Shown: positions 1 through 33,844 of the stretch, piece by piece
How the letters are laid out: every line of letters starts with the position of its first letter
How positions within the stretch are numbered: position 1 is the stretch's first letter
Virus record (IMG/VR): IMGVR_UViG_3300029042_000248
DNA: 33,844 nt
Direction: 5' to 3' (one strand)
DNA from: a virus
Taxonomy: Duplodnaviria > Heunggongvirae > Uroviricota > Caudoviricetes
Translations under genes and position numbers: made by a program
The notes under the pieces: model-generated
What the model was told of the DNA's origin: nothing
Seen by the model: only the letters and a program-made list of their open reading frames with translations
Databases searched by the model: none

Positions 1-525
1 TTATACAGCTTTCTTTACATCGTTTTCTCTTACAGGGAAATTATGTTCTTTGCCTTCATACTGAGACAAAATCTCTCTCACTTTTTCCGGTGGTAATGCC
101 TGAAGAGTTTGCAGGGTTTTCTGTTGCTCCACAGTAATCCCTAATGCCTCTAATGCCTTATCTTTACTGACAATTGTAGGCATAAGTCCTTTAATCCCTG
201 CTACACGAATGATCTCCACAGCTGCGGCCTGCTCATCTGGTGTTAAGAAGCTCATTGCATAAATTAGCCTCTCATCAACTGTATGGGCGATTGATGTATG
301 CACTGGTTTATCAGAAAGTGAGGCTCCTTTAATGGCCCTGCGTGTTTCTTCTGGCAGACTGTTGATGTGATACTCATAAGCGACACCTTTCCCACCGTGA
401 CGCTGACGTTTTACCCAATCTTCCGCCACAGCTTTCCTGGTAATGTTAGTCGCCAACTTTGGTACACCAGGCATCCCTTCCAGCTCTTTCGCATTAAACC
501 ATTCTTTGATTTCAAAAGACATCAT
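1..525 (-). CDS. c: Immunity repressor c (174 aa, D108-type)
   Basis: Leftward ORF diverging from ner across the operator region; its N-terminus ([26 protein letters not shown]) parallels the N-terminus of the transposase ORF at 940 ([26 protein letters not shown]), the known repressor/transposase shared DNA-binding domain; length matches my recollection of D108 c. Confidence 0.85.
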   Translation of the reverse strand: MMSFEIKEWFNAKELEGMPGVPKLATNITRKAVAEDWVKRQRHGGKGVAYEYHINSLPEETRRAIKGASLSDKPVHTSIAHTVDERLIYAMSFLTPDEQAAAVEIIRVAGIKGLMPTIVSKDKALEALGITVEQQKTLQTLQALPPEKVREILSQYEGKEHNFPVRENDVKKAV

Positions 526-710
526 TTAAAATCCTAGTGATTTCAATAGAGACAAAATAAATTCATATAAAAATCATGCCGTTATATGAAATCATGGCAA
601 ATCCTTTCAAATCACTGTTGATTTGGAAGTGATTCCACACTACATTGCACGATATGCCGTGAGCTACTTTATAGCGTAGCTCACGGGGGAATCTGAAAGG
701 ATTACATGAA
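526..710. promoter_or_regulatory. Operator/divergent promoter region (Pc/Pe, repressor operators; also expected to act as the transposition enhancer)
   Basis: 185-bp AT-rich gap between divergent c and ner with several inverted repeats (e.g. aatcactgttgatt); function inferred from Mu biology. Confidence 0.6.
657..686. promoter_or_regulatory. Perfect 11-bp inverted repeat CCGTGAGCTAC-N8-GTAGCTCACGG; candidate Ner operator
   Basis: Arms 657-667 and 676-686 are exact reverse complements with an AT-rich 8-bp spacer, about 25 bp upstream of ner; matches my recollection of the D108 ner operator architecture. Confidence 0.55.
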
Positions 711-932
711 ATGCATATGAATAAAAGAACTAACCGCCAAGATTGGCACAGAGCTGACATCGTTGCAGAGCTACGAAAACGCAATATGTCACTAGCTGAA
801 TTGGGAAGATCTAATCATCTTTCGTCTTCAACATTAAAAAATGCTTTGGATAAGAGATATCCGAAAGCGGAGAAAATCATTGCAGATGCACTGGGAATGA
901 CACCGCAAGATATTTGGCCGTCTCGATACTAG
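711..932 (+). CDS. ner: Ner-family early transcriptional regulator (73 aa)
   Basis: Small HTH protein ([23 protein letters not shown]...IWPSRY) directly upstream of transposase A; alternative start at 717. Confidence 0.85.
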
Positions 933-939
933 GTGCGCT

Positions 940-2928
940 ATGAAAGAATGGTATACAGCAAAAGAGTTGCTCGGTTTGGCAGGTTTACCAAAGCAAGCAA
1001 CTAACATTACACGTAAGGCACAAAGAGAAGGCTGGGAGTTCAGGCAGGTTGCAGGGACTAAAGGTGTATCATTTGAATTCAATATCAAATCATTCCCTGT
1101 CGCATTACGTGCTGAAATTCTGTTGCAACAAGGGAGAATTGAAACCAGTCAGGGGTATTTTGAAATCGCCCGCCCCACGCTGGAAGCCCATGATTATGAT
1201 CGTGAGGCACTGTGGAGCAAATGGGATAACGCCAGCGATTCCCAGCGCAGACTTGCTGAAAAATGGTTGCCTGCGGTTCAGGCTGCAGACGAAATGCTGA
1301 ACCAGGGGATTTCAACGAAAACGGCATTTGCGACCGTTGCAGGACATTACCAGGTCAGCGCATCCACTTTGCGAGACAAATATTACCAGGTACAGAAGTT
1401 TGCGAAGCCTGACTGGGCGGCTGCGCTTGTTGATGGACGTGGTGCATCCCGTCGCAACGTTCACAAAAGTGAATTTGACGAGGATGCCTGGCAGTTTCTG
1501 ATTGCAGATTATCTGCGACCAGAAAAACCCGCCTTTCGCAAATGTTATGAGCGTCTGGAACTGGCAGCCCGCGAGCATGGCTGGAGTATTCCCTCCCGTG
1601 CCACGGCCTTTCGCCGGATTCAGCAACTGGACGAGGCAATGGTTGTTGCCTGCCGTGAAGGTGAACATGCACTGATGCATCTGATACCGGCACAGCAGCG
1701 AACTGTGGAACACCTGGACGCCATGCAGTGGATCAACGGCGACGGTTATCTGCATAACGTCTTTGTACGCTGGTTTAACGGTGATGTGATCCGCCCGAAA
1801 ACATGGTTCTGGCAGGATGTGAAAACCCGAAAAATTCTGGGCTGGCGCTGCGATGTGAGCGAGAACATTGATTCAATTCGCCTCTCGTTCATGGATGTTG
1901 TGACTCGCTACGGTATTCCAGAGGATTTTCACATCACCATTGATAACACCCGTGGTGCTGCGAATAAATGGCTGACGGGAGGCGCGCCCAATCGCTACCG
2001 CTTTAAGGTAAAAGAGGACGATCCAAAGGGAGTGTTTTTACTGATGGGTGCGAAAATGCACTGGACAAGCGTTGTTGCCGGTAAAGGCTGGGGCCAGGCA
2101 AAACCTGTTGAACGTGCTTTCGGTGTTGGTGGGCTTGAGGAATACGTTGATAAGCATCCGGCACTGGCTGGCGCATATACGGGGCCAAATCCGCAGGCAA
2201 AACCTGATAACTATGGCGACCGCGCTGTTGATGCAGAGCTGTTTCTGAAAACCCTTGCCGAAGGTGTGGCGATGTTCAATGCCAGAACAGGCCGTGAAAC
2301 AGAAATGTGCGGGGGCAAACTCTCGTTTGATGATGTTTTCGAGCGTGAATACGCCAGAACGATTGTGCGTAAGCCAACCGAAGAACAAAAACGGATGCTG
2401 TTACTGCCTGCCGAGGCGGTGAACGTTTCACGCAAAGGCGAGTTTACGCTTAAAGTTGGCGGCTCCCTTAAAGGCGCGAAAAACGTTTATTACAACATGG
2501 CGTTAATGAATGCCGGAGTGAAAAAAGTTGTGGTCAGATTTGATCCACAACAGCTACACAGCACGGTTTATTGCTACACCCTGGACGGTCGGTTTATCTG
2601 TGAAGCGGAATGTCTGGCACCTGTTGCGTTTAATGATGCTGCGGCAGGCCGTGAATATCGCCGCCGCCAGAAACAACTGAAATCTGCAACTAAAGCAGCC
2701 ATTAAGGCGCAGAAACAAATGGACGCGCTGGAAATTGCTGAACTGCTGCCGCAGATAACCGAACCAACAGCACCAGAATCAAGGGTTGTTGGTATTTTCC
2801 GGCCTTCCGGTAACACGGTGCAGGTGAAATACCAGGACCTCGATGATGAATATGAAACTGATCGTGATGAATATCTGAATCATTCGCTGGATATTCTGGA
2901 ACAGAACAGACGTAAAAAAGCCATTTAA
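940..2928 (+). CDS. A: Transposase A (MuA-type DDE transposase, 662 aa)
   Basis: Length and position; candidate DDE residues in [16 protein letters not shown] and PVERAF contexts; N-terminal enhancer-binding domain homologous to repressor c. Confidence 0.95.
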
Positions 2929-2966
2929 TTAACGTTTAAACAAAATTTAATTACGAGGTTATTCAG

Positions 2967-3905
2967 ATGAATATTTCCGATATTCGCGCAGGACTGCGCA
3001 CGCTTGTAGAAAGTGAAAAAGCTACTTATGCACAAATTGCCCGCGAGTCCGGCGTGGCCGCAGGAACGTTAAGCGCATTCGTGAATAACAAGTACAACGG
3101 CGACAATGAACGTGTTGCGCAGACGCTGGAACGCTGGCTGGAGAACTATCACCGTGCCGCAGAGCTGCCAGAACCACCGCGTTTTGTGGAAACCAGAACA
3201 GCACGCCAAATCTGGACGAGTATGCGTTTTGCCAGTCTGACTGAAAGTATTTCTGTTATCTGCGGTAATCCAGGTGTGGGAAAAACTGAAGCGGCCCGCG
3301 AATTTCGTCGCACCAATAACAATGTCTGGATGATCACCATTACCCCATCCTGTGCCAGTGTTCTGGAATGCCTGACGGAACTGGCTTATGAACTGGGGAT
3401 GAATGACGCACCGCGCCGCAAGGGGCCACTCTCCCGCGCTTTGAGACGCCGCCTTGAAGGTACGCAGGGGTTGGTCATTATCGATGAAGCTGATCATCTT
3501 GGCGCTGAGGTTCTGGAAGAACTCCGCCTGTTACAGGAATCCGCCCGTATTGGCCTTGTTCTGATGGGGAATCACCGTGTTTATTCAAACATGACCGGTG
3601 GTAACAGAACGGTTGAATTTGCCCGCCTGTTTTCCCGTATTGCCAAACGGACGGCAATTAATAAAACCAAAATTGATGATGTAAAAGCCATTGCGGATGC
3701 CTGGCAAATTACCGGCGAAAACGAGCGGGAATTATTACAGCAGATTGCACAAAAACCAGGTGCGCTTCGCATCCTGAACCACTCGCTGCGCCTTGCGGCC
3801 ATGACCGCCCACGGCAAAGGTGAACGTGTTAATGAAGATTATCTGCGTCAGGCTTTCCGTGAATTAGACCTCGACGTTGATATTTCAACCCTGCTGCGCA
3901 CGTAA
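2967..3905 (+). CDS. B: Transposition ATPase / target DNA activator B (312 aa)
   Basis: Walker A GNPGVGKT and Walker B LVIIDEAD motifs; position immediately after A; 312 aa as in MuB. Confidence 0.95.
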
Positions 3906-3918
3906 GGAGAGCGAAATC

Positions 3919-4146
3919 ATGATGTCACGGAATATCAAAATGGCAACGGAAGTAAAGAGCTGGTTACAGGAGCGCGGCAGCCACGTCAACGAATCCTGGC
4001 TGGGCGTGGCCCGCCCGGTGCTTGAAATTACCTGCCCGCCACCGGAGCTGGTCAGAAACGCTGTCAGGATTATGGAGCATAAATCAGGGGTTGCCCGTTC
4101 CGTATGGACGGCCCGCCTTAATGGTTGCCAGATTATCTGGCGTTAA
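3919..4146 (+). CDS. Small early protein in the kil position (75 aa); possible Kil-like host division inhibitor
   Basis: First ORF after B with GGAG RBS and ATGATG start; assignment by position only. Confidence 0.4.
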
Positions 4147-4178
4147 TAACGGCTTATTTATTTGTGAGGAATAACAAA

Positions 4179-4448
4179 ATGGCAAAAGTAATCTTTGAAT
4201 TTAACCGCATGGAAGATGTTGAGTTTCAGAAAAAAGGAGGTTTCTTTGTAGGAATGAGTGTGCAACTGGAAGAACAGTCTCCTAAGGAGCAAACCGGACC
4301 GCATGACGTGATGGCAGGCATTATCAAGAGCATGGCTCCTGAAATTATTGAAAAAGCAACCCAGGAGTTGTTGAAGTCAGCCAGAGAACTTGGGCTGGAA
4401 GCCGAAGGCGAGTTATTCCGGTATAACCCGGATGCAGCCAAACATTAA
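4179..4448 (+). CDS. Hypothetical early protein (89 aa)
   Basis: ORF with upstream GAGGAA; starts MAKVIFEF; no recognisable motif. Confidence 0.4.
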   Translation: MAKVIFEFNRMEDVEFQKKGGFFVGMSVQLEEQSPKEQTGPHDVMAGIIKSMAPEIIEKATQELLKSARELGLEAEGELFRYNPDAAKH

Positions 4449-4464
4449 TTTCAGGGAAGGAGGC

Positions 4465-4755
4465 ATGATGATAATCACTCGCAAAAGATGGTCACGCGAA
4501 GACCGGGAATTTATCGAAGCCAGTGTCGGGAAAATGACCGTCGAGGAAATGGCGAAAAAACTGAACGTTGCCCCAACCGCCCTACAGGCACATGCCAGAA
4601 GGCACGGAATATCGTTGTGTGCATACCGGGTCAGTGAGCACGACAAATATTTGTGTCGTGAACTTTATAAAGAAGGGCTGGCTATTCATGTCATTGCCCA
4701 AAAGATGGAATTAAGCAATCGTGCTGTATCCAGCATTGTATACAGCGAATATTAA
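4465..4755 (+). CDS. Hypothetical early protein with HTH-like segments (96 aa)
   Basis: GAAGGAGG RBS then ATGATG; HTH-like segments (TVEEMAKKLNVAPTALQAHARRHG and LAIHVIAQKMELSNRAVSSIV). Confidence 0.4.
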   Translation: MMIITRKRWSREDREFIEASVGKMTVEEMAKKLNVAPTALQAHARRHGISLCAYRVSEHDKYLCRELYKEGLAIHVIAQKMELSNRAVSSIVYSEY

Positions 4756-4775
4756 TTAACAGGAGCTTTATTTAT

Positions 4776-5300
4776 ATGGCTAAACCAGCAAAACGAATCA
4801 AGAATGCCGCAGCGGCTTATGTTCCACAGTCCCGCGATGCCGTGGTATGTGATATCCGCCGGATTGGTGACCTGCAACGCGAAGCGGCACGACTTGAAAC
4901 GGAAATGAATGACGCTATCGCTGAAATTACAGAGAAATACGCCTCACAGATTGCGCCGCTAAAAACCAGTATCGAAACCCTTTCAAAAGGCGTTCAGGGA
5001 TGGTGTGAAGCGAACCGCGACGAACTGACGAACGGCGGCAAGGTGAAGACGGCGAACCTGGTAACCGGCGATGTGTCATGGCGTCAGCGCCCACCATCGG
5101 TAAGTATTCGCGGTGTGGATGCGGTGATGGAAACGCTGGAGCGTCTTGGCCTGCAACGCTTTATTCGTACGAAACAGGAAATCAACAAGGAAGCGATTTT
5201 ACTGGAACCGAAAGCGGTCGCAGGTGTCGCCGGAATTACAGTTAAATCAGGCATTGAGGATTTTTCTATTATTCCGTTTGAACAGGAAGCCGGTATTTAA
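4776..5300 (+). CDS. gam: Gam (host-nuclease inhibitor / DNA-end binding protein, 174 aa)
   Basis: Length equals Mu Gam as I recall it, position after kil-region ORFs, coiled-coil-rich sequence. Confidence 0.8.
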   Translation: MAKPAKRIKNAAAAYVPQSRDAVVCDIRRIGDLQREAARLETEMNDAIAEITEKYASQIAPLKTSIETLSKGVQGWCEANRDELTNGGKVKTANLVTGDVSWRQRPPSVSIRGVDAVMETLERLGLQRFIRTKQEINKEAILLEPKAVAGVAGITVKSGIEDFSIIPFEQEAGI

Positions 5301-5397
5301 TACCACTACAAATATTTAATTAATCCACTCTCTTTTAATTATGGCGCGATGCGTCAGGGGATTGCTCGCGCCTTATTCGACCATAAAGGATATTTAA

Positions 5398-5949
5398 ATG
5401 ACGAAATACGCCTATTTTAAGCTGTCTGATAAGACAAGCCGTATGTATATGAAACGCTGGGAGACAGATATTTATCCGGTTCGTGTAAAGCTTGTTCGTT
5501 CATTACAACGCGAACTTGGTGCTGCTGGCATCAGTCTTGTCAGAGGTCTGAAAGTTGCACGAGTGGAAAGCGTCTGGTTCGGGATGCAGCCGTCGGGGTT
5601 CTGGAAAGTAAAAAGCAGTAACCTTTTTGTTGATGGTTACCAGTTCTGGGAGGTTATGCCGGATGTAACGACAGTTCGGGGAAAAAAGAGAGAAAAGCTC
5701 ATCGCGGGATATGAAGAACAACTGACAAATTACCCTGAATTTTCAGTATGGCTGTGTAACGAACTGAATATTGATTTCACACTGAATATCTTTGATATCC
5801 GGTCTGTGTGGGAAATGTCATGGTCACGCGATAGGTTCAGCATTTTATTTAAAGTCCAGGTTTTTTCTGACGGTGAAGTGCATGGGCATATTCCTGCTGA
5901 ATGCCAGCGTATTAAACATTCTGAATTTGTGGCGCTGACGGAGGAATAA
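5398..5949 (+). CDS. Hypothetical protein (183 aa), AT-rich accessory cluster
   Basis: Long ORF in a markedly AT-rich segment; no recognisable motif. Confidence 0.5.
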   Translation: MTKYAYFKLSDKTSRMYMKRWETDIYPVRVKLVRSLQRELGAAGISLVRGLKVARVESVWFGMQPSGFWKVKSSNLFVDGYQFWEVMPDVTTVRGKKREKLIAGYEEQLTNYPEFSVWLCNELNIDFTLNIFDIRSVWEMSWSRDRFSILFKVQVFSDGEVHGHIPAECQRIKHSEFVALTEE

Positions 5950-5952
5950 CCG

Positions 5953-6186
5953 ATGTTTGTGATTGACTCAAAAGTTTTGAATGCTGTCAGCACATTACTA
6001 CGAACTCACGGACGTCTGACCTGTGGTGTTCTGGCGGACAAAATGAGAATGCCAGTCTCTGCAATGGTGTACTTCCTGCGTGATGCGGTTGATGCCGGAG
6101 TGCTCACCGAATGTAACGGATTTTATGACATCCCACGCTCCCGACCGACTCCGGCGGAAACACAGGAAATCAGCGAGCATGATTAA
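5953..6186 (+). CDS. Hypothetical small protein, possible winged-helix (77 aa)
   Basis: ORF 4 nt after the previous gene; helix-rich, winged-helix-like by eye only. Confidence 0.4.
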   Translation: MFVIDSKVLNAVSTLLRTHGRLTCGVLADKMRMPVSAMVYFLRDAVDAGVLTECNGFYDIPRSRPTPAETQEISEHD

Positions 6187-6376
6187 GTCACTTGGCTTTG
6201 TCCTGCTGGTTGGCACCTGTGGGAATGATGCCTGCGATGCCATTCCGGTAACGGAAAAAATCTGGCCCACAGAACAGGCATGTATGCAGGTGATGGAGCG
6301 CATACAAAAACGTTATCCCGGTGAAATCTTTTATTGCGAAGAGGTATTAAGAAATGAAAATACAGATGATTACTGA
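6179..6376 (+). CDS. Hypothetical small Cys-containing protein with hydrophobic N-terminus (65 aa)
   Basis: In-frame ATG at 6179 overlapping previous stop (ATGATTAA); MIKSLGFVLLVGTCGNDACD then two more Cys; possible signal peptide, imperfect lipobox. Confidence 0.35.
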   Translation: MIKSLGFVLLVGTCGNDACDAIPVTEKIWPTEQACMQVMERIQKRYPGEIFYCEEVLRNENTDDY

Positions 6377-6689
6377 TGCTGATTTAATGGCTGCAACCTT
6401 AATTTCCAGTGGCATGTCAGAACAAAAGGTAAATGATTTTCTGGATAATGTCGTATACCAACGCTATGAGCAGGCCAGAGAAAATTTAATTTCAGAAAAA
6501 CGCACGATGATTGCCGAATCATTAAGCCCAGCCTGGATTATTGAGGAATTACGAAAAATCACTGCCAGCCAGGATAAAGTAGCGGCAGTTGCCGCCCTCG
6601 ATGTGCTACAGCGAATGAGTAAAGAGCTATTCAACACTGAATTAATTTTTAAATCCGGGGGACAAAATGAGTCGCACATCGCTTATTAA
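6354..6689 (+). CDS. Hypothetical protein (111 aa)
   Basis: AT-rich ORF overlapping gemA start; no recognisable motif. Confidence 0.45.
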   Translation: MKIQMITDADLMAATLISSGMSEQKVNDFLDNVVYQRYEQARENLISEKRTMIAESLSPAWIIEELRKITASQDKVAAVAALDVLQRMSKELFNTELIFKSGGQNESHIAY

Positions 6690-7218
6690 GTTAATTCATG
6701 TCGCCCGTCGTGATCTACAACTCGACGATGACACTTACCGCGCCTTTCTGGTGCAGTGCACGGGCAAAACCAGTTGCCGCGAGCTGTCCGTTGCACAACT
6801 GGAACAAGTGCTCGATGCCATGAAAGAGCGCGGTTTTAAAAAGCAGAATAAACATCCCCGCCGTCGCTTTAAGGGGCATGTCACACCGCGCGAGAAGATT
6901 TATAAAATCTGGCAGCAGATGTTTCTTGATGGTTTCGTCTCCGATATCAGCGACGCTGCGCTGGACAAATACGTTGAACGCCTGACGGCCAGACGTAATG
7001 GCGGTCAGGGTGTTTCCACGCTGGCCTGGTGTCACGGGGAATCGTTGCAGGTTGTGCTCGAAACGCTCAAACAGTGGCATATGCGCTGCATCCGTGAAGC
7101 CTTTGCCCGACATGGTGTGCCTTTACCTGTAAGCCCATCCGGGCGGGAACTGCGCGGCTATGATGCACTGACCAGTGCATATGCCCGCGCACGAAACAGC
7201 GGGAGAATTGCTGTATGA
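6667..7218 (+). CDS. gemA: GemA-like protein (183 aa)
   Basis: Size matches Mu GemA as I recall it; immediately upstream of and translationally coupled (ATGA) to the Mor-family gene. Confidence 0.7.
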   Translation: MSRTSLIKLIHVARRDLQLDDDTYRAFLVQCTGKTSCRELSVAQLEQVLDAMKERGFKKQNKHPRRRFKGHVTPREKIYKIWQQMFLDGFVSDISDAALDKYVERLTARRNGGQGVSTLAWCHGESLQVVLETLKQWHMRCIREAFARHGVPLPVSPSGRELRGYDALTSAYARARNSGRIAV

Positions 7219-7664
7219 AACAGATGAAAGAGCAGGATTTATTCGAAGACTTCCGGGACGACAGCGTTCTGGAATACCTTAACGATTACCAGGAAAACAC
7301 GGCTTATCCGGCGTTACTTTCTGAACTGAACGCACTGCTGCGTAAAGAACTGGCCCGGATTGGCGCAGACCCTGCCCATTCCCTTGAGCTGGTTGTGGCG
7401 ATTTGTCGCCATATCGGCGGGATGCAGGTTTATGTTCCGAGGGGGAATATTCTGGAGAATCTTGTCCGGGATATGCGTATCTGGCGTGATTTTAACGGCC
7501 ATAATATTCCTGAACTGGTTCAGCGTTACAGAGTGACGTATAAAACCGTCTACAAGGCCATCAAACGGATGCGGCGTCTGGAGCGTAATAAATACCAGCC
7601 GGATTTGTTCTACCACTCCCCGAACCTGCCTCACCCCGTTCGTCGTCCGCCACGACGCCCTTAA
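7215..7664 (+). CDS. mor: Mor/C-family transcriptional activator (149 aa)
   Basis: C-terminal region GGMQVYVPRGNILENLVRDMRIWRDFNGHNIPELVQRYRVTYKTVYKAIKRMR typical of the Mor/C family; position after gemA. Confidence 0.8.
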   Translation: MKQMKEQDLFEDFRDDSVLEYLNDYQENTAYPALLSELNALLRKELARIGADPAHSLELVVAICRHIGGMQVYVPRGNILENLVRDMRIWRDFNGHNIPELVQRYRVTYKTVYKAIKRMRRLERNKYQPDLFYHSPNLPHPVRRPPRRP

Positions 7665-7668
7665 TCAA

Positions 7669-7694
7669 TGAAGCCGGTAAATCCGGCTTTTTTT
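7669..7694 (+). terminator. Palindrome+T7 element, copy 1 (tgaAGCCGGtaaatCCGGCTttttttt): candidate intrinsic terminator and/or activator-binding site of a late promoter
   Basis: 7-bp stem, 5-nt loop, then 7 T; the identical 26-mer recurs at 15382-15407. Confidence 0.6.
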
Positions 7695-7749
7695 ATGCCT
7701 CCGGCACCATGAAGCAGACCACGTTTAAATCTGCTTCACAGGTGCTTTT

Positions 7750-8346
7750 ATGGAAAATCAAAAATTCTCCCCGGCCTTTGAACATGCGCTGAATTTTATT
7801 CTGCGTCCTGATATCGAAGGCGGCTATGTCAATGACCCCACTGACCGTGGCGGCGAAACAAAATACGGCATTTCTGACCGCCGCGACGGTGTGATTGACG
7901 GCAAAACCGATGTCAACGGCGACGGCAAACCAGATACCCGCATTAAGGATTTGACCCGCGAACAGGTTGCGCAGATTTACTGGCGCGATTACTGGCTGCT
8001 TGCCGGGTGTGATCAGTGGCCTGATGGTGTGGCGCTCTTTGTGTTTGATGCGGCTGTTCAGCATGGCGTGGAGCAAGCCGTCAAGTTTTTACAGGAAGCC
8101 GCTGATGTGTCTGCCGATGGCATCATCGGCCCGCGTACCCGCAAGGCTGTGAGCCTGTCCACCCCGGACTGGCTGCTGTCCCGCTGCATTGTTCGCCGTT
8201 GCCGCTTTTATGCGGGCCTCATCAAATCAAAACCCGCTCGTGGCAAATACCTGAACGGCTGGTTTAACCGCATGGAAGAACTGACCGACGCCTGTCTGGA
8301 AATCATCGATACCCCTCTGGGCATCATGTCCGCCACGCGGGGGTGA
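7750..8346 (+). CDS. Endolysin, glycoside hydrolase family 108-like with C-terminal peptidoglycan-binding region (198 aa)
   Basis: N-terminal motif FEHALNFILRPDIEGGYVNDPTDRGGETKYGIS characteristic of GH108 lysins; no N-terminal TM/SAR segment. Confidence 0.75.
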   Translation: MENQKFSPAFEHALNFILRPDIEGGYVNDPTDRGGETKYGISDRRDGVIDGKTDVNGDGKPDTRIKDLTREQVAQIYWRDYWLLAGCDQWPDGVALFVFDAAVQHGVEQAVKFLQEAADVSADGIIGPRTRKAVSLSTPDWLLSRCIVRRCRFYAGLIKSKPARGKYLNGWFNRMEELTDACLEIIDTPLGIMSATRG

Positions 8347-8347
8347 T

Positions 8348-8575
8348 ATGGGCAAAGGCTGGGACGCCTCACTGAAAGCCGGGCGGCGTGACCGCCTGCG
8401 CCAGGAGGTTCTGCACCGCATGGCCGGAGGTCCGCCCCCGAAACCGCTGGACTATACCGGCCATGATGGCACACACGCCAGCTACTACATGCGTGGCTGG
8501 AACTCCGTGGATACACGGGACATTTTCTGGCAGTGCCAGAAGTACAAGGAAAAACTCAATGCACAGAATGAATAG
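8348..8575 (+). CDS. Hypothetical small protein (75 aa)
   Basis: ORF starting 2 nt after the endolysin stop; no motif recognised. Confidence 0.4.
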   Translation: MGKGWDASLKAGRRDRLRQEVLHRMAGGPPPKPLDYTGHDGTHASYYMRGWNSVDTRDIFWQCQKYKEKLNAQNE

Positions 8576-8969
8576 TCTTTTTGTTCGCGTTATTTACTCC
8601 CGCTTTATGTTGTGCCAGTGGTCGTTTCTGGGACTGTCGGCAGTACTTTTTCTGGCGAGCTGTTTTGCCGGATGGCGGGCGTTTGCGGTCATGGTGCTGG
8701 CATACGGCGCGACACTCTGCCTGATTCACAGTTTCCAGCTGGGCAACGTACCTTATCGCCTGCAGCCCAAAAGGCGTTTCCGGGCCGCCTCCCTTCGAAT
8801 TGTCGTGTGGTCATGGGTGGTCTGGGCCGTTGGTTTTTTCATGCTGACATTCGGCATTCTTTATCTGAAGGAGCCTTATCAGCTGGCGTTCTGGCTGGGC
8901 GGTATTTTTTGCGCGGCACTTTATAAACATCAGCGCCGTTTTCATAAGGGGGATTCATGGATCCGTTAA
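8559..8969 (+). CDS. Hypothetical integral membrane protein, ~4 predicted TM segments (137 aa)
   Basis: In-frame ATG at 8559 (alt 8568) within listed ORF 8388-8969; four long hydrophobic stretches. Confidence 0.5.
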   Translation: MHRMNSLFVRVIYSRFMLCQWSFLGLSAVLFLASCFAGWRAFAVMVLAYGATLCLIHSFQLGNVPYRLQPKRRFRAASLRIVVWSWVVWAVGFFMLTFGILYLKEPYQLAFWLGGIFCAALYKHQRRFHKGDSWIR

Positions 8970-9565
8970 CCCTTTCAGGCATCGCCTCTGTTCTGCTGAA
9001 AGCCGGGCCGGGGCTGATTCGTTCCGTCGGGCGCTGGTTTGGTGGCAGTACATCTGCCGCCGCTGACTCGGTGGCCGGTATGGTGGAAAGCGTCCGGGAA
9101 AGCCTGCCGGTGGCTGAACAGCAGCGCGTTCTGGAACAAAAGCTGGTGATGTTGTCACCGGAACAACTGATGCAACTGGAAACCCTGAAAGTGCAGTTGC
9201 AACAACTGGCGGTGGAACGGCAGAAGCTGGTGCTGGCTGACCAGCAGGCTTCGCACCACGAACAGCAGGAAACCATCCGCAATGGTGACAACGCCACGGA
9301 CAGCTATGTGCGCCAGACGCGCCCGCTGCTGGCGCGCCTTTCCTGTTACAGCAGTCTGGCCTATGTGCTGTTGCTCTCCTGCGGCCAGATTGCCGGAGCC
9401 ATTGCCGGTGCCAGCGGTATCACGCTGCATATGCCATCACCGGACTGGGATATCACGCTGATGTTGCTTACCCCGGCACTGGGCTATCTCGGCGTAAGAA
9501 CCGTTGACGGTTTTGCCCGTTACAGCAAGTCAAGCAAGGACAAAATATCTGCGGGGCCGAAATGA
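8957..9565 (+). CDS. Hypothetical coiled-coil protein with hydrophobic C-terminal segments (202 aa); possible lysis or membrane-associated function
   Basis: Central Q/L-rich coiled coil, C-terminal hydrophobic stretches. Confidence 0.4.
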   Translation: MDPLTLSGIASVLLKAGPGLIRSVGRWFGGSTSAAADSVAGMVESVRESLPVAEQQRVLEQKLVMLSPEQLMQLETLKVQLQQLAVERQKLVLADQQASHHEQQETIRNGDNATDSYVRQTRPLLARLSCYSSLAYVLLLSCGQIAGAIAGASGITLHMPSPDWDITLMLLTPALGYLGVRTVDGFARYSKSSKDKISAGPK

Positions 9566-9789
9566 CCGACGAAATCGACCGCATCAGTGAAGTGGTTCTG
9601 AACGAACGTCAGAGCGTCGTTAAAGCCTGGCAGACACGGACAAAAGAAGCGCCCCACAGCCGGGGCTTCTGCAATGACTGCGGGAACGTTATTCCGGCAC
9701 AGCGCCTTGCGGCGCTGCCGGATGTGGTGACCTGTATTGACTGTCAGCAGATACGGGAACACAGGAGGAAATCGTGTCCTGGGAAATGA
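9562..9789 (+). CDS. TraR/DksA-family C4 zinc-finger protein (75 aa)
   Basis: CNDCGNVIPAQRLAALPDVVTCIDCQ = C-x2-C-x17-C-x2-C. Confidence 0.75.
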   Translation: MTDEIDRISEVVLNERQSVVKAWQTRTKEAPHSRGFCNDCGNVIPAQRLAALPDVVTCIDCQQIREHRRKSCPGK

Positions 9790-10079
9790 TCAGAGCCAAC
9801 TGGCCCATTCTGTGGGCATTGCTGATGACGGGAATAAACCTGCTTCAGCTGATTCTGGCAAAGACCTACGTCAAACGCGAAGAGTTTGATTTGCTGCGTT
9901 CCCGCGTGTCGGTGATGGAAAGCCAGGTACATCAGCTACCTGATCGTGATGAGTTCCACCGCCTGCAACTGGATATCAGCAACCTGCGGGGAGAAATCAA
10001 AGAGCTGGGGCCATCCATCCGCCAGGTATCCCGCATCAGCGATTTGTTATTAGAGAACGAGTTAAAGGAAAAAAATTAA
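9774..10079 (+). CDS. Membrane-anchored coiled-coil protein (101 aa), Mu gp25/DUF2730-like by architecture
   Basis: N-terminal TM (WPILWALLMTGINLLQLILA) followed by coiled coil. Confidence 0.45.
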   Translation: MSWEMIRANWPILWALLMTGINLLQLILAKTYVKREEFDLLRSRVSVMESQVHQLPDRDEFHRLQLDISNLRGEIKELGPSIRQVSRISDLLLENELKEKN

Positions 10080-10372
10080 TGGCGATGAAAGAGATCCTCA
10101 CTGAAGACCGTCGTCTGGTGTTGCTGCGTTCCCTGCTGGATTGTGGCGACAGCGCGAATGAATCCGTGTTGCAGACCTGCCTTCAGGCCTACGGTCATAA
10201 GGTATCCCGTGATGTGGTGCGCACCCAGCTTGCATGGCTGCGCGAGCAGGGGCTGGTTCGTCTGTCTGATGTGGGCGGCTGTTACGTGGCTGAAATCACC
10301 GGCAGCGGTGAGGATGTGGCAAACGGCCTGTCCAGCGTTCCGGGCGTTAAAAAACCCCGTGCGAGGGACTGA
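10079..10372 (+). CDS. Hypothetical protein (97 aa)
   Basis: ORF coupled to neighbours; helix-rich. Confidence 0.45.
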   Translation: MAMKEILTEDRRLVLLRSLLDCGDSANESVLQTCLQAYGHKVSRDVVRTQLAWLREQGLVRLSDVGGCYVAEITGSGEDVANGLSSVPGVKKPRARD

Positions 10373-10374
10373 GC

Positions 10375-10674
10375 ATGGCCCGAAAACTGAAGCCGTTAAG
10401 TCGCGGAGAACGGGCCGTCGTGCGGCAGCTGGCGTACTGTCTTGTGCTCGCGGATATTGAGAAAAACGCCATCGCCCGTGCATATGAACAACAGACCGGA
10501 AAGCCCTGGAACCCGGATGCACCGGATACCCCCATGAAACGTGCCCTGCGTTCATCACCGGCATGTGCGCGGCTGTGGAAGCTGCTGGGTAAGGATATCC
10601 GCTCCGTTCGCGAAGAAATATACGCCGGTCTGAAAACACCGGGAACTGAAGACGGGGGCCGTCGTGAACCGTAA
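10375..10674 (+). CDS. Hypothetical protein (99 aa)
   Basis: ORF coupled to neighbours; basic. Confidence 0.45.
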   Translation: MARKLKPLSRGERAVVRQLAYCLVLADIEKNAIARAYEQQTGKPWNPDAPDTPMKRALRSSPACARLWKLLGKDIRSVREEIYAGLKTPGTEDGGRREP

Positions 10675-10811
10675 AAAGAATCCGATAAGTAAAGCGTCCC
10701 GTGATGAACTCCGCCGTCTGGCGCACAACCTGACATGGCGGGAAATCCAGAACGGCGCACTGAAATCTGCATACGAAAGTTTACAGCGTAGTGAGCAACA
10801 GGAGCGCACAC

Positions 10812-11243
10812 ATGGAAAATGAACAACGCCCCACCCGTGGCCGTCTTTCCAAAGTGGATTTACTCCCGGACAGCATCCGGGAGCAGTTGCATCAGATGCT
10901 GCGGGAAAAGCGGCACACGCAGGAAGAAATCCGCGAAGCCATCAACGCCCTGATTGACGAACACAACCTGCCGGAAGAGATGCAGTTAAGCCGGACGGGC
11001 TTAAACCGCTATGCCATCCGCATGGAAAAAGTCGGGGCCAAAATCCGCGCCTCCCGCGAAATGGCCGAAGTCTGGGCGGCAAAGCTGGGTTCCGCGCCAA
11101 CATCAGACGTCGGCAAGCTGCTGATGGAGTTTGTAAAAACGCTGGCCTTTGAAACGTCCATGTCGATGGCAGAAGACGACAAACCTGTTGCACCGAAGGC
11201 GCTGGGCCAACTGGCGCTGGTTGCCCAGCGTCGGCAGCCATGA
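10812..11243 (+). CDS. Putative terminase small subunit / DNA-binding packaging protein (144 aa from ATG 10812)
   Basis: Immediately upstream of the large terminase; AGGAG RBS before ATG 10812 (the track starts at GTG 10791); assignment by position. Confidence 0.4.
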   Translation: MENEQRPTRGRLSKVDLLPDSIREQLHQMLREKRHTQEEIREAINALIDEHNLPEEMQLSRTGLNRYAIRMEKVGAKIRASREMAEVWAAKLGSAPTSDVGKLLMEFVKTLAFETSMSMAEDDKPVAPKALGQLALVAQRRQP

Positions 11244-11386
11244 CCAGCCATAAACGCGAAAAAGCGATCCGCGATGCGTTTGCGCAGGAGATGGCAGAGA
11301 AAACCGAAGAACTGGTCAGAACGGGCGGTCTGTCAGGTGGTGCGGCTGACACCATCAAACGTGAAATTCTGGGGATTAGCGCATGA
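11240..11386 (+). CDS. Small ORF (48 aa) bridging the putative small and large terminase genes
   Basis: ATG overlaps previous stop (ATGA) and its stop overlaps the large-terminase ATG; below the track size cutoff, read manually. Confidence 0.3.
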   Translation: MTSHKREKAIRDAFAQEMAEKTEELVRTGGLSGGAADTIKREILGISA

Positions 11387-12918
11387 CACAGATGAACACG
11401 TTCAGTGAATACGATGTTCTGCTGCCGTATCAGAAACGCTGGGTGGCGGATGATGCCGACCTGAAAATCGCCGAGAAATCCCGCCGTACCGGTTTAACCT
11501 GGGCGGAAGCTGCGGATGCGGCACTGACGGCATCACTGAAGAAGGAAGACGGCGGGCGCGATCACTTTTATATCGGTTCGAATAAGGAGATGGCCCGCGA
11601 ATTTATCGACGCCGTGGCGATGTGGGCGAAAGCGTTTAATGCGGCAGCGGAAGAAATCTGCGAGGAAGTGATCACCGACGAAGACAAGGACATTCTGACG
11701 TTCGTCGTGTACTTCGCCAGCGGTTTTAAGGTCAAGGCACTGTCCAGCAACCCGAGCAACATTCGCGGGATGCAGGGGAATGTCACCATCGACGAGGCCG
11801 CGTTCCATGAAAAACTGGACGAACTGCTGAAGGCCGTGCTGCCGCTGAAAACATGGGGCGGCAAAATTCGCCTTATTTCCACCCATGACGGCGTGGACAA
11901 CCTGTTTAACCAGCTGATTCAGGAAAGCCGCGCGGGCAAAAAAGATTACAGCATTCACACCATCACGCTGGACGACGCCTGCAATGACGGGCTGTACCGG
12001 CGTATCTGTCAGGTGCGCGGCATGGTGTGGTCACCGGAAGCCGAGGCGGAATGGAAAGAAGGCCTGCTGCGAAATACCGCCACCCGCGAAGACGCACTGG
12101 AGGAATATTACTGCGTCCCGAAAAACGGCGGCGGCACGTATATCCCCCGCTCACTGCGTGAACGTGCGGCCCGTGGCACCGGAAAAGTGTTGCGCTTTAC
12201 CGGCACACCGGAATTTAACGCACTGACGGAAAGTCAGCGCCGGGCAGATATCCGGGAATGGCTGGAAACAGTGGTGCGCCCCGAGCTGGAAAAACTCCCG
12301 CAGAACCTGCGCCACTGTCTGGGGGAAGACTTTGCGCGTTCGGGTGACCTGACCGTACTGGCCCCGGTGACGGTGAACGATGACACCACCCGCGAGGTGC
12401 CGTTCCTGGTTGAGCTTGGCAATGTGCCGTTTAAACAGCAGGAGCAGGTGCTGTTCTGGCTTTGCGATCGTCTGCCCCGTCGTGACGGTATCAAAATGGA
12501 TGCGCGGGGGAATGGTCAGTATCTGGCAGAACAGGCGGCGGAGCGGTACGGCGACGAAGTGGAACAGGTGATGCTGTCCGTGGCGTTCTACCGCGAAAAC
12601 ATGCCCCGGTTCCGTGCGGCGTTTGAAGATGATGAGCTGATCCTTCCGAAGCATGAAGACGTGATCAATGACCTCGGGGCCATTCAGTTACTGCGTGGCG
12701 TTCCCGGCATTGATGATTCACGAACCAAAGGCAGCGACGGTCACAAACGTCACGGCGACGCCGCTGTGGCCATTTTCCTGGGCTTCCTTGCCAGCAAGGA
12801 TGACTGCCACCGTTACGAACTGCACCGCCTGAACCGCCCGGCGAAACCGGAAGAACGCAACGCGCGCCGCCAGATGAAGCTGACGCGCGGCCTGAAAAAT
12901 GAGGGAGGTTTACTGTGA
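11383..12918 (+). CDS. Terminase large subunit (511 aa)
   Basis: Size and position before the portal; overall resemblance to Mu-type large terminases from memory. Confidence 0.8.
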   Translation: MTQMNTFSEYDVLLPYQKRWVADDADLKIAEKSRRTGLTWAEAADAALTASLKKEDGGRDHFYIGSNKEMAREFIDAVAMWAKAFNAAAEEICEEVITDEDKDILTFVVYFASGFKVKALSSNPSNIRGMQGNVTIDEAAFHEKLDELLKAVLPLKTWGGKIRLISTHDGVDNLFNQLIQESRAGKKDYSIHTITLDDACNDGLYRRICQVRGMVWSPEAEAEWKEGLLRNTATREDALEEYYCVPKNGGGTYIPRSLRERAARGTGKVLRFTGTPEFNALTESQRRADIREWLETVVRPELEKLPQNLRHCLGEDFARSGDLTVLAPVTVNDDTTREVPFLVELGNVPFKQQEQVLFWLCDRLPRRDGIKMDARGNGQYLAEQAAERYGDEVEQVMLSVAFYRENMPRFRAAFEDDELILPKHEDVINDLGAIQLLRGVPGIDDSRTKGSDGHKRHGDAAVAIFLGFLASKDDCHRYELHRLNRPAKPEERNARRQMKLTRGLKNEGGLL

Positions 12919-14486
12919 ACCTGAAACAACTGGCCGGGGCCGTTCGCCGTCTGCTGAACCCGGCAACCGGTGAGGAAGACACGCTGAAAAAAGAGGCGCT
13001 CAACGAAGCACAGGCCCGTCCGCGTCATGCCGGTGTGCGTTCGGCCTCGCCGGGTATCAGCGTCGCCTCCGGGCTGAACCCCGGCAGGCTGGCAGGCATT
13101 CTGCGCAATGCTACTGACGGCATCACGCGTGATTTTTTTATCCTTGCTGAAGAGATGGAAGAACGCGATTTGCATTACGCCTCGGTACTGCGCACCCGCA
13201 AGCTGACGGTGGCGGGTATCGAACCGGTGGTGGTGGCCGCCAGTGATGACGATGCTGACGTGCAACTGGCGGACGCCATCCGTGCACTGATGGAGGCACC
13301 GCAAATCCCTGAGCTGATGTTTGATCTGCTCGACGGGCTGGGAAAAGGCGTGGCGGTCTGTGAAATTTTGTGGAACACCCGCAACAACCACTGGGTGCCC
13401 CGTGATTATGAGTGGGTTGATCCCCGTTTTCTGAAAGCTGAAAAGCCCACGCTGCGTCAGTTCCGCCTGCTGACGGACGATGAACCGGTGGATGGCGTAC
13501 CGCTGACACCGGGAAAATTCATTGTTCACCAGCCGCGTCTGAAATCCGGTCTGCCGCTGCGTAATGGTCTGGCCCGTCTGGTGGCGGTGATGTACATGCT
13601 GAAATCCTTTACCGTGCGCGACTGGTGGGCATTTGCGGAAAAATTCGGCATTCCGGTTACGGTGGGGAAATACGGTCCCAACGCCACGGAGGAGCAAATC
13701 CGCGTGCTGATTGATGCGATTGCCTCCATTGCCTCGGATGCCGGGTGTGCTATTCCGCAGTCCATGCAACTGGAGATGAAGGAAACCGCCAGCAGGAATA
13801 ACGGCGGCGCACTGTTCCGTGAAATGGCGGAATGGTGCGATGCGCAAATCAGTAAAGCCGTGCTGGGGCAGACCATGACCACGGATAACGGCAGTTCGCG
13901 TTCACAGGCGGACGTGCACAATCAGGTGCGCATGGACATTGTGCGCTGGGACGCGCGGCAACTGGCTAACACGCTGAATGAATATCTGGTACGCCCCTAC
14001 ATTGAGGCCAACTACGGGCCACAGGCGCACTACCCCCGTGTTGTTCTGCGTATCAGTGAAGCGGAAGATTTGAAGGCGCTGACAGACGCTCTGGTGCCAC
14101 TGATTGACCGGGGGATGCGGGTTCAGGAATCGGAGCTGCGGGACCGGTTCGGCCTGGCTGAACCGGACGACGGGGCTGATGTTCTGCATCCGGTGTCTGC
14201 CGGAATGTCAGGTGATGTGGCGATGAACCGCGAGCGCGTCGCCCTGAACCGGGAACACCCCGATGAACTGGCACAGATGGTGGATGATGCCCTGCGTGAC
14301 TGGCAGAAAACCGGCGAGGCGTTCACGAACCCGGTGCTGACACTGGCGCAGGAATGCGACAGTTTTGATGACTTTCTGAAACGCCTGCCTGAGCTTCAGG
14401 AAACGCTGAACGCGGACGACTTTGCCCTGCAACTGGCGGAGGTGTGCTTTAAGGCGCGTGCGCTGGGGGACACTGCTCATGCGTGA
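12915..14486 (+). CDS. H: Portal protein, Mu gp29-like (523 aa)
   Basis: Size and position between terminase and F-like gene. Confidence 0.8.
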   Translation: MNLKQLAGAVRRLLNPATGEEDTLKKEALNEAQARPRHAGVRSASPGISVASGLNPGRLAGILRNATDGITRDFFILAEEMEERDLHYASVLRTRKLTVAGIEPVVVAASDDDADVQLADAIRALMEAPQIPELMFDLLDGLGKGVAVCEILWNTRNNHWVPRDYEWVDPRFLKAEKPTLRQFRLLTDDEPVDGVPLTPGKFIVHQPRLKSGLPLRNGLARLVAVMYMLKSFTVRDWWAFAEKFGIPVTVGKYGPNATEEQIRVLIDAIASIASDAGCAIPQSMQLEMKETASRNNGGALFREMAEWCDAQISKAVLGQTMTTDNGSSRSQADVHNQVRMDIVRWDARQLANTLNEYLVRPYIEANYGPQAHYPRVVLRISEAEDLKALTDALVPLIDRGMRVQESELRDRFGLAEPDDGADVLHPVSAGMSGDVAMNRERVALNREHPDELAQMVDDALRDWQKTGEAFTNPVLTLAQECDSFDDFLKRLPELQETLNADDFALQLAEVCFKARALGDTAHA

Positions 14487-15243
14487 AACCCTCATCCCGA
14501 AAGAGGCGCTGGCGTGGCTGAAGGCGAAGAAGCTGCGCCCCGGTTTTGATTACCGGGATGTATGGCGGGAAGAGCACCGGAACAGCTTCACCGTGGCAAA
14601 AATGCTGCAACTGGATTTGTTGTCGGATGTGAAAGCCCTTGTGGAAGACGCCCTGCAAAGCGGGCAGACGTTCAGCGAGTTCCGGGAGGCGCTGCAACCG
14701 CTGCTGATAAAACGCGGATGGTGGGGCGTTCAGGAGATGGATGATCCGCTGACGGGCGAAAGGCGCACCGTGCAACTGGGCAGCGACCGCCGCCTCCGCA
14801 CGATTTTTGATACCAACATGCGCACCGCCCGCGCGGCGGGCCAGTGGGAACGCATTCAGCGGACAAAGCGGGCCATGCCGTATCTGATTTACGAGCTGGG
14901 ACCATCCCGCGAGCACCGGGCGGAGCATGTGAAATGGGCGCGTCTGTGTCTGCCGGTAGATCATCCGTTCTGGCAGACGCATTTCGCCCCTAACGGCTGG
15001 GGCTGCAAATGCACCATCCGTCAGGTCAGCCGTGGTGAATATGCGCAACTGGCGGCACAGGGCACCATTCACACCGAAGCGCCGGAAATCAGAACTGTCC
15101 GCTGGGTGAACAAACGCACGGGCGAAGAGGAAGAGGTGCCGGAAGGGATTGATCCGGGCTGGAACTACAATCCCGGTATAAACCGTGAGCAGGAGCTGGC
15201 ACGCCAGCTGGCGACAAAACAGGCCCGTTTTGACAGTGAGTAA
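14479..15243 (+). CDS. F: Head morphogenesis protein, Mu F-like (254 aa from ATG 14479)
   Basis: In-frame ATG at 14479 overlapping the portal stop; conserved region HVKWARLCLPVDHPFWQTHFAPNGWGCKCTIRQVSR resembles the Mu F family. Confidence 0.75.
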   Translation: MRETLIPKEALAWLKAKKLRPGFDYRDVWREEHRNSFTVAKMLQLDLLSDVKALVEDALQSGQTFSEFREALQPLLIKRGWWGVQEMDDPLTGERRTVQLGSDRRLRTIFDTNMRTARAAGQWERIQRTKRAMPYLIYELGPSREHRAEHVKWARLCLPVDHPFWQTHFAPNGWGCKCTIRQVSRGEYAQLAAQGTIHTEAPEIRTVRWVNKRTGEEEEVPEGIDPGWNYNPGINREQELARQLATKQARFDSE

Positions 15244-15271
15244 CCCTCCCGCCGTAAATCCCCCTGAAACG

Positions 15272-15299
15272 CATCAGAAACGCGTTTTTTATTCTGATG
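15272..15299 (+). other. Hairpin (8-bp stem catcagaa/ttctgatg) in the F-I intergenic region
   Basis: Exact reverse-complement arms 15272-15279 and 15292-15299; loop contains ACGCGT. Confidence 0.5.
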
Positions 15300-15319
15300 G
15301 CGTGAATGTGCATTCTGAC

Positions 15320-15360
15320 GTTTTTGAAGATGCTGTGGCGTTTTTGAAGGGGTTTTGAAG
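15320..15360 (+). repeat. Three direct copies of GTTTT(T)GAAG in the F-I intergenic region
   Basis: gtttttgaag at 15320-15329 and 15340-15349, gttttgaag at 15352-15360. Confidence 0.6.
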
Positions 15361-15381
15361 GGGGTATTTCCCCGTTTTCAG

Positions 15382-15407
15382 TGAAGCCGGTAAATCCGGC
15401 TTTTTTT
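15382..15407 (+). terminator. Palindrome+T7 element, copy 2 (identical 26-mer to 7669-7694)
   Basis: Exact repeat of tgaagccggtaaatccggcttttttt; followed by TGCCTTCCGCA (copy 1 has TGCCTCCGGCA). Confidence 0.6.
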
Positions 15408-15456
15408 CTGCCTTCCGCATACTGACCGTCGGTAACCCCAAACGACGGAGACTGAC

Positions 15457-16419
15457 ATGCAACCGGAACTGCTGGCGCTGTGTTTTTCCCTGCCAGAACC
15501 CATCCCTGAGCTGACACCTGCTCAACTGCCGGAATGGCTTGAACTCGTCCCTGCGGGTGAGTTCACCGGGCGCGATGGCCGGACGTGGATTAACCGCAAT
15601 CCGCATGAGGTGGTCACCCGCTCGTCCGACATCAAAATTCCGGTGGACATTGAACACGCCACCGAAATTAAAGGGCAACGCGGTGATGAAGCCCCGGCGT
15701 ATGGCTGGGTGGAAGAACTGCGCGTGACGGACAGCGGCACCATTGAAGGCCGTGTTGTCTGGAGCGAGTACGCCCGGTGGATGCTGAGCGAACGCCGCTA
15801 CCGCTATTACAGCCCGGCGTTTTTCTTTGACGCAGACGGTGTGGTGACGCGCCTGTCCAGCGTCGGGCTGACCAACAAACCTAACCTGGACTTTCCTGCA
15901 CTGAATACGGAGAAAAACCCGATGACAGTACCTGTGCAAATCACCGGCCTGCTTGGGCTGGCTGAATCTGCCACGGTGGACGATACCGTGGCCGCCATTA
16001 AACAACTTCAGGAGAACGAACAGGTGGCGCTGAACCGCGCACAGACACCTGACCTGACGAAGTTTGTGCCGGTGGAAACCCACAATCTGGCACTGAACCG
16101 TGCCGAAACCGCAGAACAACGCCTTCAGCAACTGGAAGAGAAGGAAGCAGAAGCGCTTGTGGATGCGGCCATCGAAGCCGGAAAAGTGGCCCCGGCAAAC
16201 CGTGACATGTTCCTTGCCACCTGCCGCACGGAAGAAGGCCGCAAACAGTTTGCGGAATACACCAAAGGTGCACAGCCGCTGGTGAACAACGACAAGCCCA
16301 GCCAGGGCAAGGATAAACCCGCGCAGACACTGACCGACGCCGAACTGGCGATGTGCCGCAGCATGGGTATTACCGGGGAAGAGTTCCTCGCCGCTAAACC
16401 TAAACAGGAGAATAACTGA
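15457..16419 (+). CDS. I: Head protease / scaffold protein, Mu I-like (320 aa)
   Basis: Position before the major head gene; C-terminal coiled-coil region; GGAG RBS 6 nt upstream. Confidence 0.75.
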   Translation: MQPELLALCFSLPEPIPELTPAQLPEWLELVPAGEFTGRDGRTWINRNPHEVVTRSSDIKIPVDIEHATEIKGQRGDEAPAYGWVEELRVTDSGTIEGRVVWSEYARWMLSERRYRYYSPAFFFDADGVVTRLSSVGLTNKPNLDFPALNTEKNPMTVPVQITGLLGLAESATVDDTVAAIKQLQENEQVALNRAQTPDLTKFVPVETHNLALNRAETAEQRLQQLEEKEAEALVDAAIEAGKVAPANRDMFLATCRTEEGRKQFAEYTKGAQPLVNNDKPSQGKDKPAQTLTDAELAMCRSMGITGEEFLAAKPKQENN

Positions 16420-17321
16420 TGGGAGCAGTCACTTCCGAAGTCCTTCACGCGCTGACCACCTGTCTGAGCGCCGCTTATACCCGTGGTCTGAGTGGTGTCA
16501 CCCCACAATGGCAGCGCATCGCCTCTGAAATCCCGAGTTCGTCCGCTTCCAATACCTACGGCTGGATGAAAGATTTACCGGAGATTAAGGAATGGGTCAG
16601 CGCCCGTCAGATGGCAACGCTGGACGGTTATGGTTACACCCTTGCGAACAAAACCTGGGAAAGTTCGATCCGCGTTAAACGCGAACACATTGAAGACGAT
16701 CAGATTGGTCAGTACAGCATTATCGCTGAACGCTATGGCCGCCAGACGTCGGAGTTCCCGGACAAGCTGTGTTACCCCCTGCTGTGTGCCGGGTTTAACA
16801 CCCTGTGTTTTGACGGTCAGAACTTCTTTGATGAAGACCACCCGCTGGGCGACGGCACATACAGCAACGTTGTCGGCACCCCGGCATCAGACCAGGGGGA
16901 ACCGTGGTTTCTGATTGATGATTCTCAGGTACTGAAACCCATCATCTGGCAGACGCGACGCGCCTTTAAGTTTGAAGCACTGGATGATCTGAACAGCGAG
17001 CACACCTTCAAGAATAACGAGTTCCTTTACGGGGTGGACGGTCGCTGCAATGCGGGCTTCGGCTTCTGGCAGACCACCGTCGGTTCCCGTGCGGCACTGA
17101 CAGCGGAGAACTACGAGAAGGCCAGCAATCTGCTGCTGGGTATGAAGGCCACCAACGGTGAACCGCTGGGCATCCGCCCGACCACCCTTGTGGTGGGGCC
17201 GAAAAACCGTGCAGCCGCGAAGCGCATCATTGACGCCATGCTGGTTAACGGCGGCGATTCCAACATCTGGTACAAGGATGTGGACATCGTGGTCAGCCCG
17301 TTCATCACCACCCCGGCATAA
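16419..17321 (+). CDS. T: Major head subunit, Mu T-like (300 aa)
   Basis: Size and position; followed by strong hairpins typical of major capsid genes. Confidence 0.8.
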   Translation: MGAVTSEVLHALTTCLSAAYTRGLSGVTPQWQRIASEIPSSSASNTYGWMKDLPEIKEWVSARQMATLDGYGYTLANKTWESSIRVKREHIEDDQIGQYSIIAERYGRQTSEFPDKLCYPLLCAGFNTLCFDGQNFFDEDHPLGDGTYSNVVGTPASDQGEPWFLIDDSQVLKPIIWQTRRAFKFEALDDLNSEHTFKNNEFLYGVDGRCNAGFGFWQTTVGSRAALTAENYEKASNLLLGMKATNGEPLGIRPTTLVVGPKNRAAAKRIIDAMLVNGGDSNIWYKDVDIVVSPFITTPA

Positions 17322-17349
17322 CCCGTCATCCGTAATCTGTTGTAACCCG

Positions 17350-17398
17350 CAGTTAAAAGGCGCTGTGAATGCCCTTTTAACTGCCTTTTAAAAGGCAG
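17350..17398 (+). terminator. Two adjacent stem-loops after the major head gene (11-bp stem 17350-17383; 18-nt perfect palindrome 17381-17398)
   Basis: cagttaaaagg/ccttttaactg arms with 12-nt loop; ctgccttttaaaaggcag palindrome; no T-tract, so terminator or RNA-stabilising structure. Confidence 0.5.
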
Positions 17399-17402
17399 AG
17401 TC

Positions 17403-17714
17403 ATGAGTGAAAAAGCAGGAACCAAAGGCGCGAAAGCCGCAAAGAACGGCGCAGCACAGGAAAACCCGGCACCGCTGGCAGACGTTATTGTGGCTGACGG
17501 TCAGGCGAATGAACCACGTCCGGCTGAAGACCCGGTTACTGTACAGGGTGACGCCCCTGTCCGGCTGAACGTCCGGGCCGTGTCTGAAAACGGGTTCTGG
17601 CGCTGTGGCCGTTTCTGGTCACATGCCGGTGAGGATGTGGCGGTGAGCGCTGCGGTTGCCACCCGCCTGATGGCAGAGCCGAATCTGATTGTCCGGGAAG
17701 CGGAGAAAGGCTGA
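17403..17714 (+). CDS. Hypothetical head-associated protein, Mu gp35 position (103 aa)
   Basis: ORF after major head gene; Ala/Pro-rich N-terminus. Confidence 0.5.
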   Translation: MSEKAGTKGAKAAKNGAAQENPAPLADVIVADGQANEPRPAEDPVTVQGDAPVRLNVRAVSENGFWRCGRFWSHAGEDVAVSAAVATRLMAEPNLIVREAEKG

Positions 17715-18151
17715 TGGGGTACATCACGCAGGAAGACCTGTTACGCGCAGACGGCAATCTTGTCTGGAACATGGCGATTAACCGGGAAACCAACGGACTG
17801 GATGAAGACAAAATCCGTCAGGCCATCAGTGATGCCGAAGCGGAAATTGATTCGTTTCTGTCCCGCCGCTACCAGCTGCCGCTGGGGGTGACGGAAATCC
17901 CGCGCCCGCTGCAACGCGTGGCGGTATCGCTGGCGTTTTACTGGTTGTCAGAGCGTGACAATCAAATCACGGAGCTGATCCAGAAACGCTACGACGACGC
18001 CATTAAAACCCTGCGTGAGATGGCGAACGGCACCCGTGACCTGGGACTGCCGACGTATGCCACCCCGGCAGAAACCGACCACGGGAAAATCATTGTGGTG
18101 GGTGCCAATGCCCGGCTGTTCACCCGTAACAACCTGAAAGGGGTGCTGTGA
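17714..18151 (+). CDS. Head-tail joining / head completion protein, Mu gp36-like (145 aa)
   Basis: Position and size; coupled to neighbours. Confidence 0.5.
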   Translation: MGYITQEDLLRADGNLVWNMAINRETNGLDEDKIRQAISDAEAEIDSFLSRRYQLPLGVTEIPRPLQRVAVSLAFYWLSERDNQITELIQKRYDDAIKTLREMANGTRDLGLPTYATPAETDHGKIIVVGANARLFTRNNLKGVL

Positions 18152-18693
18152 TGGGGATTTCTGTACAGGTCAGCGGTGACCAGCGGCTGGAGGATATCCG
18201 CCGCGCCGTTGAAAAGCTGGCAGATGGTTCATTGCAGGCAGAGCTGCTGGAGAGCATCGGTGCGGTGGTGGAATCACAGACCCGCCGCCGCATCATCGAT
18301 GAGAAAACCAGTCCGGGTGGCGAACGCTGGCCGGACTGGTCTGACGGGTACAAAAAGACCCGCCACGGCAACCAGAGTCTGCTGCGTGGTGAAGGCCATC
18401 TGCTGGAGAGTATCCAGTACATCGTGGAAAACCGCGTGGTGCGTATCGGTTCACCGCTGGATTATGCCCGCATCATGAATGACGGCTTTTCCGGCAGTGT
18501 GCCGGTCAGCGCCCACAAACGACTTATCTCGCAGTGTTTCGGGCGGGCGCTGAAATATCCGGTCTGGCAGACCGTCGGCGCACATAACCGCATGATGAAC
18601 ATTCCACAACGTGAATTTCTGGGGCTGTCTTCTGCCAATCAGCAGGAGCTGCAACAGGTTATCAGTCATTTCTGGAAGGAGGTTCTGCCATGA
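18148..18693 (+). CDS. Virion morphogenesis / tail completion protein (181 aa)
   Basis: Position between head and sheath genes; family assignment tentative. Confidence 0.5.
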   Translation: MMGISVQVSGDQRLEDIRRAVEKLADGSLQAELLESIGAVVESQTRRRIIDEKTSPGGERWPDWSDGYKKTRHGNQSLLRGEGHLLESIQYIVENRVVRIGSPLDYARIMNDGFSGSVPVSAHKRLISQCFGRALKYPVWQTVGAHNRMMNIPQREFLGLSSANQQELQQVISHFWKEVLP

Positions 18694-19301
18694 CAGAACA
18701 ACGCCCTGAACTGCGCACACCGGGGAGCACCGTTGCGGCCGCAGAGCGCATTGTGGCCTGGCTGAAAACAGCACTTCAGGGGAAAACCCCTGACCGGGCC
18801 GACGTGGTGGAGCGTCACATCGGCCAGTTCAACAGCCCGGAAGAAGTGAAGCGCTATCTGTCCGGTCGTACCGGCTGTATCCGGGTAGCGGCCCTGCGTG
18901 TCCGGGATATCAACCCGCGCGGCGGGCTGTCCGGTCTGGTTACCTGGGTGGCTTACATCATGGCGACGGATTCGTGGGGGTACTCCCGCGACGTGCGCTG
19001 TGAAGTGATGGCCGGAAAGGTGATTAAACGCCTGCTGTCGTCGGATGCCACAGCGGGCATGGGGGCTGAACGCATGGCTGCTGATGTGCGGGCAGACAAC
19101 ATTTACTCCGCCAGCCTCGACGGGCTGGGCGTCACCATGTGGGCGGTGACGTGGGAGCAGGAATTTCAGCTGGATGAAGAGATTGATCTCGCCGCGCTCC
19201 CGGACTTCCTGCGCCTCGGGGCAACGCTGCGTAGCGGTGAACACACTGAAATTAACGACGTGATCCATGTACGGGGTGACGATGGAACAGAAACTGATTA
19301 A
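18690..19301 (+). CDS. Hypothetical structural protein, Mu gp38 position (203 aa)
   Basis: Position; coupled to neighbours. Confidence 0.5.
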   Translation: MTEQRPELRTPGSTVAAAERIVAWLKTALQGKTPDRADVVERHIGQFNSPEEVKRYLSGRTGCIRVAALRVRDINPRGGLSGLVTWVAYIMATDSWGYSRDVRCEVMAGKVIKRLLSSDATAGMGAERMAADVRADNIYSASLDGLGVTMWAVTWEQEFQLDEEIDLAALPDFLRLGATLRSGEHTEINDVIHVRGDDGTETD

Positions 19302-19467
19302 GCCAGCGCGGGAAAACGTCCGTGTCCGTAAACCGGATGGCGCGCATTTATCCCCGGAAGGGGAACGTCTCGACGTCTGCGCTTACTGGCTGCGCCGTGA
19401 AGCCGAGGGAGATGTGGAAATAACCGCGCTTCCGAAAAATAGCAACAAAACCAGAGGGAAAAAATAA
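19282..19467 (+). CDS. Small hypothetical protein (61 aa from ATG 19282)
   Basis: Small ORF directly upstream of the sheath gene; start uncertain (19267 or 19282). Confidence 0.35.
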   Translation: MEQKLIKPARENVRVRKPDGAHLSPEGERLDVCAYWLRREAEGDVEITALPKNSNKTRGKK

Positions 19468-20942
19468 TGTCGCTGGGTTCAATTCCTGATGATATCCGCG
19501 TCCCGCTTGTCTGGATCGATATCGACAATTCACAGGCGCTGGATGGTGCATCCGCGCAGAGCCGAAAAATTCTGGTCATGGGCCATGCGGTATCGTCCGG
19601 CAGCGCAGACGCCCTGTCACTGACCCGCATCACCAGTGACAGCCAGGCAGATCAGCTTTATGGCAAAGGGTCGATGCTGGCTGAAATGCTCAAAATGCTG
19701 CGCCGTGCCAACACGTACACGGAAACCTGGGCAATGCCGGTTGCCGCGCCTGAAGGCGCTGCCGCAAAAGCCACGCTGACCGTGCTGGGGACAGCGACTG
19801 AAGCCGGAACGGTGGCACTGCTGATTAACGGTGTGTCCGTTCAGGTGAGCGTGAGCGCCGGGGCTACGAAGGAAAATATTGCAAAAGCTATTGCTGATGC
19901 GGTGACAAAAAAGCCTGCCACGCAGGTGGCCGCTGCGGTGAAGGATGATGCCACGGATACCGTGGAGCTGACCGTGAACTGGCACGGCGTCACCGGCAAC
20001 GGTGCCGACGTTCGCCTGAACTACTACACCGGTGAAGCCTTCCCGGCAGGTGTGAAGGTGACCGCCACCGCGTTTACCGGCGGCACCGGGACACCGGAAA
20101 TGGCGGATGCCGTTGCGGCCATCGGCCCGGAGTGGTTTACCGATATCATCGCCCCGTTCACCGACACGAAAAGCCTGAACACCCTGCGTGATGAACTGCT
20201 GAACCGCTGGGGGCCGCTCAAAATGATGGAGGCGCAGTTGTGGACGGCGTTTCGTGGCACACACGGCGAGACAGGCACGTTTGGTGAAACCCGCAATGAC
20301 TGGCTGATTAGCTGTATCGGCACCAACCTGTCACCGCATCCGGCGTGGATGTGGGCCGCGTCATACGGCGCAACGGCAGCGTATCACCTTGCCATTGACC
20401 CGGCGCGTCCGCTTCAGACGCTGGTCCTGACCGGCATTCTGCCGCCTGCGCGTAATGTTCGCTGGGATATGCCGGAACGTAACCTGCTGCTGCATGACGG
20501 CATTGCCACGCACATGGTGGACGCCGGGGATAACGTCTGCATCGAGCGTGAAATCACCATGTACCGGGTTAACCAGTACGGTGATGCGGATGTGTCGTAC
20601 CTGGATGTGCAGTCCCCCGCCACGCTGGGCCGTATCCGTTACATCATCAAAAACCGTTTCACGAACCGTTATCCGCGCCACAAGCTGGCAGATGATGACG
20701 TGCTGGACTCACTGGATGCGGGGCAGCCGGTGATGACGCCGAAGCTGTGCACCGCAGAGCTGCTGGATATCTGCCAGACCGAACTTATTCCTGCGGGCCT
20801 TGTGGAGAACTTCAGCGATTACAAGGACACGCTTCAGGTGACACGCGACAGCAGCGATAAAAACCGCCTGAACTTTATCTGCCACCCGAATCTGGTGAAC
20901 CAGCTGCGTGTGCTGGCAGGCCTGATTCAGTTCAAGCTTTAA
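19467..20942 (+). CDS. L: Contractile tail sheath protein (491 aa)
   Basis: Size and position before the tube gene; Mu L-like. Confidence 0.85.
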   Translation: MSLGSIPDDIRVPLVWIDIDNSQALDGASAQSRKILVMGHAVSSGSADALSLTRITSDSQADQLYGKGSMLAEMLKMLRRANTYTETWAMPVAAPEGAAAKATLTVLGTATEAGTVALLINGVSVQVSVSAGATKENIAKAIADAVTKKPATQVAAAVKDDATDTVELTVNWHGVTGNGADVRLNYYTGEAFPAGVKVTATAFTGGTGTPEMADAVAAIGPEWFTDIIAPFTDTKSLNTLRDELLNRWGPLKMMEAQLWTAFRGTHGETGTFGETRNDWLISCIGTNLSPHPAWMWAASYGATAAYHLAIDPARPLQTLVLTGILPPARNVRWDMPERNLLLHDGIATHMVDAGDNVCIEREITMYRVNQYGDADVSYLDVQSPATLGRIRYIIKNRFTNRYPRHKLADDDVLDSLDAGQPVMTPKLCTAELLDICQTELIPAGLVENFSDYKDTLQVTRDSSDKNRLNFICHPNLVNQLRVLAGLIQFKL

Positions 20943-20951
20943 GGGGACCAC

Positions 20952-21308
20952 ATGGCAAAAATTCTTGGCATGGCGACCATTCGCGTGAATGGCCGCGAAA
21001 TTAAAACCGAGGGGAAATCCACGCTGAACCCGGGCGGCTTCAGCCGCACCCAGCATATGGGCGGCGGCAAGGTCTGGGGTATCTCCAGCAAGATGGCCTC
21101 GCCGTCCATCAAAGTGACCATTGCGGCGGCTGCGGATATGGACGTGATTGAAATCAGCAGCTGGGAAGACGTCACGGTGATGTTCTACGGCGACAACGGC
21201 CTGAACTACATGATGACGGGTTCCGCCACGGATAACCCGGCGGAGCTGGACGAGGATTCCGGCACCATCAGTGCCAACTTTATCGGTGAAAAATGCGTGA
21301 AGGTGTGA
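20952..21308 (+). CDS. M: Tail tube protein (118 aa)
   Basis: Small protein immediately after sheath, Mu M-like. Confidence 0.8.
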   Translation: MAKILGMATIRVNGREIKTEGKSTLNPGGFSRTQHMGGGKVWGISSKMASPSIKVTIAAAADMDVIEISSWEDVTVMFYGDNGLNYMMTGSATDNPAELDEDSGTISANFIGEKCVKV

Positions 21309-21309
21309 C

Positions 21310-21705
21310 ATGGCCGCAATGGAATTTGAACTGAAACACGGGCTTCTGACCGGCAAAGGCACGGCAGATGAAACCCTGCATAAAACCGTGAAACTGCGCG
21401 AGCTGACCGCCAGTGACGTGATTGATGCGCAACTGGCCGCAGAACGCGTCGTCATGGGCGGGAACGGAAAGGCGGTGGCCTACTGCTCGGAAGTGCTGAT
21501 GGGGCTGGAGATGATGCGCCGTCAGGTTGCGGCCATCGGCAGCATTCCCGGCCCGCTGGACATGAAACAGCTGCGAATGCTCCACCCGGCAGACCTTGAG
21601 CTTATCAGCACGAAAGCCGCTGCGCTGGATGACATGCTTGAGGAGGTGGCAACGCGGGGGCGAACTGATGCCGCTGGCGGCGGCACTGATGAACCTGCTG
21701 GTTAA
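21310..21705 (+). CDS. Tail assembly chaperone (131 aa)
   Basis: Position between tube and tape measure. Confidence 0.6.
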   Translation: MAAMEFELKHGLLTGKGTADETLHKTVKLRELTASDVIDAQLAAERVVMGGNGKAVAYCSEVLMGLEMMRRQVAAIGSIPGPLDMKQLRMLHPADLELISTKAAALDDMLEEVATRGRTDAAGGGTDEPAG

Positions 21706-21805
21706 CCTGTCCCAGCGATTCAGCATTCAGTACCTGGAACAGCTGCCCCTGCGGCAGCTGTTCCGCCTGATAAAGCAACTGGAGAAACAGCATGGCAACA
21801 GGTAA
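21668..21805 (+). CDS. Overlapping ORF in a different frame between chaperone and tape measure: possible frameshift extension (G/GT-like) or separate small gene
   Basis: Open frame 21596-21805 overlaps the chaperone 3' end and ends inside the tape-measure start; internal ATG at 21668. Confidence 0.3.
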   Translation: MPLAAALMNLLVNLSQRFSIQYLEQLPLRQLFRLIKQLEKQHGNR

Positions 21806-23648
21806 CCGTCTCAGCACGGAAATCACGATCAACCTTGCCGGGAACCTGACCGCCAAAGCCCGGCAGTACGGCGCAAATATGTCGCAGTTCGCCCGGAACC
21901 ATCAGAAGGCCATGCGCCTTGTCAAAGCCACAACGGAGGCCGCAGGACGCGGCCTTGATACGCTGGGCAACCGCTACACGGCAATGATAGCCGGGCTTGG
22001 CAGTAGCCTAACCATCAAACAGGTTGCCGATTTTGATGCGCAGATGCGCCGGATGGGTACGGATGCCCAGTTAACCACTGAACAGGTAAAGACGCTTCAC
22101 GACAAAATCAGGGATGTATCGAACCAGAAAGATATTCGTATTGATGCTTCTGCGCTTGGTCAGGGGGCCAGCGAACTTCTGGGGAAAACCGGTGATTATC
22201 AGTATGTGGTGGACAACCTCCGCAACATGGGGTTGATGATGCAGGCGTTCGGTGTTGACGGACAGGTTGCAGCCGGGCTGATGGCGCAGTTCTGGGAAAA
22301 AAACGTCCGGGGCGCTGATGCGGTCAGTAACATGATGGACAGGCTGTATTCGCAGTTCGCAGTGGGGTCTGTAAGCGTTGCCGATGTTGCCCGCGCTGCC
22401 CCGAAACTGTTTTCCATCATTCAGGATCAGGGACCGGAAGCCATTGCCCAGATGGGGGCATTTGCTCAGGTGTTCGCCAAAAACAAAGGCAGCATTGATG
22501 AAACGGTAACCAGTATTCAGGCCATGTATGCTTCCCTGTCGGACAAAAAGAACATCGAGTTCCTGAAAAAAAACGGCATTGACGTTTTTGTCAAAGGCAC
22601 AAAAGACATCAAAAAGCCCTATGAGCTGATGATGGAAATCCTTAAACGGGCCAAATACGACCCGCTGAAACTTCAGGATGTGTTTGATCTGACCGGAATG
22701 CAGGGGATTAAGGCGCTGCTCAACCCTGAAAACCGGCAACTGATGGAACAAATGATTTACGGCACGATTGATCTGGGTTCCACGCAAAAGGCCGCACAGA
22801 CCAATGCCGAAGGCTTTAATGCTGCAATGCAATCACTGAATAACGAATGGCAACGTTTTGCTGAAGGACAGCTGGCAAAGCCCGTTCAGGACCTGGCGGA
22901 TGCGCTCAACAGCGTGGACCAGAACACTGTCCAGAACTGGTTGCAGGTCGGTAAATATATGGCGATTGCGCTGGGTGGCATTATCGCCATCAGAAAGACG
23001 TATCAGTTCGGTAAAACCATCCACGACATCATGAATCCCAAAGGGAAAGGCAAAGGGATACCCGGTGGCATTACGGATGTTTTCGGCTCCGGCGTGATGC
23101 CGGTTTATGTGGTTAATATGGGCAGTGGCGGAATGAATGGTAATACCGGCGGTCTGCCGGATACACCGGATTCATCGCGCAATCCCCATAACCCACGCAA
23201 TCCACGAGGTTCGGGTAACCGTGGAGGAAAGGCAGGTAAAGGCGCTGGCATCATTGCCGGTGCTCTGGAGTTTTACGATTTTCTGACCACGCAATATGCC
23301 CTGCCGGGTGAGGTTCACAGTCTCACTAAATCCGTTGCCGGTGATGCCAGCGCCAGCCCGTGGGAGCGCGAGTTCGCACAACAAAGCCAGGACAACCAGA
23401 AAGCACTGGAATCCGTCTGGCGTAAGGTAACAGACTGGTTCAATTCGCTTGGTGATAAGAACATTGCCGACCCGCGACCGTGGGCAGGTATGCAACCCAC
23501 ACAGAATTATCCTTTCCTTCCGCAGCAGTTGCAGGGGGAAATCCGTGTGGTGGTGGAAGGTGACGCCCGCGTGAAAAGTGTCAGAGTGGATCAACCCGGC
23601 GTCAGACTCAGTGCGCAGGCTGGCGTCACCAGCGTGGAGCAAGGGTAA
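21792..23648 (+). CDS. Y: Tail tape measure protein (618 aa)
   Basis: Longest tail-region ORF after the chaperone; Gly-rich segment near the C-terminus. Confidence 0.85.
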   Translation: MATGNRLSTEITINLAGNLTAKARQYGANMSQFARNHQKAMRLVKATTEAAGRGLDTLGNRYTAMIAGLGSSLTIKQVADFDAQMRRMGTDAQLTTEQVKTLHDKIRDVSNQKDIRIDASALGQGASELLGKTGDYQYVVDNLRNMGLMMQAFGVDGQVAAGLMAQFWEKNVRGADAVSNMMDRLYSQFAVGSVSVADVARAAPKLFSIIQDQGPEAIAQMGAFAQVFAKNKGSIDETVTSIQAMYASLSDKKNIEFLKKNGIDVFVKGTKDIKKPYELMMEILKRAKYDPLKLQDVFDLTGMQGIKALLNPENRQLMEQMIYGTIDLGSTQKAAQTNAEGFNAAMQSLNNEWQRFAEGQLAKPVQDLADALNSVDQNTVQNWLQVGKYMAIALGGIIAIRKTYQFGKTIHDIMNPKGKGKGIPGGITDVFGSGVMPVYVVNMGSGGMNGNTGGLPDTPDSSRNPHNPRNPRGSGNRGGKAGKGAGIIAGALEFYDFLTTQYALPGEVHSLTKSVAGDASASPWEREFAQQSQDNQKALESVWRKVTDWFNSLGDKNIADPRPWAGMQPTQNYPFLPQQLQGEIRVVVEGDARVKSVRVDQPGVRLSAQAGVTSVEQG

Positions 23649-24922
23649 TGACAACAGGCAAAGGCAAATGGGACGGGCTGCGCGATGCCTCGTTTCGCGG
23701 TGTCCCCTTCTTTCTGGTGGATACGGAAGGCACCGGTGGCCGCAGGGCTATTCCCCGTGCGTATCCCCGGCGTGAAACCGCCTGGACGGATGATAACGGG
23801 GCCGTTCCGGGGCAACAGCAGATTAACGCAAAGCTGCCAGGTAAAAACTTCCAGGATGATTTAAACGCCCTTTTAGACGCGCTCAATACCCCAGGCCCCG
23901 GCGAGCTTATCCACCCGTGGTTCGGGATACAGACCGTACAGGTTGGCAAGGTCACCCATCGCCTCAGCACGGAGGAAGATGGCATTGCGTATGTCACCTT
24001 TGAAGTGTTTGAGGCAGGCGAGCGCCTGTTCCCGTCTGCGGCGGATAACACGCAGCAGGAAGTGCTGACGGGCATTGATGCGGTGAAAGCCGCCATTGAC
24101 GATGGCGACTGGTTCGGCGCACTCGACGGGCTGGGTGAGATGGCCGACAGCTTTCTGGCTGATATGGAGAACCTTGTGGCTAATCTGCCCACGTTACCGG
24201 CAGCACTGAATCAGTGGATGGACAGGCTGAACCATTTTAAGGAGATGGCCGGAACCATCATTGCCACACCGGGGCGTCTGGTCAGTGAGCTGTCCTCGTT
24301 CATCGACGGCGTGGTTGATCTGGTGACGGAACCACCCGAAGCACTGGCGGTTTACACGACATTACGCAACCAGTGGGCCGGAGAACGTGCCCGACAGGTT
24401 GCCACCGGCGCACTGCCGGAAGATATCACCGTGAAGCCAGGCAGCGTGGCAGACGGCGAAATTGGCTTTGCTATCGGGCTGTCACCGGATTATCAGCCGG
24501 TATCTGTCAGCCTGCAGAAGAACATTGACGACTTCCGCCAGGTGGTTGTGCTGGAAACCCTGCTGGGACAGGCAAATGCTGTGGCCTCGATGACGTTCGA
24601 TACCAGTGATGCGGCGTTATCTGCCGGTGACACGCTGGCGGCTGAACTGCATAAGCAGGCGGTGGCAGCGGTGGAAAATAACCAGCGGGCATTGTGGCGA
24701 ACGCTACGCGATTTACGGCAGGCCGTGATTACGGATGTCCGCGAGCGTGCCGCCCGTCTGCCGGAAACCCGACAGGTGACGCTGACCACAACCACATCTG
24801 CCGCATTGCTGGCATGGCGCGAGCATGGTGACACAAGCCGACGGGATGAAATCGTGCAGCGTAACCGCCTGCGCCATCCGTCATTCATACTGCCAACGCA
24901 GCCTGTGGAGATTACCGACTGA
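23648..24922 (+). CDS. N: DNA circularisation protein N-like (424 aa)
   Basis: Position after tape measure; Mu N-like. Confidence 0.75.
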   Translation: MTTGKGKWDGLRDASFRGVPFFLVDTEGTGGRRAIPRAYPRRETAWTDDNGAVPGQQQINAKLPGKNFQDDLNALLDALNTPGPGELIHPWFGIQTVQVGKVTHRLSTEEDGIAYVTFEVFEAGERLFPSAADNTQQEVLTGIDAVKAAIDDGDWFGALDGLGEMADSFLADMENLVANLPTLPAALNQWMDRLNHFKEMAGTIIATPGRLVSELSSFIDGVVDLVTEPPEALAVYTTLRNQWAGERARQVATGALPEDITVKPGSVADGEIGFAIGLSPDYQPVSVSLQKNIDDFRQVVVLETLLGQANAVASMTFDTSDAALSAGDTLAAELHKQAVAAVENNQRALWRTLRDLRQAVITDVRERAARLPETRQVTLTTTTSAALLAWREHGDTSRRDEIVQRNRLRHPSFILPTQPVEITD

Positions 24923-25992
24923 TGGAATCTGTTGTTCTTACCGTTAACGGCAAGCTGTGGGAAGGCTGGACGGAAATGTCCGTCAGTCGTTCCCTGAAGG
25001 CGATTGCCGGTGAGTTTGATCTCAGTGTGACAACCCGCTGGTCGGCAGCAGCACCGCGCGTGATTCGTGAGGGGCAACCCTGCACGGTCAGGCTGGGCGC
25101 GGATACCGTGCTGACGGGGTATATCGATGATTTTATTCCCAGCTATGACGCAGATAACGTGGAGATTCGCGTCATGGGGCGCGACAAAACCGGCGACCTG
25201 GTTGACTGCTCTGTGGTGCATTCGTCCGGGAAATGGAAAGGCGTGCGGCTTGAACAGGTGGCGGCTGATGTCTGCCGCCCGTTCGGGATAACCGTCATCA
25301 CGGAAACCCCGACCGGGGAGGCGTTTGCGTCCGTCGTTCTGGAACAGGGTGAAACGGGGTTTGAACTGCTCGACCGGCTGGCAAAACAGCGCGGCGTTCT
25401 GCTGACGTCTGACGGAGCGGGTAACCTGATTATCACCCGCGCCTCATCCGTTCGCGCGGGTGTGTCACTGGTGCTGGGAGAAAATATCCTCGCCGCCCGT
25501 GGGCGTTTCAGCTGGCGGGAGCGTAACAGCCAGTACATCATCAAAGGCACCACCAGTGCCGGTGGCAAACTGTGGGACAGCCAGCCTGCCTCGATGGTGG
25601 GCGGTCGCCAGTACATCACCGAAGACCCGGAAATTAACCGTTACCGCCCGCGCATTCTGGTCAATGAAGACAGCCTGACCGTGGGCGGGGCCAGCATTCG
25701 CGGGGAATGGTACAAAGCCCGGATGCTGGGGGAATCCCGCACGACGGAAATCACGGTGGCAGGCTGGCGCGAACAGGGCGACAGCGGCCCGCTGTGGCAG
25801 ACCAACCGCCTTGTCGATATCGACGACAGCATTCAGAACCTGAAAACCACCTGGCTGATATCCGGGGTGACCTGGACGGATGGCGCACAGGGGCGGATGA
25901 CGGTTCTGGCGCTGGTTCCGCCAGAATCACTGGACATGCCGGAAATGAAAGCGAAGACGAAGAAAACAAAGGCGGTGGCAACATGGGATTAA
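24922..25992 (+). CDS. P: Baseplate hub protein, Mu P / P2 gpD-like (356 aa)
   Basis: Position and size. Confidence 0.75.
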   Translation: MESVVLTVNGKLWEGWTEMSVSRSLKAIAGEFDLSVTTRWSAAAPRVIREGQPCTVRLGADTVLTGYIDDFIPSYDADNVEIRVMGRDKTGDLVDCSVVHSSGKWKGVRLEQVAADVCRPFGITVITETPTGEAFASVVLEQGETGFELLDRLAKQRGVLLTSDGAGNLIITRASSVRAGVSLVLGENILAARGRFSWRERNSQYIIKGTTSAGGKLWDSQPASMVGGRQYITEDPEINRYRPRILVNEDSLTVGGASIRGEWYKARMLGESRTTEITVAGWREQGDSGPLWQTNRLVDIDDSIQNLKTTWLISGVTWTDGAQGRMTVLALVPPESLDMPEMKAKTKKTKAVATWD

Positions 25993-26519
25993 ACGCCATT
26001 GCCCGCCGTCTGCGGCTGCTGGTTGATCGTGCCGTTGTCCGCATGGTGTCTGACAGTCTGGAGCGGCAGAACCTGCAAATCCAGACGCTGGCAGATGCCA
26101 CTGACGACGACGTGGAACGCTTCCAGAACTACGGGTTTACTTCCGTTCCGCCGGAAGGTTCTGAAGCCATTGTGCTGGCCGTTGGCGGACGGCGTGACGG
26201 GCTGGTTGCCATCGCGGTGGAGGACAAGCGATGTCGCCCGAAAGGACTGTCCCCCGGCGATGTCCGGCTTTATCACCGGGACGGCAAATCACACATCACC
26301 CTGAAGGAAAACGGCGTCATTGAAATCACAGGAGAACAATTAAACGTTTCAGGGAAAACGGTAAATCTCACCGCCGACGAATTGCTGAATATTATCGGTA
26401 AACAAATGAAATTCGTCGGTCCCTGTGAATTTACTGAAGATGTCAGAATTAACGGTAAATCATTCAGCGAACACATTCATAAGGACGGCGACAATGAGAA
26501 TACATCACCGCCCGTATGA
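25983..26519 (+). CDS. Q: Baseplate spike / assembly protein, Mu gp45-like (178 aa from ATG 25983)
   Basis: In-frame ATG at 25983 overlapping the P stop; the track ORF 25707-26519 runs upstream only because no stop intervenes. Confidence 0.7.
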   Translation: MGLNAIARRLRLLVDRAVVRMVSDSLERQNLQIQTLADATDDDVERFQNYGFTSVPPEGSEAIVLAVGGRRDGLVAIAVEDKRCRPKGLSPGDVRLYHRDGKSHITLKENGVIEITGEQLNVSGKTVNLTADELLNIIGKQMKFVGPCEFTEDVRINGKSFSEHIHKDGDNENTSPPV

Positions 26520-26968
26520 CGACAGGAATCCGCTGGAATAACATGCTCTCACGGGGTGACATCACCGTCACCCATAACGGCCTCTCGCTGGATGAGGGGC
26601 TGGTCACTCAGGTTCTTATCTGCCTTTTCACCGATGCCCGTGCTGATGACGATGATGTCATCCCTGATGGTTCCGGCGACCCGCGCGGCTGGCCGGGCGA
26701 CACATACAGCGATTTTTCGTGGGGTTCCCGCCTGTGGCTGCTTGAACGCGAAAAGCTGACGGAAGATGTCCGCCTGCGCGTGGAGGATTACGCGCGACTG
26801 TCCATGCAACCGCTGCTGCGGGCCGGTTACGCCCGTAACGCCACCGTCACGGCCAGCATCATCATCCCTGACTGTATTGCCTTTCAGGTGGTGTTAACCC
26901 GCCCGGACAAAACCACGCTCACAATCGAAATCACCCGCCGATGGGAGGCCACCATTAATGCCGTATGA
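26516..26968 (+). CDS. Baseplate protein, Mu gp46-like (150 aa)
   Basis: Position and size. Confidence 0.7.
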   Translation: MTTGIRWNNMLSRGDITVTHNGLSLDEGLVTQVLICLFTDARADDDDVIPDGSGDPRGWPGDTYSDFSWGSRLWLLEREKLTEDVRLRVEDYARLSMQPLLRAGYARNATVTASIIIPDCIAFQVVLTRPDKTTLTIEITRRWEATINAV

Positions 26969-28034
26969 AATCCCCACGCTGGGCAAACTGATTGCCGACG
27001 GCGAAAAAGATATTGCGTATGAACTCGGCCTGCAAAAGCTGCCGCCTGTCAGTGTTGAGCAGGCGCTGAATGTGTCATTCAGCAGTCAGGTCCGGGATTT
27101 ATACGACCATCAGAGCTGGATCAAGGACCAGATAATTCCGTCCACTACGTCTGATGATGAAACCATTATCAAAACAGCAACGTATGAAGGGGTTATCCGC
27201 AAGCAGGCCACCTTTGCCAGCGGGCCGGTGACCTTCACCAGTCAGTCCCCCATTCCGACAGAAACCCGGATGCAGTCCGACACGAATCAGGTGTATCAGG
27301 TACTCACATCCGGCGAGGTACAGGACGGCGAGGTCACTGTCATCGTGCAGGCTGAAGAAGCCGGTGTGGCGGGCAATCTTGCTGCCGGTGCCGTGCTGAC
27401 CCTGTTATCCCCGCTACCCGGAACGGGCAGCACAGGCGCGGTGACTGAAAGTGGCATCACCGGTGGCGCAGACATCGAATCCATCGCAGAGCTGCTGGAC
27501 CGTCTGCTGTATGTGCGCCGCAATCCCCCGGTGGGCGGTGCACTGCATGATTACGTCATCTGGGCGCGTGAAGTGCCGGGTGTCAGCCGCGCGTGGGCAT
27601 GGGATGCGTGGCACGGCCCCGGCACAGTCGGGCTGGCATGGCTTTATGATGACCGTGAAGACATTATCCCCACACGGGACGACCTGAAGACAATGGAGCA
27701 GTATCTGTTCTGTCACAAACACCCTGCCACGGGCGTTATGGTGGGCAAACCGGGCGGCATCGAGGTCTGGCCGGTACAGGTCAGACTGAAGAAACTCGAC
27801 CTGTCCATCCGTCTGACACCGGACAGCCAGTCGAACAGGAACGCCGTCCGGGCAAACCTGACCGCATTACAGAAAACGCTGGCCCCCGGTCAGATGCTGC
27901 CGGTGTCCTCGCTGCGCACGGCCATCGGTATGACGTCCGGCATCGCGGACTACTTCCTGAACATCGGGGAAGACACTACCAGTGATGTGGATGAGCTTAT
28001 CACCATCGGGGAGGTGACATGGCTCACAGCGTGA
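26958..28034 (+). CDS. Baseplate J-like protein, Mu gp47-like (358 aa)
   Basis: Position and size. Confidence 0.75.
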   Translation: MPYEIPTLGKLIADGEKDIAYELGLQKLPPVSVEQALNVSFSSQVRDLYDHQSWIKDQIIPSTTSDDETIIKTATYEGVIRKQATFASGPVTFTSQSPIPTETRMQSDTNQVYQVLTSGEVQDGEVTVIVQAEEAGVAGNLAAGAVLTLLSPLPGTGSTGAVTESGITGGADIESIAELLDRLLYVRRNPPVGGALHDYVIWAREVPGVSRAWAWDAWHGPGTVGLAWLYDDREDIIPTRDDLKTMEQYLFCHKHPATGVMVGKPGGIEVWPVQVRLKKLDLSIRLTPDSQSNRNAVRANLTALQKTLAPGQMLPVSSLRTAIGMTSGIADYFLNIGEDTTSDVDELITIGEVTWLTA

Positions 28035-28603
28035 CGGAATGGCTGACCGCACTGCAACAGGTCATGCCACGGGGTAAGGCATGGCCGCGTGATAACGACG
28101 CGGATTTAAACCGCTTTTTAAGGGCGCTTGCAGAGCGTTTAACCCGTGTTGAATACGACGCCTCGCGTCTGCATGTGGAGATGCGACCGGAAACCACGCT
28201 CCAGCTGCTGCCGGAGTGGGAGCAATATCTGGCGCTACCGGAATGCGGAATTGCCGCCGCCACAACGGAAGCCCGCCGCCGGGCCGTGGTGGAGAAATAC
28301 CGCCGCAAAGGCGGGCTGGCAACCTGGCAGATTGAAGCCGCTGCGGCGGCGCTGGGCTTCACCATAAAGGTGACGGCTGTTCTGCCGCACCACTGTCTGC
28401 GCGACTGTATGTATCCGCTGCATCCGGCCCGGTATCGCTGGCTGCTGAAAGTGGAAGTCCCGGACAACGATGCCGGACGGTTTACCTGTATTGATGACGT
28501 CATGACGCCATTAATCAGCGAACGGACCCGCGAGCTGGAATGCCTGCTGAAGCATTACCGGCTGGCGGGCACGGAATATGAATATTATTACACCGGAGAA
28601 TAA
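28019..28603 (+). CDS. Tail/baseplate protein, Mu gp48 / P2 gpI-like (194 aa)
   Basis: Position between baseplate J and fibre. Confidence 0.7.
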   Translation: MAHSVTEWLTALQQVMPRGKAWPRDNDADLNRFLRALAERLTRVEYDASRLHVEMRPETTLQLLPEWEQYLALPECGIAAATTEARRRAVVEKYRRKGGLATWQIEAAAAALGFTIKVTAVLPHHCLRDCMYPLHPARYRWLLKVEVPDNDAGRFTCIDDVMTPLISERTRELECLLKHYRLAGTEYEYYYTGE

Positions 28604-28606
28604 TTT

Positions 28607-29602
28607 ATGTTTCATGTGGATAATCCGACGGGTGTGCCGGTGATGCCACCTGTCGCGGCTGAATTAAGCAAAACAACGCTTTATTTTACCGAAGGCGGGA
28701 ACGGTATTCCGCCCACTTATCCGGGGCCGGACTGGTTTAATATTATTCAGTCTGAACTGCTGGAAATTCTCCGGCAGGCAAATATCAAACCGGATAAAAA
28801 TACCACCAACCAGATTATGACGGCGCTGAAAAAACTGTTTATTACGAACAGTGGTTCAGCCGGTGCTATTGCCGGATTAACCGGTCAGAATAATACGTTC
28901 CCGTATTTTACGGGCGAAGACACAATGGCATTAACGCCGCTCAGTGCTTTTGTGCGCAGTATTCTCGGGAAAACCACAGCCAGCGAATTTATTAAAGCAA
29001 TTGGCCTGTCACCGGACACCCTTTTATCAAAAGGACGGATGACGGCATTAAGCGGCACAGCTCAGGGCAATGCAGGGCTGCAGATGTATGAAGCGTACAA
29101 CAACGGCTACCCCACCACTTATGGCAATGTTCTGCACCTGAAAGGCGCGACAGCATCAGGCGAAGGTGAACTGCTGATTGGCTGGAGTGGTACGAGTGGA
29201 GCGCATGCCCCTGTTTATATCCGTTCAAGACGTGATTCTGCAGATGCCAGCTGGTCCGAATGGGCACAGGTGTATACATCAAAAGACAGCTTCAACGCAG
29301 CAACCGCTACAAAACTACAGACCCCCCGCAAAATTAACGGCACGGCATTTGATGGCACCAGCGATATCACCATCAGCAGCACCGATTCCGGCGCTGTGCG
29401 TGATTTCAGATACACCAGCGAAGTGTTTCACAATCCCGGTGGTAACGAAATTTCCTGGGTATTTCGCGCGCCTTCAGGTTGTATTTTGTCAGGTATTAAC
29501 GTTCAGGAAACTGGCAGAAACTCTGCGGATAACATCGGCGGCGTGTATTACAAACAAACCCAGATTTATATCAATGGCGGATGGCGCACGGTATCCGGCT
29601 AA
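28607..29602 (+). CDS. Tail fibre protein, Mu S-type N-terminus (331 aa)
   Basis: N-terminus MFHVDNPTGVPVMPP...PDWFNIIQSELLEIL...PDKNTTNQIMTAL typical of Mu-like fibre anchors; C-terminus ...IYINGGWRTVSG resembles the P2 H C-terminus. Confidence 0.75.
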   Translation: MFHVDNPTGVPVMPPVAAELSKTTLYFTEGGNGIPPTYPGPDWFNIIQSELLEILRQANIKPDKNTTNQIMTALKKLFITNSGSAGAIAGLTGQNNTFPYFTGEDTMALTPLSAFVRSILGKTTASEFIKAIGLSPDTLLSKGRMTALSGTAQGNAGLQMYEAYNNGYPTTYGNVLHLKGATASGEGELLIGWSGTSGAHAPVYIRSRRDSADASWSEWAQVYTSKDSFNAATATKLQTPRKINGTAFDGTSDITISSTDSGAVRDFRYTSEVFHNPGGNEISWVFRAPSGCILSGINVQETGRNSADNIGGVYYKQTQIYINGGWRTVSG

Positions 29603-29616
29603 TTAAGGAGAAAATA

Positions 29617-30147
29617 ATGGAACTCAGAAACGTCACGCGTTATTACCCGGAAGAGATGCCTTATGGTGAAAACATTCAGTATTTCCGCAGTGAAGACGGA
29701 CAGGATTTTTATGAATCACTGGATAAATTCACGAAGAAATACAAATTATGTATTCACCCGGAAACCGGCGTGATTTATTCGATGGCGGAAGACGTGTCCC
29801 GTCTTTATCCGGCTGGCTTCACCATTGTGGAAGTGGACGAGCTGCCGGAAGGTTTTGGCATTGAAGCCAGCTGGTATTACCAGGACGGCGAAGTGCTGCC
29901 TGTTCCTGTTGATTATTCGCAACTGGCAGAAAAACAACGTCAGCGCCTGCTGAATGAAGCAAAAGACATCACCTCCGACTGGAAAACCGAGCTGGAGCTG
30001 GGCACCATCAGCGACGATGACAAAGTCCGTCTTACGCAGTGGATGGCATATATCAAAGCGGTAAAGGCACTGGATTTAAGCACCGTTACTGACGAAGCCT
30101 CCTTTTATTCCATCAACTGGCCGGAGCGTCCCGATGCCGCAGCTTAA
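29617..30147 (+). CDS. Tail fibre assembly chaperone, Mu U / P2 G-like (176 aa from ATG 29617)
   Basis: AAGGAG RBS 29605-29610 with 6-nt spacer; small acidic protein after fibre gene; the track start at 29581 overlaps the fibre gene and lacks an RBS. Confidence 0.7.
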   Translation: MELRNVTRYYPEEMPYGENIQYFRSEDGQDFYESLDKFTKKYKLCIHPETGVIYSMAEDVSRLYPAGFTIVEVDELPEGFGIEASWYYQDGEVLPVPVDYSQLAEKQRQRLLNEAKDITSDWKTELELGTISDDDKVRLTQWMAYIKAVKALDLSTVTDEASFYSINWPERPDAAA

Positions 30148-33100
30148 AGGTGTGATTAAAACGCCCACGGGAGAACCGCTGGGCGGCGCAACTATTACAC
30201 TGACCTCCCTGCACAACCGTGCAGGGATTCTGAAAAGTGTTTTCAGCCACGTCACCACACAGAGCGGGGAGTATGACTTCCCCGTTCTGCCGGGTGTGTA
30301 CAGCGTTCGCCTGACACAAAGCACACAGCGCCTTTCAGAAATCGGTGTCATCCGCGTTTATGAAGATTCAGCGGATGGTTCGCTGAATGATTTTCTGGGC
30401 GCAACCGATATTGACCTGCGCCCGGAAGCCCTGAAGAAATTCGAAGAGCTGGCGCAACAGGCGCAGCAAAGCGCAGAAAAAGCAGGAGAGCACGCGGACG
30501 CTGCTGAACAAGCCCGCCAGGATACAGAAACGCTCGCCGGGGAAATACAGCAGGATGCAGAAGAAATTGCGGGTAATGTGCAGAAAGCTGAAAAGCTGGC
30601 CTCTGAAACCAACCAGAATGCCGCCCGCGCAGAGCAGGCCGTCAAGGATGCCGATAAGATAGTCCAGAAAGCGGTCGATAAACTCGGTGAAGCTGCAACG
30701 CTGACCGGCGAGGCAAAAGCCAGCGCCGAAGCGGCAGCCAAAAGCGAGCAGAACGCGAAACAGCACAGGGACGAGGCGCAACGGATAGTTGATGACCTGA
30801 AGGGAAGCAATGCTTCCACGACAGAAAAAGGCCTGGTGCAACTCTGTAGTGATACAGACAACGACAGCGAAGAACTGGCAGCCACACCAAAGGCTGTCAA
30901 AACCGTCATGGACGAGACGAAAACAAAAGCGCCACTGGACAGCCCGGCGTTCACCGGCACGCCAACCACACCAACCCCACCGGACGATGCAGTCGGTCTG
31001 GAAACCGCGAACGCGGCATTTGTTCGCAAACTGCTCGCCGCACTGGTTGACTCGTCACCGGAAGCCCTGGACACGCTGAACGAACTGGCAGCGGCGCTGG
31101 GCAATGACCCGGAGTTTGCGACAACAATCATGAACGCGCTGGCAGGTAAACAACCACTCAGCGACGTGTTAACCGCAATCAGTAATCTGGAAGAACGGGC
31201 AGATAATCTTCTGTGCTTTAATCAGGACGGAAATGCTTCACTGTCTCCGCTGTCAGAAAAAGCCCGGTCACTGCTGGCACAGGCCACAGTGGAAGCCATG
31301 CGCAATGAGCTTGAGCTGAAAAGCGCAGCGGTAAAGGACATTCAGACAGACCTTTACGACAGCTCGGAAGGTCGCGTTGCGCTGCCTGGTGCATTTGGTT
31401 ACGGAATGACGGACGCCGGAGCGAGTTCAATCATTGCCAGCGATATGGCGACTGTAGCCAGAACTGCGCACAACCTGCACCCGGGACGGTATTACACCTT
31501 TTCCACACAAACGGAAGAAACAACCGGAATAACAGAAATTATCTGGCTGGATAATGGCTGGGGCGACAAAACAAGCCAGACATCAACAAAGCTGGTTCTG
31601 TTTTTTGGAAAAGACGGACGGATTCTTATGACCGTCCGTGGCGATAATATCTCCGCCCCGGTCACCTGGACGAATCTGACGCCACAACTTGGCAATGCAG
31701 CACAGAAGGATGCACAGGAGAATATTTACGACCGCACCGAAGGCCGACTGGCGATTCCAGGCATGTTCGGATTCGGGAAAATATTTTCACCTGATGATGT
31801 GGTCCGGTTTAATTCAGAAGCTGATTTATTGAGGTGGGCAAAACAGGTCACACCGGGTGAATATTTTGTAAATGGTTCCTCCGGCATTCTTCCTGGCGTC
31901 GTTTTCCAGGGAATGATTCGCATCCGCTTCCTGGAAGCTAACCGGACTACACCGAACCCTCCATATACGGCAAAAGCCATTATTTTCTACGGTGTTAACG
32001 GTGATATTTATTATAACCGTTACTGGTCCACAGGTGATGGATGGTTAACTGGCTGGATAAACCTGAAGGTCAATGAGGCTTCACTCAGGGCACTGATTGA
32101 AACCCGTGCACCACTGAACAGCCCGGCATTGACCGGAACGCCGTCCACGCCAACACCGCCGGATGATGCAGCAGGTAATGAAATAGCCAATGCGGAGTTT
32201 GTCCGCAAACTGCTCGCTGCGCTGGTTGACTCATCACCGGAAGCCCTGGACACACTGAACGAGCTGGCAGCGGCGCTGGGTAATGACCCGAACTTTGCGA
32301 CGACAATCACAAACGCGCTGGCAGGCAAACAGCCGCTTAATGACGTGTTAACAGCGGTCGGTCAGATTACGCCGAGGAAAAATTCACTTTTGTATTACAA
32401 CGAAAGCGGGAATCTGACACTGACGGACCTGACAGGGCGAGCGAAGTCGCTTCTTGGTCTGGGAACATATGAGAAGATGCGTGCGTTGCTGGAATTAAAA
32501 GCTGCCGCAACAATGGACCCCCAGAGCGATATCCGTGACCGCACACCCGGCAGGCTGGCGCTACCGGGCGCTTTTGGCTTTGGTAAGGCATTCAGTAACA
32601 CAGAAGCCCTGACATTTAACGGGCAGGCCGATTTTGCTGAATGGCTGAAAGAGGTCACGCCGGGGCGTTATGCGGTCAGTATTGCGGCCTCTTCCACGCT
32701 GCTGACTGGCACAACGAAATTTAACGGCATCATTGATGTGATGTGGTCGCCCTTTGATAACGACGAATCAGACGCAATACGCAAATTCAAGACGGCGGTG
32801 TTTTACAACCAGTATTACGAAGGTGAACACAGTATTCATCGTCTGACTTACCGCTGGAGTGGAAACAACTGGAATGCAACAGTAAGCCCCGTCGTTTACG
32901 ACGGCGATTCGCTGGCGTTCTTTCTGGCGGGGACAGCAGGCAATGGTCCGTCCTCTTATTACAAATACCCGGCAGTTGGCTCTCTTCTTCTCGCGGTCTA
33001 TCAGGGAACAGCAGCAGGCGATAAGGCAATCAAAATTGGTCTGGGGGATATCGTACCGGGTTCGCGGCTGGGGCCGGTCGCGATGAGTTGCACAATCAAT

Positions 33101-33247
33101 GATGCCGGGTCGTATGTTTCATCTCCCCAGGTTAATGTTGGCGGAGCCGGTGCATACAATTTCCCGGGGCGTTATCAGGCTTTGTCTGGTACGCGTGTTA
33201 CATATGGTGATAGAGGATTCCTTTGCCTGTTCGTGCGCATTGAGTAA
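30134..33247 (+). CDS. Long side-tail-fibre protein, lambda Stf-like (1037 aa) with duplicated collar and three receptor-binding-like domains
   Basis: N-terminus and collar resemble lambda Stf from memory (VYEDSADGSLNDFL; GLVQL...LAATPKAVKTVMDET; DALNTLNELAAALGNDP..ATT..NALAGKQP); Ala/Glu/Lys-rich coiled coil; starts 14 nt inside the preceding gene. Confidence 0.8.
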   Translation: MPQLKGVIKTPTGEPLGGATITLTSLHNRAGILKSVFSHVTTQSGEYDFPVLPGVYSVRLTQSTQRLSEIGVIRVYEDSADGSLNDFLGATDIDLRPEALKKFEELAQQAQQSAEKAGEHADAAEQARQDTETLAGEIQQDAEEIAGNVQKAEKLASETNQNAARAEQAVKDADKIVQKAVDKLGEAATLTGEAKASAEAAAKSEQNAKQHRDEAQRIVDDLKGSNASTTEKGLVQLCSDTDNDSEELAATPKAVKTVMDETKTKAPLDSPAFTGTPTTPTPPDDAVGLETANAAFVRKLLAALVDSSPEALDTLNELAAALGNDPEFATTIMNALAGKQPLSDVLTAISNLEERADNLLCFNQDGNASLSPLSEKARSLLAQATVEAMRNELELKSAAVKDIQTDLYDSSEGRVALPGAFGYGMTDAGASSIIASDMATVARTAHNLHPGRYYTFSTQTEETTGITEIIWLDNGWGDKTSQTSTKLVLFFGKDGRILMTVRGDNISAPVTWTNLTPQLGNAAQKDAQENIYDRTEGRLAIPGMFGFGKIFSPDDVVRFNSEADLLRWAKQVTPGEYFVNGSSGILPGVVFQGMIRIRFLEANRTTPNPPYTAKAIIFYGVNGDIYYNRYWSTGDGWLTGWINLKVNEASLRALIETRAPLNSPALTGTPSTPTPPDDAAGNEIANAEFVRKLLAALVDSSPEALDTLNELAAALGNDPNFATTITNALAGKQPLNDVLTAVGQITPRKNSLLYYNESGNLTLTDLTGRAKSLLGLGTYEKMRALLELKAAATMDPQSDIRDRTPGRLALPGAFGFGKAFSNTEALTFNGQADFAEWLKEVTPGRYAVSIAASSTLLTGTTKFNGIIDVMWSPFDNDESDAIRKFKTAVFYNQYYEGEHSIHRLTYRWSGNNWNATVSPVVYDGDSLAFFLAGTAGNGPSSYYKYPAVGSLLLAVYQGTAAGDKAIKIGLGDIVPGSRLGPVAMSCTINDAGSYVSSPQVNVGGAGAYNFPGRYQALSGTRVTYGDRGFLCLFVRIE
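30931..31178 (+). repeat. Collar repeat copy 1 inside the Stf-like gene
   Basis: ~250 nt encoding APLDSPAFTGTPTTPTPPDD...ALAGKQPLSDVLTA; near-identical to 32108-32355. Confidence 0.75.
32108..32355 (+). repeat. Collar repeat copy 2 inside the Stf-like gene
   Basis: Encodes APLNSPALTGTPSTPTPPDD...ALAGKQPLNDVLTA; core nucleotide identity roughly 90% or more by eye. Confidence 0.75.
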
Positions 33248-33260
33248 TGAGGAAATAAGG

Positions 33261-33844
33261 CATGAAAATCAGAGCGGTAAAGGGCATCAGAAACGCCCAT
33301 TATCTCGAAAATGGTGCGGTTGACTGCGAGGTGTTATTTGAAGGTGAAAGGGAATTCGTCCCGTATACCGCCATGCAGGATGATACCGCAATGACAGGCC
33401 AGCGCATCTGGNNNNNNNNNNNNNNNNNNNNNNGGTGAAATCGCCCCGTTCACCGTCACGCCTGAACTTATCGCAGCGGCAAAAGATGCCAAAAAGATGG
33501 AAATCGAGGCGTGGCGCACAGAACAGGAAGCGCAGCCGTTCACGTTCGAATGGAACGGACACACCTGGAACGCCGGCCCCGACTCACTCGCCCGTCTTTA
33601 TCCGGCAGTAATGGCATCAAAGTCTGACACAGCGCGAAAAACCATGGTATGGGGCGATGCGGAAAACCAGCAGGTGAAACTGTCGATGCAGAAACTGGAT
33701 GAGCTGCTTACTGCAATGGTGCAGGCACAGGTCGATCGCAACGATGAGATTTATCGTCTCCAGCGAGAGATGAAGCAAGAGCTGAATAACATGGAGGATT
33801 TGGTTTCAATCAGGAAACTGGTCGTTAGCCCAGAAAAAACTTGA
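33261..33844 (+). CDS. Second tail-fibre chaperone-like gene, interrupted by a 22-nt N run (33412-33433)
   Basis: ATG 33261 with upstream GAGGAAATAAGG; continues after the N run in the frame of track ORF 33497-33844, ending exactly at the window end; frame across the gap is unverifiable. Confidence 0.4.

Follow-up and report, generated by a model that had tools for sequence, protein, structure and literature searches.

Four small genes between gam and gemA in a Mu-like prophage: a variable, AT-rich segment of the early operon

Introduction

Is a short, AT-rich run of small genes in a Mu-like phage an acquired cargo with a function of its own, or the ordinary content of a region that differs from one phage to the next? 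This question is raised by positions 5301-6689 of a 33,844-nt stretch of viral DNA (IMG/VR record IMGVR_UViG_3300029042_000248), the whole of which is called the window below. The early region of Mu is long and poorly conserved and encodes small uncharacterised proteins (PMC8705779). Its early transcript spans largely uncharacterised semi-essential genes, with weak transcription in lysogens (PMC3820752). In the Shigella phage SfMu, ORF11 and ORF14 were described as unique to this phage, and neither has a homologue in Mu or D108 (PMC4406740). An initial annotation of the window, made from the sequence, proposed that the segment is a candidate moron or anti-defence cargo. According to our analysis, a Mu-like prophage carries here an ordinary mosaic accessory region, a version of its poorly conserved "semi-essential" early region that has already been catalogued.

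Results

Read along the early strand, the segment comes after the transposition genes A/B and before the middle activator mor, with gam and gemA on its flanks (Table 1). The gap, the hairpin and the four same-strand ORFs reported initially (183, 77, 65 and 111 aa; genes A to D hereafter) were all found in the sequence. Its placement in the semi-essential region was also upheld, both by the gam, gemA and mor flanks and by the accessory, variable nature of its content. At 44.0%, the GC-content of the segment is below that of the window (54.6%), of the early region (1-5300, 48.2%) and of the late region (56.5%). Only 0.5% of windows of this size have so low a value, and the sole other comparably GC-poor stretch is the c/ner left end. 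Local values of 34-40% (100-bp windows) were observed at 5301-5450, 5701-5800 and 6301-6450, in agreement with the AT-richness first noted. This low GC-content is a property of the gene families themselves (on average 41.9% for the family of D and 43.7% for the Mu gp14 family).

Table 1. Features of the gam-gemA region (window coordinates).
Feature	Coordinates	Strand	Evidence or remark
gam, host-nuclease inhibitor	4776..5300	+	92.5% aa identity to Mu Gam; PF07352 on identical genes of related contigs
AT-rich block of the gam 3' flank	5301..5342	+	near-identical sequence in Mu, in SfMu and in 30+ distinct loci
GC-rich hairpin/palindrome GGCGCGA-N16-TCGCGCC	5343..5372	+	conserved; bounds the variable DNA on the left
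Gene A, 183 aa, divergent DUF5420 / SfMu ORF11-family protein	5398..5949	+	PHROG match; homology to SfMu gp11
Gene B, 77 aa, Mu gp11 N-terminal domain (putative winged helix) with a 13-aa C-terminal tail	5953..6186	+	phrog_1949; identity to Mu gp11
Junction of the 312-bp in-frame deletion in the gp11-family gene	6144..6153	+	alignment to locus L002
Gene C, 65 aa, small four-cysteine protein	6179..6376	+	ATG at 6179; start overlaps the stop of B
Gene D, 111 aa, SfMu ORF14-family protein	6354..6689	+	overlaps C and gemA
gemA	6667..7218	+	82% identity to Mu GemA; PF06252 on identical genes

Judging from sequence comparisons, the four ORFs are real genes, and all four proteins belong to existing phage protein families. 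Each ORF matched a PHROG family over its full length (E 7e-28 to 5e-43), with the exception of B, whose match is limited to positions 1-68 of 176, and all four families are classified as "unknown function". No PHROG family was matched by the minus-strand ORFs of the segment. The dN/dS ratio was below 1 for every gene, which indicates purifying selection: 0.44-0.54 for A (based on fewer than 10 substitutions), 0.13-0.30 for the N-terminal domain of B, 0.03-0.37 for C and 0.10-0.26 for D. The exact sequences of A, B, C and D were each found on 46-61 public contigs. The genes are tightly packed, with overlaps at 6179/6186, 6354/6376 and 6667/6689, the last being the 23-nt overlap between D and gemA. 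Scanning the plus strand of 5301-6689 revealed no promoter-like or terminator-like sites, and the first terminator-like site on this strand was found at 7670-7690, 3' of mor.

We then considered the 97-bp gap between gam and gene A (5301-5397). An AT-rich stretch and a hairpin are indeed present upstream of the cluster, as initially described, but they belong to the flank of gam and not to the cluster: both elements are found 3' of gam in Mu, in D108-like phages, in SfMu and in more distant relatives, whatever gene comes next. The hairpin was present in every locus whose gam is at least 75% identical, as well as in one group at 63%. Folding of the gap (105 nt) yielded -21.5 kcal/mol (z = -2.5), and one of 200 shuffled sequences folded equally well. 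The outer stem of the hairpin is kept across loci, with CG replaced by UA in four sequences and AU by CG in three. Since no T-run follows the stem, the hairpin is not terminator-like, and no Rfam family was matched at E up to 1, either across the whole window or within 5200-6800. The "promoter-like stretch" reported in this gap was not borne out, as a sigma-70 scan found no site there and the top hexamer pair reached 8/12. By serving for processing or attenuation, the hairpin could separate the expression of the segment from that of gam. We also considered autoregulation through binding of the palindrome by a gp11 winged helix; this idea was dropped because five close loci without a gp11-family gene still have the palindrome.

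The interval between gam and gemA is highly variable among relatives. Its length ranges from 386 to 2962 bp over 81 Mu-like loci, and about 33 gene orders were found in the 45 close loci, where the families of A, gp11, C and D occur in 12, 40, 22 and 26 loci, respectively. Genes are exchanged singly and not as the four-gene block; the 183/192-77-65/60-111 block recurs under different upstream contexts. Unrelated proteins that run over the same downstream start have their tails in common. A scan of the genome contigs with GemA retrieved only nine distant loci, because the collection contains one genome per species. The conserved left anchor of the interval is gam and its conserved right anchor is gemA.

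Comparison with known phages further defines this version of the interval. The region from gam (gp10) to gemA (gp16) of Mu, which encodes gp11 to gp15, shares its position, strand, flanking genes and post-gam hairpin, and is likewise made of small, tightly packed, uncharacterised genes; Mu gp11 and B are homologous over the first ~60 residues of the former. However, the window has no gp12, gp13, gp14 or antisense gp15, its gp11 is without Gp11_C, no counterpart of A, C or D exists in Mu or D108, and the interval measures 1370 bp with 44.0% GC (1911 bp and 49.6% in Mu). The four genes are thus not simply conserved Mu/D108 early genes of the same composition, a possibility that the initial annotation had proposed to check: only B has a counterpart in these phages, gene order varies extensively, and the GC-content of the interval is below the phage average. 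In SfMu, ORF11 (DUF5420) and ORF14 belong to the same families as A and D and follow gam in the same relative order, but their identity is only 54% and 41%, respectively, and SfMu keeps a full-length gp11-like gene and homologues of gp12, gp13, gp14 and gp15. Sequence comparison placed C in none of Mu, D108 and SfMu. A similar arrangement is found in a Mu-like prophage of E. coli FDAARGOS_943 (NZ_CP065615.1; DUF5420, 179 aa, 65 aa, 107 aa and gp16), which carries the same four families in the same order, with 94-97% identity for C, D and gemA. It differs by a full-length gp11-family gene (179 aa, with Gp11_C) and by an SfMu-type DUF5420 protein 54% identical to A.

None of the four proteins had been recognized initially, yet B is Mu gp11 without its C-terminal domain and A is named at NCBI. 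B matched phrog_1949 with an E-value of 7e-32 and is 79-90% identical to residues 1-57 of Mu gp11 and SfMu gp12, a range that also takes in the E. coli homologues; its tail matches the C-terminal 13 aa of the E. coli homologue that is 179 aa long. Gp11_C (PF25754), which spans residues 90-167 in Mu gp11 (E 8e-41), is missing. When the window was aligned to locus L002, positions 4700-6143 corresponded to 2503-3935 and positions 6151-7300 to 4255-5404. These alignments show the loss of Gp11_C through a 312-bp in-frame deletion that retained the native stop and the overlap with C. A 191-nt query across the junction always matched complete E. coli genomes in two pieces spanning 503 bp, and none of the 71 complete genomes carrying the locus had the deletion allele. 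The allele was found in 88 blocks of the collection, in varied upstream contexts and with two different DUF5420 alleles, and the 90% identity cluster of B comprises 16 distinct sequences of 75-77 aa. Several independent truncation alleles of the gp11-family gene were observed, all of which keep the N-terminal domain, together with frameshifted alleles.

The N-terminal domain of gp11 (~60 residues, 26 invariant columns in the alignment) is probably a DNA-binding domain. The winged helix suggested for B is a putative one, with matches to the Pfam profiles HTH_20 (E 0.039) and HTH_CodY (E 0.025), both below threshold. Searching PDB sequences with the profile of the domain returned chance hits only, to chains of macrophage migration inhibitory factor (MIF), and the Mu gp11 sequence matched no PDB chain significantly; the same was true of A, C and D.

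Gene A is a phage-restricted, DUF5420-like alpha/beta protein. It matched phrog_2260 (E 2e-36), its identity to SfMu gp11 extends over 183 aa, and its exact sequence is the one designated DUF5420 family protein by NCBI. Against the Pfam profile (PF17457), A scored 14.6 bits (E 0.028), under the gathering threshold of 26 bits. SfMu gp11, also DUF5420 by RefSeq name, likewise had no Pfam hit at E up to 0.01, and PF17457 is carried by a 192-aa allele at the same position as A. The literature that we searched contains no mention of "DUF5420", and a search on the old genetic markers arm and sot returned unrelated papers only; we therefore claim no link between arm and these ORFs. Gene D is a protein of roughly 100 aa confined to Mu-like phages, with a match to phrog_1988 (E 5e-43), 94% identity to an E. 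coli prophage protein, and only six representatives among 1.84 billion proteins. A match of D to GpsB (23 bits, cutoff 91) was treated as coiled-coil noise.

Gene C was counted from the ATG, whereas the mechanical ORF opens at a GTG (6080). The protein is predicted to adopt a strand-strand-helix-strand fold, is probably cytosolic and possibly binds metal. It does have the cysteines and the hydrophobic N-terminus initially pointed out, but the hydrophobic stretch is an invariant beta-strand, modelled with confidence, and not a signal or membrane segment. Under the opposite reading, C would be a small secreted lipoprotein, for instance a Llp/Cor-like superinfection-exclusion factor blocking an outer-membrane receptor: residues 5-12 are hydrophobic and followed by Cys14, Lys3 lies upstream, and LLVSAC or LLVSSC in some homologues fits a lipobox. 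However, C of the window reads VGTC and an Aeromonas homologue VSPC, neither of which fits [LVI][ASTVI][GAS]C. A basic N-region is missing from several homologues, and the putative signal peptide would measure only 11-13 residues. Contrary to signal peptides, G6, F7, L9, L10 and V11 are invariant across homologues with 48% overall identity, and AlphaFold places residues 3-14 in a strand of the core sheet (pLDDT 83-89). No PHROG match to the Llp or Cor families was found for C. We consider a lipoprotein scarcely credible, and VGTC, the invariant hydrophobic residues and the modelled core strand led us to rule it out.

Homologues of C were also found in the early regions of unrelated temperate phages, among genes for recombination and anti-restriction, including a Yersinia phage where the homologue lies among early genes encoding a Lar restriction-alleviation protein and methyltransferases. 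DUF1482 matched only three of the 11 members of the C family (E about 0.01). PADLOC gave a single match for C (PDC-S06, E 0.021) and no family for A, B or D.

Discussion

We favor, with a probability of about 0.78, the interpretation that the segment belongs to the early operon of a Mu-like Escherichia prophage, of which it is a variable and dispensable part, and that its four genuine genes come from a shared cassette pool. The cassettes would be interchangeable and would recombine between gemA on one side and gam, together with the AT-rich block and the hairpin, on the other. Following the Mu paradigm, the four genes would be transcribed from the early promoter Pe within the long ner-to-mor transcript and translated by coupling. 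If the genes are transcribed from Pe, their products would appear within minutes of the onset of lytic growth and stay at a low level in lysogens. The four proteins may be non-essential modulators of the host or of DNA transactions early in infection.

The morons of lambdoid phages are reportedly, after Juhala and Hendrix, autonomous promoter-gene-terminator inserts of deviant GC-content. Our segment resembles them by its composition, by the presence/absence polymorphism of its genes in close relatives and by the AT-rich stretch and hairpin at its upstream border, which could be taken as the control elements of an insert expressed from the repressed prophage for the benefit of the host. But these elements accompany gam in Mu and all relatives irrespective of the downstream gene, the gap presents no promoter-like site, the 3' end presents no terminator-like site and runs through D into gemA, and single genes are exchanged. 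The genes are embedded in the early operon and overlap each other, and we regard a classical, self-contained moron as very improbable. It is also conceivable that the region belongs to a defective prophage and is decaying, with B a pseudogene and the cluster currently functionless. An entire Pfam domain of gp11 was removed by the deletion, frameshifts and truncations occur in other alleles, and the deletion allele is missing from the complete E. coli genomes with the locus. Yet the deletion is in frame and preserves the stop and the overlap with C; the allele is widespread in different contexts and has diversified into 16 sequences; its N-terminal domain has a low dN/dS; and the neighboring genes are intact, as are the early and lysis genes that we examined within the first ~12 kb of the window. 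Decay of the cluster seems quite improbable, and B, taken on its own, could be an inert remnant and not a working protein.

The anti-defence proposal deserves separate consideration. It would have at least one of the four proteins, most plausibly C, inhibit a host immune system, and would explain the recurrent loss of the gp11 C-terminal domain as escape from a defence that senses this domain. The segment is variable, AT-rich and presumably expressed early, C has homologues near a Lar protein and methyltransferases, and several gp11-family truncations arose independently with the N-terminal domain kept. In addition, the predicted fold of C weakly resembles the anti-CRISPR AcrIC8 (PDB 8g9s_A). 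However, C and AcrIC8 have only 8% sequence identity, and AcrIC8 was absent from the PDB sequence search (E up to 10). Type I-C CRISPR is not known to be a usual system of E. coli. No family of known function was matched significantly in searches of PADLOC, Pfam, PHROG and NCBIfam, and neutral prophage decay would produce gene truncations equally well. Beyond the weak likeness in fold, no positive evidence was obtained for anti-defence cargo, and we judge it unlikely. A bolder combination would make C a new Acr-like inhibitor of a host defence or DNA-repair factor, the repeated Gp11_C losses an escape from a domain-sensing host system, and the conserved post-gam hairpin an unrecognised RNA element that, by processing or attenuation, adjusts the dosage of accessory gene products; this is a long shot.

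The gam-gemA interval of Mu-like prophages constitutes a compact, well-anchored hot spot of gene exchange, and the diversity of its gene orders makes it convenient for mining small early phage proteins for host-interaction functions, although the version described here brings no new family to the cassette pool. The practical value of our results is tidier annotation: the 77-aa ORF can be labelled as a deletion allele retaining the Gp11 N-terminal domain and the 183-aa ORF as DUF5420-like, and the hairpin should be assigned to the flank of gam and not to the cluster. As to the start of D, GAGG is found 9 nt upstream of the ATG at 6354, and an alternative start at 6366 would yield a protein of 107 aa.

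Gene content and composition of the gam-gemA segment

In the left 8 kb of the window, the genes are arranged as in a transposable phage of the Mu type (see table), and the flanks matched Pfam Phage_Mu_Gam, GemA and Mor in public contigs with identical genes. Between gam and gemA, the segment 5301-6689 consists of a 97-bp gap (5301-5397) and four small ORFs (A to D). The initial annotation had listed all of these correctly, as well as the hairpin GGCGCGA-N16-TCGCGCC within the gap and the AT-richness of the segment (44.0% GC vs 54.6% for the whole window; 48.2% in the early region preceding it and 56.5% in the late region). Local 100-bp values fall to 34-40%, and only 0.5% of same-size windows present a GC-content as low as the segment's. 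The promoter-like stretch proposed in the gap was not recovered: a consensus scan returned no sigma-70-type site there (best hexamer pair 8/12).

To judge from their sequences, the four ORFs are genuine genes. In a PHROG search, all four matched families labelled as of unknown function (A, phrog_2260, 2e-36; B, phrog_1949, 7e-32; C, phrog_16556, 7e-28; D, phrog_1988, 5e-43) and the minus-strand ORFs of the segment had no match. The exact A, B, C and D proteins occur on 46, 61, 60 and 58 contigs of public collections, respectively, mainly from E. coli with some from E. marmotae and Salmonella. Pairwise dN/dS against homologues in the fetched loci was below 1 for all: 0.13-0.30 for the N-domain of B, 0.03-0.37 for C, 0.10-0.26 for D, and 0.44-0.54 for A, the latter computed from fewer than 10 substitutions (gam and gemA, for reference: 0.04-0.14). 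A Shine-Dalgarno-like motif is located 4-9 nt 5' of each start.

Features of the window and of the comparison loci
Feature	Sequence	Coordinates	Strand	Remark
repressor	window	1-525	minus	
ner	window	711-932		
transposase A	window	940-2928		
B (transposition gene)	window	2967-3905		
kil	window	3919-4146		
phrog_2230 gene	window	4179-4448		between kil and gam
gp9-like D5-type regulator	window	4465-4755		between kil and gam
gam	window	4776-5300		product 92.5% identical to Mu Gam
AT-rich block + GC-rich hairpin	window	5301-5376		equivalent in Mu (L001) ~6330-6400 and in most fetched loci
hairpin	window	5343-5372		
ORF A	window	5398-5949		183 aa
ORF B	window	5953-6186		77 aa; homologous gp11-family truncation proteins P0089, P0092, P0094, P0098, P0104, P0111
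ORF C	window	6179-6376		65 aa
ORF D	window	6354-6689		111 aa
gemA	window	6667-7218		product 82% identical to Mu GemA
mor	window	7215-7664		
terminator-like hairpin with T-run	window	7670-7690		directly 3' of mor
GH108-family lysin	window	7750-8346		
C homologue	L101, Aeromonas phage pAEv1818	3501-3686		between recT and xis/int, recT/recE-like genes adjoining
C homologue	L102, Yersinia phage vB_YenM_30.14	3495-3665		among small early genes: Lar restriction-alleviation protein, theta-subunit homologue, methyltransferases
extra antisense gene	L099	3700-4095	minus	131 aa

The gam-gemA interval as a mosaic

We surveyed 80 IMG/VR loci recovered with Gam together with further fetched loci. Counting the window, 81 loci yielded both gam and gemA, with an interval of 386-2962 bp between them. 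Where Gam identity was 90% or more (45 loci, again counting the window), ~33 different gene orders were present, assembled from about ten recurrent families (gp11 in 40 loci, D in 26, C in 22 and A in 12). This distribution marks the interval as a hot spot of recombination between fixed anchors. C-terminal tails were common to unrelated proteins wherever the same downstream start was overlapped, such as '...GQNESHI..' preceding gemA and '...VLR(N/D)ENTDDY' preceding D. Identical tails in otherwise unrelated upstream proteins (PAECQRIKHSEFVALTEE, ...ENTDDY, ...GQNESHI..) are explained by the position of the 3' ends of their genes, which run into or adjoin the conserved start of the next gene. 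These short conserved joints, found at 5893-5949, 6344-6376 and 6660-6689 in the window and likewise in the comparison loci L020, L022 and L025, appear to be the sites where the mosaic recombines. The last 18 residues of A are invariant among alleles that otherwise differ by 50%, and we read this tail as a probable recombination joint adjoining the next gene.

Low GC-content is a property of several families of the interval (mean of 41.9% for D and 43.7% for Mu gp14) and is not peculiar to the window, whose interval (44.0%) falls inside the 41.7-49.9% spanned by close relatives. The lower value relative to Mu (49.6%) is partly due to Gp11_C and gp12, sequences richer in GC that the window lacks.

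The same interval of Mu contains gp11, gp12, gp13 and gp14 plus the antisense gp15, and B alone has a counterpart there. Genes A and D, without counterparts in Mu, are related to SfMu gp11 (54% identity) and gp14 (41%), two ORFs described as lacking Mu/D108 homologues (PMC4406740); C was not found in Mu, D108 or SfMu by sequence comparison. The four genes are therefore not all conserved Mu/D108 genes of like composition, and the accessory label of the initial annotation stands. The interpretation is partly supported: the cluster is accessory and variable, and the analysis gave no support for a self-contained moron or for anti-defence cargo. The cluster is another combination of already catalogued cassettes, in a semi-essential region already described as poorly conserved and rich in small unknown genes (PMC8705779). 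What is distinctive here is limited to the domain-deleted gp11 allele, the occurrence of the small cysteine protein C across lineages and the conserved post-gam hairpin. One contig with a 183-77-60-111 cluster (L099) carries an extra antisense gene between D and gemA, at the same position as gp15 of Mu.

A deletion allele of gp11

Gene B is, on sequence grounds, a deletion allele of gp11. Its product shares 79% identity with residues 1-57 of Mu gp11, and its final 13 residues match the final 13 of the 179-aa homologue. The Gp11_C domain (PF25754), at residues 90-167 of Mu gp11 (E 8e-41), was not found in B by Pfam scan. Relative to the FDAARGOS_943 prophage, the nearest in a complete genome, the alignment runs to 6143 and resumes at 6151 with ~320 subject bases skipped. 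Across 5,426 complete E. coli genomes, a 191-nt query over the junction was never matched in a single piece; its 15 full matches were in two pieces spanning 503 bp, which implies an in-frame deletion of 312 bp (104 codons).

This allele recurs. An identical 77-aa protein was found in 88 blocks of a large collection, always within a 183/192-77-65/60-111 context; the genes upstream of gam vary and DUF5420 is present as two alleles. The 90% identity cluster of the protein contains 16 distinct sequences of 75-77 aa. Public assemblies contain further independent truncations of the family, namely two more in-frame deletions (at least three in total) and several frameshifts; every truncated allele keeps the N-terminal ~60 residues and loses all or part of Gp11_C. 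The winged-helix idea has as its sole basis sub-threshold Pfam matches of the B N-domain to HTH_20 and HTH_CodY (E ~0.03), and a profile of the gp11 N-domain returned chance matches only against PDB sequences.

Genes A, C and D

The family of A has a narrow range: clustering at 90% identity gave 12 groups, all enterobacterial. The exact sequence carries the NCBI name DUF5420 family protein, and its Pfam DUF5420 score (14.6 bits) is below the threshold of 26. An AlphaFold model from a 12-sequence alignment was confident (pLDDT 89, pTM 0.80) and, among predicted viral structures, Foldseek matched it to three unnamed phage proteins comparable in length (TM 0.71-0.76, 14-19% identity). For D, six relatives, all of ~100 aa, were returned when 1.84 billion representative proteins were searched exhaustively with HMMER; the only isolated phages carrying D were SfMu and Mu-like Yersinia phages.

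Gene C is 94% identical to a 65-aa E. coli prophage protein, and homologues at 43-54% identity were found beyond Mu-like phages, in Hafnia phages and in non-transposable temperate phages of Aeromonas and Yersinia. The gene moves among unrelated phage lineages. The alignment-based model (pLDDT 87) presents a strand-strand-helix-strand fold in which the hydrophobic N-terminus forms a strand (3-14). Residues G6, F7, L9, L10 and V11 and all four cysteines (14, 19, 35, 53) are invariant among these homologues; this argues against a signal peptide and would be compatible with a metal site. A lipoprotein was considered and rejected (VGTC does not satisfy the lipobox rule). The resemblance of C to AcrIC8, which wedges into type I-C Cascade (bioRxiv 10.1101/2023.08.05.552134), is a lead only.

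The hairpin after gam

The AT-rich block and hairpin are near-identical in Mu, SfMu and all loci down to a Gam identity of 75%, and can still be recognised in a group with 63%, regardless of the next gene. Family-specific DNA begins directly 3' of the hairpin, and both elements lie outside the accessory cargo. The gap has a predicted fold of -21.5 kcal/mol (z = -2.5); the hairpin has the consensus GGCGYG...CRCGCC and a conserved GCGTCAGGG loop region. Two compensatory changes maintain the outer stem, CG->UA (four sequences) and AU->CG (three); conservation of the inner stem is poor. Rfam scans matched no family, and the lack of a T-run makes the hairpin unlike an intrinsic terminator. It may act in pausing or in the processing or stability of RNA, or may serve as a recombination boundary at the DNA level.

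Expression and neighboring regions

The four genes lie on the early-gene strand and are mutually overlapping (B/C 8 nt, C/D 23 nt, D/gemA 23 nt). A sequence scan detected no promoter-like or terminator-like site inside the segment; the first terminator-like site downstream comes only after mor. By analogy with Mu, they would be transcribed from Pe within the early transcript, which in Mu is weakly active in lysogens too and encompasses semi-essential genes that are mostly uncharacterised (PMC3820752). Database, profile and fold comparisons assigned no function to the four products, which might be dispensable factors that modulate host or DNA transactions early on.

The interval between the transposition gene B and gam (3906-4775), compared with Mu and with L093-L100, is also mosaic: in the window it lacks homologues of Mu gp6 and gp8, and the set upstream of gam differs among contigs carrying the identical four-gene cluster. 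After the terminator-like hairpin that follows mor, the GH108 lysin replaces the gp18-gp21/C block of Mu, so the middle region is arranged differently from Mu; the E. coli FDAARGOS_943 prophage presents an organisation like the window's and unlike that of Mu.

Follow-up and report, generated by a model that had tools for sequence, protein, structure and literature searches.

Genes at the mor locus

The window (the whole 33,844-nt stretch of viral DNA analysed here, IMG/VR record IMGVR_UViG_3300029042_000248) carries at 7215..7664 a gene for a Mor-type transcription activator of 149 amino acids; this and the other features whose coordinates are written with two dots below lie on the plus strand. 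The product matches the Pfam Mor family (PF08765, E=1.4e-30) over profile positions 3-107 of 107, scoring 105.9 bits against a cutoff of 24.9, and shares 61% identity with Mor of phage Mu and 33% with Mu C. [quoted passage not shown] Its recognition helix reads TVYKAIKRMRR, compared with TVYKAIRRMRR in Mu Mor and QIYQIIARQRK in C. The preceding gene, as in Mu, encodes a homologue of GemA (gp16; 6667..7218; PF06252, E=1.3e-32) that is 82% identical to Mu GemA, and the early region is Mu-like, A, B, and gam being ~90% identical to those of Mu. Judged by its identity, its synteny with GemA, and its recognition helix, 7215-7664 is the Mor orthologue, and mor, right after gemA, closes the early operon.

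[quoted passage not shown] The window's Mor has an exact QPDLF at residues 128-132, which by comparison appears to be of the clamp-binding type, followed by a 17-amino-acid Pro/Arg tail, whereas Mu Mor ends in QPSLL; at the N-terminus only the DLF core is present (EQDLF), the same as in Mu Mor. A chimeric origin of the protein from Mu and Kp4866 types was considered and set aside: with ~60% identity to either type in the N-terminal half, the sequence shows no clean junction.

An earlier note, made from the sequence alone, had named this protein as the only one with a Mor/C signature and had seen none in the small open reading frames (ORFs) downstream, and both statements hold in every frame of the window. 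Pfam scans of the other 29 ORFs gave no Mor/C match and PHROGs scans of ten small ORFs added none; in tblastn searches of the whole window with Mu Mor and Mu C, 7215-7664 alone matched (next best E>0.2), as it did (E=1e-68; next best E=2.1) when a Mor/C profile HMM built on 13 sequences was run against all 633 stop-to-stop fragments of the six frames. Beyond the window, a single Mor/C gene was likewise all that turned up in the whole prophage of a 96%-identical Escherichia coli relative, STEC1575 (L001+L003), and in Klebsiella phage Kp4866-3 (OK490420), searched as a complete genome record; none of the three has the separate C gene that Mu carries in its Mor-dependent middle operon. Ten further Enterobacterales relatives (L005-L014), from six genera, encode a Mor 66-71% identical to the window's and have one Mor/C gene within 10 kb of mor. 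In a phage collection, 14 of 50 records have two Mor/C places; among the records listed, those with two are Mu, D108, SfMu, or a Yersinia Mu-like phage, and all other phages listed have one. Most Mu-like phages have a single Mor/C gene.

The gene after mor, beginning 86 nt beyond it, is indeed the endolysin that the earlier note had proposed: 7750..8346 carries a GH108 domain (PF05838, E=3.4e-24) and a PG_binding_3 domain (PF09374, E=1e-15), and is the first gene of a predicted lysis and packaging operon, termed P1. Just 3' of it, within what is here a late operon, lies a homologue of gp18 (8348..8575; 70% identity to Mu gp18; phrog_2121), the first gene of the Mu middle operon; that operon is therefore partly retained, only gp19, gp20, and C being missing. 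Further along are a TraR/DksA-type zinc-finger protein (9562..9789; PF01258, E=1.2e-11; phrog_54) and a gp26-like protein (10079-10372; 61% identical to Mu gp26) with weak HTH and faint winged-helix matches. TraR/DksA proteins act on RNA polymerase, and the 9562-9789 product is possibly a modulator of the polymerase made from the P1 operon; a conserved protein of this type could add to late control, a point against a purely two-tier model. The gp27-like gene has a 7-bp frameshift in this copy and is intact in the 96%-identical relative, so this copy may be non-viable as a phage. The head protease/scaffold gene (15457..16419), a homologue of Mu I and the first gene of a second predicted operon, P2, is annotated as a phage protease in the 96%-identical relative, where the major head gene gpT is next.

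Mor-type elements ahead of late genes

As a reference, the landmarks of the Mu middle promoter Pm were placed on the Mu sequence from published KMnO4-sensitive positions, the footprint, the -57G and -54A mutations, and the dyad at -51..-36 (PMC4287176, PMC4390567). The mapped Mor-binding site, AGTAAAGCCGGTTAAT, spans -51 to -36 of Pm (PMC4287176, PMC4390567); by our placement +1 is Mu 9224, the -10 hexamer TATCCT lies at 9211-9216, and the Mor site at 9173-9188. A Pm-type promoter was taken to combine a 16-bp Mor site, centred ~43.5 bp before the start, with a recognisable -10 and to lack a -35. By sequence this combination occurs three times in the window, at P1, P2, and P3, with 13, 14, and 11 matches, respectively, to the 16 positions of the Mu site and with 23, 23, and 24 nt from site to -10 hexamer (23 nt in Mu).

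The predicted Mor site of P1, AATGAAGCCGGTAAAT (7667..7682), aligns with -51..-36 of Mu Pm and is kept in 10 relatives (nhmmer, E 1e-15 to 5e-19). It overlaps a hairpin, GAAGCCGGTAAATCCGGC, followed by T7 (7670..7694), the palindrome and T-run upstream of the endolysin in the earlier note. The element is real: terminator scan and folding identify an intrinsic terminator closing the early operon, 5 nt past mor, with an 8-bp stem (dG -12.6 kcal/mol, z -3.4) and the structure of the hairpin that follows mor in Mu. The idea that the palindrome is itself the Mor dyad was rejected once the published Pm positions had been placed on Mu; the 16-bp Mor site corresponds to the left arm and loop, which makes the hairpin a terminator in its own right that overlaps the site. 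A candidate -10 hexamer, CACCAT (7705..7710), without a -35, is spaced as TATCCT is in Mu and predicts a start at ~7718; in relatives the hexamer at this offset is CAAAAT, CACTAT, or CACAAT. The transcript would begin with a leader stem-loop (7711..7737, dG -10.6 kcal/mol), a position at which relatives have a stem-loop of differing sequence. In its Mor site, T-tract, -10, and equal spacing, P1 is to all appearances a near-copy of Mu Pm.

The P1 element is repeated exactly over 25 nt at 15383-15407 (0 such repeats expected by chance), and the likeness stretches to 49 nt at 86% identity. In this repeat lie the predicted Mor site of P2, AGTGAAGCCGGTAAAT (15380..15395), and an overlapping hairpin with T7 (15383..15407; 8-bp stem, dG -12.6 kcal/mol) that would terminate the P1 operon. 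The -10 hexamer CATACT (15418..15423), again without a -35, predicts a start at ~15431, and a leader stem-loop folds at 15426-15448. The -10 elements of P1 and P2 are weak (CACCAT, CATACT), which speaks against a two-tier model. The P2 sequence CCGCATACTGAC aligns with CCGCAAACTGAC of PI, a C-dependent promoter of Mu, as does the leader hairpin; since the core promoters resemble each other, only the upstream activator site differs. No C-type site was found 5' of the endolysin or protease gene, where the element is Mor-type and not the CATAAyCCC-type of Mu Plys and PI.

The relatives and Kp4866-3 have the window's gene order between gemA and the head gene, and its P1 and P2 sites as well. A site at the P2 position is present in nine of the ten relatives, the sequence of L013 ending before that position; the P2 site itself is kept in six of them (L005, L007-L010, L014) and in Kp4866-3, reading GGGAAAGCGGTTAAT in L007-L010 and Kp4866-3. 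L009, L010, and Kp4866-3 have lost the right arm of the P2 hairpin and the T-run and retain the Mor half-site and the -10 at their spacing, suggesting that the conserved function in these three is that of a promoter and not of a terminator.

A candidate third site, P3 (AGGGAAAACGGTAAAT, 26351..26366), lies inside the baseplate V gene, followed after 24 nt by a possible weak -10, TATTAT (26390..26395), without a -35 and ~120 nt upstream of the start of a gp46-like gene at 26516; it has no hairpin. The pattern GAARRCGGTWAAT has four matches, with 0.2 expected. The P3 site recurs in STEC1575 and in Kp4866-3, the one genome checked at this position among Kp4866-3 and L005-L014. Synonymous positions at P3 are constrained: in 15 diverged V genes, Gly is GGG and Asn is AAT in all 15, and Val is GTA or GTT only. 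With 11/16 matches, a spacing 1 nt longer, and a location within coding sequence, P3 is less certain as a Mor-type site. The predicted P2 operon, at 17 kb, is long for a single internal booster, and this too counts against the two-tier model. Two other candidates were taken as chance matches, one in the terminase gene (11628-11640) with no -10 at the right spacing and one with three mismatches (10388-10403) in ordinary coding sequence.

A search of the window and of the right arm of the STEC1575 prophage, the stretch upstream of com-mom included, with an nhmmer profile made from 18 elements gave no further site. The STEC1575 com-mom promoter, which lies outside the window, lacks a Mor-type site and is C-type in look, so at least one late function is not explained by Mor. 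A sigma-70 consensus scan of 3800-17500 gave three sites, all in the early region, with 7.9 expected, and none in the F-to-protease gap or elsewhere in the late stretch.

A predicted two-tier cascade and its alternatives

In Mu, the textbook case, expression runs in three steps: early genes, Mor activating the middle promoter, and C activating the late promoters. Here a single Mor/C gene is followed directly by late genes, and we consider it likely that the window comes from a Mu-like transposable prophage of E. coli with a two-tier lytic cascade, early to Mor to late. The early operon (ner, A, B ... gemA, mor) would end at the hairpin and T7 past mor. From the gene content, sites, spacing, and conservation described above we infer binding, activation, and timing by Mor: as the last early product, it would bind the Pm-type site overlapping the left arm and loop of the hairpin and bring sigma-70 RNA polymerase to a weak -10 without a -35, starting the P1 operon of endolysin, gp18-like, and holin-like genes, homologues of gp25-27, terminase, portal, and F. 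The second terminator-promoter cassette would close this operon, and Mor, acting again, would start the head and tail operon P2 at the protease gene; P3 probably boosts the distal baseplate and tail-fibre genes. Relative to Mu, the middle and lys operons would be fused and the C step gone, with Mor-type sites at the positions of promoters that C serves. The suggestion in the earlier note that the Mor-like protein activates late promoters directly thus gains good in silico support from the P1, P2, and P3 sites and from their conservation in relatives with no C gene within 10 kb of mor.

A three-step cascade would be kept if a second-tier activator outside the Mor/C family, made from the P1 operon, acted at P2 and P3 in place of Mor or alongside it; we regard this as improbable. 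The candidates would be the TraR/DksA zinc finger, the gp26-like protein with its weak HTH matches, or an unannotated small ORF. All relatives with a single Mor, and Vibrio phage martha, keep the TraR/DksA-type protein, which has no homologue among the Mu early-to-gp27 proteins compared, but proteins of this type, to our knowledge, bind no DNA sites, and gp26 is present in Mu, where C does the job. No motif peculiar to P2 and P3 emerged, and since the Mor-type site of P2 equals that of P1, exactly over 25 nt, no new DNA specificity is needed at P2.

There is still less to recommend the view that the palindrome and T7 are a terminator or insulator cassette spread by duplication, with Mor acting at P1 alone and head and tail genes reached by read-through or from ordinary promoters. 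Both copies do fold as canonical terminators and their -10 hexamers are poor, but a terminator between operons would stop read-through, and the sigma-70 scan offers no ordinary promoter in the late stretch. Moreover, it is the hairpin and T-run of P2 that L009, L010, and Kp4866-3 have lost, not the spacing of Mor half-site and -10, and P3 shows synonymous constraint without any hairpin. Finally, a decayed prophage that lost C by deletion, its late genes silent or reliant on the C of a helper Mu, would accord with the frameshifted gp27-like gene and with the C-type look of the relative's mom promoter, but is very improbable given that gp27 is intact in the 96%-identical relative, that the layout without C recurs in 10 prophages of six genera and an isolated Klebsiella phage, and that the late promoters carry Mor-type, not C-type, sites.

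For the two-tier arrangement we offer an evolutionary reading that is tentative and about which we are somewhat more doubtful than confident: a single Mor-type activator may be ancestral in transposable phages, the Mu cascade arising by duplication of mor to give C and by a swap of activator sites on homologous late core promoters. Here a single activator would act on both a reusable terminator-promoter cassette and an intragenic promoter held in synonymous sites of the V gene, and the QPDLF clamp motif could give the replication-linked delay that Mu obtains from C. The site-swap part is consistent with P2 and Mu PI sharing a -10 and leader hairpin and differing in the upstream site.

The window provides concrete predicted promoter sites for a Mor orthologue in E. 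coli itself, a host in which the full set of Mu genetic tools works. With its Mu-like early region and Mu-homologous core promoters, it is a convenient system for asking how rewired activator sites add or remove a regulatory tier and whether a clamp-binding motif sets late timing. The gain is incremental and the arrangement adds to a known kind, since earlier work on SuMu and Mannheimia phages recorded that C is missing, and the idea of a missing middle step in such phages is likewise published (PMC4553209).

Comparison with Mu and other transposable phages

In Mu, as in the window, the early operon closes with gemA and then mor, and the two recognition helices are nearly identical. Mu Pm resembles P1 in its Mor site, overlapping hairpin and T7, T-tract, -10 position, and lack of a -35; however, Pm drives gp18-gp19-gp20-C, whereas P1 would drive the endolysin, the gp18 homologue, and then packaging genes, and the element occurs once in Mu and two or three times in the window. 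The C system of Mu offers an analogy, with a small Mor/C-family activator near -43.5 and promoters without a -35 ahead of lysis, head, and tail blocks. The -10 region and leader hairpin of P2 are homologous to those of Mu PI, but the activator sites are Mor-type in the window (GAAGCCGGTAAAT) and C-type in Mu (e.g., CATAACCCCAG at PI). Unlike Mu, the window has no C gene, Mu C finding its 33% identity in the single ORF 7215-7664.

Kp4866-3 and the ten relatives differ from the window in a small extra ORF between mor and P1, in several P2 elements without a terminator hairpin, and in a GemA only 39-52% identical to the window's. Vibrio phage martha has the window's layout, with a hairpin and T-run before the protease gene; no motif shared with the window could be defined by eye.

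C has been reported missing in Mannheimia phages 3927AP2 and phiMhaMu2 and in Haemophilus phage SuMu (PMC4553209), and in Burkholderia phage KS10 mor lies directly before structural genes (PMC2628397). Like the window, these phages have a single mor followed directly by a GH108 lys gene or by structural genes, but the Mu-like early region of the window sets it apart from them. The papers on those C-less phages name no binding sites or late promoters, whereas in the window predicted Mor-type sites have been located and are conserved.

The Mor/C gene complement

The window is a transposable, Mu-like prophage. Its leftmost gene encodes the repressor c (1-525, minus strand) and is followed by the early genes ner, transposase A, B, kil, a gp9-like gene, and gam, in that order, and then by the genes for GemA (6667-7218), Mor (7215-7664), and a GH108 endolysin (7750-8346). 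Small lysis genes and genes of unknown function, and after them gp25-, gp26-, and gp27-like genes, separate the endolysin from the large terminase (11383-12918), beyond which lie portal, F, protease I (15457-16419), and, 3' of the protease, the major head gene and then the tail, baseplate, and fibre genes.

The earlier note had proposed that this prophage encodes one Mor/C-family activator, and this was confirmed by several searches. The open reading frame (ORF) at 7215-7664 matches Pfam Mor (E = 1.4e-30), and neither a second Mor/C match nor any other recognizable late activator emerged when 30 ORFs were scanned with Pfam and ten small ORFs with PHROGs; the only regulator-like finds were the gp9-type "D5-like" regulator, which is also present in Mu, and a TraR/DksA zinc finger. 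When the six frames of the window were compared by tblastn with the Mor and C proteins of Mu, this ORF was the sole match (61% identity to Mu Mor and 33% to Mu C; next match E > 0.2). A Mor/C profile HMM built from 13 sequences and run on all 633 stop-to-stop fragments found it at E = 1e-68, the runner-up having E = 2.1. Nor does a second gene appear outside the window in related genomes, as one Mor/C gene each is present in the complete prophage of E. coli STEC1575, a 96%-identical relative that ends in com-mom, and in the complete record of Klebsiella phage Kp4866-3 (OK490420).

In Mu, mor is separated from lys by gp18, gp19, gp20, and C, whereas the endolysin of the window starts 86 nt 3' of mor. 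The absence of C and the position of the endolysin next after mor therefore hold as first described. The middle operon is not wholly gone, however: the ORF directly 3' of the endolysin (8348-8575) is 70% identical to Mu gp18, and its position after the endolysin indicates a fusion of the Mu middle operon with the lys operon, not a simple deletion of the former.

The Mor-like protein carries an exact C-terminal QPDLF, where Mu Mor ends in QPSLL. QPDLF is a clamp-binding motif needed for MuC function and is the reported family consensus (PMC12867686). We infer that coupling to replication through this motif could take the place of an additional regulatory tier in delaying late expression. A 17-aa Pro/Arg-rich tail (YHSPNLPHPVRRPPRRP), found in the E. 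coli lineage only, extends the protein beyond QPDLF (7610-7664); its presence coincides with the loss of a small ORF that other genera have between mor and the downstream promoter. A TraR/DksA-type C4 zinc-finger gene (9562-9789) lies in the late operon; no single-Mor relative lacks it, Vibrio phage martha has it too, and its product has no homologue among the Mu early-to-gp27 proteins compared. This protein may modulate host RNA polymerase in late development.

Early proteins (A, B, kil, gp9, and gam) share 85-93% identity with those of Mu, GemA 82%, and Mor 61%, with late-gene products far lower, and GC content climbs from 41-52% in the early part to 56-61% later. The prophage is a mosaic, close to Mu over 1-7700 and, from mor onward (7700-33844), of sharply lower Mu identity and higher GC; no clean mosaic junction was found within mor. 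Prophages 90-96% identical over 6600-11400 are carried by at least 46 of 5,426 complete E. coli genomes. The RefSeq annotation of the STEC1575 prophage, which sits in the pdu region, lists the same genes. In that prophage the gp27-like gene is intact (193 aa); the window's copy (gp27/DUF3486, small-terminase-like, 10791-11386) is broken into ORFs of 150 and 48 aa because a 7-bp deletion (CTGGAAG, junction near 11232-11243) causes a frameshift relative to STEC1575. Packaging may be defective in the window copy; alternatively, the 7 bp may have been lost through misassembly of the sequence. Beyond the first fibre gene and its associated assembly gene lies a tail-fibre-like ORF of 1,037 aa (30134-33247), within which a 255-nt sequence is directly repeated (30929-31183 and 32108-32362, 83% identical).

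Predicted Mor-type promoters

According to published data on Pm, the middle promoter of Mu, the Mor site spans -51 to -36, the bottom-strand T residues at -12, -4, -1, +1, +3, and +4 are sensitive to KMnO4, and mutations affect -57G and -54A (PMC4287176, PMC4390567). The Mu sequence agrees with all of this only when +1 is set at Mu 9224; the -10 hexamer TATCCT then falls at 9211-9216 and the Mor site, AGTAAAGCCGGTTAAT, at 9173-9188. This site forms the left arm and loop of a hairpin followed by seven T residues, located 3' of mor. Its counterpart in the window is AATGAAGCCGGTAAAT (7667-7682), where the palindrome and T-run noted earlier between mor and the endolysin proved real: an 8-bp hairpin with T7, as in Mu (dG -12.6 kcal/mol), and CACCAT (7705-7710) in the exact place of Mu TATCCT. 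By comparison with Mu, the element is a predicted Pm-type promoter overlapping a terminator (P1), 5' of the lysis and packaging operon.

A second copy (P2) precedes the head protease gene. GAAGCCGGTAAATCCGGCTTTTTTT recurs exactly at 15383-15407, within the 214-nt F-protease gap; no such match arose in 100 shuffles, and similarity between P1 and P2 spans 49 nt. The predicted P2 site (15380-15395) is followed by CATACT (15418-15423) at the same 23-nt spacing as in P1. The core, CCGCATACTGAC, with its leader stem-loop, aligns with the Mu C-dependent promoter PI (CCGCAAACTGAC and stem-loop), but the sequence 5' of this shared core is a Mor-type site in the window and C-type in Mu. Activator sites thus appear to have been swapped on a common core promoter.

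Mu has its strong gyrase site in the G-I gap, the equivalent of the F-protease gap. Three GTTTTTGAAG-like repeats and a palindrome, GGGGGTATTTCCCC, lie at 15300-15375 in the window, and relatives have TTTTAAAC repeats in this gap; those at 15300-15375 are a possible gyrase-site counterpart.

Scanning the window with the core pattern GAARRCGGTWAAT (at most one mismatch) gave four matches against 0.2 expected: P1, P2, one in the terminase gene, and one in the baseplate V gene (26354-26366). The terminase-gene match has no -10 and was taken as chance. The full site in the V gene (P3) is AGGGAAAACGGTAAAT (26351-26366), with TATTAT 24 nt 3' of it (26390-26395) and the next gene about 120 nt further; it is also found in STEC1575 and Kp4866-3. 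Among 15 V genes, each less than 90% identical in protein, the Gly codon at P3 is GGG in all 15, compared with 0-5 of 15 at other conserved Gly columns, the Val codon is only GTA or GTT, and the Asn codon is always AAT. At the middle residue T, A, S, R, and K all occur, with xCG retained in about half of the lineages. This codon bias indicates selection at the DNA level, so P3 is counted as a likely third Mor-type site, less certain than P1 and P2. The -10 hexamers of the predicted promoters are weak.

Conservation and a putative one-activator cascade

In a genome scan, ten loci were found to encode a Mor of 66-71% identity; they come from Pluralibacter, Raoultella, Klebsiella, Serratia, Kluyvera, and Brenneria. 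In all ten, the 10 kb around mor hold a single Mor/C gene, the genes from GemA through the head gene follow an identical order, and P1 is strongly conserved (nhmmer E values of 1e-15 to 5e-19), with a small additional ORF between mor and P1. P2 occupies the equivalent position in nine; the sequence of the tenth (L013) stops before that position. The P2 hairpin is retained in three loci (L006, L011, and L012), and its right arm and T-run are gone in L009, L010, and Kp4866-3, where GGGAAAGCGGTTAAT and the -10 (GACACTG) are still correctly spaced. The conserved function of P2 is therefore probably that of activator site and -10, not termination. Each transcript predicted from P1 or P2 opens with a stem-loop located at its predicted start or immediately 3' of it, in the window (7711-7737 and 15426-15448) as in the relatives (L005-L015) and at Mu PI. 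The stem sequences differ from lineage to lineage, and the leader could be a conserved 5' stabilizing or regulatory hairpin.

The earlier proposal that the Mor-like protein activates late promoters directly is supported by these sequence comparisons. Early transcription would stop at the hairpin 3' of mor; Mor would bind P1, P2, and probably P3, recruiting sigma-70 RNA polymerase as Mu Mor does at Pm. Starts are predicted near 7718 for P1, 15431 for P2, and about 26403 for P3. Because starts would fall 3' of the T-run, the terminators would insulate operons and leave Mor-started transcripts unaffected; the C tier would be absent. The com-mom promoter of STEC1575 (L003 11372-11500, outside the window) is an exception, resembling the Mu C-dependent Pmom in sequence and spacing and having a GATC cluster; it has no Mor-type site, in a prophage that also lacks a C gene.

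Comparison with known Mu-like phages

Two Mor/C places were found in 14 of 50 records of a phage collection; among those listed, the two-place records all belong to Mu, D108, SfMu, or a Yersinia Mu-like phage, and the remaining listed Mu-like phages have one each. The lys gene directly follows mor in Mannheimia phages 3927AP2 and phiMhaMu2 and in Haemophilus phage SuMu, for which middle genes such as C were concluded to be absent and experiments were called for (Niu et al. 2015; PMC4553209). In KS10, likewise, the protease gene lies immediately 3' of mor (PMC2628397). The gene-content observation of a single mor and no C is thus already known in other Mu-like phages, and its novelty is modest. 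New here are the location and conservation of the predicted Mor-type late promoters and the apparent exchange of activator sites on a core shared with Mu.

Follow-up and report, generated by a model that had tools for sequence, protein, structure and literature searches.

The window (the whole stretch of DNA analyzed here, 33,844 nucleotides) is a nearly complete Mu-like prophage in which one 26-bp element precedes each of two late operons (Table 1). The first copy, site 1, lies between mor and the endolysin gene, such that the lysis gene comes directly after mor in this phage, and the genes that follow the endolysin are, in order, gp27-like, TerL, portal and F (14422-15243). The second copy, site 2, lies in the 213-nt gap between F and the protease/scaffold gene I, downstream of which the major head protein T is followed by tail and baseplate genes. 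The mor-to-lysis junction was matched in at least 50 of 5426 complete E. coli genomes, with full-length matches being 95-98% identical. Near the right end of the window, 22 N in a row (33412-33433) represent masked sequence or an assembly gap.

Table 1. Coordinates of genes, terminator hairpins and predicted promoter elements in the window.
Feature	Position	Strand	Basis or remark
GemA	6667-7218		
mor orthologue, sole Mor/C-family activator gene in the window	7215-7664	+	Pfam Mor 1.4e-30
Site 1 Mor box AATGA-AGCCGG-TAAAT (AATGAAGCCGGTAAAT), predicted -51 to -36	7667-7682	+	register with Mu Pm; PWM 28.8 bits
Site 1 predicted intrinsic terminator: stem GAAGCCGG/CCGGCTTT, loop TAAAT, T7	7670-7694	+	terminator scan, fold
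Site 1 spacer 11-mer TGCCTCCGGCA, -22 to -12	7696-7706	+	G(-21) and C(-19) invariant in 28 unique post-mor sites
Site 1 predicted -10 CACCAT	7705-7710	+	register of Mu Pm TATCCT; predicted start ~7718
GH108 endolysin, first gene of the site 1 operon	7750-8346	+	Pfam GH108 3.4e-24 and PG_binding_3
Site 2 Mor box AGTGA-AGCCGG-TAAAT (AGTGAAGCCGGTAAAT), predicted -51 to -36	15380-15395	+	PWM 29.5 bits
Site 2 hairpin and T7, probable terminator of the lysis-to-F operon	15383-15407	+	terminator scan, fold
Site 2 spacer 11-mer TGCCTTCCGCA	15409-15419	+	9/11 identical to site 1
Site 2 predicted -10 CATACT	15418-15423	+	register of site 1 and Mu Pm; predicted start ~15431
Mu-like protease/scaffold I, first gene of the site 2 operon	15457-16419	+	Pfam Mu-like_Pro 1.9e-44
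Candidate third Mor promoter: box AGGGAAAACGGTAAAT (26351-26366), -10 TATTAT (26390-26395)	26351-26395	+	PWM 20.1 bits

By sequence, the product of 7215-7664 is a Mor orthologue rather than a C orthologue, being 61% identical to Mu Mor and 32% identical to Mu C, with an HTH (VTYKTVYKAIKRMRRL) that is near-invariant across relatives and close to that of Mu Mor (VTFNTVYKAIRRMRRL). Searching the 33.8-kb window by tblastn with Mu C, Mu Mor and the window's own Mor for a second Mor/C gene returned 7215-7664 only, and by this search a C gene is absent from the window. The Mor/C-type activator invoked in an earlier, preliminary description of this DNA is thus encoded here in its Mor form and not in its C form. 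The window's Mor also carries a Pro/Arg-rich 17-residue C-terminal tail (YHSPNLPHPVRRPPRRP; 7611-7661) that is missing in Mu Mor and most other alleles. A Pfam scan of the lysis-operon ORFs for other DNA-binding activators yielded only a TraR/DksA zinc-finger protein; this 75-aa C4-type protein (9562-9789, + strand; Pfam 1.2e-11), encoded within the lysis/packaging operon, could modulate RNA polymerase in late development.

A repeated element with a predicted terminator fold

The 26-mer, TGAAGCCGGTAAATCCGGCTTTTTTT, was read directly from the sequence and recovered by pattern search exactly twice in the window, at 7669-7694 and 15382-15407. Its AGCCGGTAAATCCGGCTTTTTTT portion occupies 7672-7694 and 15385-15407 with 0 mismatches, and a shared TGA prefix completes the exact repeat. 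Two matches arose in none of 100 dinucleotide-preserving shuffles, even when 3 mismatches were allowed (mean 0.01), and two exact copies in the window are far above chance expectation. From the end of the 26-mer to the next ATG there are 55 nt at site 1 (7695-7749) and 49 nt at site 2 (15408-15456). The 11-mers that come after the repeat share 9 of 11 positions, and overall the likeness between the two sites reaches across ~52 nt, as TCA-N-TGAAGCCGGTAAATCCGGCTTTTTTT-N-TGCCT.C.GCA...TGA. The preliminary description had reported the two copies, their distances to the ATG codons and the kinship of the 11-mers, all of which were reproduced by our search and recount, and its gene calls beside the sites (Mor-like, endolysin, protease/scaffold) are upheld by Pfam.

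Two further searches bear on the general nature of the repeat. An Rfam search of the window gave no match at the gathering threshold, and a relaxed palindrome search (GCCGGN5CCGGC, 2 mismatches) was uninformative, with many matches in GC-rich coding sequence. We rejected a dispersed palindromic repeat of the REP/MITE type, in a test that covered the window and phage lineages: the window has only two exact copies, each of them at the start of an operon and on the + strand, and their positions are conserved across phage lineages.

As the preliminary description had proposed, the element can fold as an intrinsic terminator. In the hairpin, an 8-pair stem with 5 G-C pairs closes a 5-nt loop and leads into a U7 tail; the predicted energy in context is -12.6 kcal/mol (z = -2.9). 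A simple terminator scan reports it at both sites, where a GC-rich stem-loop with its U-tract lies at the end of a transcription unit. At site 1 the hairpin begins 6 nt past the mor stop codon, and its role as the predicted terminator of the early (mor) operon, where it would be needed, is firm. At site 2 it folds separately within the F-I intergenic RNA; there the predicted terminator is optional in the family, and probably serves in the E. coli lineage to shield the head operon from read-through.

The remainder of the F-I gap is also rich in structure. Two more terminator-like hairpins, at 15266-15295 (AAACGC...GCGTTTTTT, just after F) and 15360-15377 (GGGGGTATTTCCCCGTTTT), bring the gap to up to three hairpins in succession. 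Just 5' of site 2, at 15290-15381, repeated GTTTTTGAAG-like units align with the strong-gyrase-site region that Mu carries between G and I (gyrase cut site annotated at 17879/80), and the pattern TTAAACGCGCCACGG..TTTTT(A/G)AAC..GG..TTT(G/A)AACGG is common to Mu, Kp4866-3 and Kluyvera, such that the central gyrase site is probably conserved here.

The hairpin anatomy by itself would fit a reading in which both sites are intrinsic terminators only, with gene I reached by read-through or served by another promoter, and with the identity of the copies owed to duplication or gene conversion of a good terminator. The stem, loop and U7 are canonical, both copies sit at operon ends, and Vibrio and Pasteurellaceae relatives likewise have a terminator and then a promoter ahead of gene I, an arrangement that is also predicted for Mu. 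What speaks against this reading is the pattern of conservation described below, together with the relation of site 1 to a characterized promoter.

Register with the Mu middle promoter

According to the Mu GenBank record (AF083977), mor stops at 9170 and Pm, the middle promoter that Mor activates, spans 9163-9233, enclosing a TransTermHP terminator at 9179-9200. We found that AAAGCCGGTTAATCCGGCTTTTTTT sits within Mu Pm, immediately after mor, and that the Pm region (cagtAAAGCCGGTTAATCCGGCTTTTTTTacgtcctcaaTATCCTgtg) differs from the window element once in the loop and not at all in the stem or T7; Yersinia phage vB_YpM_5 and Klebsiella phage Kp4866-3 carry the hairpin-T7 element too. Site 1 is accordingly named here as what it is at the sequence level, a homologue of Mu Pm. 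The Mu hairpin after mor is presumably the early-transcript terminator t9.2. Elsewhere in Mu, a Mor-box-like GGCAAAGCCGGTAAATCC lies inside gp47 (L006, 30676-30693) and is found in YpM_5 as well.

Work from the Howe laboratory established that Mor binds a 16-bp element, consisting of two 5-bp inverted repeats with a G/C-rich hexamer between them, at -51 to -36 (centre -43.5), that the DNase I footprint of Mor alone spans -56 to -36, that in Mu Pm position -57 is G and -54 is A, and that the permanganate-reactive T residues of the bottom strand lie at -12, -4, -1, +1, +3 and +4. A later paper found bases just downstream of the Mor dyad to be critical as well, and according to a cryo-EM preprint region 4 of sigma-70 sits on a suboptimal -35 element that closely follows the Mor/C box. 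We derived the numbering of Mu Pm from the positions quoted in open-access Howe laboratory papers, and assigned +1 to 9224 because this is the only start that fits the published -57, -54, footprint and permanganate positions. The Mor element AGTAA-AGCCGG-TTAAT therefore occupies 9173-9188 and the -10 hexamer TATCCT 9211-9216, and the Mor site is thus the 5' flank, left arm and loop of the hairpin. By the same register, the right arm CCGGCT (-35 to -30) occupies the position expected of a -35 element, and the T7 (-30 to -24) forms the spacer.

Transferred to the window, this register predicts a Mor box at each site, matching the Mu element at the sequence level in 13 (site 1) and 14 (site 2) of 16 positions. 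The Mor-box PWM, built from the boxes of other lineages, was calibrated on 200 shuffled windows, with best scores per window of 10.7 bits on average, 15.8 at the 95th percentile and 20.2 at most, compared with the scores of the two boxes in Table 1. The predicted start sites and -10 hexamers of the window were assigned by register with Mu alone, giving predicted leaders of 32 nt at site 1 and 26 nt at site 2 (24 nt in Mu Pm). The -35 region reads CCGGCT, a scan for the sigma-70 consensus yields no complete promoter at site 1 or site 2, and the predicted -10 hexamers are weak, matching the consensus in 3/6 (CACCAT) and 4/6 (CATACT) positions, which is a point against a Mor promoter. At the sequence level, the sites combine what characterizes a Mor-type promoter, namely a 16-bp dyad in register, a -10 hexamer in the absence of a -35 hexamer or extended -10, and a cognate Mor gene.

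Inverted repeats are also present between the predicted -10 and the RBS, at 7711-7737 (GAAGCAGA...TCTGCTTC) and 15426-15447 (CCGTCG...CGACGG); relatives, as well as Mu Pm and PI, have repeats of other sequence at a like place, with the 5' arm at or before the predicted +1. Covariation in this interval was weak, and we set aside a conserved RNA structure as evidence: the pre-I stem owes its upkeep mostly to sequence conservation, with a single compensatory pair, and no consensus fold emerged for the pre-lysis leaders.

The preliminary description had suggested a combined terminator and activator-dependent promoter, in which GCCGG-N5-CCGGC would be the activator's dyad. The combined cassette is supported by the homology to Pm, with its predicted terminator inside the promoter, and by the retention of the box before gene I; the proposed dyad is not. 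By Mu numbering the Mor element would be A[AG]TGA-AGCCGG-TAAAT, with the right arm and T7 at -35 to -24, outside the footprint, and the GCCGG/CCGGC palindrome is best read as the terminator stem. The related 11-mer is no site of its own but coincides with the promoter spacer, and its last two bases (CA at site 1) open the -10 hexamer.

A third, hairpin-free candidate promoter was detected inside the gp45-like gene, upstream of the gp46-like gene. Its sequence at 26351-26368 is AGGGAAAACGGTAAATCT, and its score lies just below the shuffle maximum and above the 95th percentile; it has neither hairpin nor right arm, and the spacing from box to TATTAT is the same as in the pre-I sites of the Klebsiella type. 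Kp4866-3 has a homologous box (L005, 27153) with CATTAT in the same register, although this conservation is not decisive because the sequence is coding (GKTVN...IIGK), and a search for the box in diverged lineages among gp46-anchored viral loci returned near-identical E. coli relatives or very distant phages only. The 26351 site could be the counterpart of Mu PP, and its box probably drives the baseplate/tail-fibre operon.

Conservation of the box and of the hairpin in related prophages

We mapped Mor/C, lysis, F and I homologues in two sets of loci drawn from among the matches listed: 46 genomic loci anchored on the terminase, situated between sites 1 and 2, and 29 viral loci anchored on gene I. 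Each close relative carries one Mor/C-family gene and no more. In 38 of 38 loci, Mu and YpM_5 among them, mor is followed by the hairpin AAGCCGGU(A/U)AAUCCGGCUUU, at -10.9 kcal/mol and with at least 6/8 T in the tail. Before gene I, the 16-bp Mor box is found in all 36 C-less loci examined, and the C-bearing Mu and YpM_5 have no Mor box at this position.

The pre-I hairpin is far more variable, ranging across the same 36 loci from -10.9 to -0.3 kcal/mol with tails of 8/8 to 1/8 T. Hairpin and U-tract are intact in 21 loci (the E. coli group, Kluyvera L008 and Raoultella L018), 2 loci have a hairpin with no U-tract, and in the other 13 both features are degraded or missing. Related prophages, in which the preliminary description had suggested a search for the 26-mer, hence bear out the element fully after mor and in 21/36 loci only before gene I. 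Among the altered loci, Klebsiella/Raoultella sites have a mismatched stem (-0.3 to -4.4) and no T-run (GGAAAGCGGTTAATCCACTTTCTTCT), while L073-L081 retain an exact CAGTGAAGCCGGTTAATCC that is followed by ACCTGAGTCCCC and form no hairpin (-1.6 to -3.3; 1/8 T). In Pluralibacter L013 (AAACCGG/CCGGTTT, -8.5) and in L072 (AAGGCGG/CCGCCTT), both arms carry compensatory changes and the T-run is broken. Such upkeep of the palindrome may indicate that the hairpin or palindrome has value beyond simple termination.

Across 52 unique sites of both classes, the invariant columns are A(-51), GAA(-48 to -46), CGGT(-43 to -40), AAT(-38 to -36) and C(-35), all of them inside or just beside the Mor footprint, with the right arm and T7 invariant in the post-mor class only. 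Furthermore, a -10-like hexamer of the form xAxxxT follows the box after 23-24 nt in all lineages. Its variants are TATCCT, TATTCT, CACCAT, CACTAT, CAAAAT, CATGAT, CATACT, GACACT and CACACT; the A and T are kept in nearly all unique post-mor sites, and pre-I relatives have CATACT, GACACT or CACACT at the same 23-24 nt.

These data weigh against termination as the sole function. Although 15/36 pre-I loci have lost the stem or T-run, they keep the 5' flank, left arm, loop and CC exactly, whereas selection on a terminator would maintain pairing and the U-tract and not a single arm. Moreover, the conserved part coincides with the experimentally determined Mor footprint in Mu, the -10-like hexamer lies at a fixed distance, and site 1 is homologous to a proven promoter. 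We regard the terminators-only explanation as unlikely.

The same loci allow the palindrome to be judged as a possible binding site of a dimeric activator, with the ability to form a hairpin being incidental. The dyad is indeed perfect, the compensatory changes on both arms in L013 and L072 preserve it before gene I, and the cryo-EM preprint reports Mor/C tetramers on an extended site. However, both the Mor footprint (-56 to -36) and the dyad (-51 to -36) of Mu end at the loop and exclude the right arm. L073-L081 have another sequence in place of this arm and the Klebsiella group has stem mismatches, with the rest of the site conserved, and the third candidate box at 26351 occurs without a right arm. 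Such a role of the palindrome appears quite improbable to us.

A further possibility is that the element is a recombination scar or module boundary, a short conserved stretch used in module exchange among Mu-like phages, and that its site 2 copy lacks a regulatory role. Homology to the window starts exactly at the hairpin in several E. coli genomes (H31-H35), and in E. coli relatives an unchanging promoter cassette follows mor alleles of 73-100% identity. In E. coli ETEC1732 (L002), mor and the hairpin are separated by an additional hypothetical ORF of 165 aa (995-1492), the junction is mosaic, and homology to the window resumes exactly at the cassette, which is still joined to the lysis gene, as expected of the lysis gene's promoter. 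Yet boundaries of this kind are expected at promoters and terminators anyway, and a scar would leave unexplained the fixed -10 spacing, the conservation of the Mor-footprint half and the match to a characterized promoter, such that we give this possibility very little credence.

Within any one genome, sites 1 and 2 always carry the same loop variant, TAAAT or TTAAT. We found no support for co-evolution of the loop with Mor, as the genomes with either variant could not be told apart at any column of the Mor alignment and share an invariant HTH; the agreement more likely reflects ancestry or gene conversion than a change in Mor specificity.

Because of the homology to Mu Pm, the single Mor gene, the conservation pattern and the PWM scores, we consider it quite likely that both copies are Mor-dependent Pm-type promoters with an embedded intrinsic terminator. 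Mor binding, start sites and termination efficiency in this phage are inferred from homology and conservation.

A proposed two-tier cascade and its relation to known systems

In the mechanism that we propose, early transcription arriving via mor (site 1), or lysis/packaging transcription arriving via F (site 2), would meet the hairpin, and the RNA structure GAAGCCGG-UAAAU-CCGGCUUU with its U7 would bring about termination. In the DNA, Mor (7215-7664) would bind A[AG]TGA-AGCCGG-TAAAT, centred ~43.5 bp upstream of the start and composed of the 5' flank, left arm and loop of the same hairpin. It would recruit sigma-70 RNA polymerase to a weak -10 (CACCAT/CATACT) with no -35 hexamer, the right arm and T7 doubling as -35 region and spacer, and transcription would restart ~24 nt past the T-run, near 7718 and 15431. 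Because the phage is without C, Mor would switch on the lysis/packaging and head operons directly, in a two-tier cascade compared with the three tiers of Mu.

Extending this scheme, we lean towards a history in which the C-less enterobacterial Mu-like clade went from three tiers to two and placed a Pm-type Mor box before every late operon (lysis/packaging, head and probably baseplate/tail fibre), with the E. coli lineage copying the whole cassette to the head operon, such that each late operon would be both insulated and strictly Mor-gated. The terminator-within-promoter architecture and the Mor box are already known from Mu; in the literature that we searched, we found no description of cassette reuse at the head operon in C-less relatives, or of a two-tier cascade.

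This reading would explain the element almost base by base from the well-studied Mu Pm promoter, and predicts that in C-less Mu-like prophages, which are found in E. coli, Klebsiella, Kluyvera, Raoultella and Pluralibacter, Mor alone activates lysis and morphogenesis. Relatives that have a pre-I Mor box but no hairpin constitute a natural experiment separating the bases for activation from those for termination, as in a right-arm change of the L073 kind (CCGGCTTTTTTT to CCACCTGAGTCC). The 16-bp box with a -10 hexamer 23-24 nt later could be used for late-promoter annotation in this phage group, and the ~52-bp unit of terminator and inducible promoter is a possible insulating part for synthetic biology.

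Among known systems, the FluMu/SuMu-like prophages of Pasteurellaceae (L023, L027-L032) resemble the window in having one Mor/C-family gene, a shared motif that occurs directly behind the activator gene and again ahead of I, and a terminator hairpin just upstream of the pre-I copy. They differ from it in the motif itself (e.g. TCTGAAAC[AT]TCACAAACTCAC) and in an activator that is nearer C (40-46% identity), and terminator and box are adjacent in these prophages but interleaved in the window.

The late promoters Plys and PI of Mu occupy positions equivalent to those of the window sites, before the lysis gene and the protease/scaffold gene I, and share with them a weak -10, no -35 and an activator site at ~-43.5; a predicted terminator likewise lies upstream of PI. 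The mapped promoter PI, with CCTCCCG-CAAACT-GAC, resembles site 2 CCTTCCG-CATACT-GAC in its spacer and -10, and site 2 therefore looks like a PI core joined to a Mor box. However, Plys and PI depend on C, whereas the boxes of the window are Mor-type and a C gene is absent, and the upstream sequences of Plys and PI in Mu and YpM_5 differ from those of the window sites. On these grounds, and as tblastn with Mu C finds the mor locus only, we rejected a Mu-like C-dependent late promoter; in Mu, Mor and C have been reported not to cross-activate each other's promoters.

The closest counterpart is Mu Pm. Like site 1, it lies just after mor, has the core AAGCCGGT(T/A)AATCCGGCTTTTTTT in the same register to a weak -10 with no -35 hexamer, is served by a Mor with a near-identical HTH, and has its activator site overlapping a terminator hairpin. 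The left half-site reads A[AG]TGA in the window and AGTAA in Mu, and the loop TAAAT compared with TTAAT. The systems differ in what the promoter serves, as Pm drives a middle operon ending in C whereas the window cassette directly precedes the endolysin gene, and the window, unlike Mu, has a second, identical cassette before gene I.

Follow-up and report, generated by a model that had tools for sequence, protein, structure and literature searches.

Genetic setting of the F-I gap

The window, meaning here the whole stretch of 33,844 nucleotides that was analysed, is a Mu-like transposable prophage in which genes A, B, GemA, Mor, terminase, portal, F, I and T were recognised by annotation or profile matches. 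The prophage was found in about 49 of 5426 complete E. coli genomes (~1%), with at most three copies per genome. The ends of the copy in ETEC1732 were mapped, giving a prophage of 35,259 bp with TG...CA termini and a 5-bp target duplication, GCTAT; UMNF18 is another natural lysogen. Genes F and I are separated by 213 bp in which no gene is annotated in any RefSeq copy. The first-pass annotation had noted that no G-like gene lies between F and I, and this was right; a tblastn search with the Mu G protein (gp31) found no match in the window. Every motif listed by that annotation was present at the coordinates given for it. Relatives were gathered by scanning viral contigs with the I protein; the scan of genome contigs with I gave a single locus. 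The I proteins are ~60% identical across the lineages that keep the gap architecture.

The features of the gap, and those around mor to which they are compared, are as follows.

7215-7664, + strand: mor, gene for a Mor-family activator (Pfam PF08765, E = 1.4e-30)
7667-7710, + strand: second Mor-type module, with box AATGAAGCCGGTAAAT, hairpin plus T7, and -10 CACCAT
15241-15243: stop codon (TAA) of F
15241-15370, + strand: predicted gyrase-wrapped segment, Mu-type SGS-like (motif positions -63 to +66, from matrix and collinearity)
15251-15263: GCCGTAAATCCCC, after the F stop codon
15272-15279 and 15292-15299, + strand: inverted repeat CATCAGAA/TTCTGATG, 8/8 complementary, 12-nt loop
15304-15307: predicted 4-bp staggered cleavage, GAAT, within the quasi-palindrome GAATGTGCATTC (15304-15315)
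15320-15373, + strand: right arm, three GTTTT(T)GAAG repeats and GGGGTATTTCCCC, forming helically phased T-tracts
15320, 15340 and 15351, + strand: starts of the direct repeats GTTTTTGAAG, GTTTTTGAAG and GGTTTTGAAG
15361-15373: dyad GGGG-TATTT-CCCC (z = -1.97)
15374-15379, + strand: A/T-rich GTTTTC at -57 to -52, matching the position of the proximal UP-element subsite of Mu Pm (GTAAAC)
15380-15395, + strand: predicted Mor box AGTGAAGCCGGTAAAT, predicted -51 to -36
15383-15407, + strand: the '26-bp element' GAAGCCGGTAAATCCGGCTTTTTTT, a hairpin GAAGCCGG-TAAAT-CCGGCTTT followed by T7
15418-15423, + strand: -10 hexamer CATACT, predicted -13 to -8, with a predicted start at ~15431
15426-15431 and 15443-15448, + strand: inverted repeat CCGTCG/CGACGG (-9.7 kcal/mol)
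15457: start codon of I, the head protease/scaffold gene

A predicted gyrase site in the F-proximal part of the gap

The central strong gyrase site (SGS) of Mu, reportedly described by Pato, Howe and Higgins in 1990, is a single site of unusually efficient gyrase binding and quinolone-induced cleavage with a 4-bp stagger. It is needed for rapid replicative transposition after induction, and its right arm, with helically phased bending motifs, is essential. The annotated gyrase cut in Mu is 20 bp beyond the stop codon of G, inside the G-I spacer, which agrees with the earlier statement that the SGS occupies the equivalent interval upstream of I, beside G. The site is reviewed in PMC10052514; among the alternative strong gyrase sites tried, only that of the O157:H7 Sakai prophage, a close relative of Mu, replaced the Mu SGS (PMC10052514).

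A symmetric gyrase matrix was built by ridge regression on 251, and then on 416, published Topo-seq site scores (PMC6379681). The matrix is an approximate reconstruction rather than the published one, and its cross-validated r was 0.79-0.84. With position 0 at 15304, the gap site ranked second of 33,715 positions in both models, with scores of 9.9 (n=251) and 11.0 (n=416); position 28315 of the window scored slightly higher. Three sites served as held-out controls. The Mu SGS ranked 1-2 in the n=251 model and 8-10 in the n=416 model among 36,588 positions, and was under-scored by the reconstructed matrix (8.4-9.4 vs the published 13.3-14.3). Position 991 of tet(C), which we take to be the pBR322 '990' gyrase site, ranked first of ~9,100, and the best site in 4680-5270 of pSC101, presumably the par region, ranked 11-13. 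Counting consensus matches, or G+C/A+T matches, against the published 133-bp gyrase consensus was discarded because the Mu control failed, the SGS not coming near the top.

The matrix chose the homologous base in Mu, in the Mu-type prophage of E. coli strain TUM9757 and in all 20 variants of the window's own lineage. The variants keep the site at the same position, 75-77 bp upstream of the Mor box, with scores of 11.0-14.4, and those with several core substitutions score higher. Within the lineage, variation in the gap is greatest in the core and left arm (~0.31 variable columns). The Brenneria-type relative has a weak predicted site only (rank ~400 of 20,816), and the best matrix site of Kp4866-3 lies in a different register. 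In the ETEC1732 copy the site is 15,917 bp into the 35,259 bp (45%), 1.7 kb off the exact centre; the Mu SGS is at 48.7% of its genome. The ends of Kp4866-3 (L005) are unlike Mu ends, and its centre position was therefore left uncomputed.

Alignment placed window position 15304 opposite Mu 17876, the position that the matrix picks in Mu; the annotated Mu cut at 17879/17880 marks the opposite side of the 4-bp stagger from 17876. The alignment of six lineages was collinear from the cut site through to the ATG. Direct pairwise similarity between the gap and the Mu spacer was weak, with z = 2.3 for the whole and 1.5 when restricted to the SGS part. The TUM9757 prophage, which carries F, G and I, provided a bridge: its G-I spacer can be aligned with that of Mu over the full length (z = 20) and its right arm is identical to window 15321-15366 at 44 of 46 positions (z = 26). 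The proposed homology of the gap to the Mu SGS rests on collinearity and on this bridge, direct local alignment being marginal (z = 1.5-2.3).

In the right arm, columns TTTTT.AA...G..TT.AA.G..GT are invariant in six lineages including Mu. Repeats of the GTTTT(T)GAAG type with at most one mismatch occur six times in the window vs 2.25 expected, and three of them are clustered within 41 bp. The 10-11 bp A/T periodicity of 15312-15377 ranked 53 of 33,779 66-bp windows; the right arm of Mu itself ranked 1493 of 36,652. The position shared with the Mu G-I spacer, the TUM9757 bridge, the matrix rank of 2 and the phased right arm all point, at the level of sequence, to a gyrase-site-like element of the kind that the first-pass annotation had suggested.

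The phased T-tracts might instead be curved DNA, an UP-like or nucleoid-protein site that boosts the Mor promoter described below, in a gap that holds only a promoter and terminator and where gyrase has no special role. Such a role would fit the short distance of ~10 bp between the end of the repeats and the downstream alpha-CTD position (-61 to -59) of a Pm-type promoter. It would also fit the poor conservation of the core and left arm within the lineage, the weak matrix score of the Brenneria-type copy and the failure of most alternative gyrase sites tried in Mu (PMC10052514). However, the second promoter copy at 7667-7710 has no such upstream repeats, and the promoter therefore has no need of them. 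In Mu and TUM9757 the repeats lie ~30 extra bp from the activator box, yet beside the mapped cut site, and the matrix selects the homologous base in Mu, TUM9757 and 20 of 20 variants. We consider the curved-DNA reading unlikely, and favor a gyrase-site-like element.

Two further motifs lie in or near the left arm. The inverted repeat at 15272-15299, when folded as RNA, has a free energy of -11.5 kcal/mol (z = -2.55). This left-arm repeat is lineage-specific and is not conserved in the Klebsiella-type or Brenneria-type relatives; the missing U-run after it makes the hairpin unlike a terminator. The GCCGTAAATCCCC motif after the F stop codon looks like one half of the Mor box, the right one, and was assigned no function because the left half is missing and the motif is variable among variants and absent in other lineages.

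A predicted Mor-type promoter upstream of I

The middle promoter of Mu, Pm, is Mor-dependent, as reportedly shown by Artsimovitch and Howe in 1996. Pm is described in PMC4390567 and PMC4287176; Mor occupies a 16-bp element at -51 to -36, centred at -43.5, as fixed by primer JM1 and Table 3 (PMC4390567), and a further Pm primer gives the same numbering. The gap aligned with the Pm sequence (AGTAAAGCCGGTTAATCCGGCTTTTTTT...TATCCT) at z = 15.4, and none of 1000 shuffles aligned as well. The predicted Mor box AGTGAAGCCGGTAAAT is identical to the Pm box AGTAAAGCCGGTTAAT at 14 of 16 positions and has the same dyad layout, with 5-bp arms around a G/C-rich 6-bp spacer (AGTGA-AGCCGG-TAAAT in the window, AGTAA-AGCCGG-TTAAT in Mu). 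The T7 run and the -10 hexamer CATACT are in the same register as the T7 and TATCCT of Pm. The -35 region reads CCGGCT, without a -35 hexamer, and CATACT, with A as its second base and T as its sixth, is a weak -10, as is the CACCAT of the second copy. In the -10 region, all six lineages, with Mu PI among them, share an unchanged CAnACTGnC. The position of the UP-element subsite at 15374-15379 was inferred from the Pm numbering in PMC4390567. A sigma-70 consensus scan found no promoter in the gap, and sigma-70-type consensus promoters are rarer than expected in the 5-24 kb part of the window (2 found vs 9.5 expected).

Conservation of the box was high. Among the 20 variants, none of its 16 columns varied, and two of 28 columns did so in the spacer and -10, compared with 0.14-0.18 per column in coding DNA. 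Brenneria-type loci, and those of Klebsiella type (L026-L034), conserve the box as AGTGAAGSCGGTWAAT. Exactly two good boxes (at most one mismatch), the first following mor and the other preceding I, are present in the window, in L002 and in the Brenneria-type and Klebsiella-type (L026-L034) loci; in Kp4866-3 the post-mor and pre-I boxes carry two mismatches each, as does a third, weaker site.

The module at 7667-7710 begins 3 nt after the mor stop codon, ahead of a GH108 lysin gene (7750), and is the positional orthologue of Mu Pm; its predicted start is near 7718. A possible third Mor site lies at 26345-26400. The mor product is 61% identical to Mu Mor and 33% identical to Mu C. No second Mor/C-family gene, and no C orthologue, was found by tblastn of the window. 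[quoted passage not shown] With no C box in the gap and no C gene, sequence comparison supports a gap promoter of the Mor/Pm type rather than of the C type. The late promoter that had been proposed for this gap thus gains support from the box match of 14/16, the T7/-10 register, the Mor orthologue and a box invariant in 20 variants.

The '26-bp element' combines the Mor box with a hairpin that resembles a terminator. The hairpin at 15383-15407 has an 8-bp stem, a 5-nt loop and U7 (-12.6 kcal/mol, z = -3.7), the shape of an intrinsic terminator, and it overlaps the Mor box and the -35/spacer region. The element is repeated exactly at 7670-7694 (0.00 expected by chance), and the similarity between the two copies reaches ~45 bp. 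Pm of Mu has the same hairpin structure (-12.2 kcal/mol), which we take to be the terminator of the Mu early transcript. The hairpin overlapping the Mor box could also attenuate transcription.

If the hairpin and T7 only terminated the upstream operon, with duplicate copies closing two operons, I would be transcribed from a promoter elsewhere or by read-through. The canonical terminator shape and its -12.6 kcal/mol suit this account, as does the finding that the two hairpins, pre-I and post-mor, are the only clean intergenic + strand terminators in 5-24 kb. What is conserved across lineages, however, is the left half with its upstream bases (AGTGAAGSCGGTWAAT, the Mor box) and not the right arm and T-run, both of which are missing from the Klebsiella-type copy upstream of I, leaving it without the hairpin. 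The box also matches a mapped Mor site of Mu at 14 of 16 positions with the -10 in register, and the gap offers no alternative sigma-70 promoter. A terminator without promoter function is accordingly very unlikely, and the Mor-type promoter is retained.

The inverted repeat after the -10 (15426-15448) overlaps the Shine-Dalgarno sequence GGAG (15447-15450) before the I start codon. Taken alone, it falls short of significance (z = -1.6). A 6-7 bp inverted repeat, different in each lineage, occupies the equivalent place throughout; RNAalifold gave no consensus hairpin for it across lineages because the stems are in shifted registers, and in the covariation analysis its named-structure count was no better than shuffles.

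The strong conservation of the promoter bears on whether the gap is a decaying remnant of a lost G-like gene in which only the ribosome-binding site functions. Mu does have G between F and the spacer, and window 15272-15285 shares the string CATCAGAA(A)ACGCGT with the 3' end of Mu G. Conservation of the Mor box and spacer, however, far exceeds that of neighbouring coding DNA, and the architecture is kept where the I proteins are only ~60% identical, which makes a remnant highly improbable. That the gap encodes an sroD-like small RNA ending at the 15383-15407 terminator is scarcely credible and was dropped, since the Rfam match (RF00370; 15320-15408, + strand, E = 0.12), despite a terminator at its 3' end, is sub-threshold (22.1 bits vs a gathering score of 50), has no promoter-like site upstream, and covers the SGS right arm and Mor box, both otherwise explained.

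Proposed function of the gap

The F-I spacer is probably the counterpart of the Mu G-I spacer, an SGS-like element adjoining a Mor-dependent promoter. Gyrase would cut with a 4-bp stagger at 15304-15307 in the quasi-palindromic core and would wrap the I-proximal right arm, in which the T-tracts (three GTTTTTGAAG and GGGGTATTTCCCC) come once per helical turn. By analogy with Mu, gyrase at this site would supercoil the prophage domain processively and the prophage ends would synapse quickly for replicative transposition. A Mor dimer is predicted to bind AGTGAAGCCGGTAAAT at -51 to -36, with CCGGC and T7 filling the -35/spacer, and transcription, starting at ~15431, would pass through GGAG and continue into I (protease/scaffold) and the head genes. 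The hairpin and T7 probably halt read-through from the lysis-to-F operon, and head-gene expression would therefore depend on Mor. The post-mor module would drive the lysis/packaging operon. With C missing from the phage, late transcription appears to be under the direct control of Mor. A likely gyrase site beside a predicted Mor-activated late promoter is the expected biology for this Mu-like group.

The right-arm edge (+66, 15370) abuts the predicted alpha-CTD/Mor positions (-61 to -36, 15370-15395). Because the wrapped arm abuts these positions and the box also has the look of an intrinsic terminator, the gyrase site and the Mor promoter may be mechanically coupled, forming one 213-bp module that links the replication and morphogenesis phases, a speculative extension to which we give little weight. 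Bound gyrase might then gate or tune the Mor promoter, by occlusion or local supercoiling, and firing of the late promoter might displace gyrase once replication is under way.

The analysis offers an explanation for a 213-bp gap that ~1% of complete E. coli genomes carry without annotation, and predicts that the Mu-type central gyrase site has a second representative, divergent in sequence. With a base-exact predicted cut and natural variants, the site is thus a ready substrate for testing gyrase-site strength and the promotion of transposition. The regulatory cascade would be simpler than that of Mu, with a Mor orthologue reading Pm-type boxes at the lysis and head operons and no C step.

Comparison with known systems

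Like the Mu SGS, the predicted site is in a non-coding spacer directly upstream of I, near the middle of the prophage and collinear with the Mu site. Both have a right arm of phased T-tracts (TTTTTRAAS, three times) with the same 20-21 and 11-12 bp spacing, and in both the homologous base scores high with the reconstructed matrix. The cores differ, GT^GAAT^GTGCATTC in the window vs AA^AATC^AGCCGC in Mu. No G gene lies to the left of the window's site, and for this reason its left arm is non-coding and begins at the F stop codon. The window has ~30 bp fewer between the right arm and the activator box, and the site is at 45% vs 49% of the genome.

Strong gyrase sites of plasmids (pBR322 '990' and pSC101 par) and the 130-bp gyrase motif of Sutormin et al. 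(2019) share some of these properties. The predicted site scores high with a matrix of the same form, and its arms show the ~10.7-bp A/T phasing. Unlike the predicted site, these are not phage sites and have no sequence homology to the window. To our knowledge, none of the plasmid sites replaced the Mu SGS functionally.

The TUM9757 G-I spacer, also present in PEC422, is nearly the same as the window in its right arm (44/46 identical to 15321-15366). It differs in having a Mu-type core (ATAA^AATC^ACGCG), a G gene, ~30 extra bp and a C-type box, ACTAAAACTGGATAAC. The C-dependent promoter PI of Mu likewise lies upstream of I, has the CAnACTGnC -10 region followed by an inverted repeat, and has its box in the same register. 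In contrast to PI, the window's box is of the Mor type, with no C-type TTAT-N5-6-ATAA in the gap and no C gene.

Pm of Mu is the closest match to the promoter. The two share the 16-bp box (14/16), CCGGC plus T7, a -10 at -13 to -8 with no -35 hexamer, a terminator-like hairpin over the box and a cognate Mor, the window's orthologue being 61% identical. Whereas Pm drives the C-encoding middle operon, the window's copies precede late head and lysis genes; there are two copies in the window's genome, with -10 hexamers CATACT and CACCAT vs TATCCT. Taken with PI, these comparisons suggest that Mu-like phages have exchanged activator boxes at promoter positions that are conserved in other respects.

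Prophage identity and gene layout

By its ORF layout and Pfam hits, the window is a Mu-like transposable prophage with the following genes:
940-2928, transposase A
2967-3905, B
6667-7218, GemA
7215-7664, Mor-family activator
7750-8346, GH108 lysin
terminase and portal genes, followed by F at 14422-15243
15457-16419, I protease/scaffold
16419-17321, major head protein T

The same element (at least 95% identity over 14900-15800) was present in 49 of 5426 complete E. coli genomes, with up to three copies per genome. In strain ETEC1732 the element is 35,259 bp long, interrupts flhA, has the termini TGTATTGATTCAC... and ...GCGCCGCTTCA, and is flanked by a 5-bp duplication, GCTAT. The two ends of that copy fall in 3487-3620 and 38700-38745 of its locus, L002, and the left one appears nearly identical to Mu attL. 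Mosaic differences between the window and the ETEC1732 phage occur around window positions 5373-6149, 7586-7659, and 8561-8958. GATC clusters and TTAAATACCCCC upstream of com/mom (L002 37700-37800), beyond the window, are reminiscent of the Mu mom control region. F encodes a short protein (254 aa as annotated, 273 aa for the ORF) whose match to the 439-aa Mu F is confined to residues 14-266. The position of Mu gp37 is taken by a PF05069 "virion morphogenesis" protein, encoded at 18148-18693.

The 213-bp gap between F and I (15244-15456) had been described in the first-pass annotation as motif-rich, lacking a G-like gene, and possibly combining a late promoter with a gyrase site. All of the motifs it listed were present where it had placed them. 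No RefSeq copy has an annotated gene within the gap and tblastn of Mu G against the window gave no match, in agreement with the absence of a G-like gene. A match to CATCAGAAACGCGT (15272-15285) occurs near the G stop in Mu, as CATCAGAAAACGCGT at the gene's 3' end (Mu 17822-17836; 1823-1837 of Mu locus L003); measured from the respective cut sites, the two are displaced by about 21-22 bp. The match may be a remnant of a lost G gene or due to chance.

A predicted Mor-type promoter upstream of I

The strongest single fact was an exact repeat: the 25-mer GAAGCCGGTAAATCCGGCTTTTTTT at 15383-15407 recurs at 7670-7694, with 0.00 occurrences expected by chance. Around the two copies, similarity extends over about 45 bp, with a -10-like hexamer in matching register. 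In Mu, the Mor dimer binds a 16-bp element at -51 to -36, centered at -43.5 and composed of two 5-bp inverted repeats separated by a G/C-rich hexanucleotide, in a promoter (Pm) that has a -10 hexamer and no -35 (PMC4287176, PMC4390567). The Mu sequence directly after mor reads ...CTGTAAACAGTAAAGCCGGTTAATCCGGCTTTTTTTACGTCCTCAATATCCT..., and primer JM1 and Table 3 of PMC4390567 fix GTAAAC as Pm -57 to -52, so that the Mu box is AGTAA-AGCCGG-TTAAT, with T7 at -30 to -24 and TATCCT at -13 to -8. The cloning primer "Mu Pm nt9163" confirms the location of Pm (PMC9239132). The corresponding window features are:
15380-15395, candidate Mor box AGTGA-AGCCGG-TAAAT (14/16 match to the Mu Pm box)
15401-15407, T7 run, spaced as in Mu Pm
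15418-15423, -10 hexamer CATACT, spaced as in Mu Pm; predicted start near 15431
7667-7710, second promoter copy, AATGA-AGCCGG-TAAAT and CACCAT; predicted start near 7718

The copy at 7667-7710 begins 3 nt past the mor stop codon, as does Pm in Mu. When 15366-15456 was aligned locally to Mu Pm, z was 15.4, a score equaled in none of 1000 shuffles. The late promoter suggested earlier is thus supported and, from the box match and the in-register -10, can be refined: the right third of the gap is a predicted Mor-dependent promoter of the Mu Pm type. The motif previously called a 26-bp element (15383-15407) is, on this reading of the sequence, a Mor box fused to a terminator-like hairpin.

The promoter was compared with Brenneria-type and Klebsiella-type loci, whose I proteins are about 60% identical, and with Klebsiella phage Kp4866-3, which has 68% DNA identity over this region. 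Every Brenneria-type or Klebsiella-type locus carries exactly two good boxes, the first following mor and the second preceding I; in Kp4866-3 both of these boxes, and likewise a third, weaker site, have two mismatches. The block conserved across lineages is AGTGAAGSCGGTWAAT, the Mor box, plus CAYACTG at -10. Among the 20 distinct E. coli-lineage sequences, none of the 16 Mor box columns and 2 of the 28 columns of the spacer and -10 vary, while variability per column is 0.14-0.18 in flanking coding DNA and 0.2-0.3 in the remainder of the gap. When six lineages were aligned, the Mor box fell in register with the C-type box of Mu PI, with CAnACTGnC unchanged throughout, which argues that the gap promoter is the positional orthologue of Mu PI with its activator box exchanged.

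Hairpins and a proposed late cascade

The hairpin GAAGCCGG-TAAAT-CCGGCTTT followed by U7 has a predicted energy of -12.6 kcal/mol in both window copies and -12.2 in Mu Pm, where it is presumably the terminator of the Mu early transcript. Apart from the two window hairpins, no clean intergenic structure of terminator shape was present on the + strand between 5 and 24 kb. The two are inferred to terminate the early operon and the operon running from the lysis genes to F, respectively, in which case each downstream operon would need Mor. In the Klebsiella-type copy upstream of I, neither the T-run nor the right arm of this hairpin is retained. Every lineage has an inverted repeat between the -10 and the Shine-Dalgarno sequence, the sequences differing and the formal pair count not exceeding that of shuffles. 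Because a start near 15431 would leave most of its 5' arm untranscribed from this promoter, the repeat could matter only in read-through RNA where, speculatively, it would mask the GG of GGAG.

The window activator shares 61% identity with Mu Mor, against 33% with Mu C, and is the sole Mor/C-family gene in the window and in ETEC1732. The C-box consensus, TTAT-N5-6-ATAA (PMC12867686), was absent from the gap. Together with the Pm-type boxes, these features suggest that the phage runs a two-step cascade (early genes, Mor, late genes) without the C step of Mu. The phage has no middle operon and no C gene, and the Pm-type box after mor runs directly into the lysis genes; the ETEC1732 variant (L002 10843-11840) has an additional 165-aa ORF between mor and the box. 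Sites resembling sigma-70 consensus promoters are scarce in 5000-24000 (2 found vs. 9.5 +/- 2.9 in shuffles), which is compatible with activator-dependent late transcription.

Three C-box matches lie in the early region of this phage without a C gene (4070-4082, 4413-4426, and 5373-5386); 0.19 were expected and none of 100 shuffles reached three. A possible third Mor-type promoter lies inside the baseplate V-like gene: CGTTTCAGGGAAAACGGTAAATC (26345-26400) resembles 15373-15397, with 13/16 box matches and TATTAT at the correct -10 distance, and is conserved in ETEC1732 and Kp4866-3 (two box mismatches in the latter). Three-mismatch hits are near chance level, making this site a lead only; it may correspond to Mu PP.

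A gyrase-site-like element

The 130-bp gyrase matrix published by Sutormin et al. was rebuilt from the site coordinates and matrix scores in the supplement (PMC6379681) with W3110 bases 1-200,000 as training sequence, and its register was confirmed by G (71%) and C (65%) at the expected offsets. The symmetric matrix, fitted by ridge regression, is an approximate reconstruction of the published one; in grouped five-fold cross-validation, r was 0.79 for the 251-site fit and 0.84 for the 416-site fit. Among held-out controls, the Mu strong gyrase site (SGS; position 17876, the opposite edge of the stagger from the annotated cut at 17879/17880) ranked 1-2 (251 sites) and 8-10 (416 sites) of 36,588, the reconstruction under-scoring this site. 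tet(C) position 991 on pSC101, which we take to be the classical pBR322 "990" site, ranked first of about 9,100 positions, and the best site in pSC101 4680-5270, the assumed par region, ranked 11-13.

Window position 15304, aligned with Mu 17876, ranked 2 of 33,715 in both models (scores 9.9 and 11.0). The matrix and alignment predict one feature:
from 15304, 4-bp stagger GAAT, bases 1-4 of the quasi-palindrome GAATGTGCATTC

In all 20 variants the best site was 75-77 bp upstream of the Mor box (scores 11.0-14.4). Variants with several core substitutions scored higher, which suggests that gyrase-site character, rather than the sequence as such, is under selection. The inverted repeat at 15272-15299 and GCCGTAAATCCCC fall within the predicted left arm; being lineage-specific and variable, they are given no functional role here. 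The top-scoring position, 28315 (11.1-11.7), is marginally above 15304 and falls within a tail/baseplate gene (28019-28603). It may represent a second gyrase site, or it may reflect noise of the approximate matrix. The Brenneria-type copy had a weak matrix score, and the best site of Kp4866-3 was in another register.

Comparison with the Mu strong gyrase site

The annotated Mu cut lies in the G-I spacer, 20 bp past the G stop codon, and the gap is collinear with that spacer from cut site through T-tract repeats to ATG. With the matrix rank at the aligned base, this collinearity supports the proposed gyrase-site-like element. Compared pairwise, the gap and the Mu spacer are only marginally similar (z = 2.3, or 1.5 over the SGS portion). 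A true Mu-type prophage of E. coli TUM9757, in which F (439 aa), G, and I (361 aa) are all present, has a G-I spacer that aligns with that of Mu over its whole length (z = 20) and whose right, I-proximal arm is identical to window 15321-15366 at 44 of 46 positions (z = 26). This prophage provides a bridge between the gap and the Mu spacer. The hybrid spacer (2468-2668 of the TUM9757 locus, L040), also found in strain PEC422, is Mu-like in its cut-site core and C-type box, whereas its right arm is that of the window lineage, which suggests exchange of SGS arms among Mu-like phages. None of the six lineages departs from the columns TTTTT.AA...G..TT.AA.G..GT, and the A/T periodicity of 10-11 bp in the right arm ranked 53 of 33,779 windows, stronger than in the right arm of Mu. 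The site lies 15,917 bp into the 35,259 bp (45%), compared with 48.7% for the SGS in Mu. The left two-thirds of the gap thus looks like a Mu-type strong gyrase site. Such likeness does not guarantee function: according to a review, when alternative strong gyrase sites were swapped for the Mu SGS, only that of the closely related Sakai prophage worked (PMC10052514). The gap provides a useful natural variant set for work on gyrase sites and Mor promoters, and its architecture is what is expected of a Mu relative.

Follow-up and report, generated by a model that had tools for sequence, protein, structure and literature searches.

Two co-oriented tail fibre and chaperone modules with unrelated anchors in a Mu-like prophage of Escherichia coli

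The stretch of viral DNA analysed here (the window, 33,844 nucleotides) is a Mu-like transposable prophage of E. coli, and our analysis suggests that its virion probably carries two different tail fibres at once on separate sites, with the second fibre probably at the neck and with host range changing through tip exchange, without an inversion switch. Four genes on the + strand directly follow the baseplate gene gp48 (28019..28603, +), which encodes a gp48/YmfQ baseplate wedge protein (PF10076, 110.9 bits) and the presumed docking partner of fibre 1. Fibre 1 (28607..29602), a 331-aa mosaic S-type baseplate fibre (PHROG 1833, tail fibre, E 3e-113), starts 4 nt past the gp48 stop and is followed by its tail fibre assembly protein of the Mu U/lambda Tfa type (29617..30147; PF02413 Caudo_TAP, 76.9 bits against a cut-off of 22.1 bits). 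Then come the 1037-aa Stf-like fibre 2 (30134..33247) and a DUF4376 gene (33262..33844; PF14301, 54.3 bits against a cut-off of 25 bits), whose stop codon is the end of the window. The preliminary description had reported two modules in tandem on the same strand, with a second chaperone-like gene at the end and no sign of an invertible segment or gix-like site, and this observation is confirmed: both modules are complete, the open reading frames are in place, the PF14301 match identifies the last of them, and the picture is the same past the window end and in ~25 independent assemblies.

The genes are closely packed, running without an intergenic gap across the fibre/chaperone genes. An AAGGAG motif lies upstream of the Tfa gene ATG at 29617, and the fibre 2 ATG at 30134, with GGAG 9 nt upstream of it, precedes the Tfa TAA at 30145-30147, which gives the 14-nt overlap noted earlier. 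A promoter and terminator scan found no internal signals above shuffled controls and no excess of them. All four genes would thus prolong the late tail operon, and translation of fibre 2 is probably coupled to the Tfa gene.

Fibre 1 consists of a conserved anchor (aa 1-125) and a variable shaft and tip (aa 126-331). The anchor is of the Mu S type, with 37.5% identity to Mu S over aa 1-118 and a match of aa 1-81 to Mu S in PDB 5YVQ/9KI1 (E 8e-21). The tip is similar to P2 H and to that of a short tail fibre, with aa 263-331 matching the short tail fibre 9CUY (E 1.6e-14), so that the earlier label "Mu S-type" holds for the N-terminus and fails for the tip. Relatives keep the N-terminus (78-99% conserved) and have exchanged C-termini. 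The Tfa protein matches Mu U (PDB 5YVQ_B, E 2.5e-15), and its N-terminal half co-varies with the fibre 1 tip. The locus therefore has the features expected of a Mu S/P2 H-type fibre, namely a Mu gp49-type anchor right after gp48 and a Caudo_TAP chaperone immediately downstream. Cryo-EM of Mu has placed the N-terminus of the S fibre on loop 133-155 of gp48 (PMC11915804). By analogy with the Mu structure, fibre 1 would dock on the gp48 loop, its N-terminus binding each wedge to give six baseplate fibres that would be folded and capped by Tfa.

Fibre 2 is built differently, combining a collar domain and a coiled coil with two repeats of a shaft motif and a variable tip, and its Stf-like character is upheld by matches to PF08400 (90.9 bits, gathering cut-off 26.6 bits), PF03406 (58.1 bits) and PHROG 2636 (E 1e-246). 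The collar, or attachment, domain occupies aa 1-100 (30134..30433, +). Using phmmer, we found matches of this region to the XM1 collar spike 7KJK (E 2e-10, aa 3-183) and to the N-domain of Ur-lambda Stf, 9E7M (E 3.6e-9). An AF2 model, built on a shallow alignment for which the homologue search with the collar gave only close, mostly truncated enterobacterial entries, reached moderate confidence (pLDDT 70.6) and contains six strands and a helix, the strands running from E3-7 through E65-75 with the helices after them. The model thus has the six-stranded beta-sandwich plus helix that marks a PF08400-type collar, and its top Foldseek matches were 9E7M, 7KJK, 9D93 and 8KEG. An exact-sequence look-up of fibre 2 returned no record; that of fibre 1 succeeded.

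The collar is 91-99% identical in 25 of the 26 relatives, on a par with backbone proteins, while its neighbours range from 23 to 100%; when collar alleles were compared with the neck and baseplate proteins of the relatives, the backbone was at least 93% identical throughout. Outside the lineage, the collars of lambdoid phages, phiP27 and Rac-SA53 are only ~40% identical. This pattern of conservation within and divergence without suggests that the collar is adapted to this virion and is not cargo of recent origin. Variation gathers at the other end of the protein: compared with 98.5%-identical prophages (L046-L048), all 36-37 aa differences of fibre 2 fall at aa 795 or later, in what appears to be the variable receptor-binding tip (aa 795-1037; 32516..33247, +). 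Judging from these alignments, the fibre tips recombine while the collar stays as conserved as the virion backbone.

We therefore consider it improbable that the second module is passenger DNA from other prophages, never assembled into the Mu-like particle or serving as a mere recombination reservoir. Such a reading could draw on the distal part of fibre 2 and the DUF4376 gene, which are 85-91% identical to the Rac-SA53 and E. coli W prophages, and on the truncation or pseudogenisation of fibre 2 in several relatives (L010, L023, RM11911 and STEC346), from which it follows that fibre 2 is dispensable at least for prophage maintenance. Against it stand the lineage-specific collar, with its ~40% identity to other phages and its match to the backbone within the lineage, the coupling of the fibre 2 start to the Tfa gene that it overlaps, and the confinement of variation to the fibre 2 tip. 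Near-identical prophages with fibre 2 intact as a 1037-aa ORF are, moreover, located at three different host sites, which implies recent transposition with both modules intact. Intact copies are present, for instance, in ETEC1732 (NZ_CP122823) and in the source strain of L048 (GCA_028250215.1).

The distribution of the layout also settles an earlier worry that the region past ~30.1 kb had been mis-joined to another prophage in assembly. The lineage is common among E. coli prophages, with members in 49 of 5426 complete genomes, and ~25 relatives (complete genomes and IMG/VR contigs) share the four-gene layout, always co-oriented. A scan of genome contigs for gp48 yielded only two Raoultella loci, both incomplete. 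An artefact might have been suspected from the N run at 33412-33433 and from the resemblance of fibre 2 to the fibres of other prophages. However, complete genomes and numerous assemblies made independently show the same junction between Tfa and fibre 2, one contig from a human gut metagenome spans it at 100% identity, and the N run lies within one gene that is collinear with relatives. The collinearity of the relatives, the 98.5%-identical prophages and the identical gut contig together refute this reading, to which we assign next to no probability, and the layout is a lineage trait.

As for the N run itself, 22 N stand in place of 24 nt inside a single DUF4376 gene. Both halves of the gene match PHROG 1141 (profile positions 2-50 and 59-190), and the relatives have one uninterrupted 191-aa gene. 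Since the 22 N stand for 24 coding nucleotides, the apparent frame break is an artefact, and the idea that the run hides a crossover site or a join was rejected because it replaces an ordinary coding stretch collinear with relatives. The gene adjoins fibre 2 on its downstream side in all relatives. In Alteromonas phages V22 and A5 a DUF4376 protein serves as tail fibre chaperone (PMC10579305), and these are the only phages for which a need for a DUF4376 chaperone in fibre folding and function is known. By analogy, the DUF4376 protein of this prophage would be the chaperone of fibre 2 and would fold its tip.

In Mu, variable fibres come from the G segment (S/U, S'/U', Gin and gix). The present prophage resembles Mu in its backbone from gp43 to gp48, its S-type N-terminal anchor and its Caudo_TAP chaperone, and com-mom lies directly downstream in both, with homology between this lineage and Mu resuming 27 nt before the Mu gin stop. 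Unlike Mu, it has no gin, gix or inverted U'-S', and its second fibre is co-oriented, is partnered by DUF4376 and is anchored by an unrelated collar. The preliminary statement that no gix-like site is present was borne out, and gin is missing too: neither the window nor any of 40+ related loci had a tblastn match to Mu Gin (only Mu itself matched), and the best gix/hix-like matches in the window had 8-13 mismatches, no better than shuffled sequence. Inverted repeats longer than 20 nt were not found in the window either. An alternative tip and chaperone in opposite orientation is likewise absent, all four genes being on the + strand here and in ~25 relatives. Past the window end, where a gin gene had been proposed as something to look for, the 98.5%-identical prophages continue from DUF4376 to com, mom and host genes, with no gin. 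In our favoured reading, a super-module made up in tandem of the fibre 1 tip, Tfa, fibre 2 and DUF4376 has taken the place of the variable tip of S and of U, U', S' and gin in Mu.

A cryptic switch could take other forms, such as inversion by an invertase of the host or another prophage, regulated expression of a single fibre, or deletion between the 255-nt direct repeats of fibre 2. These repeats, copy 1 with the conserved shaft motif (30929..31183, +) and copy 2 (32108..32362, +), are 83% identical, in frame and 1179 nt apart, and the repetition is visible at the protein level too. Recombination between them could remove 393 aa, and fibre 2 does differ in length among relatives (535, 755 and 1037 aa), yet a deletion of this kind would leave the same fibre 2 tip and therefore no change of specificity. 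With no gix/hix-like site, long inverted repeat or Gin homologue found, no internal promoter or terminator signals, and a single orientation in every one of ~25 assemblies, a concealed switch of any of these kinds seems very improbable.

The favoured reading, in which both fibres are displayed together, follows from their N-termini. The Mu S-type anchor and the PF08400 collar are unrelated, and therefore the fibres need not compete for one site; with different docking places both could be displayed at once, and separate sites for simultaneous fibres make a switch unnecessary. Recombination that swaps the two tips and their chaperones would then diversify host range in place of DNA inversion. 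The earlier suggestion that the particle may carry or choose between two fibres thus fares unevenly, as the unrelated anchors speak for carrying and no sign of a choosing mechanism was found.

Where the collar would sit is best approached through its closest solved relatives, which are found in the siphoviruses Ur-lambda and Bxb1 as a ring on the tail tube and in the myoviruses XM1 and A-1(L) at the neck. In Ur-lambda Stf, 12 collar domains surround the gpV/gpM junction (PDB 9E7M; PMC12617516). Fibre 2 shares with it a PF08400 collar (36% identity, Foldseek E 1.6e-6, TM 0.78 on target) and, after the collar, the succession of linker, coiled coil and conserved shaft motif. The differences are that the carrier here is a sheathed myovirus lacking an exposed gpV/gpM junction, that the partner of fibre 2 is DUF4376 and not Tfa, and that fibre 2 is longer and internally duplicated. 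Vibrio phage XM1 gp40 (7KJK), located at the neck on gp4/gp5, and the neck fibre of cyanophage A-1(L) (8KEG) offer a homologous N-terminal beta-sandwich anchor on simple contractile phages (Foldseek E 9.4e-6 with the collar model). From these two myovirus precedents, we infer that the collar of fibre 2 would form a ring around a hexameric tube-like ring and that, in a sheathed tail, this ring would most probably be exposed at the neck, at the tail terminator and adaptor, whose putative genes lie at 18148-18693 and 17714-18151. The same argument has been made for another fibre (bioRxiv 10.1101/2024.10.28.620165). The parallel has its limits, as the neck proteins of this phage have no detectable sequence similarity to XM1 gp4/gp5 and the collar fibre gene of XM1 is not adjacent to its baseplate fibre genes. 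A PDB sequence search with three neck-region proteins matched only Mu gpJ (adaptor) and nothing from the XM1 neck. Furthermore, a fibre mounted at the neck may be unable to bring its Stf-type receptor tip to the cell surface; judging from the 618-aa tape measure, the tail is roughly 90 nm long.

An unlikely but weightier alternative than those above is that both fibres are on the virion with fibre 2 at or near the baseplate, or branching from fibre 1 or Tfa, an arrangement that would resemble the long and short fibres of T4 or the branched fibres of DT57C and G7C. The baseplate/fibre operon does include the fibre 2 gene, which is coupled to Tfa; side tail fibres, which must reach the outer membrane, exchange tips with fibre 2; and the collar is near the tail tip in lambda and Bxb1. 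In Jilinvirus HeidiAbel (gp15-gp17) and Wifcevirus, a fibre-Tfa-fibre order also occurs in a ~40-kb myovirus, and in HeidiAbel it has been read as lateral plus short baseplate fibres; how the two fibre sets of these small myoviruses are related is described by the authors as unknown (PMC11990801). The tip of the second HeidiAbel fibre, however, is T4 gp37-like, and that fibre was taken for a short one of the baseplate, with no collar-domain anchor reported. A position near the baseplate is also opposed by the myovirus tube being hidden under the sheath, by both solved myovirus homologues of the collar sitting at the neck, and by Mu having one fibre docking loop per wedge, for which fibre 1 holds the matching anchor. 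Nor does the collar (96-99%) co-vary with the Tfa C-terminus (45-98% identical).

The layout is already known from sequenced phages and only moderately unusual, so the novelty implied at first was overstated. Downstream of baseplate J and gp48-type genes, phiP27 (L54-L57), Rac-SA53 (tail1-tail4) and an E. coli W prophage (WFL_RS07695-07710) have the four genes in the same order and orientation, in each case as fibre, Caudo_TAP, PF08400 fibre and DUF4376 at the prophage end, and small myoviruses with two fibre sets had been described (PMC11990801). All three prophages have a baseplate J/gp47-type baseplate. They differ from the present lineage in their non-transposable backbones, in collars that are only ~40% identical and in fibre lengths (460/1061 aa and 332/490 aa).

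What would be new is the placement. It is a tentative but serious possibility that a Mu-like (and phiP27/Rac-SA53-type) myovirus lineage mounts Stf-type side fibres at the neck through a virion-specific collar, with two-tier adsorption and constitutive dual display. If so, neck and baseplate fibres would form a two-tier apparatus that replaces the bet-hedging of Mu Gin, and siphovirus side fibres and myovirus neck fibres would draw on linked pools of receptor-tip genes. The comparison of anchors yields a specific, testable proposal for where Stf-like fibres attach to contractile phages, and it may explain the trade of tips and chaperones between siphovirus side fibres and myovirus fibres. It should also help in the annotation of genes labelled "prophage tail fiber N-terminal domain", in host-range prediction and in the design of tailocins or Mu-like particles that have two specificities. 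Overall, Mu-type phages are not bound to G-segment inversion for host-range breadth and can instead encode two differently anchored fibres.

Two fibre/chaperone modules lie in tandem and in the same orientation in the window, a claim of the preliminary description on which the ORF map and the Pfam and PHROG assignments agree. Starting from gp48/YmfQ (28019-28603; PF10076), + strand genes follow in an uninterrupted series on the ORF map: fibre 1 (331 aa, 28607-29602; PHROG 1833, tail fibre), the Caudo_TAP assembly protein Tfa (176 aa, 29617-30147; PF02413), the Stf-type fibre 2 (1037 aa, 30134-33247; PF08400 plus PF03406) and a DUF4376 gene (33262-33844; PF14301), whose stop codon includes the final base of the window. 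The ATG of fibre 2 (30134) precedes the TAA of Tfa (30145-30147), giving a 14-nt overlap, with GGAG 9 nt 5' of this ATG, and a scan of the window found no promoter or terminator signals between the two fibre modules. The sole N run of the window (33412-33433, 22 N) lies inside the DUF4376 gene and splits its ORF call (33262-33438 and 33497-33844). Its flanks match one PHROG profile at consecutive positions and, since relatives encode an uninterrupted ORF of 191 aa with 24 nt, GAAGAGTTACAGAGCGGCAAATGG, where the window has 22 N, the frame break is an artefact of a 2-nt error in N-run length. An assembly join to another prophage beyond about 30.1 kb, which would have undone the tandem arrangement, is excluded because the Tfa/fibre 2 junction recurs in complete genomes, IMG/VR contigs and metagenome assemblies. 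Over 11.7 kb spanning this junction, one human-gut contig matches the window with 100% identity.

The window is an almost complete Mu-like prophage, collinear with and 88-98% identical to that of E. coli ETEC1732, which carries a repressor, transposase, Gam, Mor, Mu-type head genes and a sheath and whose insertion splits flhA. Both window ends fall exactly at gene boundaries (base 1 is a reverse-strand stop, base 33844 the DUF4376 stop), com-mom and the right end of the prophage are trimmed off, and the absence of gin can therefore not be judged from the window by itself. The proposed lack of an invertible G segment was upheld both within the window and past its end. With Mu Gin as query, tblastn of the window and more than 40 loci matched only Mu itself; neither gix (the repeat taken from the Mu record) nor hixL gave a window match beating shuffled sequence; and the repeat search found no inverted repeats >20 nt. 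Three related prophages 98.5% identical to the window (L046-L048) carry fibre 2 (1037 aa) and DUF4376 (191 aa), followed, beyond the point where the window ends, by com, mom and host genes. Homology to Mu resumes 13 nt past the DUF4376 stop, 27 nt before the Mu gin stop, a resumption point showing that fibre 1 tip-Tfa-fibre 2-DUF4376 has replaced the Mu block Sv-U-U'-S'-gin. A fibre 1 protein identical to that of the window is encoded on 23 contigs, and module orientation is constant in every relative with sufficient sequence, which is unlikely were inversion occurring. The system has none of the three features that define a Gin-type invertible segment.

The two fibres differ in their anchors. 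Fibre 1 shares 37.5% identity over aa 1-118 with the constant part of Mu S, and its aa 1-81 match the Mu S chains of PDB 5YVQ/9KI1 (E 8e-21); the tip is similar to P2 H and a solved short tail fibre, and Tfa, the gene that follows, matches Mu U. In the Mu virion, six trimeric fibres are anchored by the S N-terminus on the gp48 docking loop, residues 133-155 (PMC11915804). Fibre 1 has, at the sequence level, the features of an S/Tfa baseplate fibre. The Mu S N-terminus is absent from fibre 2, whose first ~180 aa match both gp40, the collar spike of the Vibrio myophage XM1 (7KJK, E 2e-10), and the Ur-lambda Stf N-domain (9E7M, E 3.6e-9). An AF2 model of aa 1-135 shows six strands then helices (pLDDT 70.6), and its best Foldseek matches in the PDB are the Ur-lambda Stf collar (9E7M, E 1.6e-6), the XM1 neck (7KJK, E 9.4e-6), the Bxb1 tail-tip collar fibres (9D93) and the neck fibre of cyanophage A-1(L) (8KEG). 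In Ur-lambda, the gpV/gpM junction is ringed by a collar of twelve Stf domains that bears four trimeric fibres (PMC12617516); in XM1, gp4 and gp5 are the neck proteins bound by six gp40 trimers (7KJK). Fibre 2 has, again at the sequence level, the features of an Stf-type collar fibre partnered by DUF4376. It is built of duplicated shaft-motif/domain units, including three '...GR.A.PG.FG.G' domains, and holds an in-frame direct repeat of 255 nt (30929-31183 and 32108-32362, 83% identical, 1179 nt apart). Versions of 535, 755 and 1037 aa occur among relatives, so unequal recombination may alter its length.

Of 5426 complete E. coli genomes, 49 carry the gp47-gp48 backbone of this lineage. All loci reaching far enough (annotated examples and 32 IMG/VR loci) have gp48-fibre 1-Tfa-fibre 2, followed in most by DUF4376-com-mom. 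In 25 of 26 lineage loci the collar domain (fibre 2 aa 1-100) shows 91-99% identity, like the sheath, tube and baseplate proteins; the neighbouring Tfa is 23-98% and fibre 2 aa 101-135 are 55-100% identical. Against its counterparts in lambdoid phages, phiP27 and Rac-SA53 the identity is only ~40%, and the domain is lineage-specific, not recently imported. The Rac-SA53 and E. coli W prophages, in contrast, share 85-91% identity with the distal shaft, tip and DUF4376, and all 36-37 aa changes between fibre 2 and its copies in the 98.5%-identical prophages lie at aa 795 or beyond. Conservation of the anchor and exchange of the tip and chaperone are what a functional receptor-binding protein usually shows. 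L046-L048 adjoin three unrelated host gene sets, each prophage at a different host locus; together with the ETEC1732 site this fits a recent Mu-type transposition of the lineage, and the near-identical variants at three host sites imply that it occurred with both modules intact. The conservation pattern and this transposition suggest that fibre 2 is part of this virion.

A few relatives have truncated or pseudogenised fibre 2 copies. Two (L010 13502-14113; L023 4850-5461) have fibre 2 cut to about the collar domain, DUF4376 gone and com directly next, which shows that the second module is deletable in resident prophages. An extra ~1.3-1.5 kb separates gp48 from fibre 1 in three loci (L010 10062-12160, L023 2052-3509, L044 10255-11498); the L010 insert lengthens gp48 to 324 aa and adds a 352-aa protein without a Pfam match, and L044 has an interrupted, partly duplicated fibre 1 N-terminus. 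The tape measure protein (window 21792-23648), at only 46-99% identity among relatives that share ≥93% identity in their other tail proteins, is a local variability hotspot within the conserved tail module. A more distant Mu-like lineage (L033, L035, L036, L037, L041; gp48 ~60% identical), in which no Gin was found, has two tandem + strand fibre genes (~10585 and ~12235) encoding a 251-aa protein with a Phage Tail Collar domain (PF07484) and a 790-aa protein, with a 294-aa Caudo_TAP protein between them. Both fibres have a Mu S-type N-terminus and would compete for the same gp48 site.

We propose that the late tail operon would yield both fibres, carried together on one particle, fibre 1 mounted on gp48 and fibre 2 as a collar on a tube-like hexameric ring. 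As the sheath hides the tube and two myoviruses, XM1 and A-1(L), offer precedents, the ring is most likely exposed at the neck. The neck proteins of the window match only the Mu adaptor gpJ by sequence, with no sequence similarity to the XM1 neck proteins; neck placement of another fibre has been argued from the same collar homology (preprint, bioRxiv 10.1101/2024.10.28.620165). A chaperone role of DUF4376 for fibre 2 is assumed from its gene position and from the DUF4376 tail fibre chaperones of Alteromonas phages (PMC10579305). With both fibres carried, a switch is needless, and none was found. Of the earlier suggestion that the particle carries or chooses between two fibres by a non-inversion mechanism, carrying is favoured, as a proposal, by the distinct anchors, and choosing is not.

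The exact layout is not new. The same four-gene order ends the tail operons, with J/gp47-type baseplates, of the Stx2e phage phiP27 (L54-L57), Rac-SA53 (tail1-tail4) and the E. coli W prophage, making it a recurrent super-module already in published genomes, and small myoviruses with dual fibre sets have been described with 'relationship unknown' (PMC11990801). What our analysis usefully adds is the argument from distinct anchors and the possible placement of fibre 2 at the neck.
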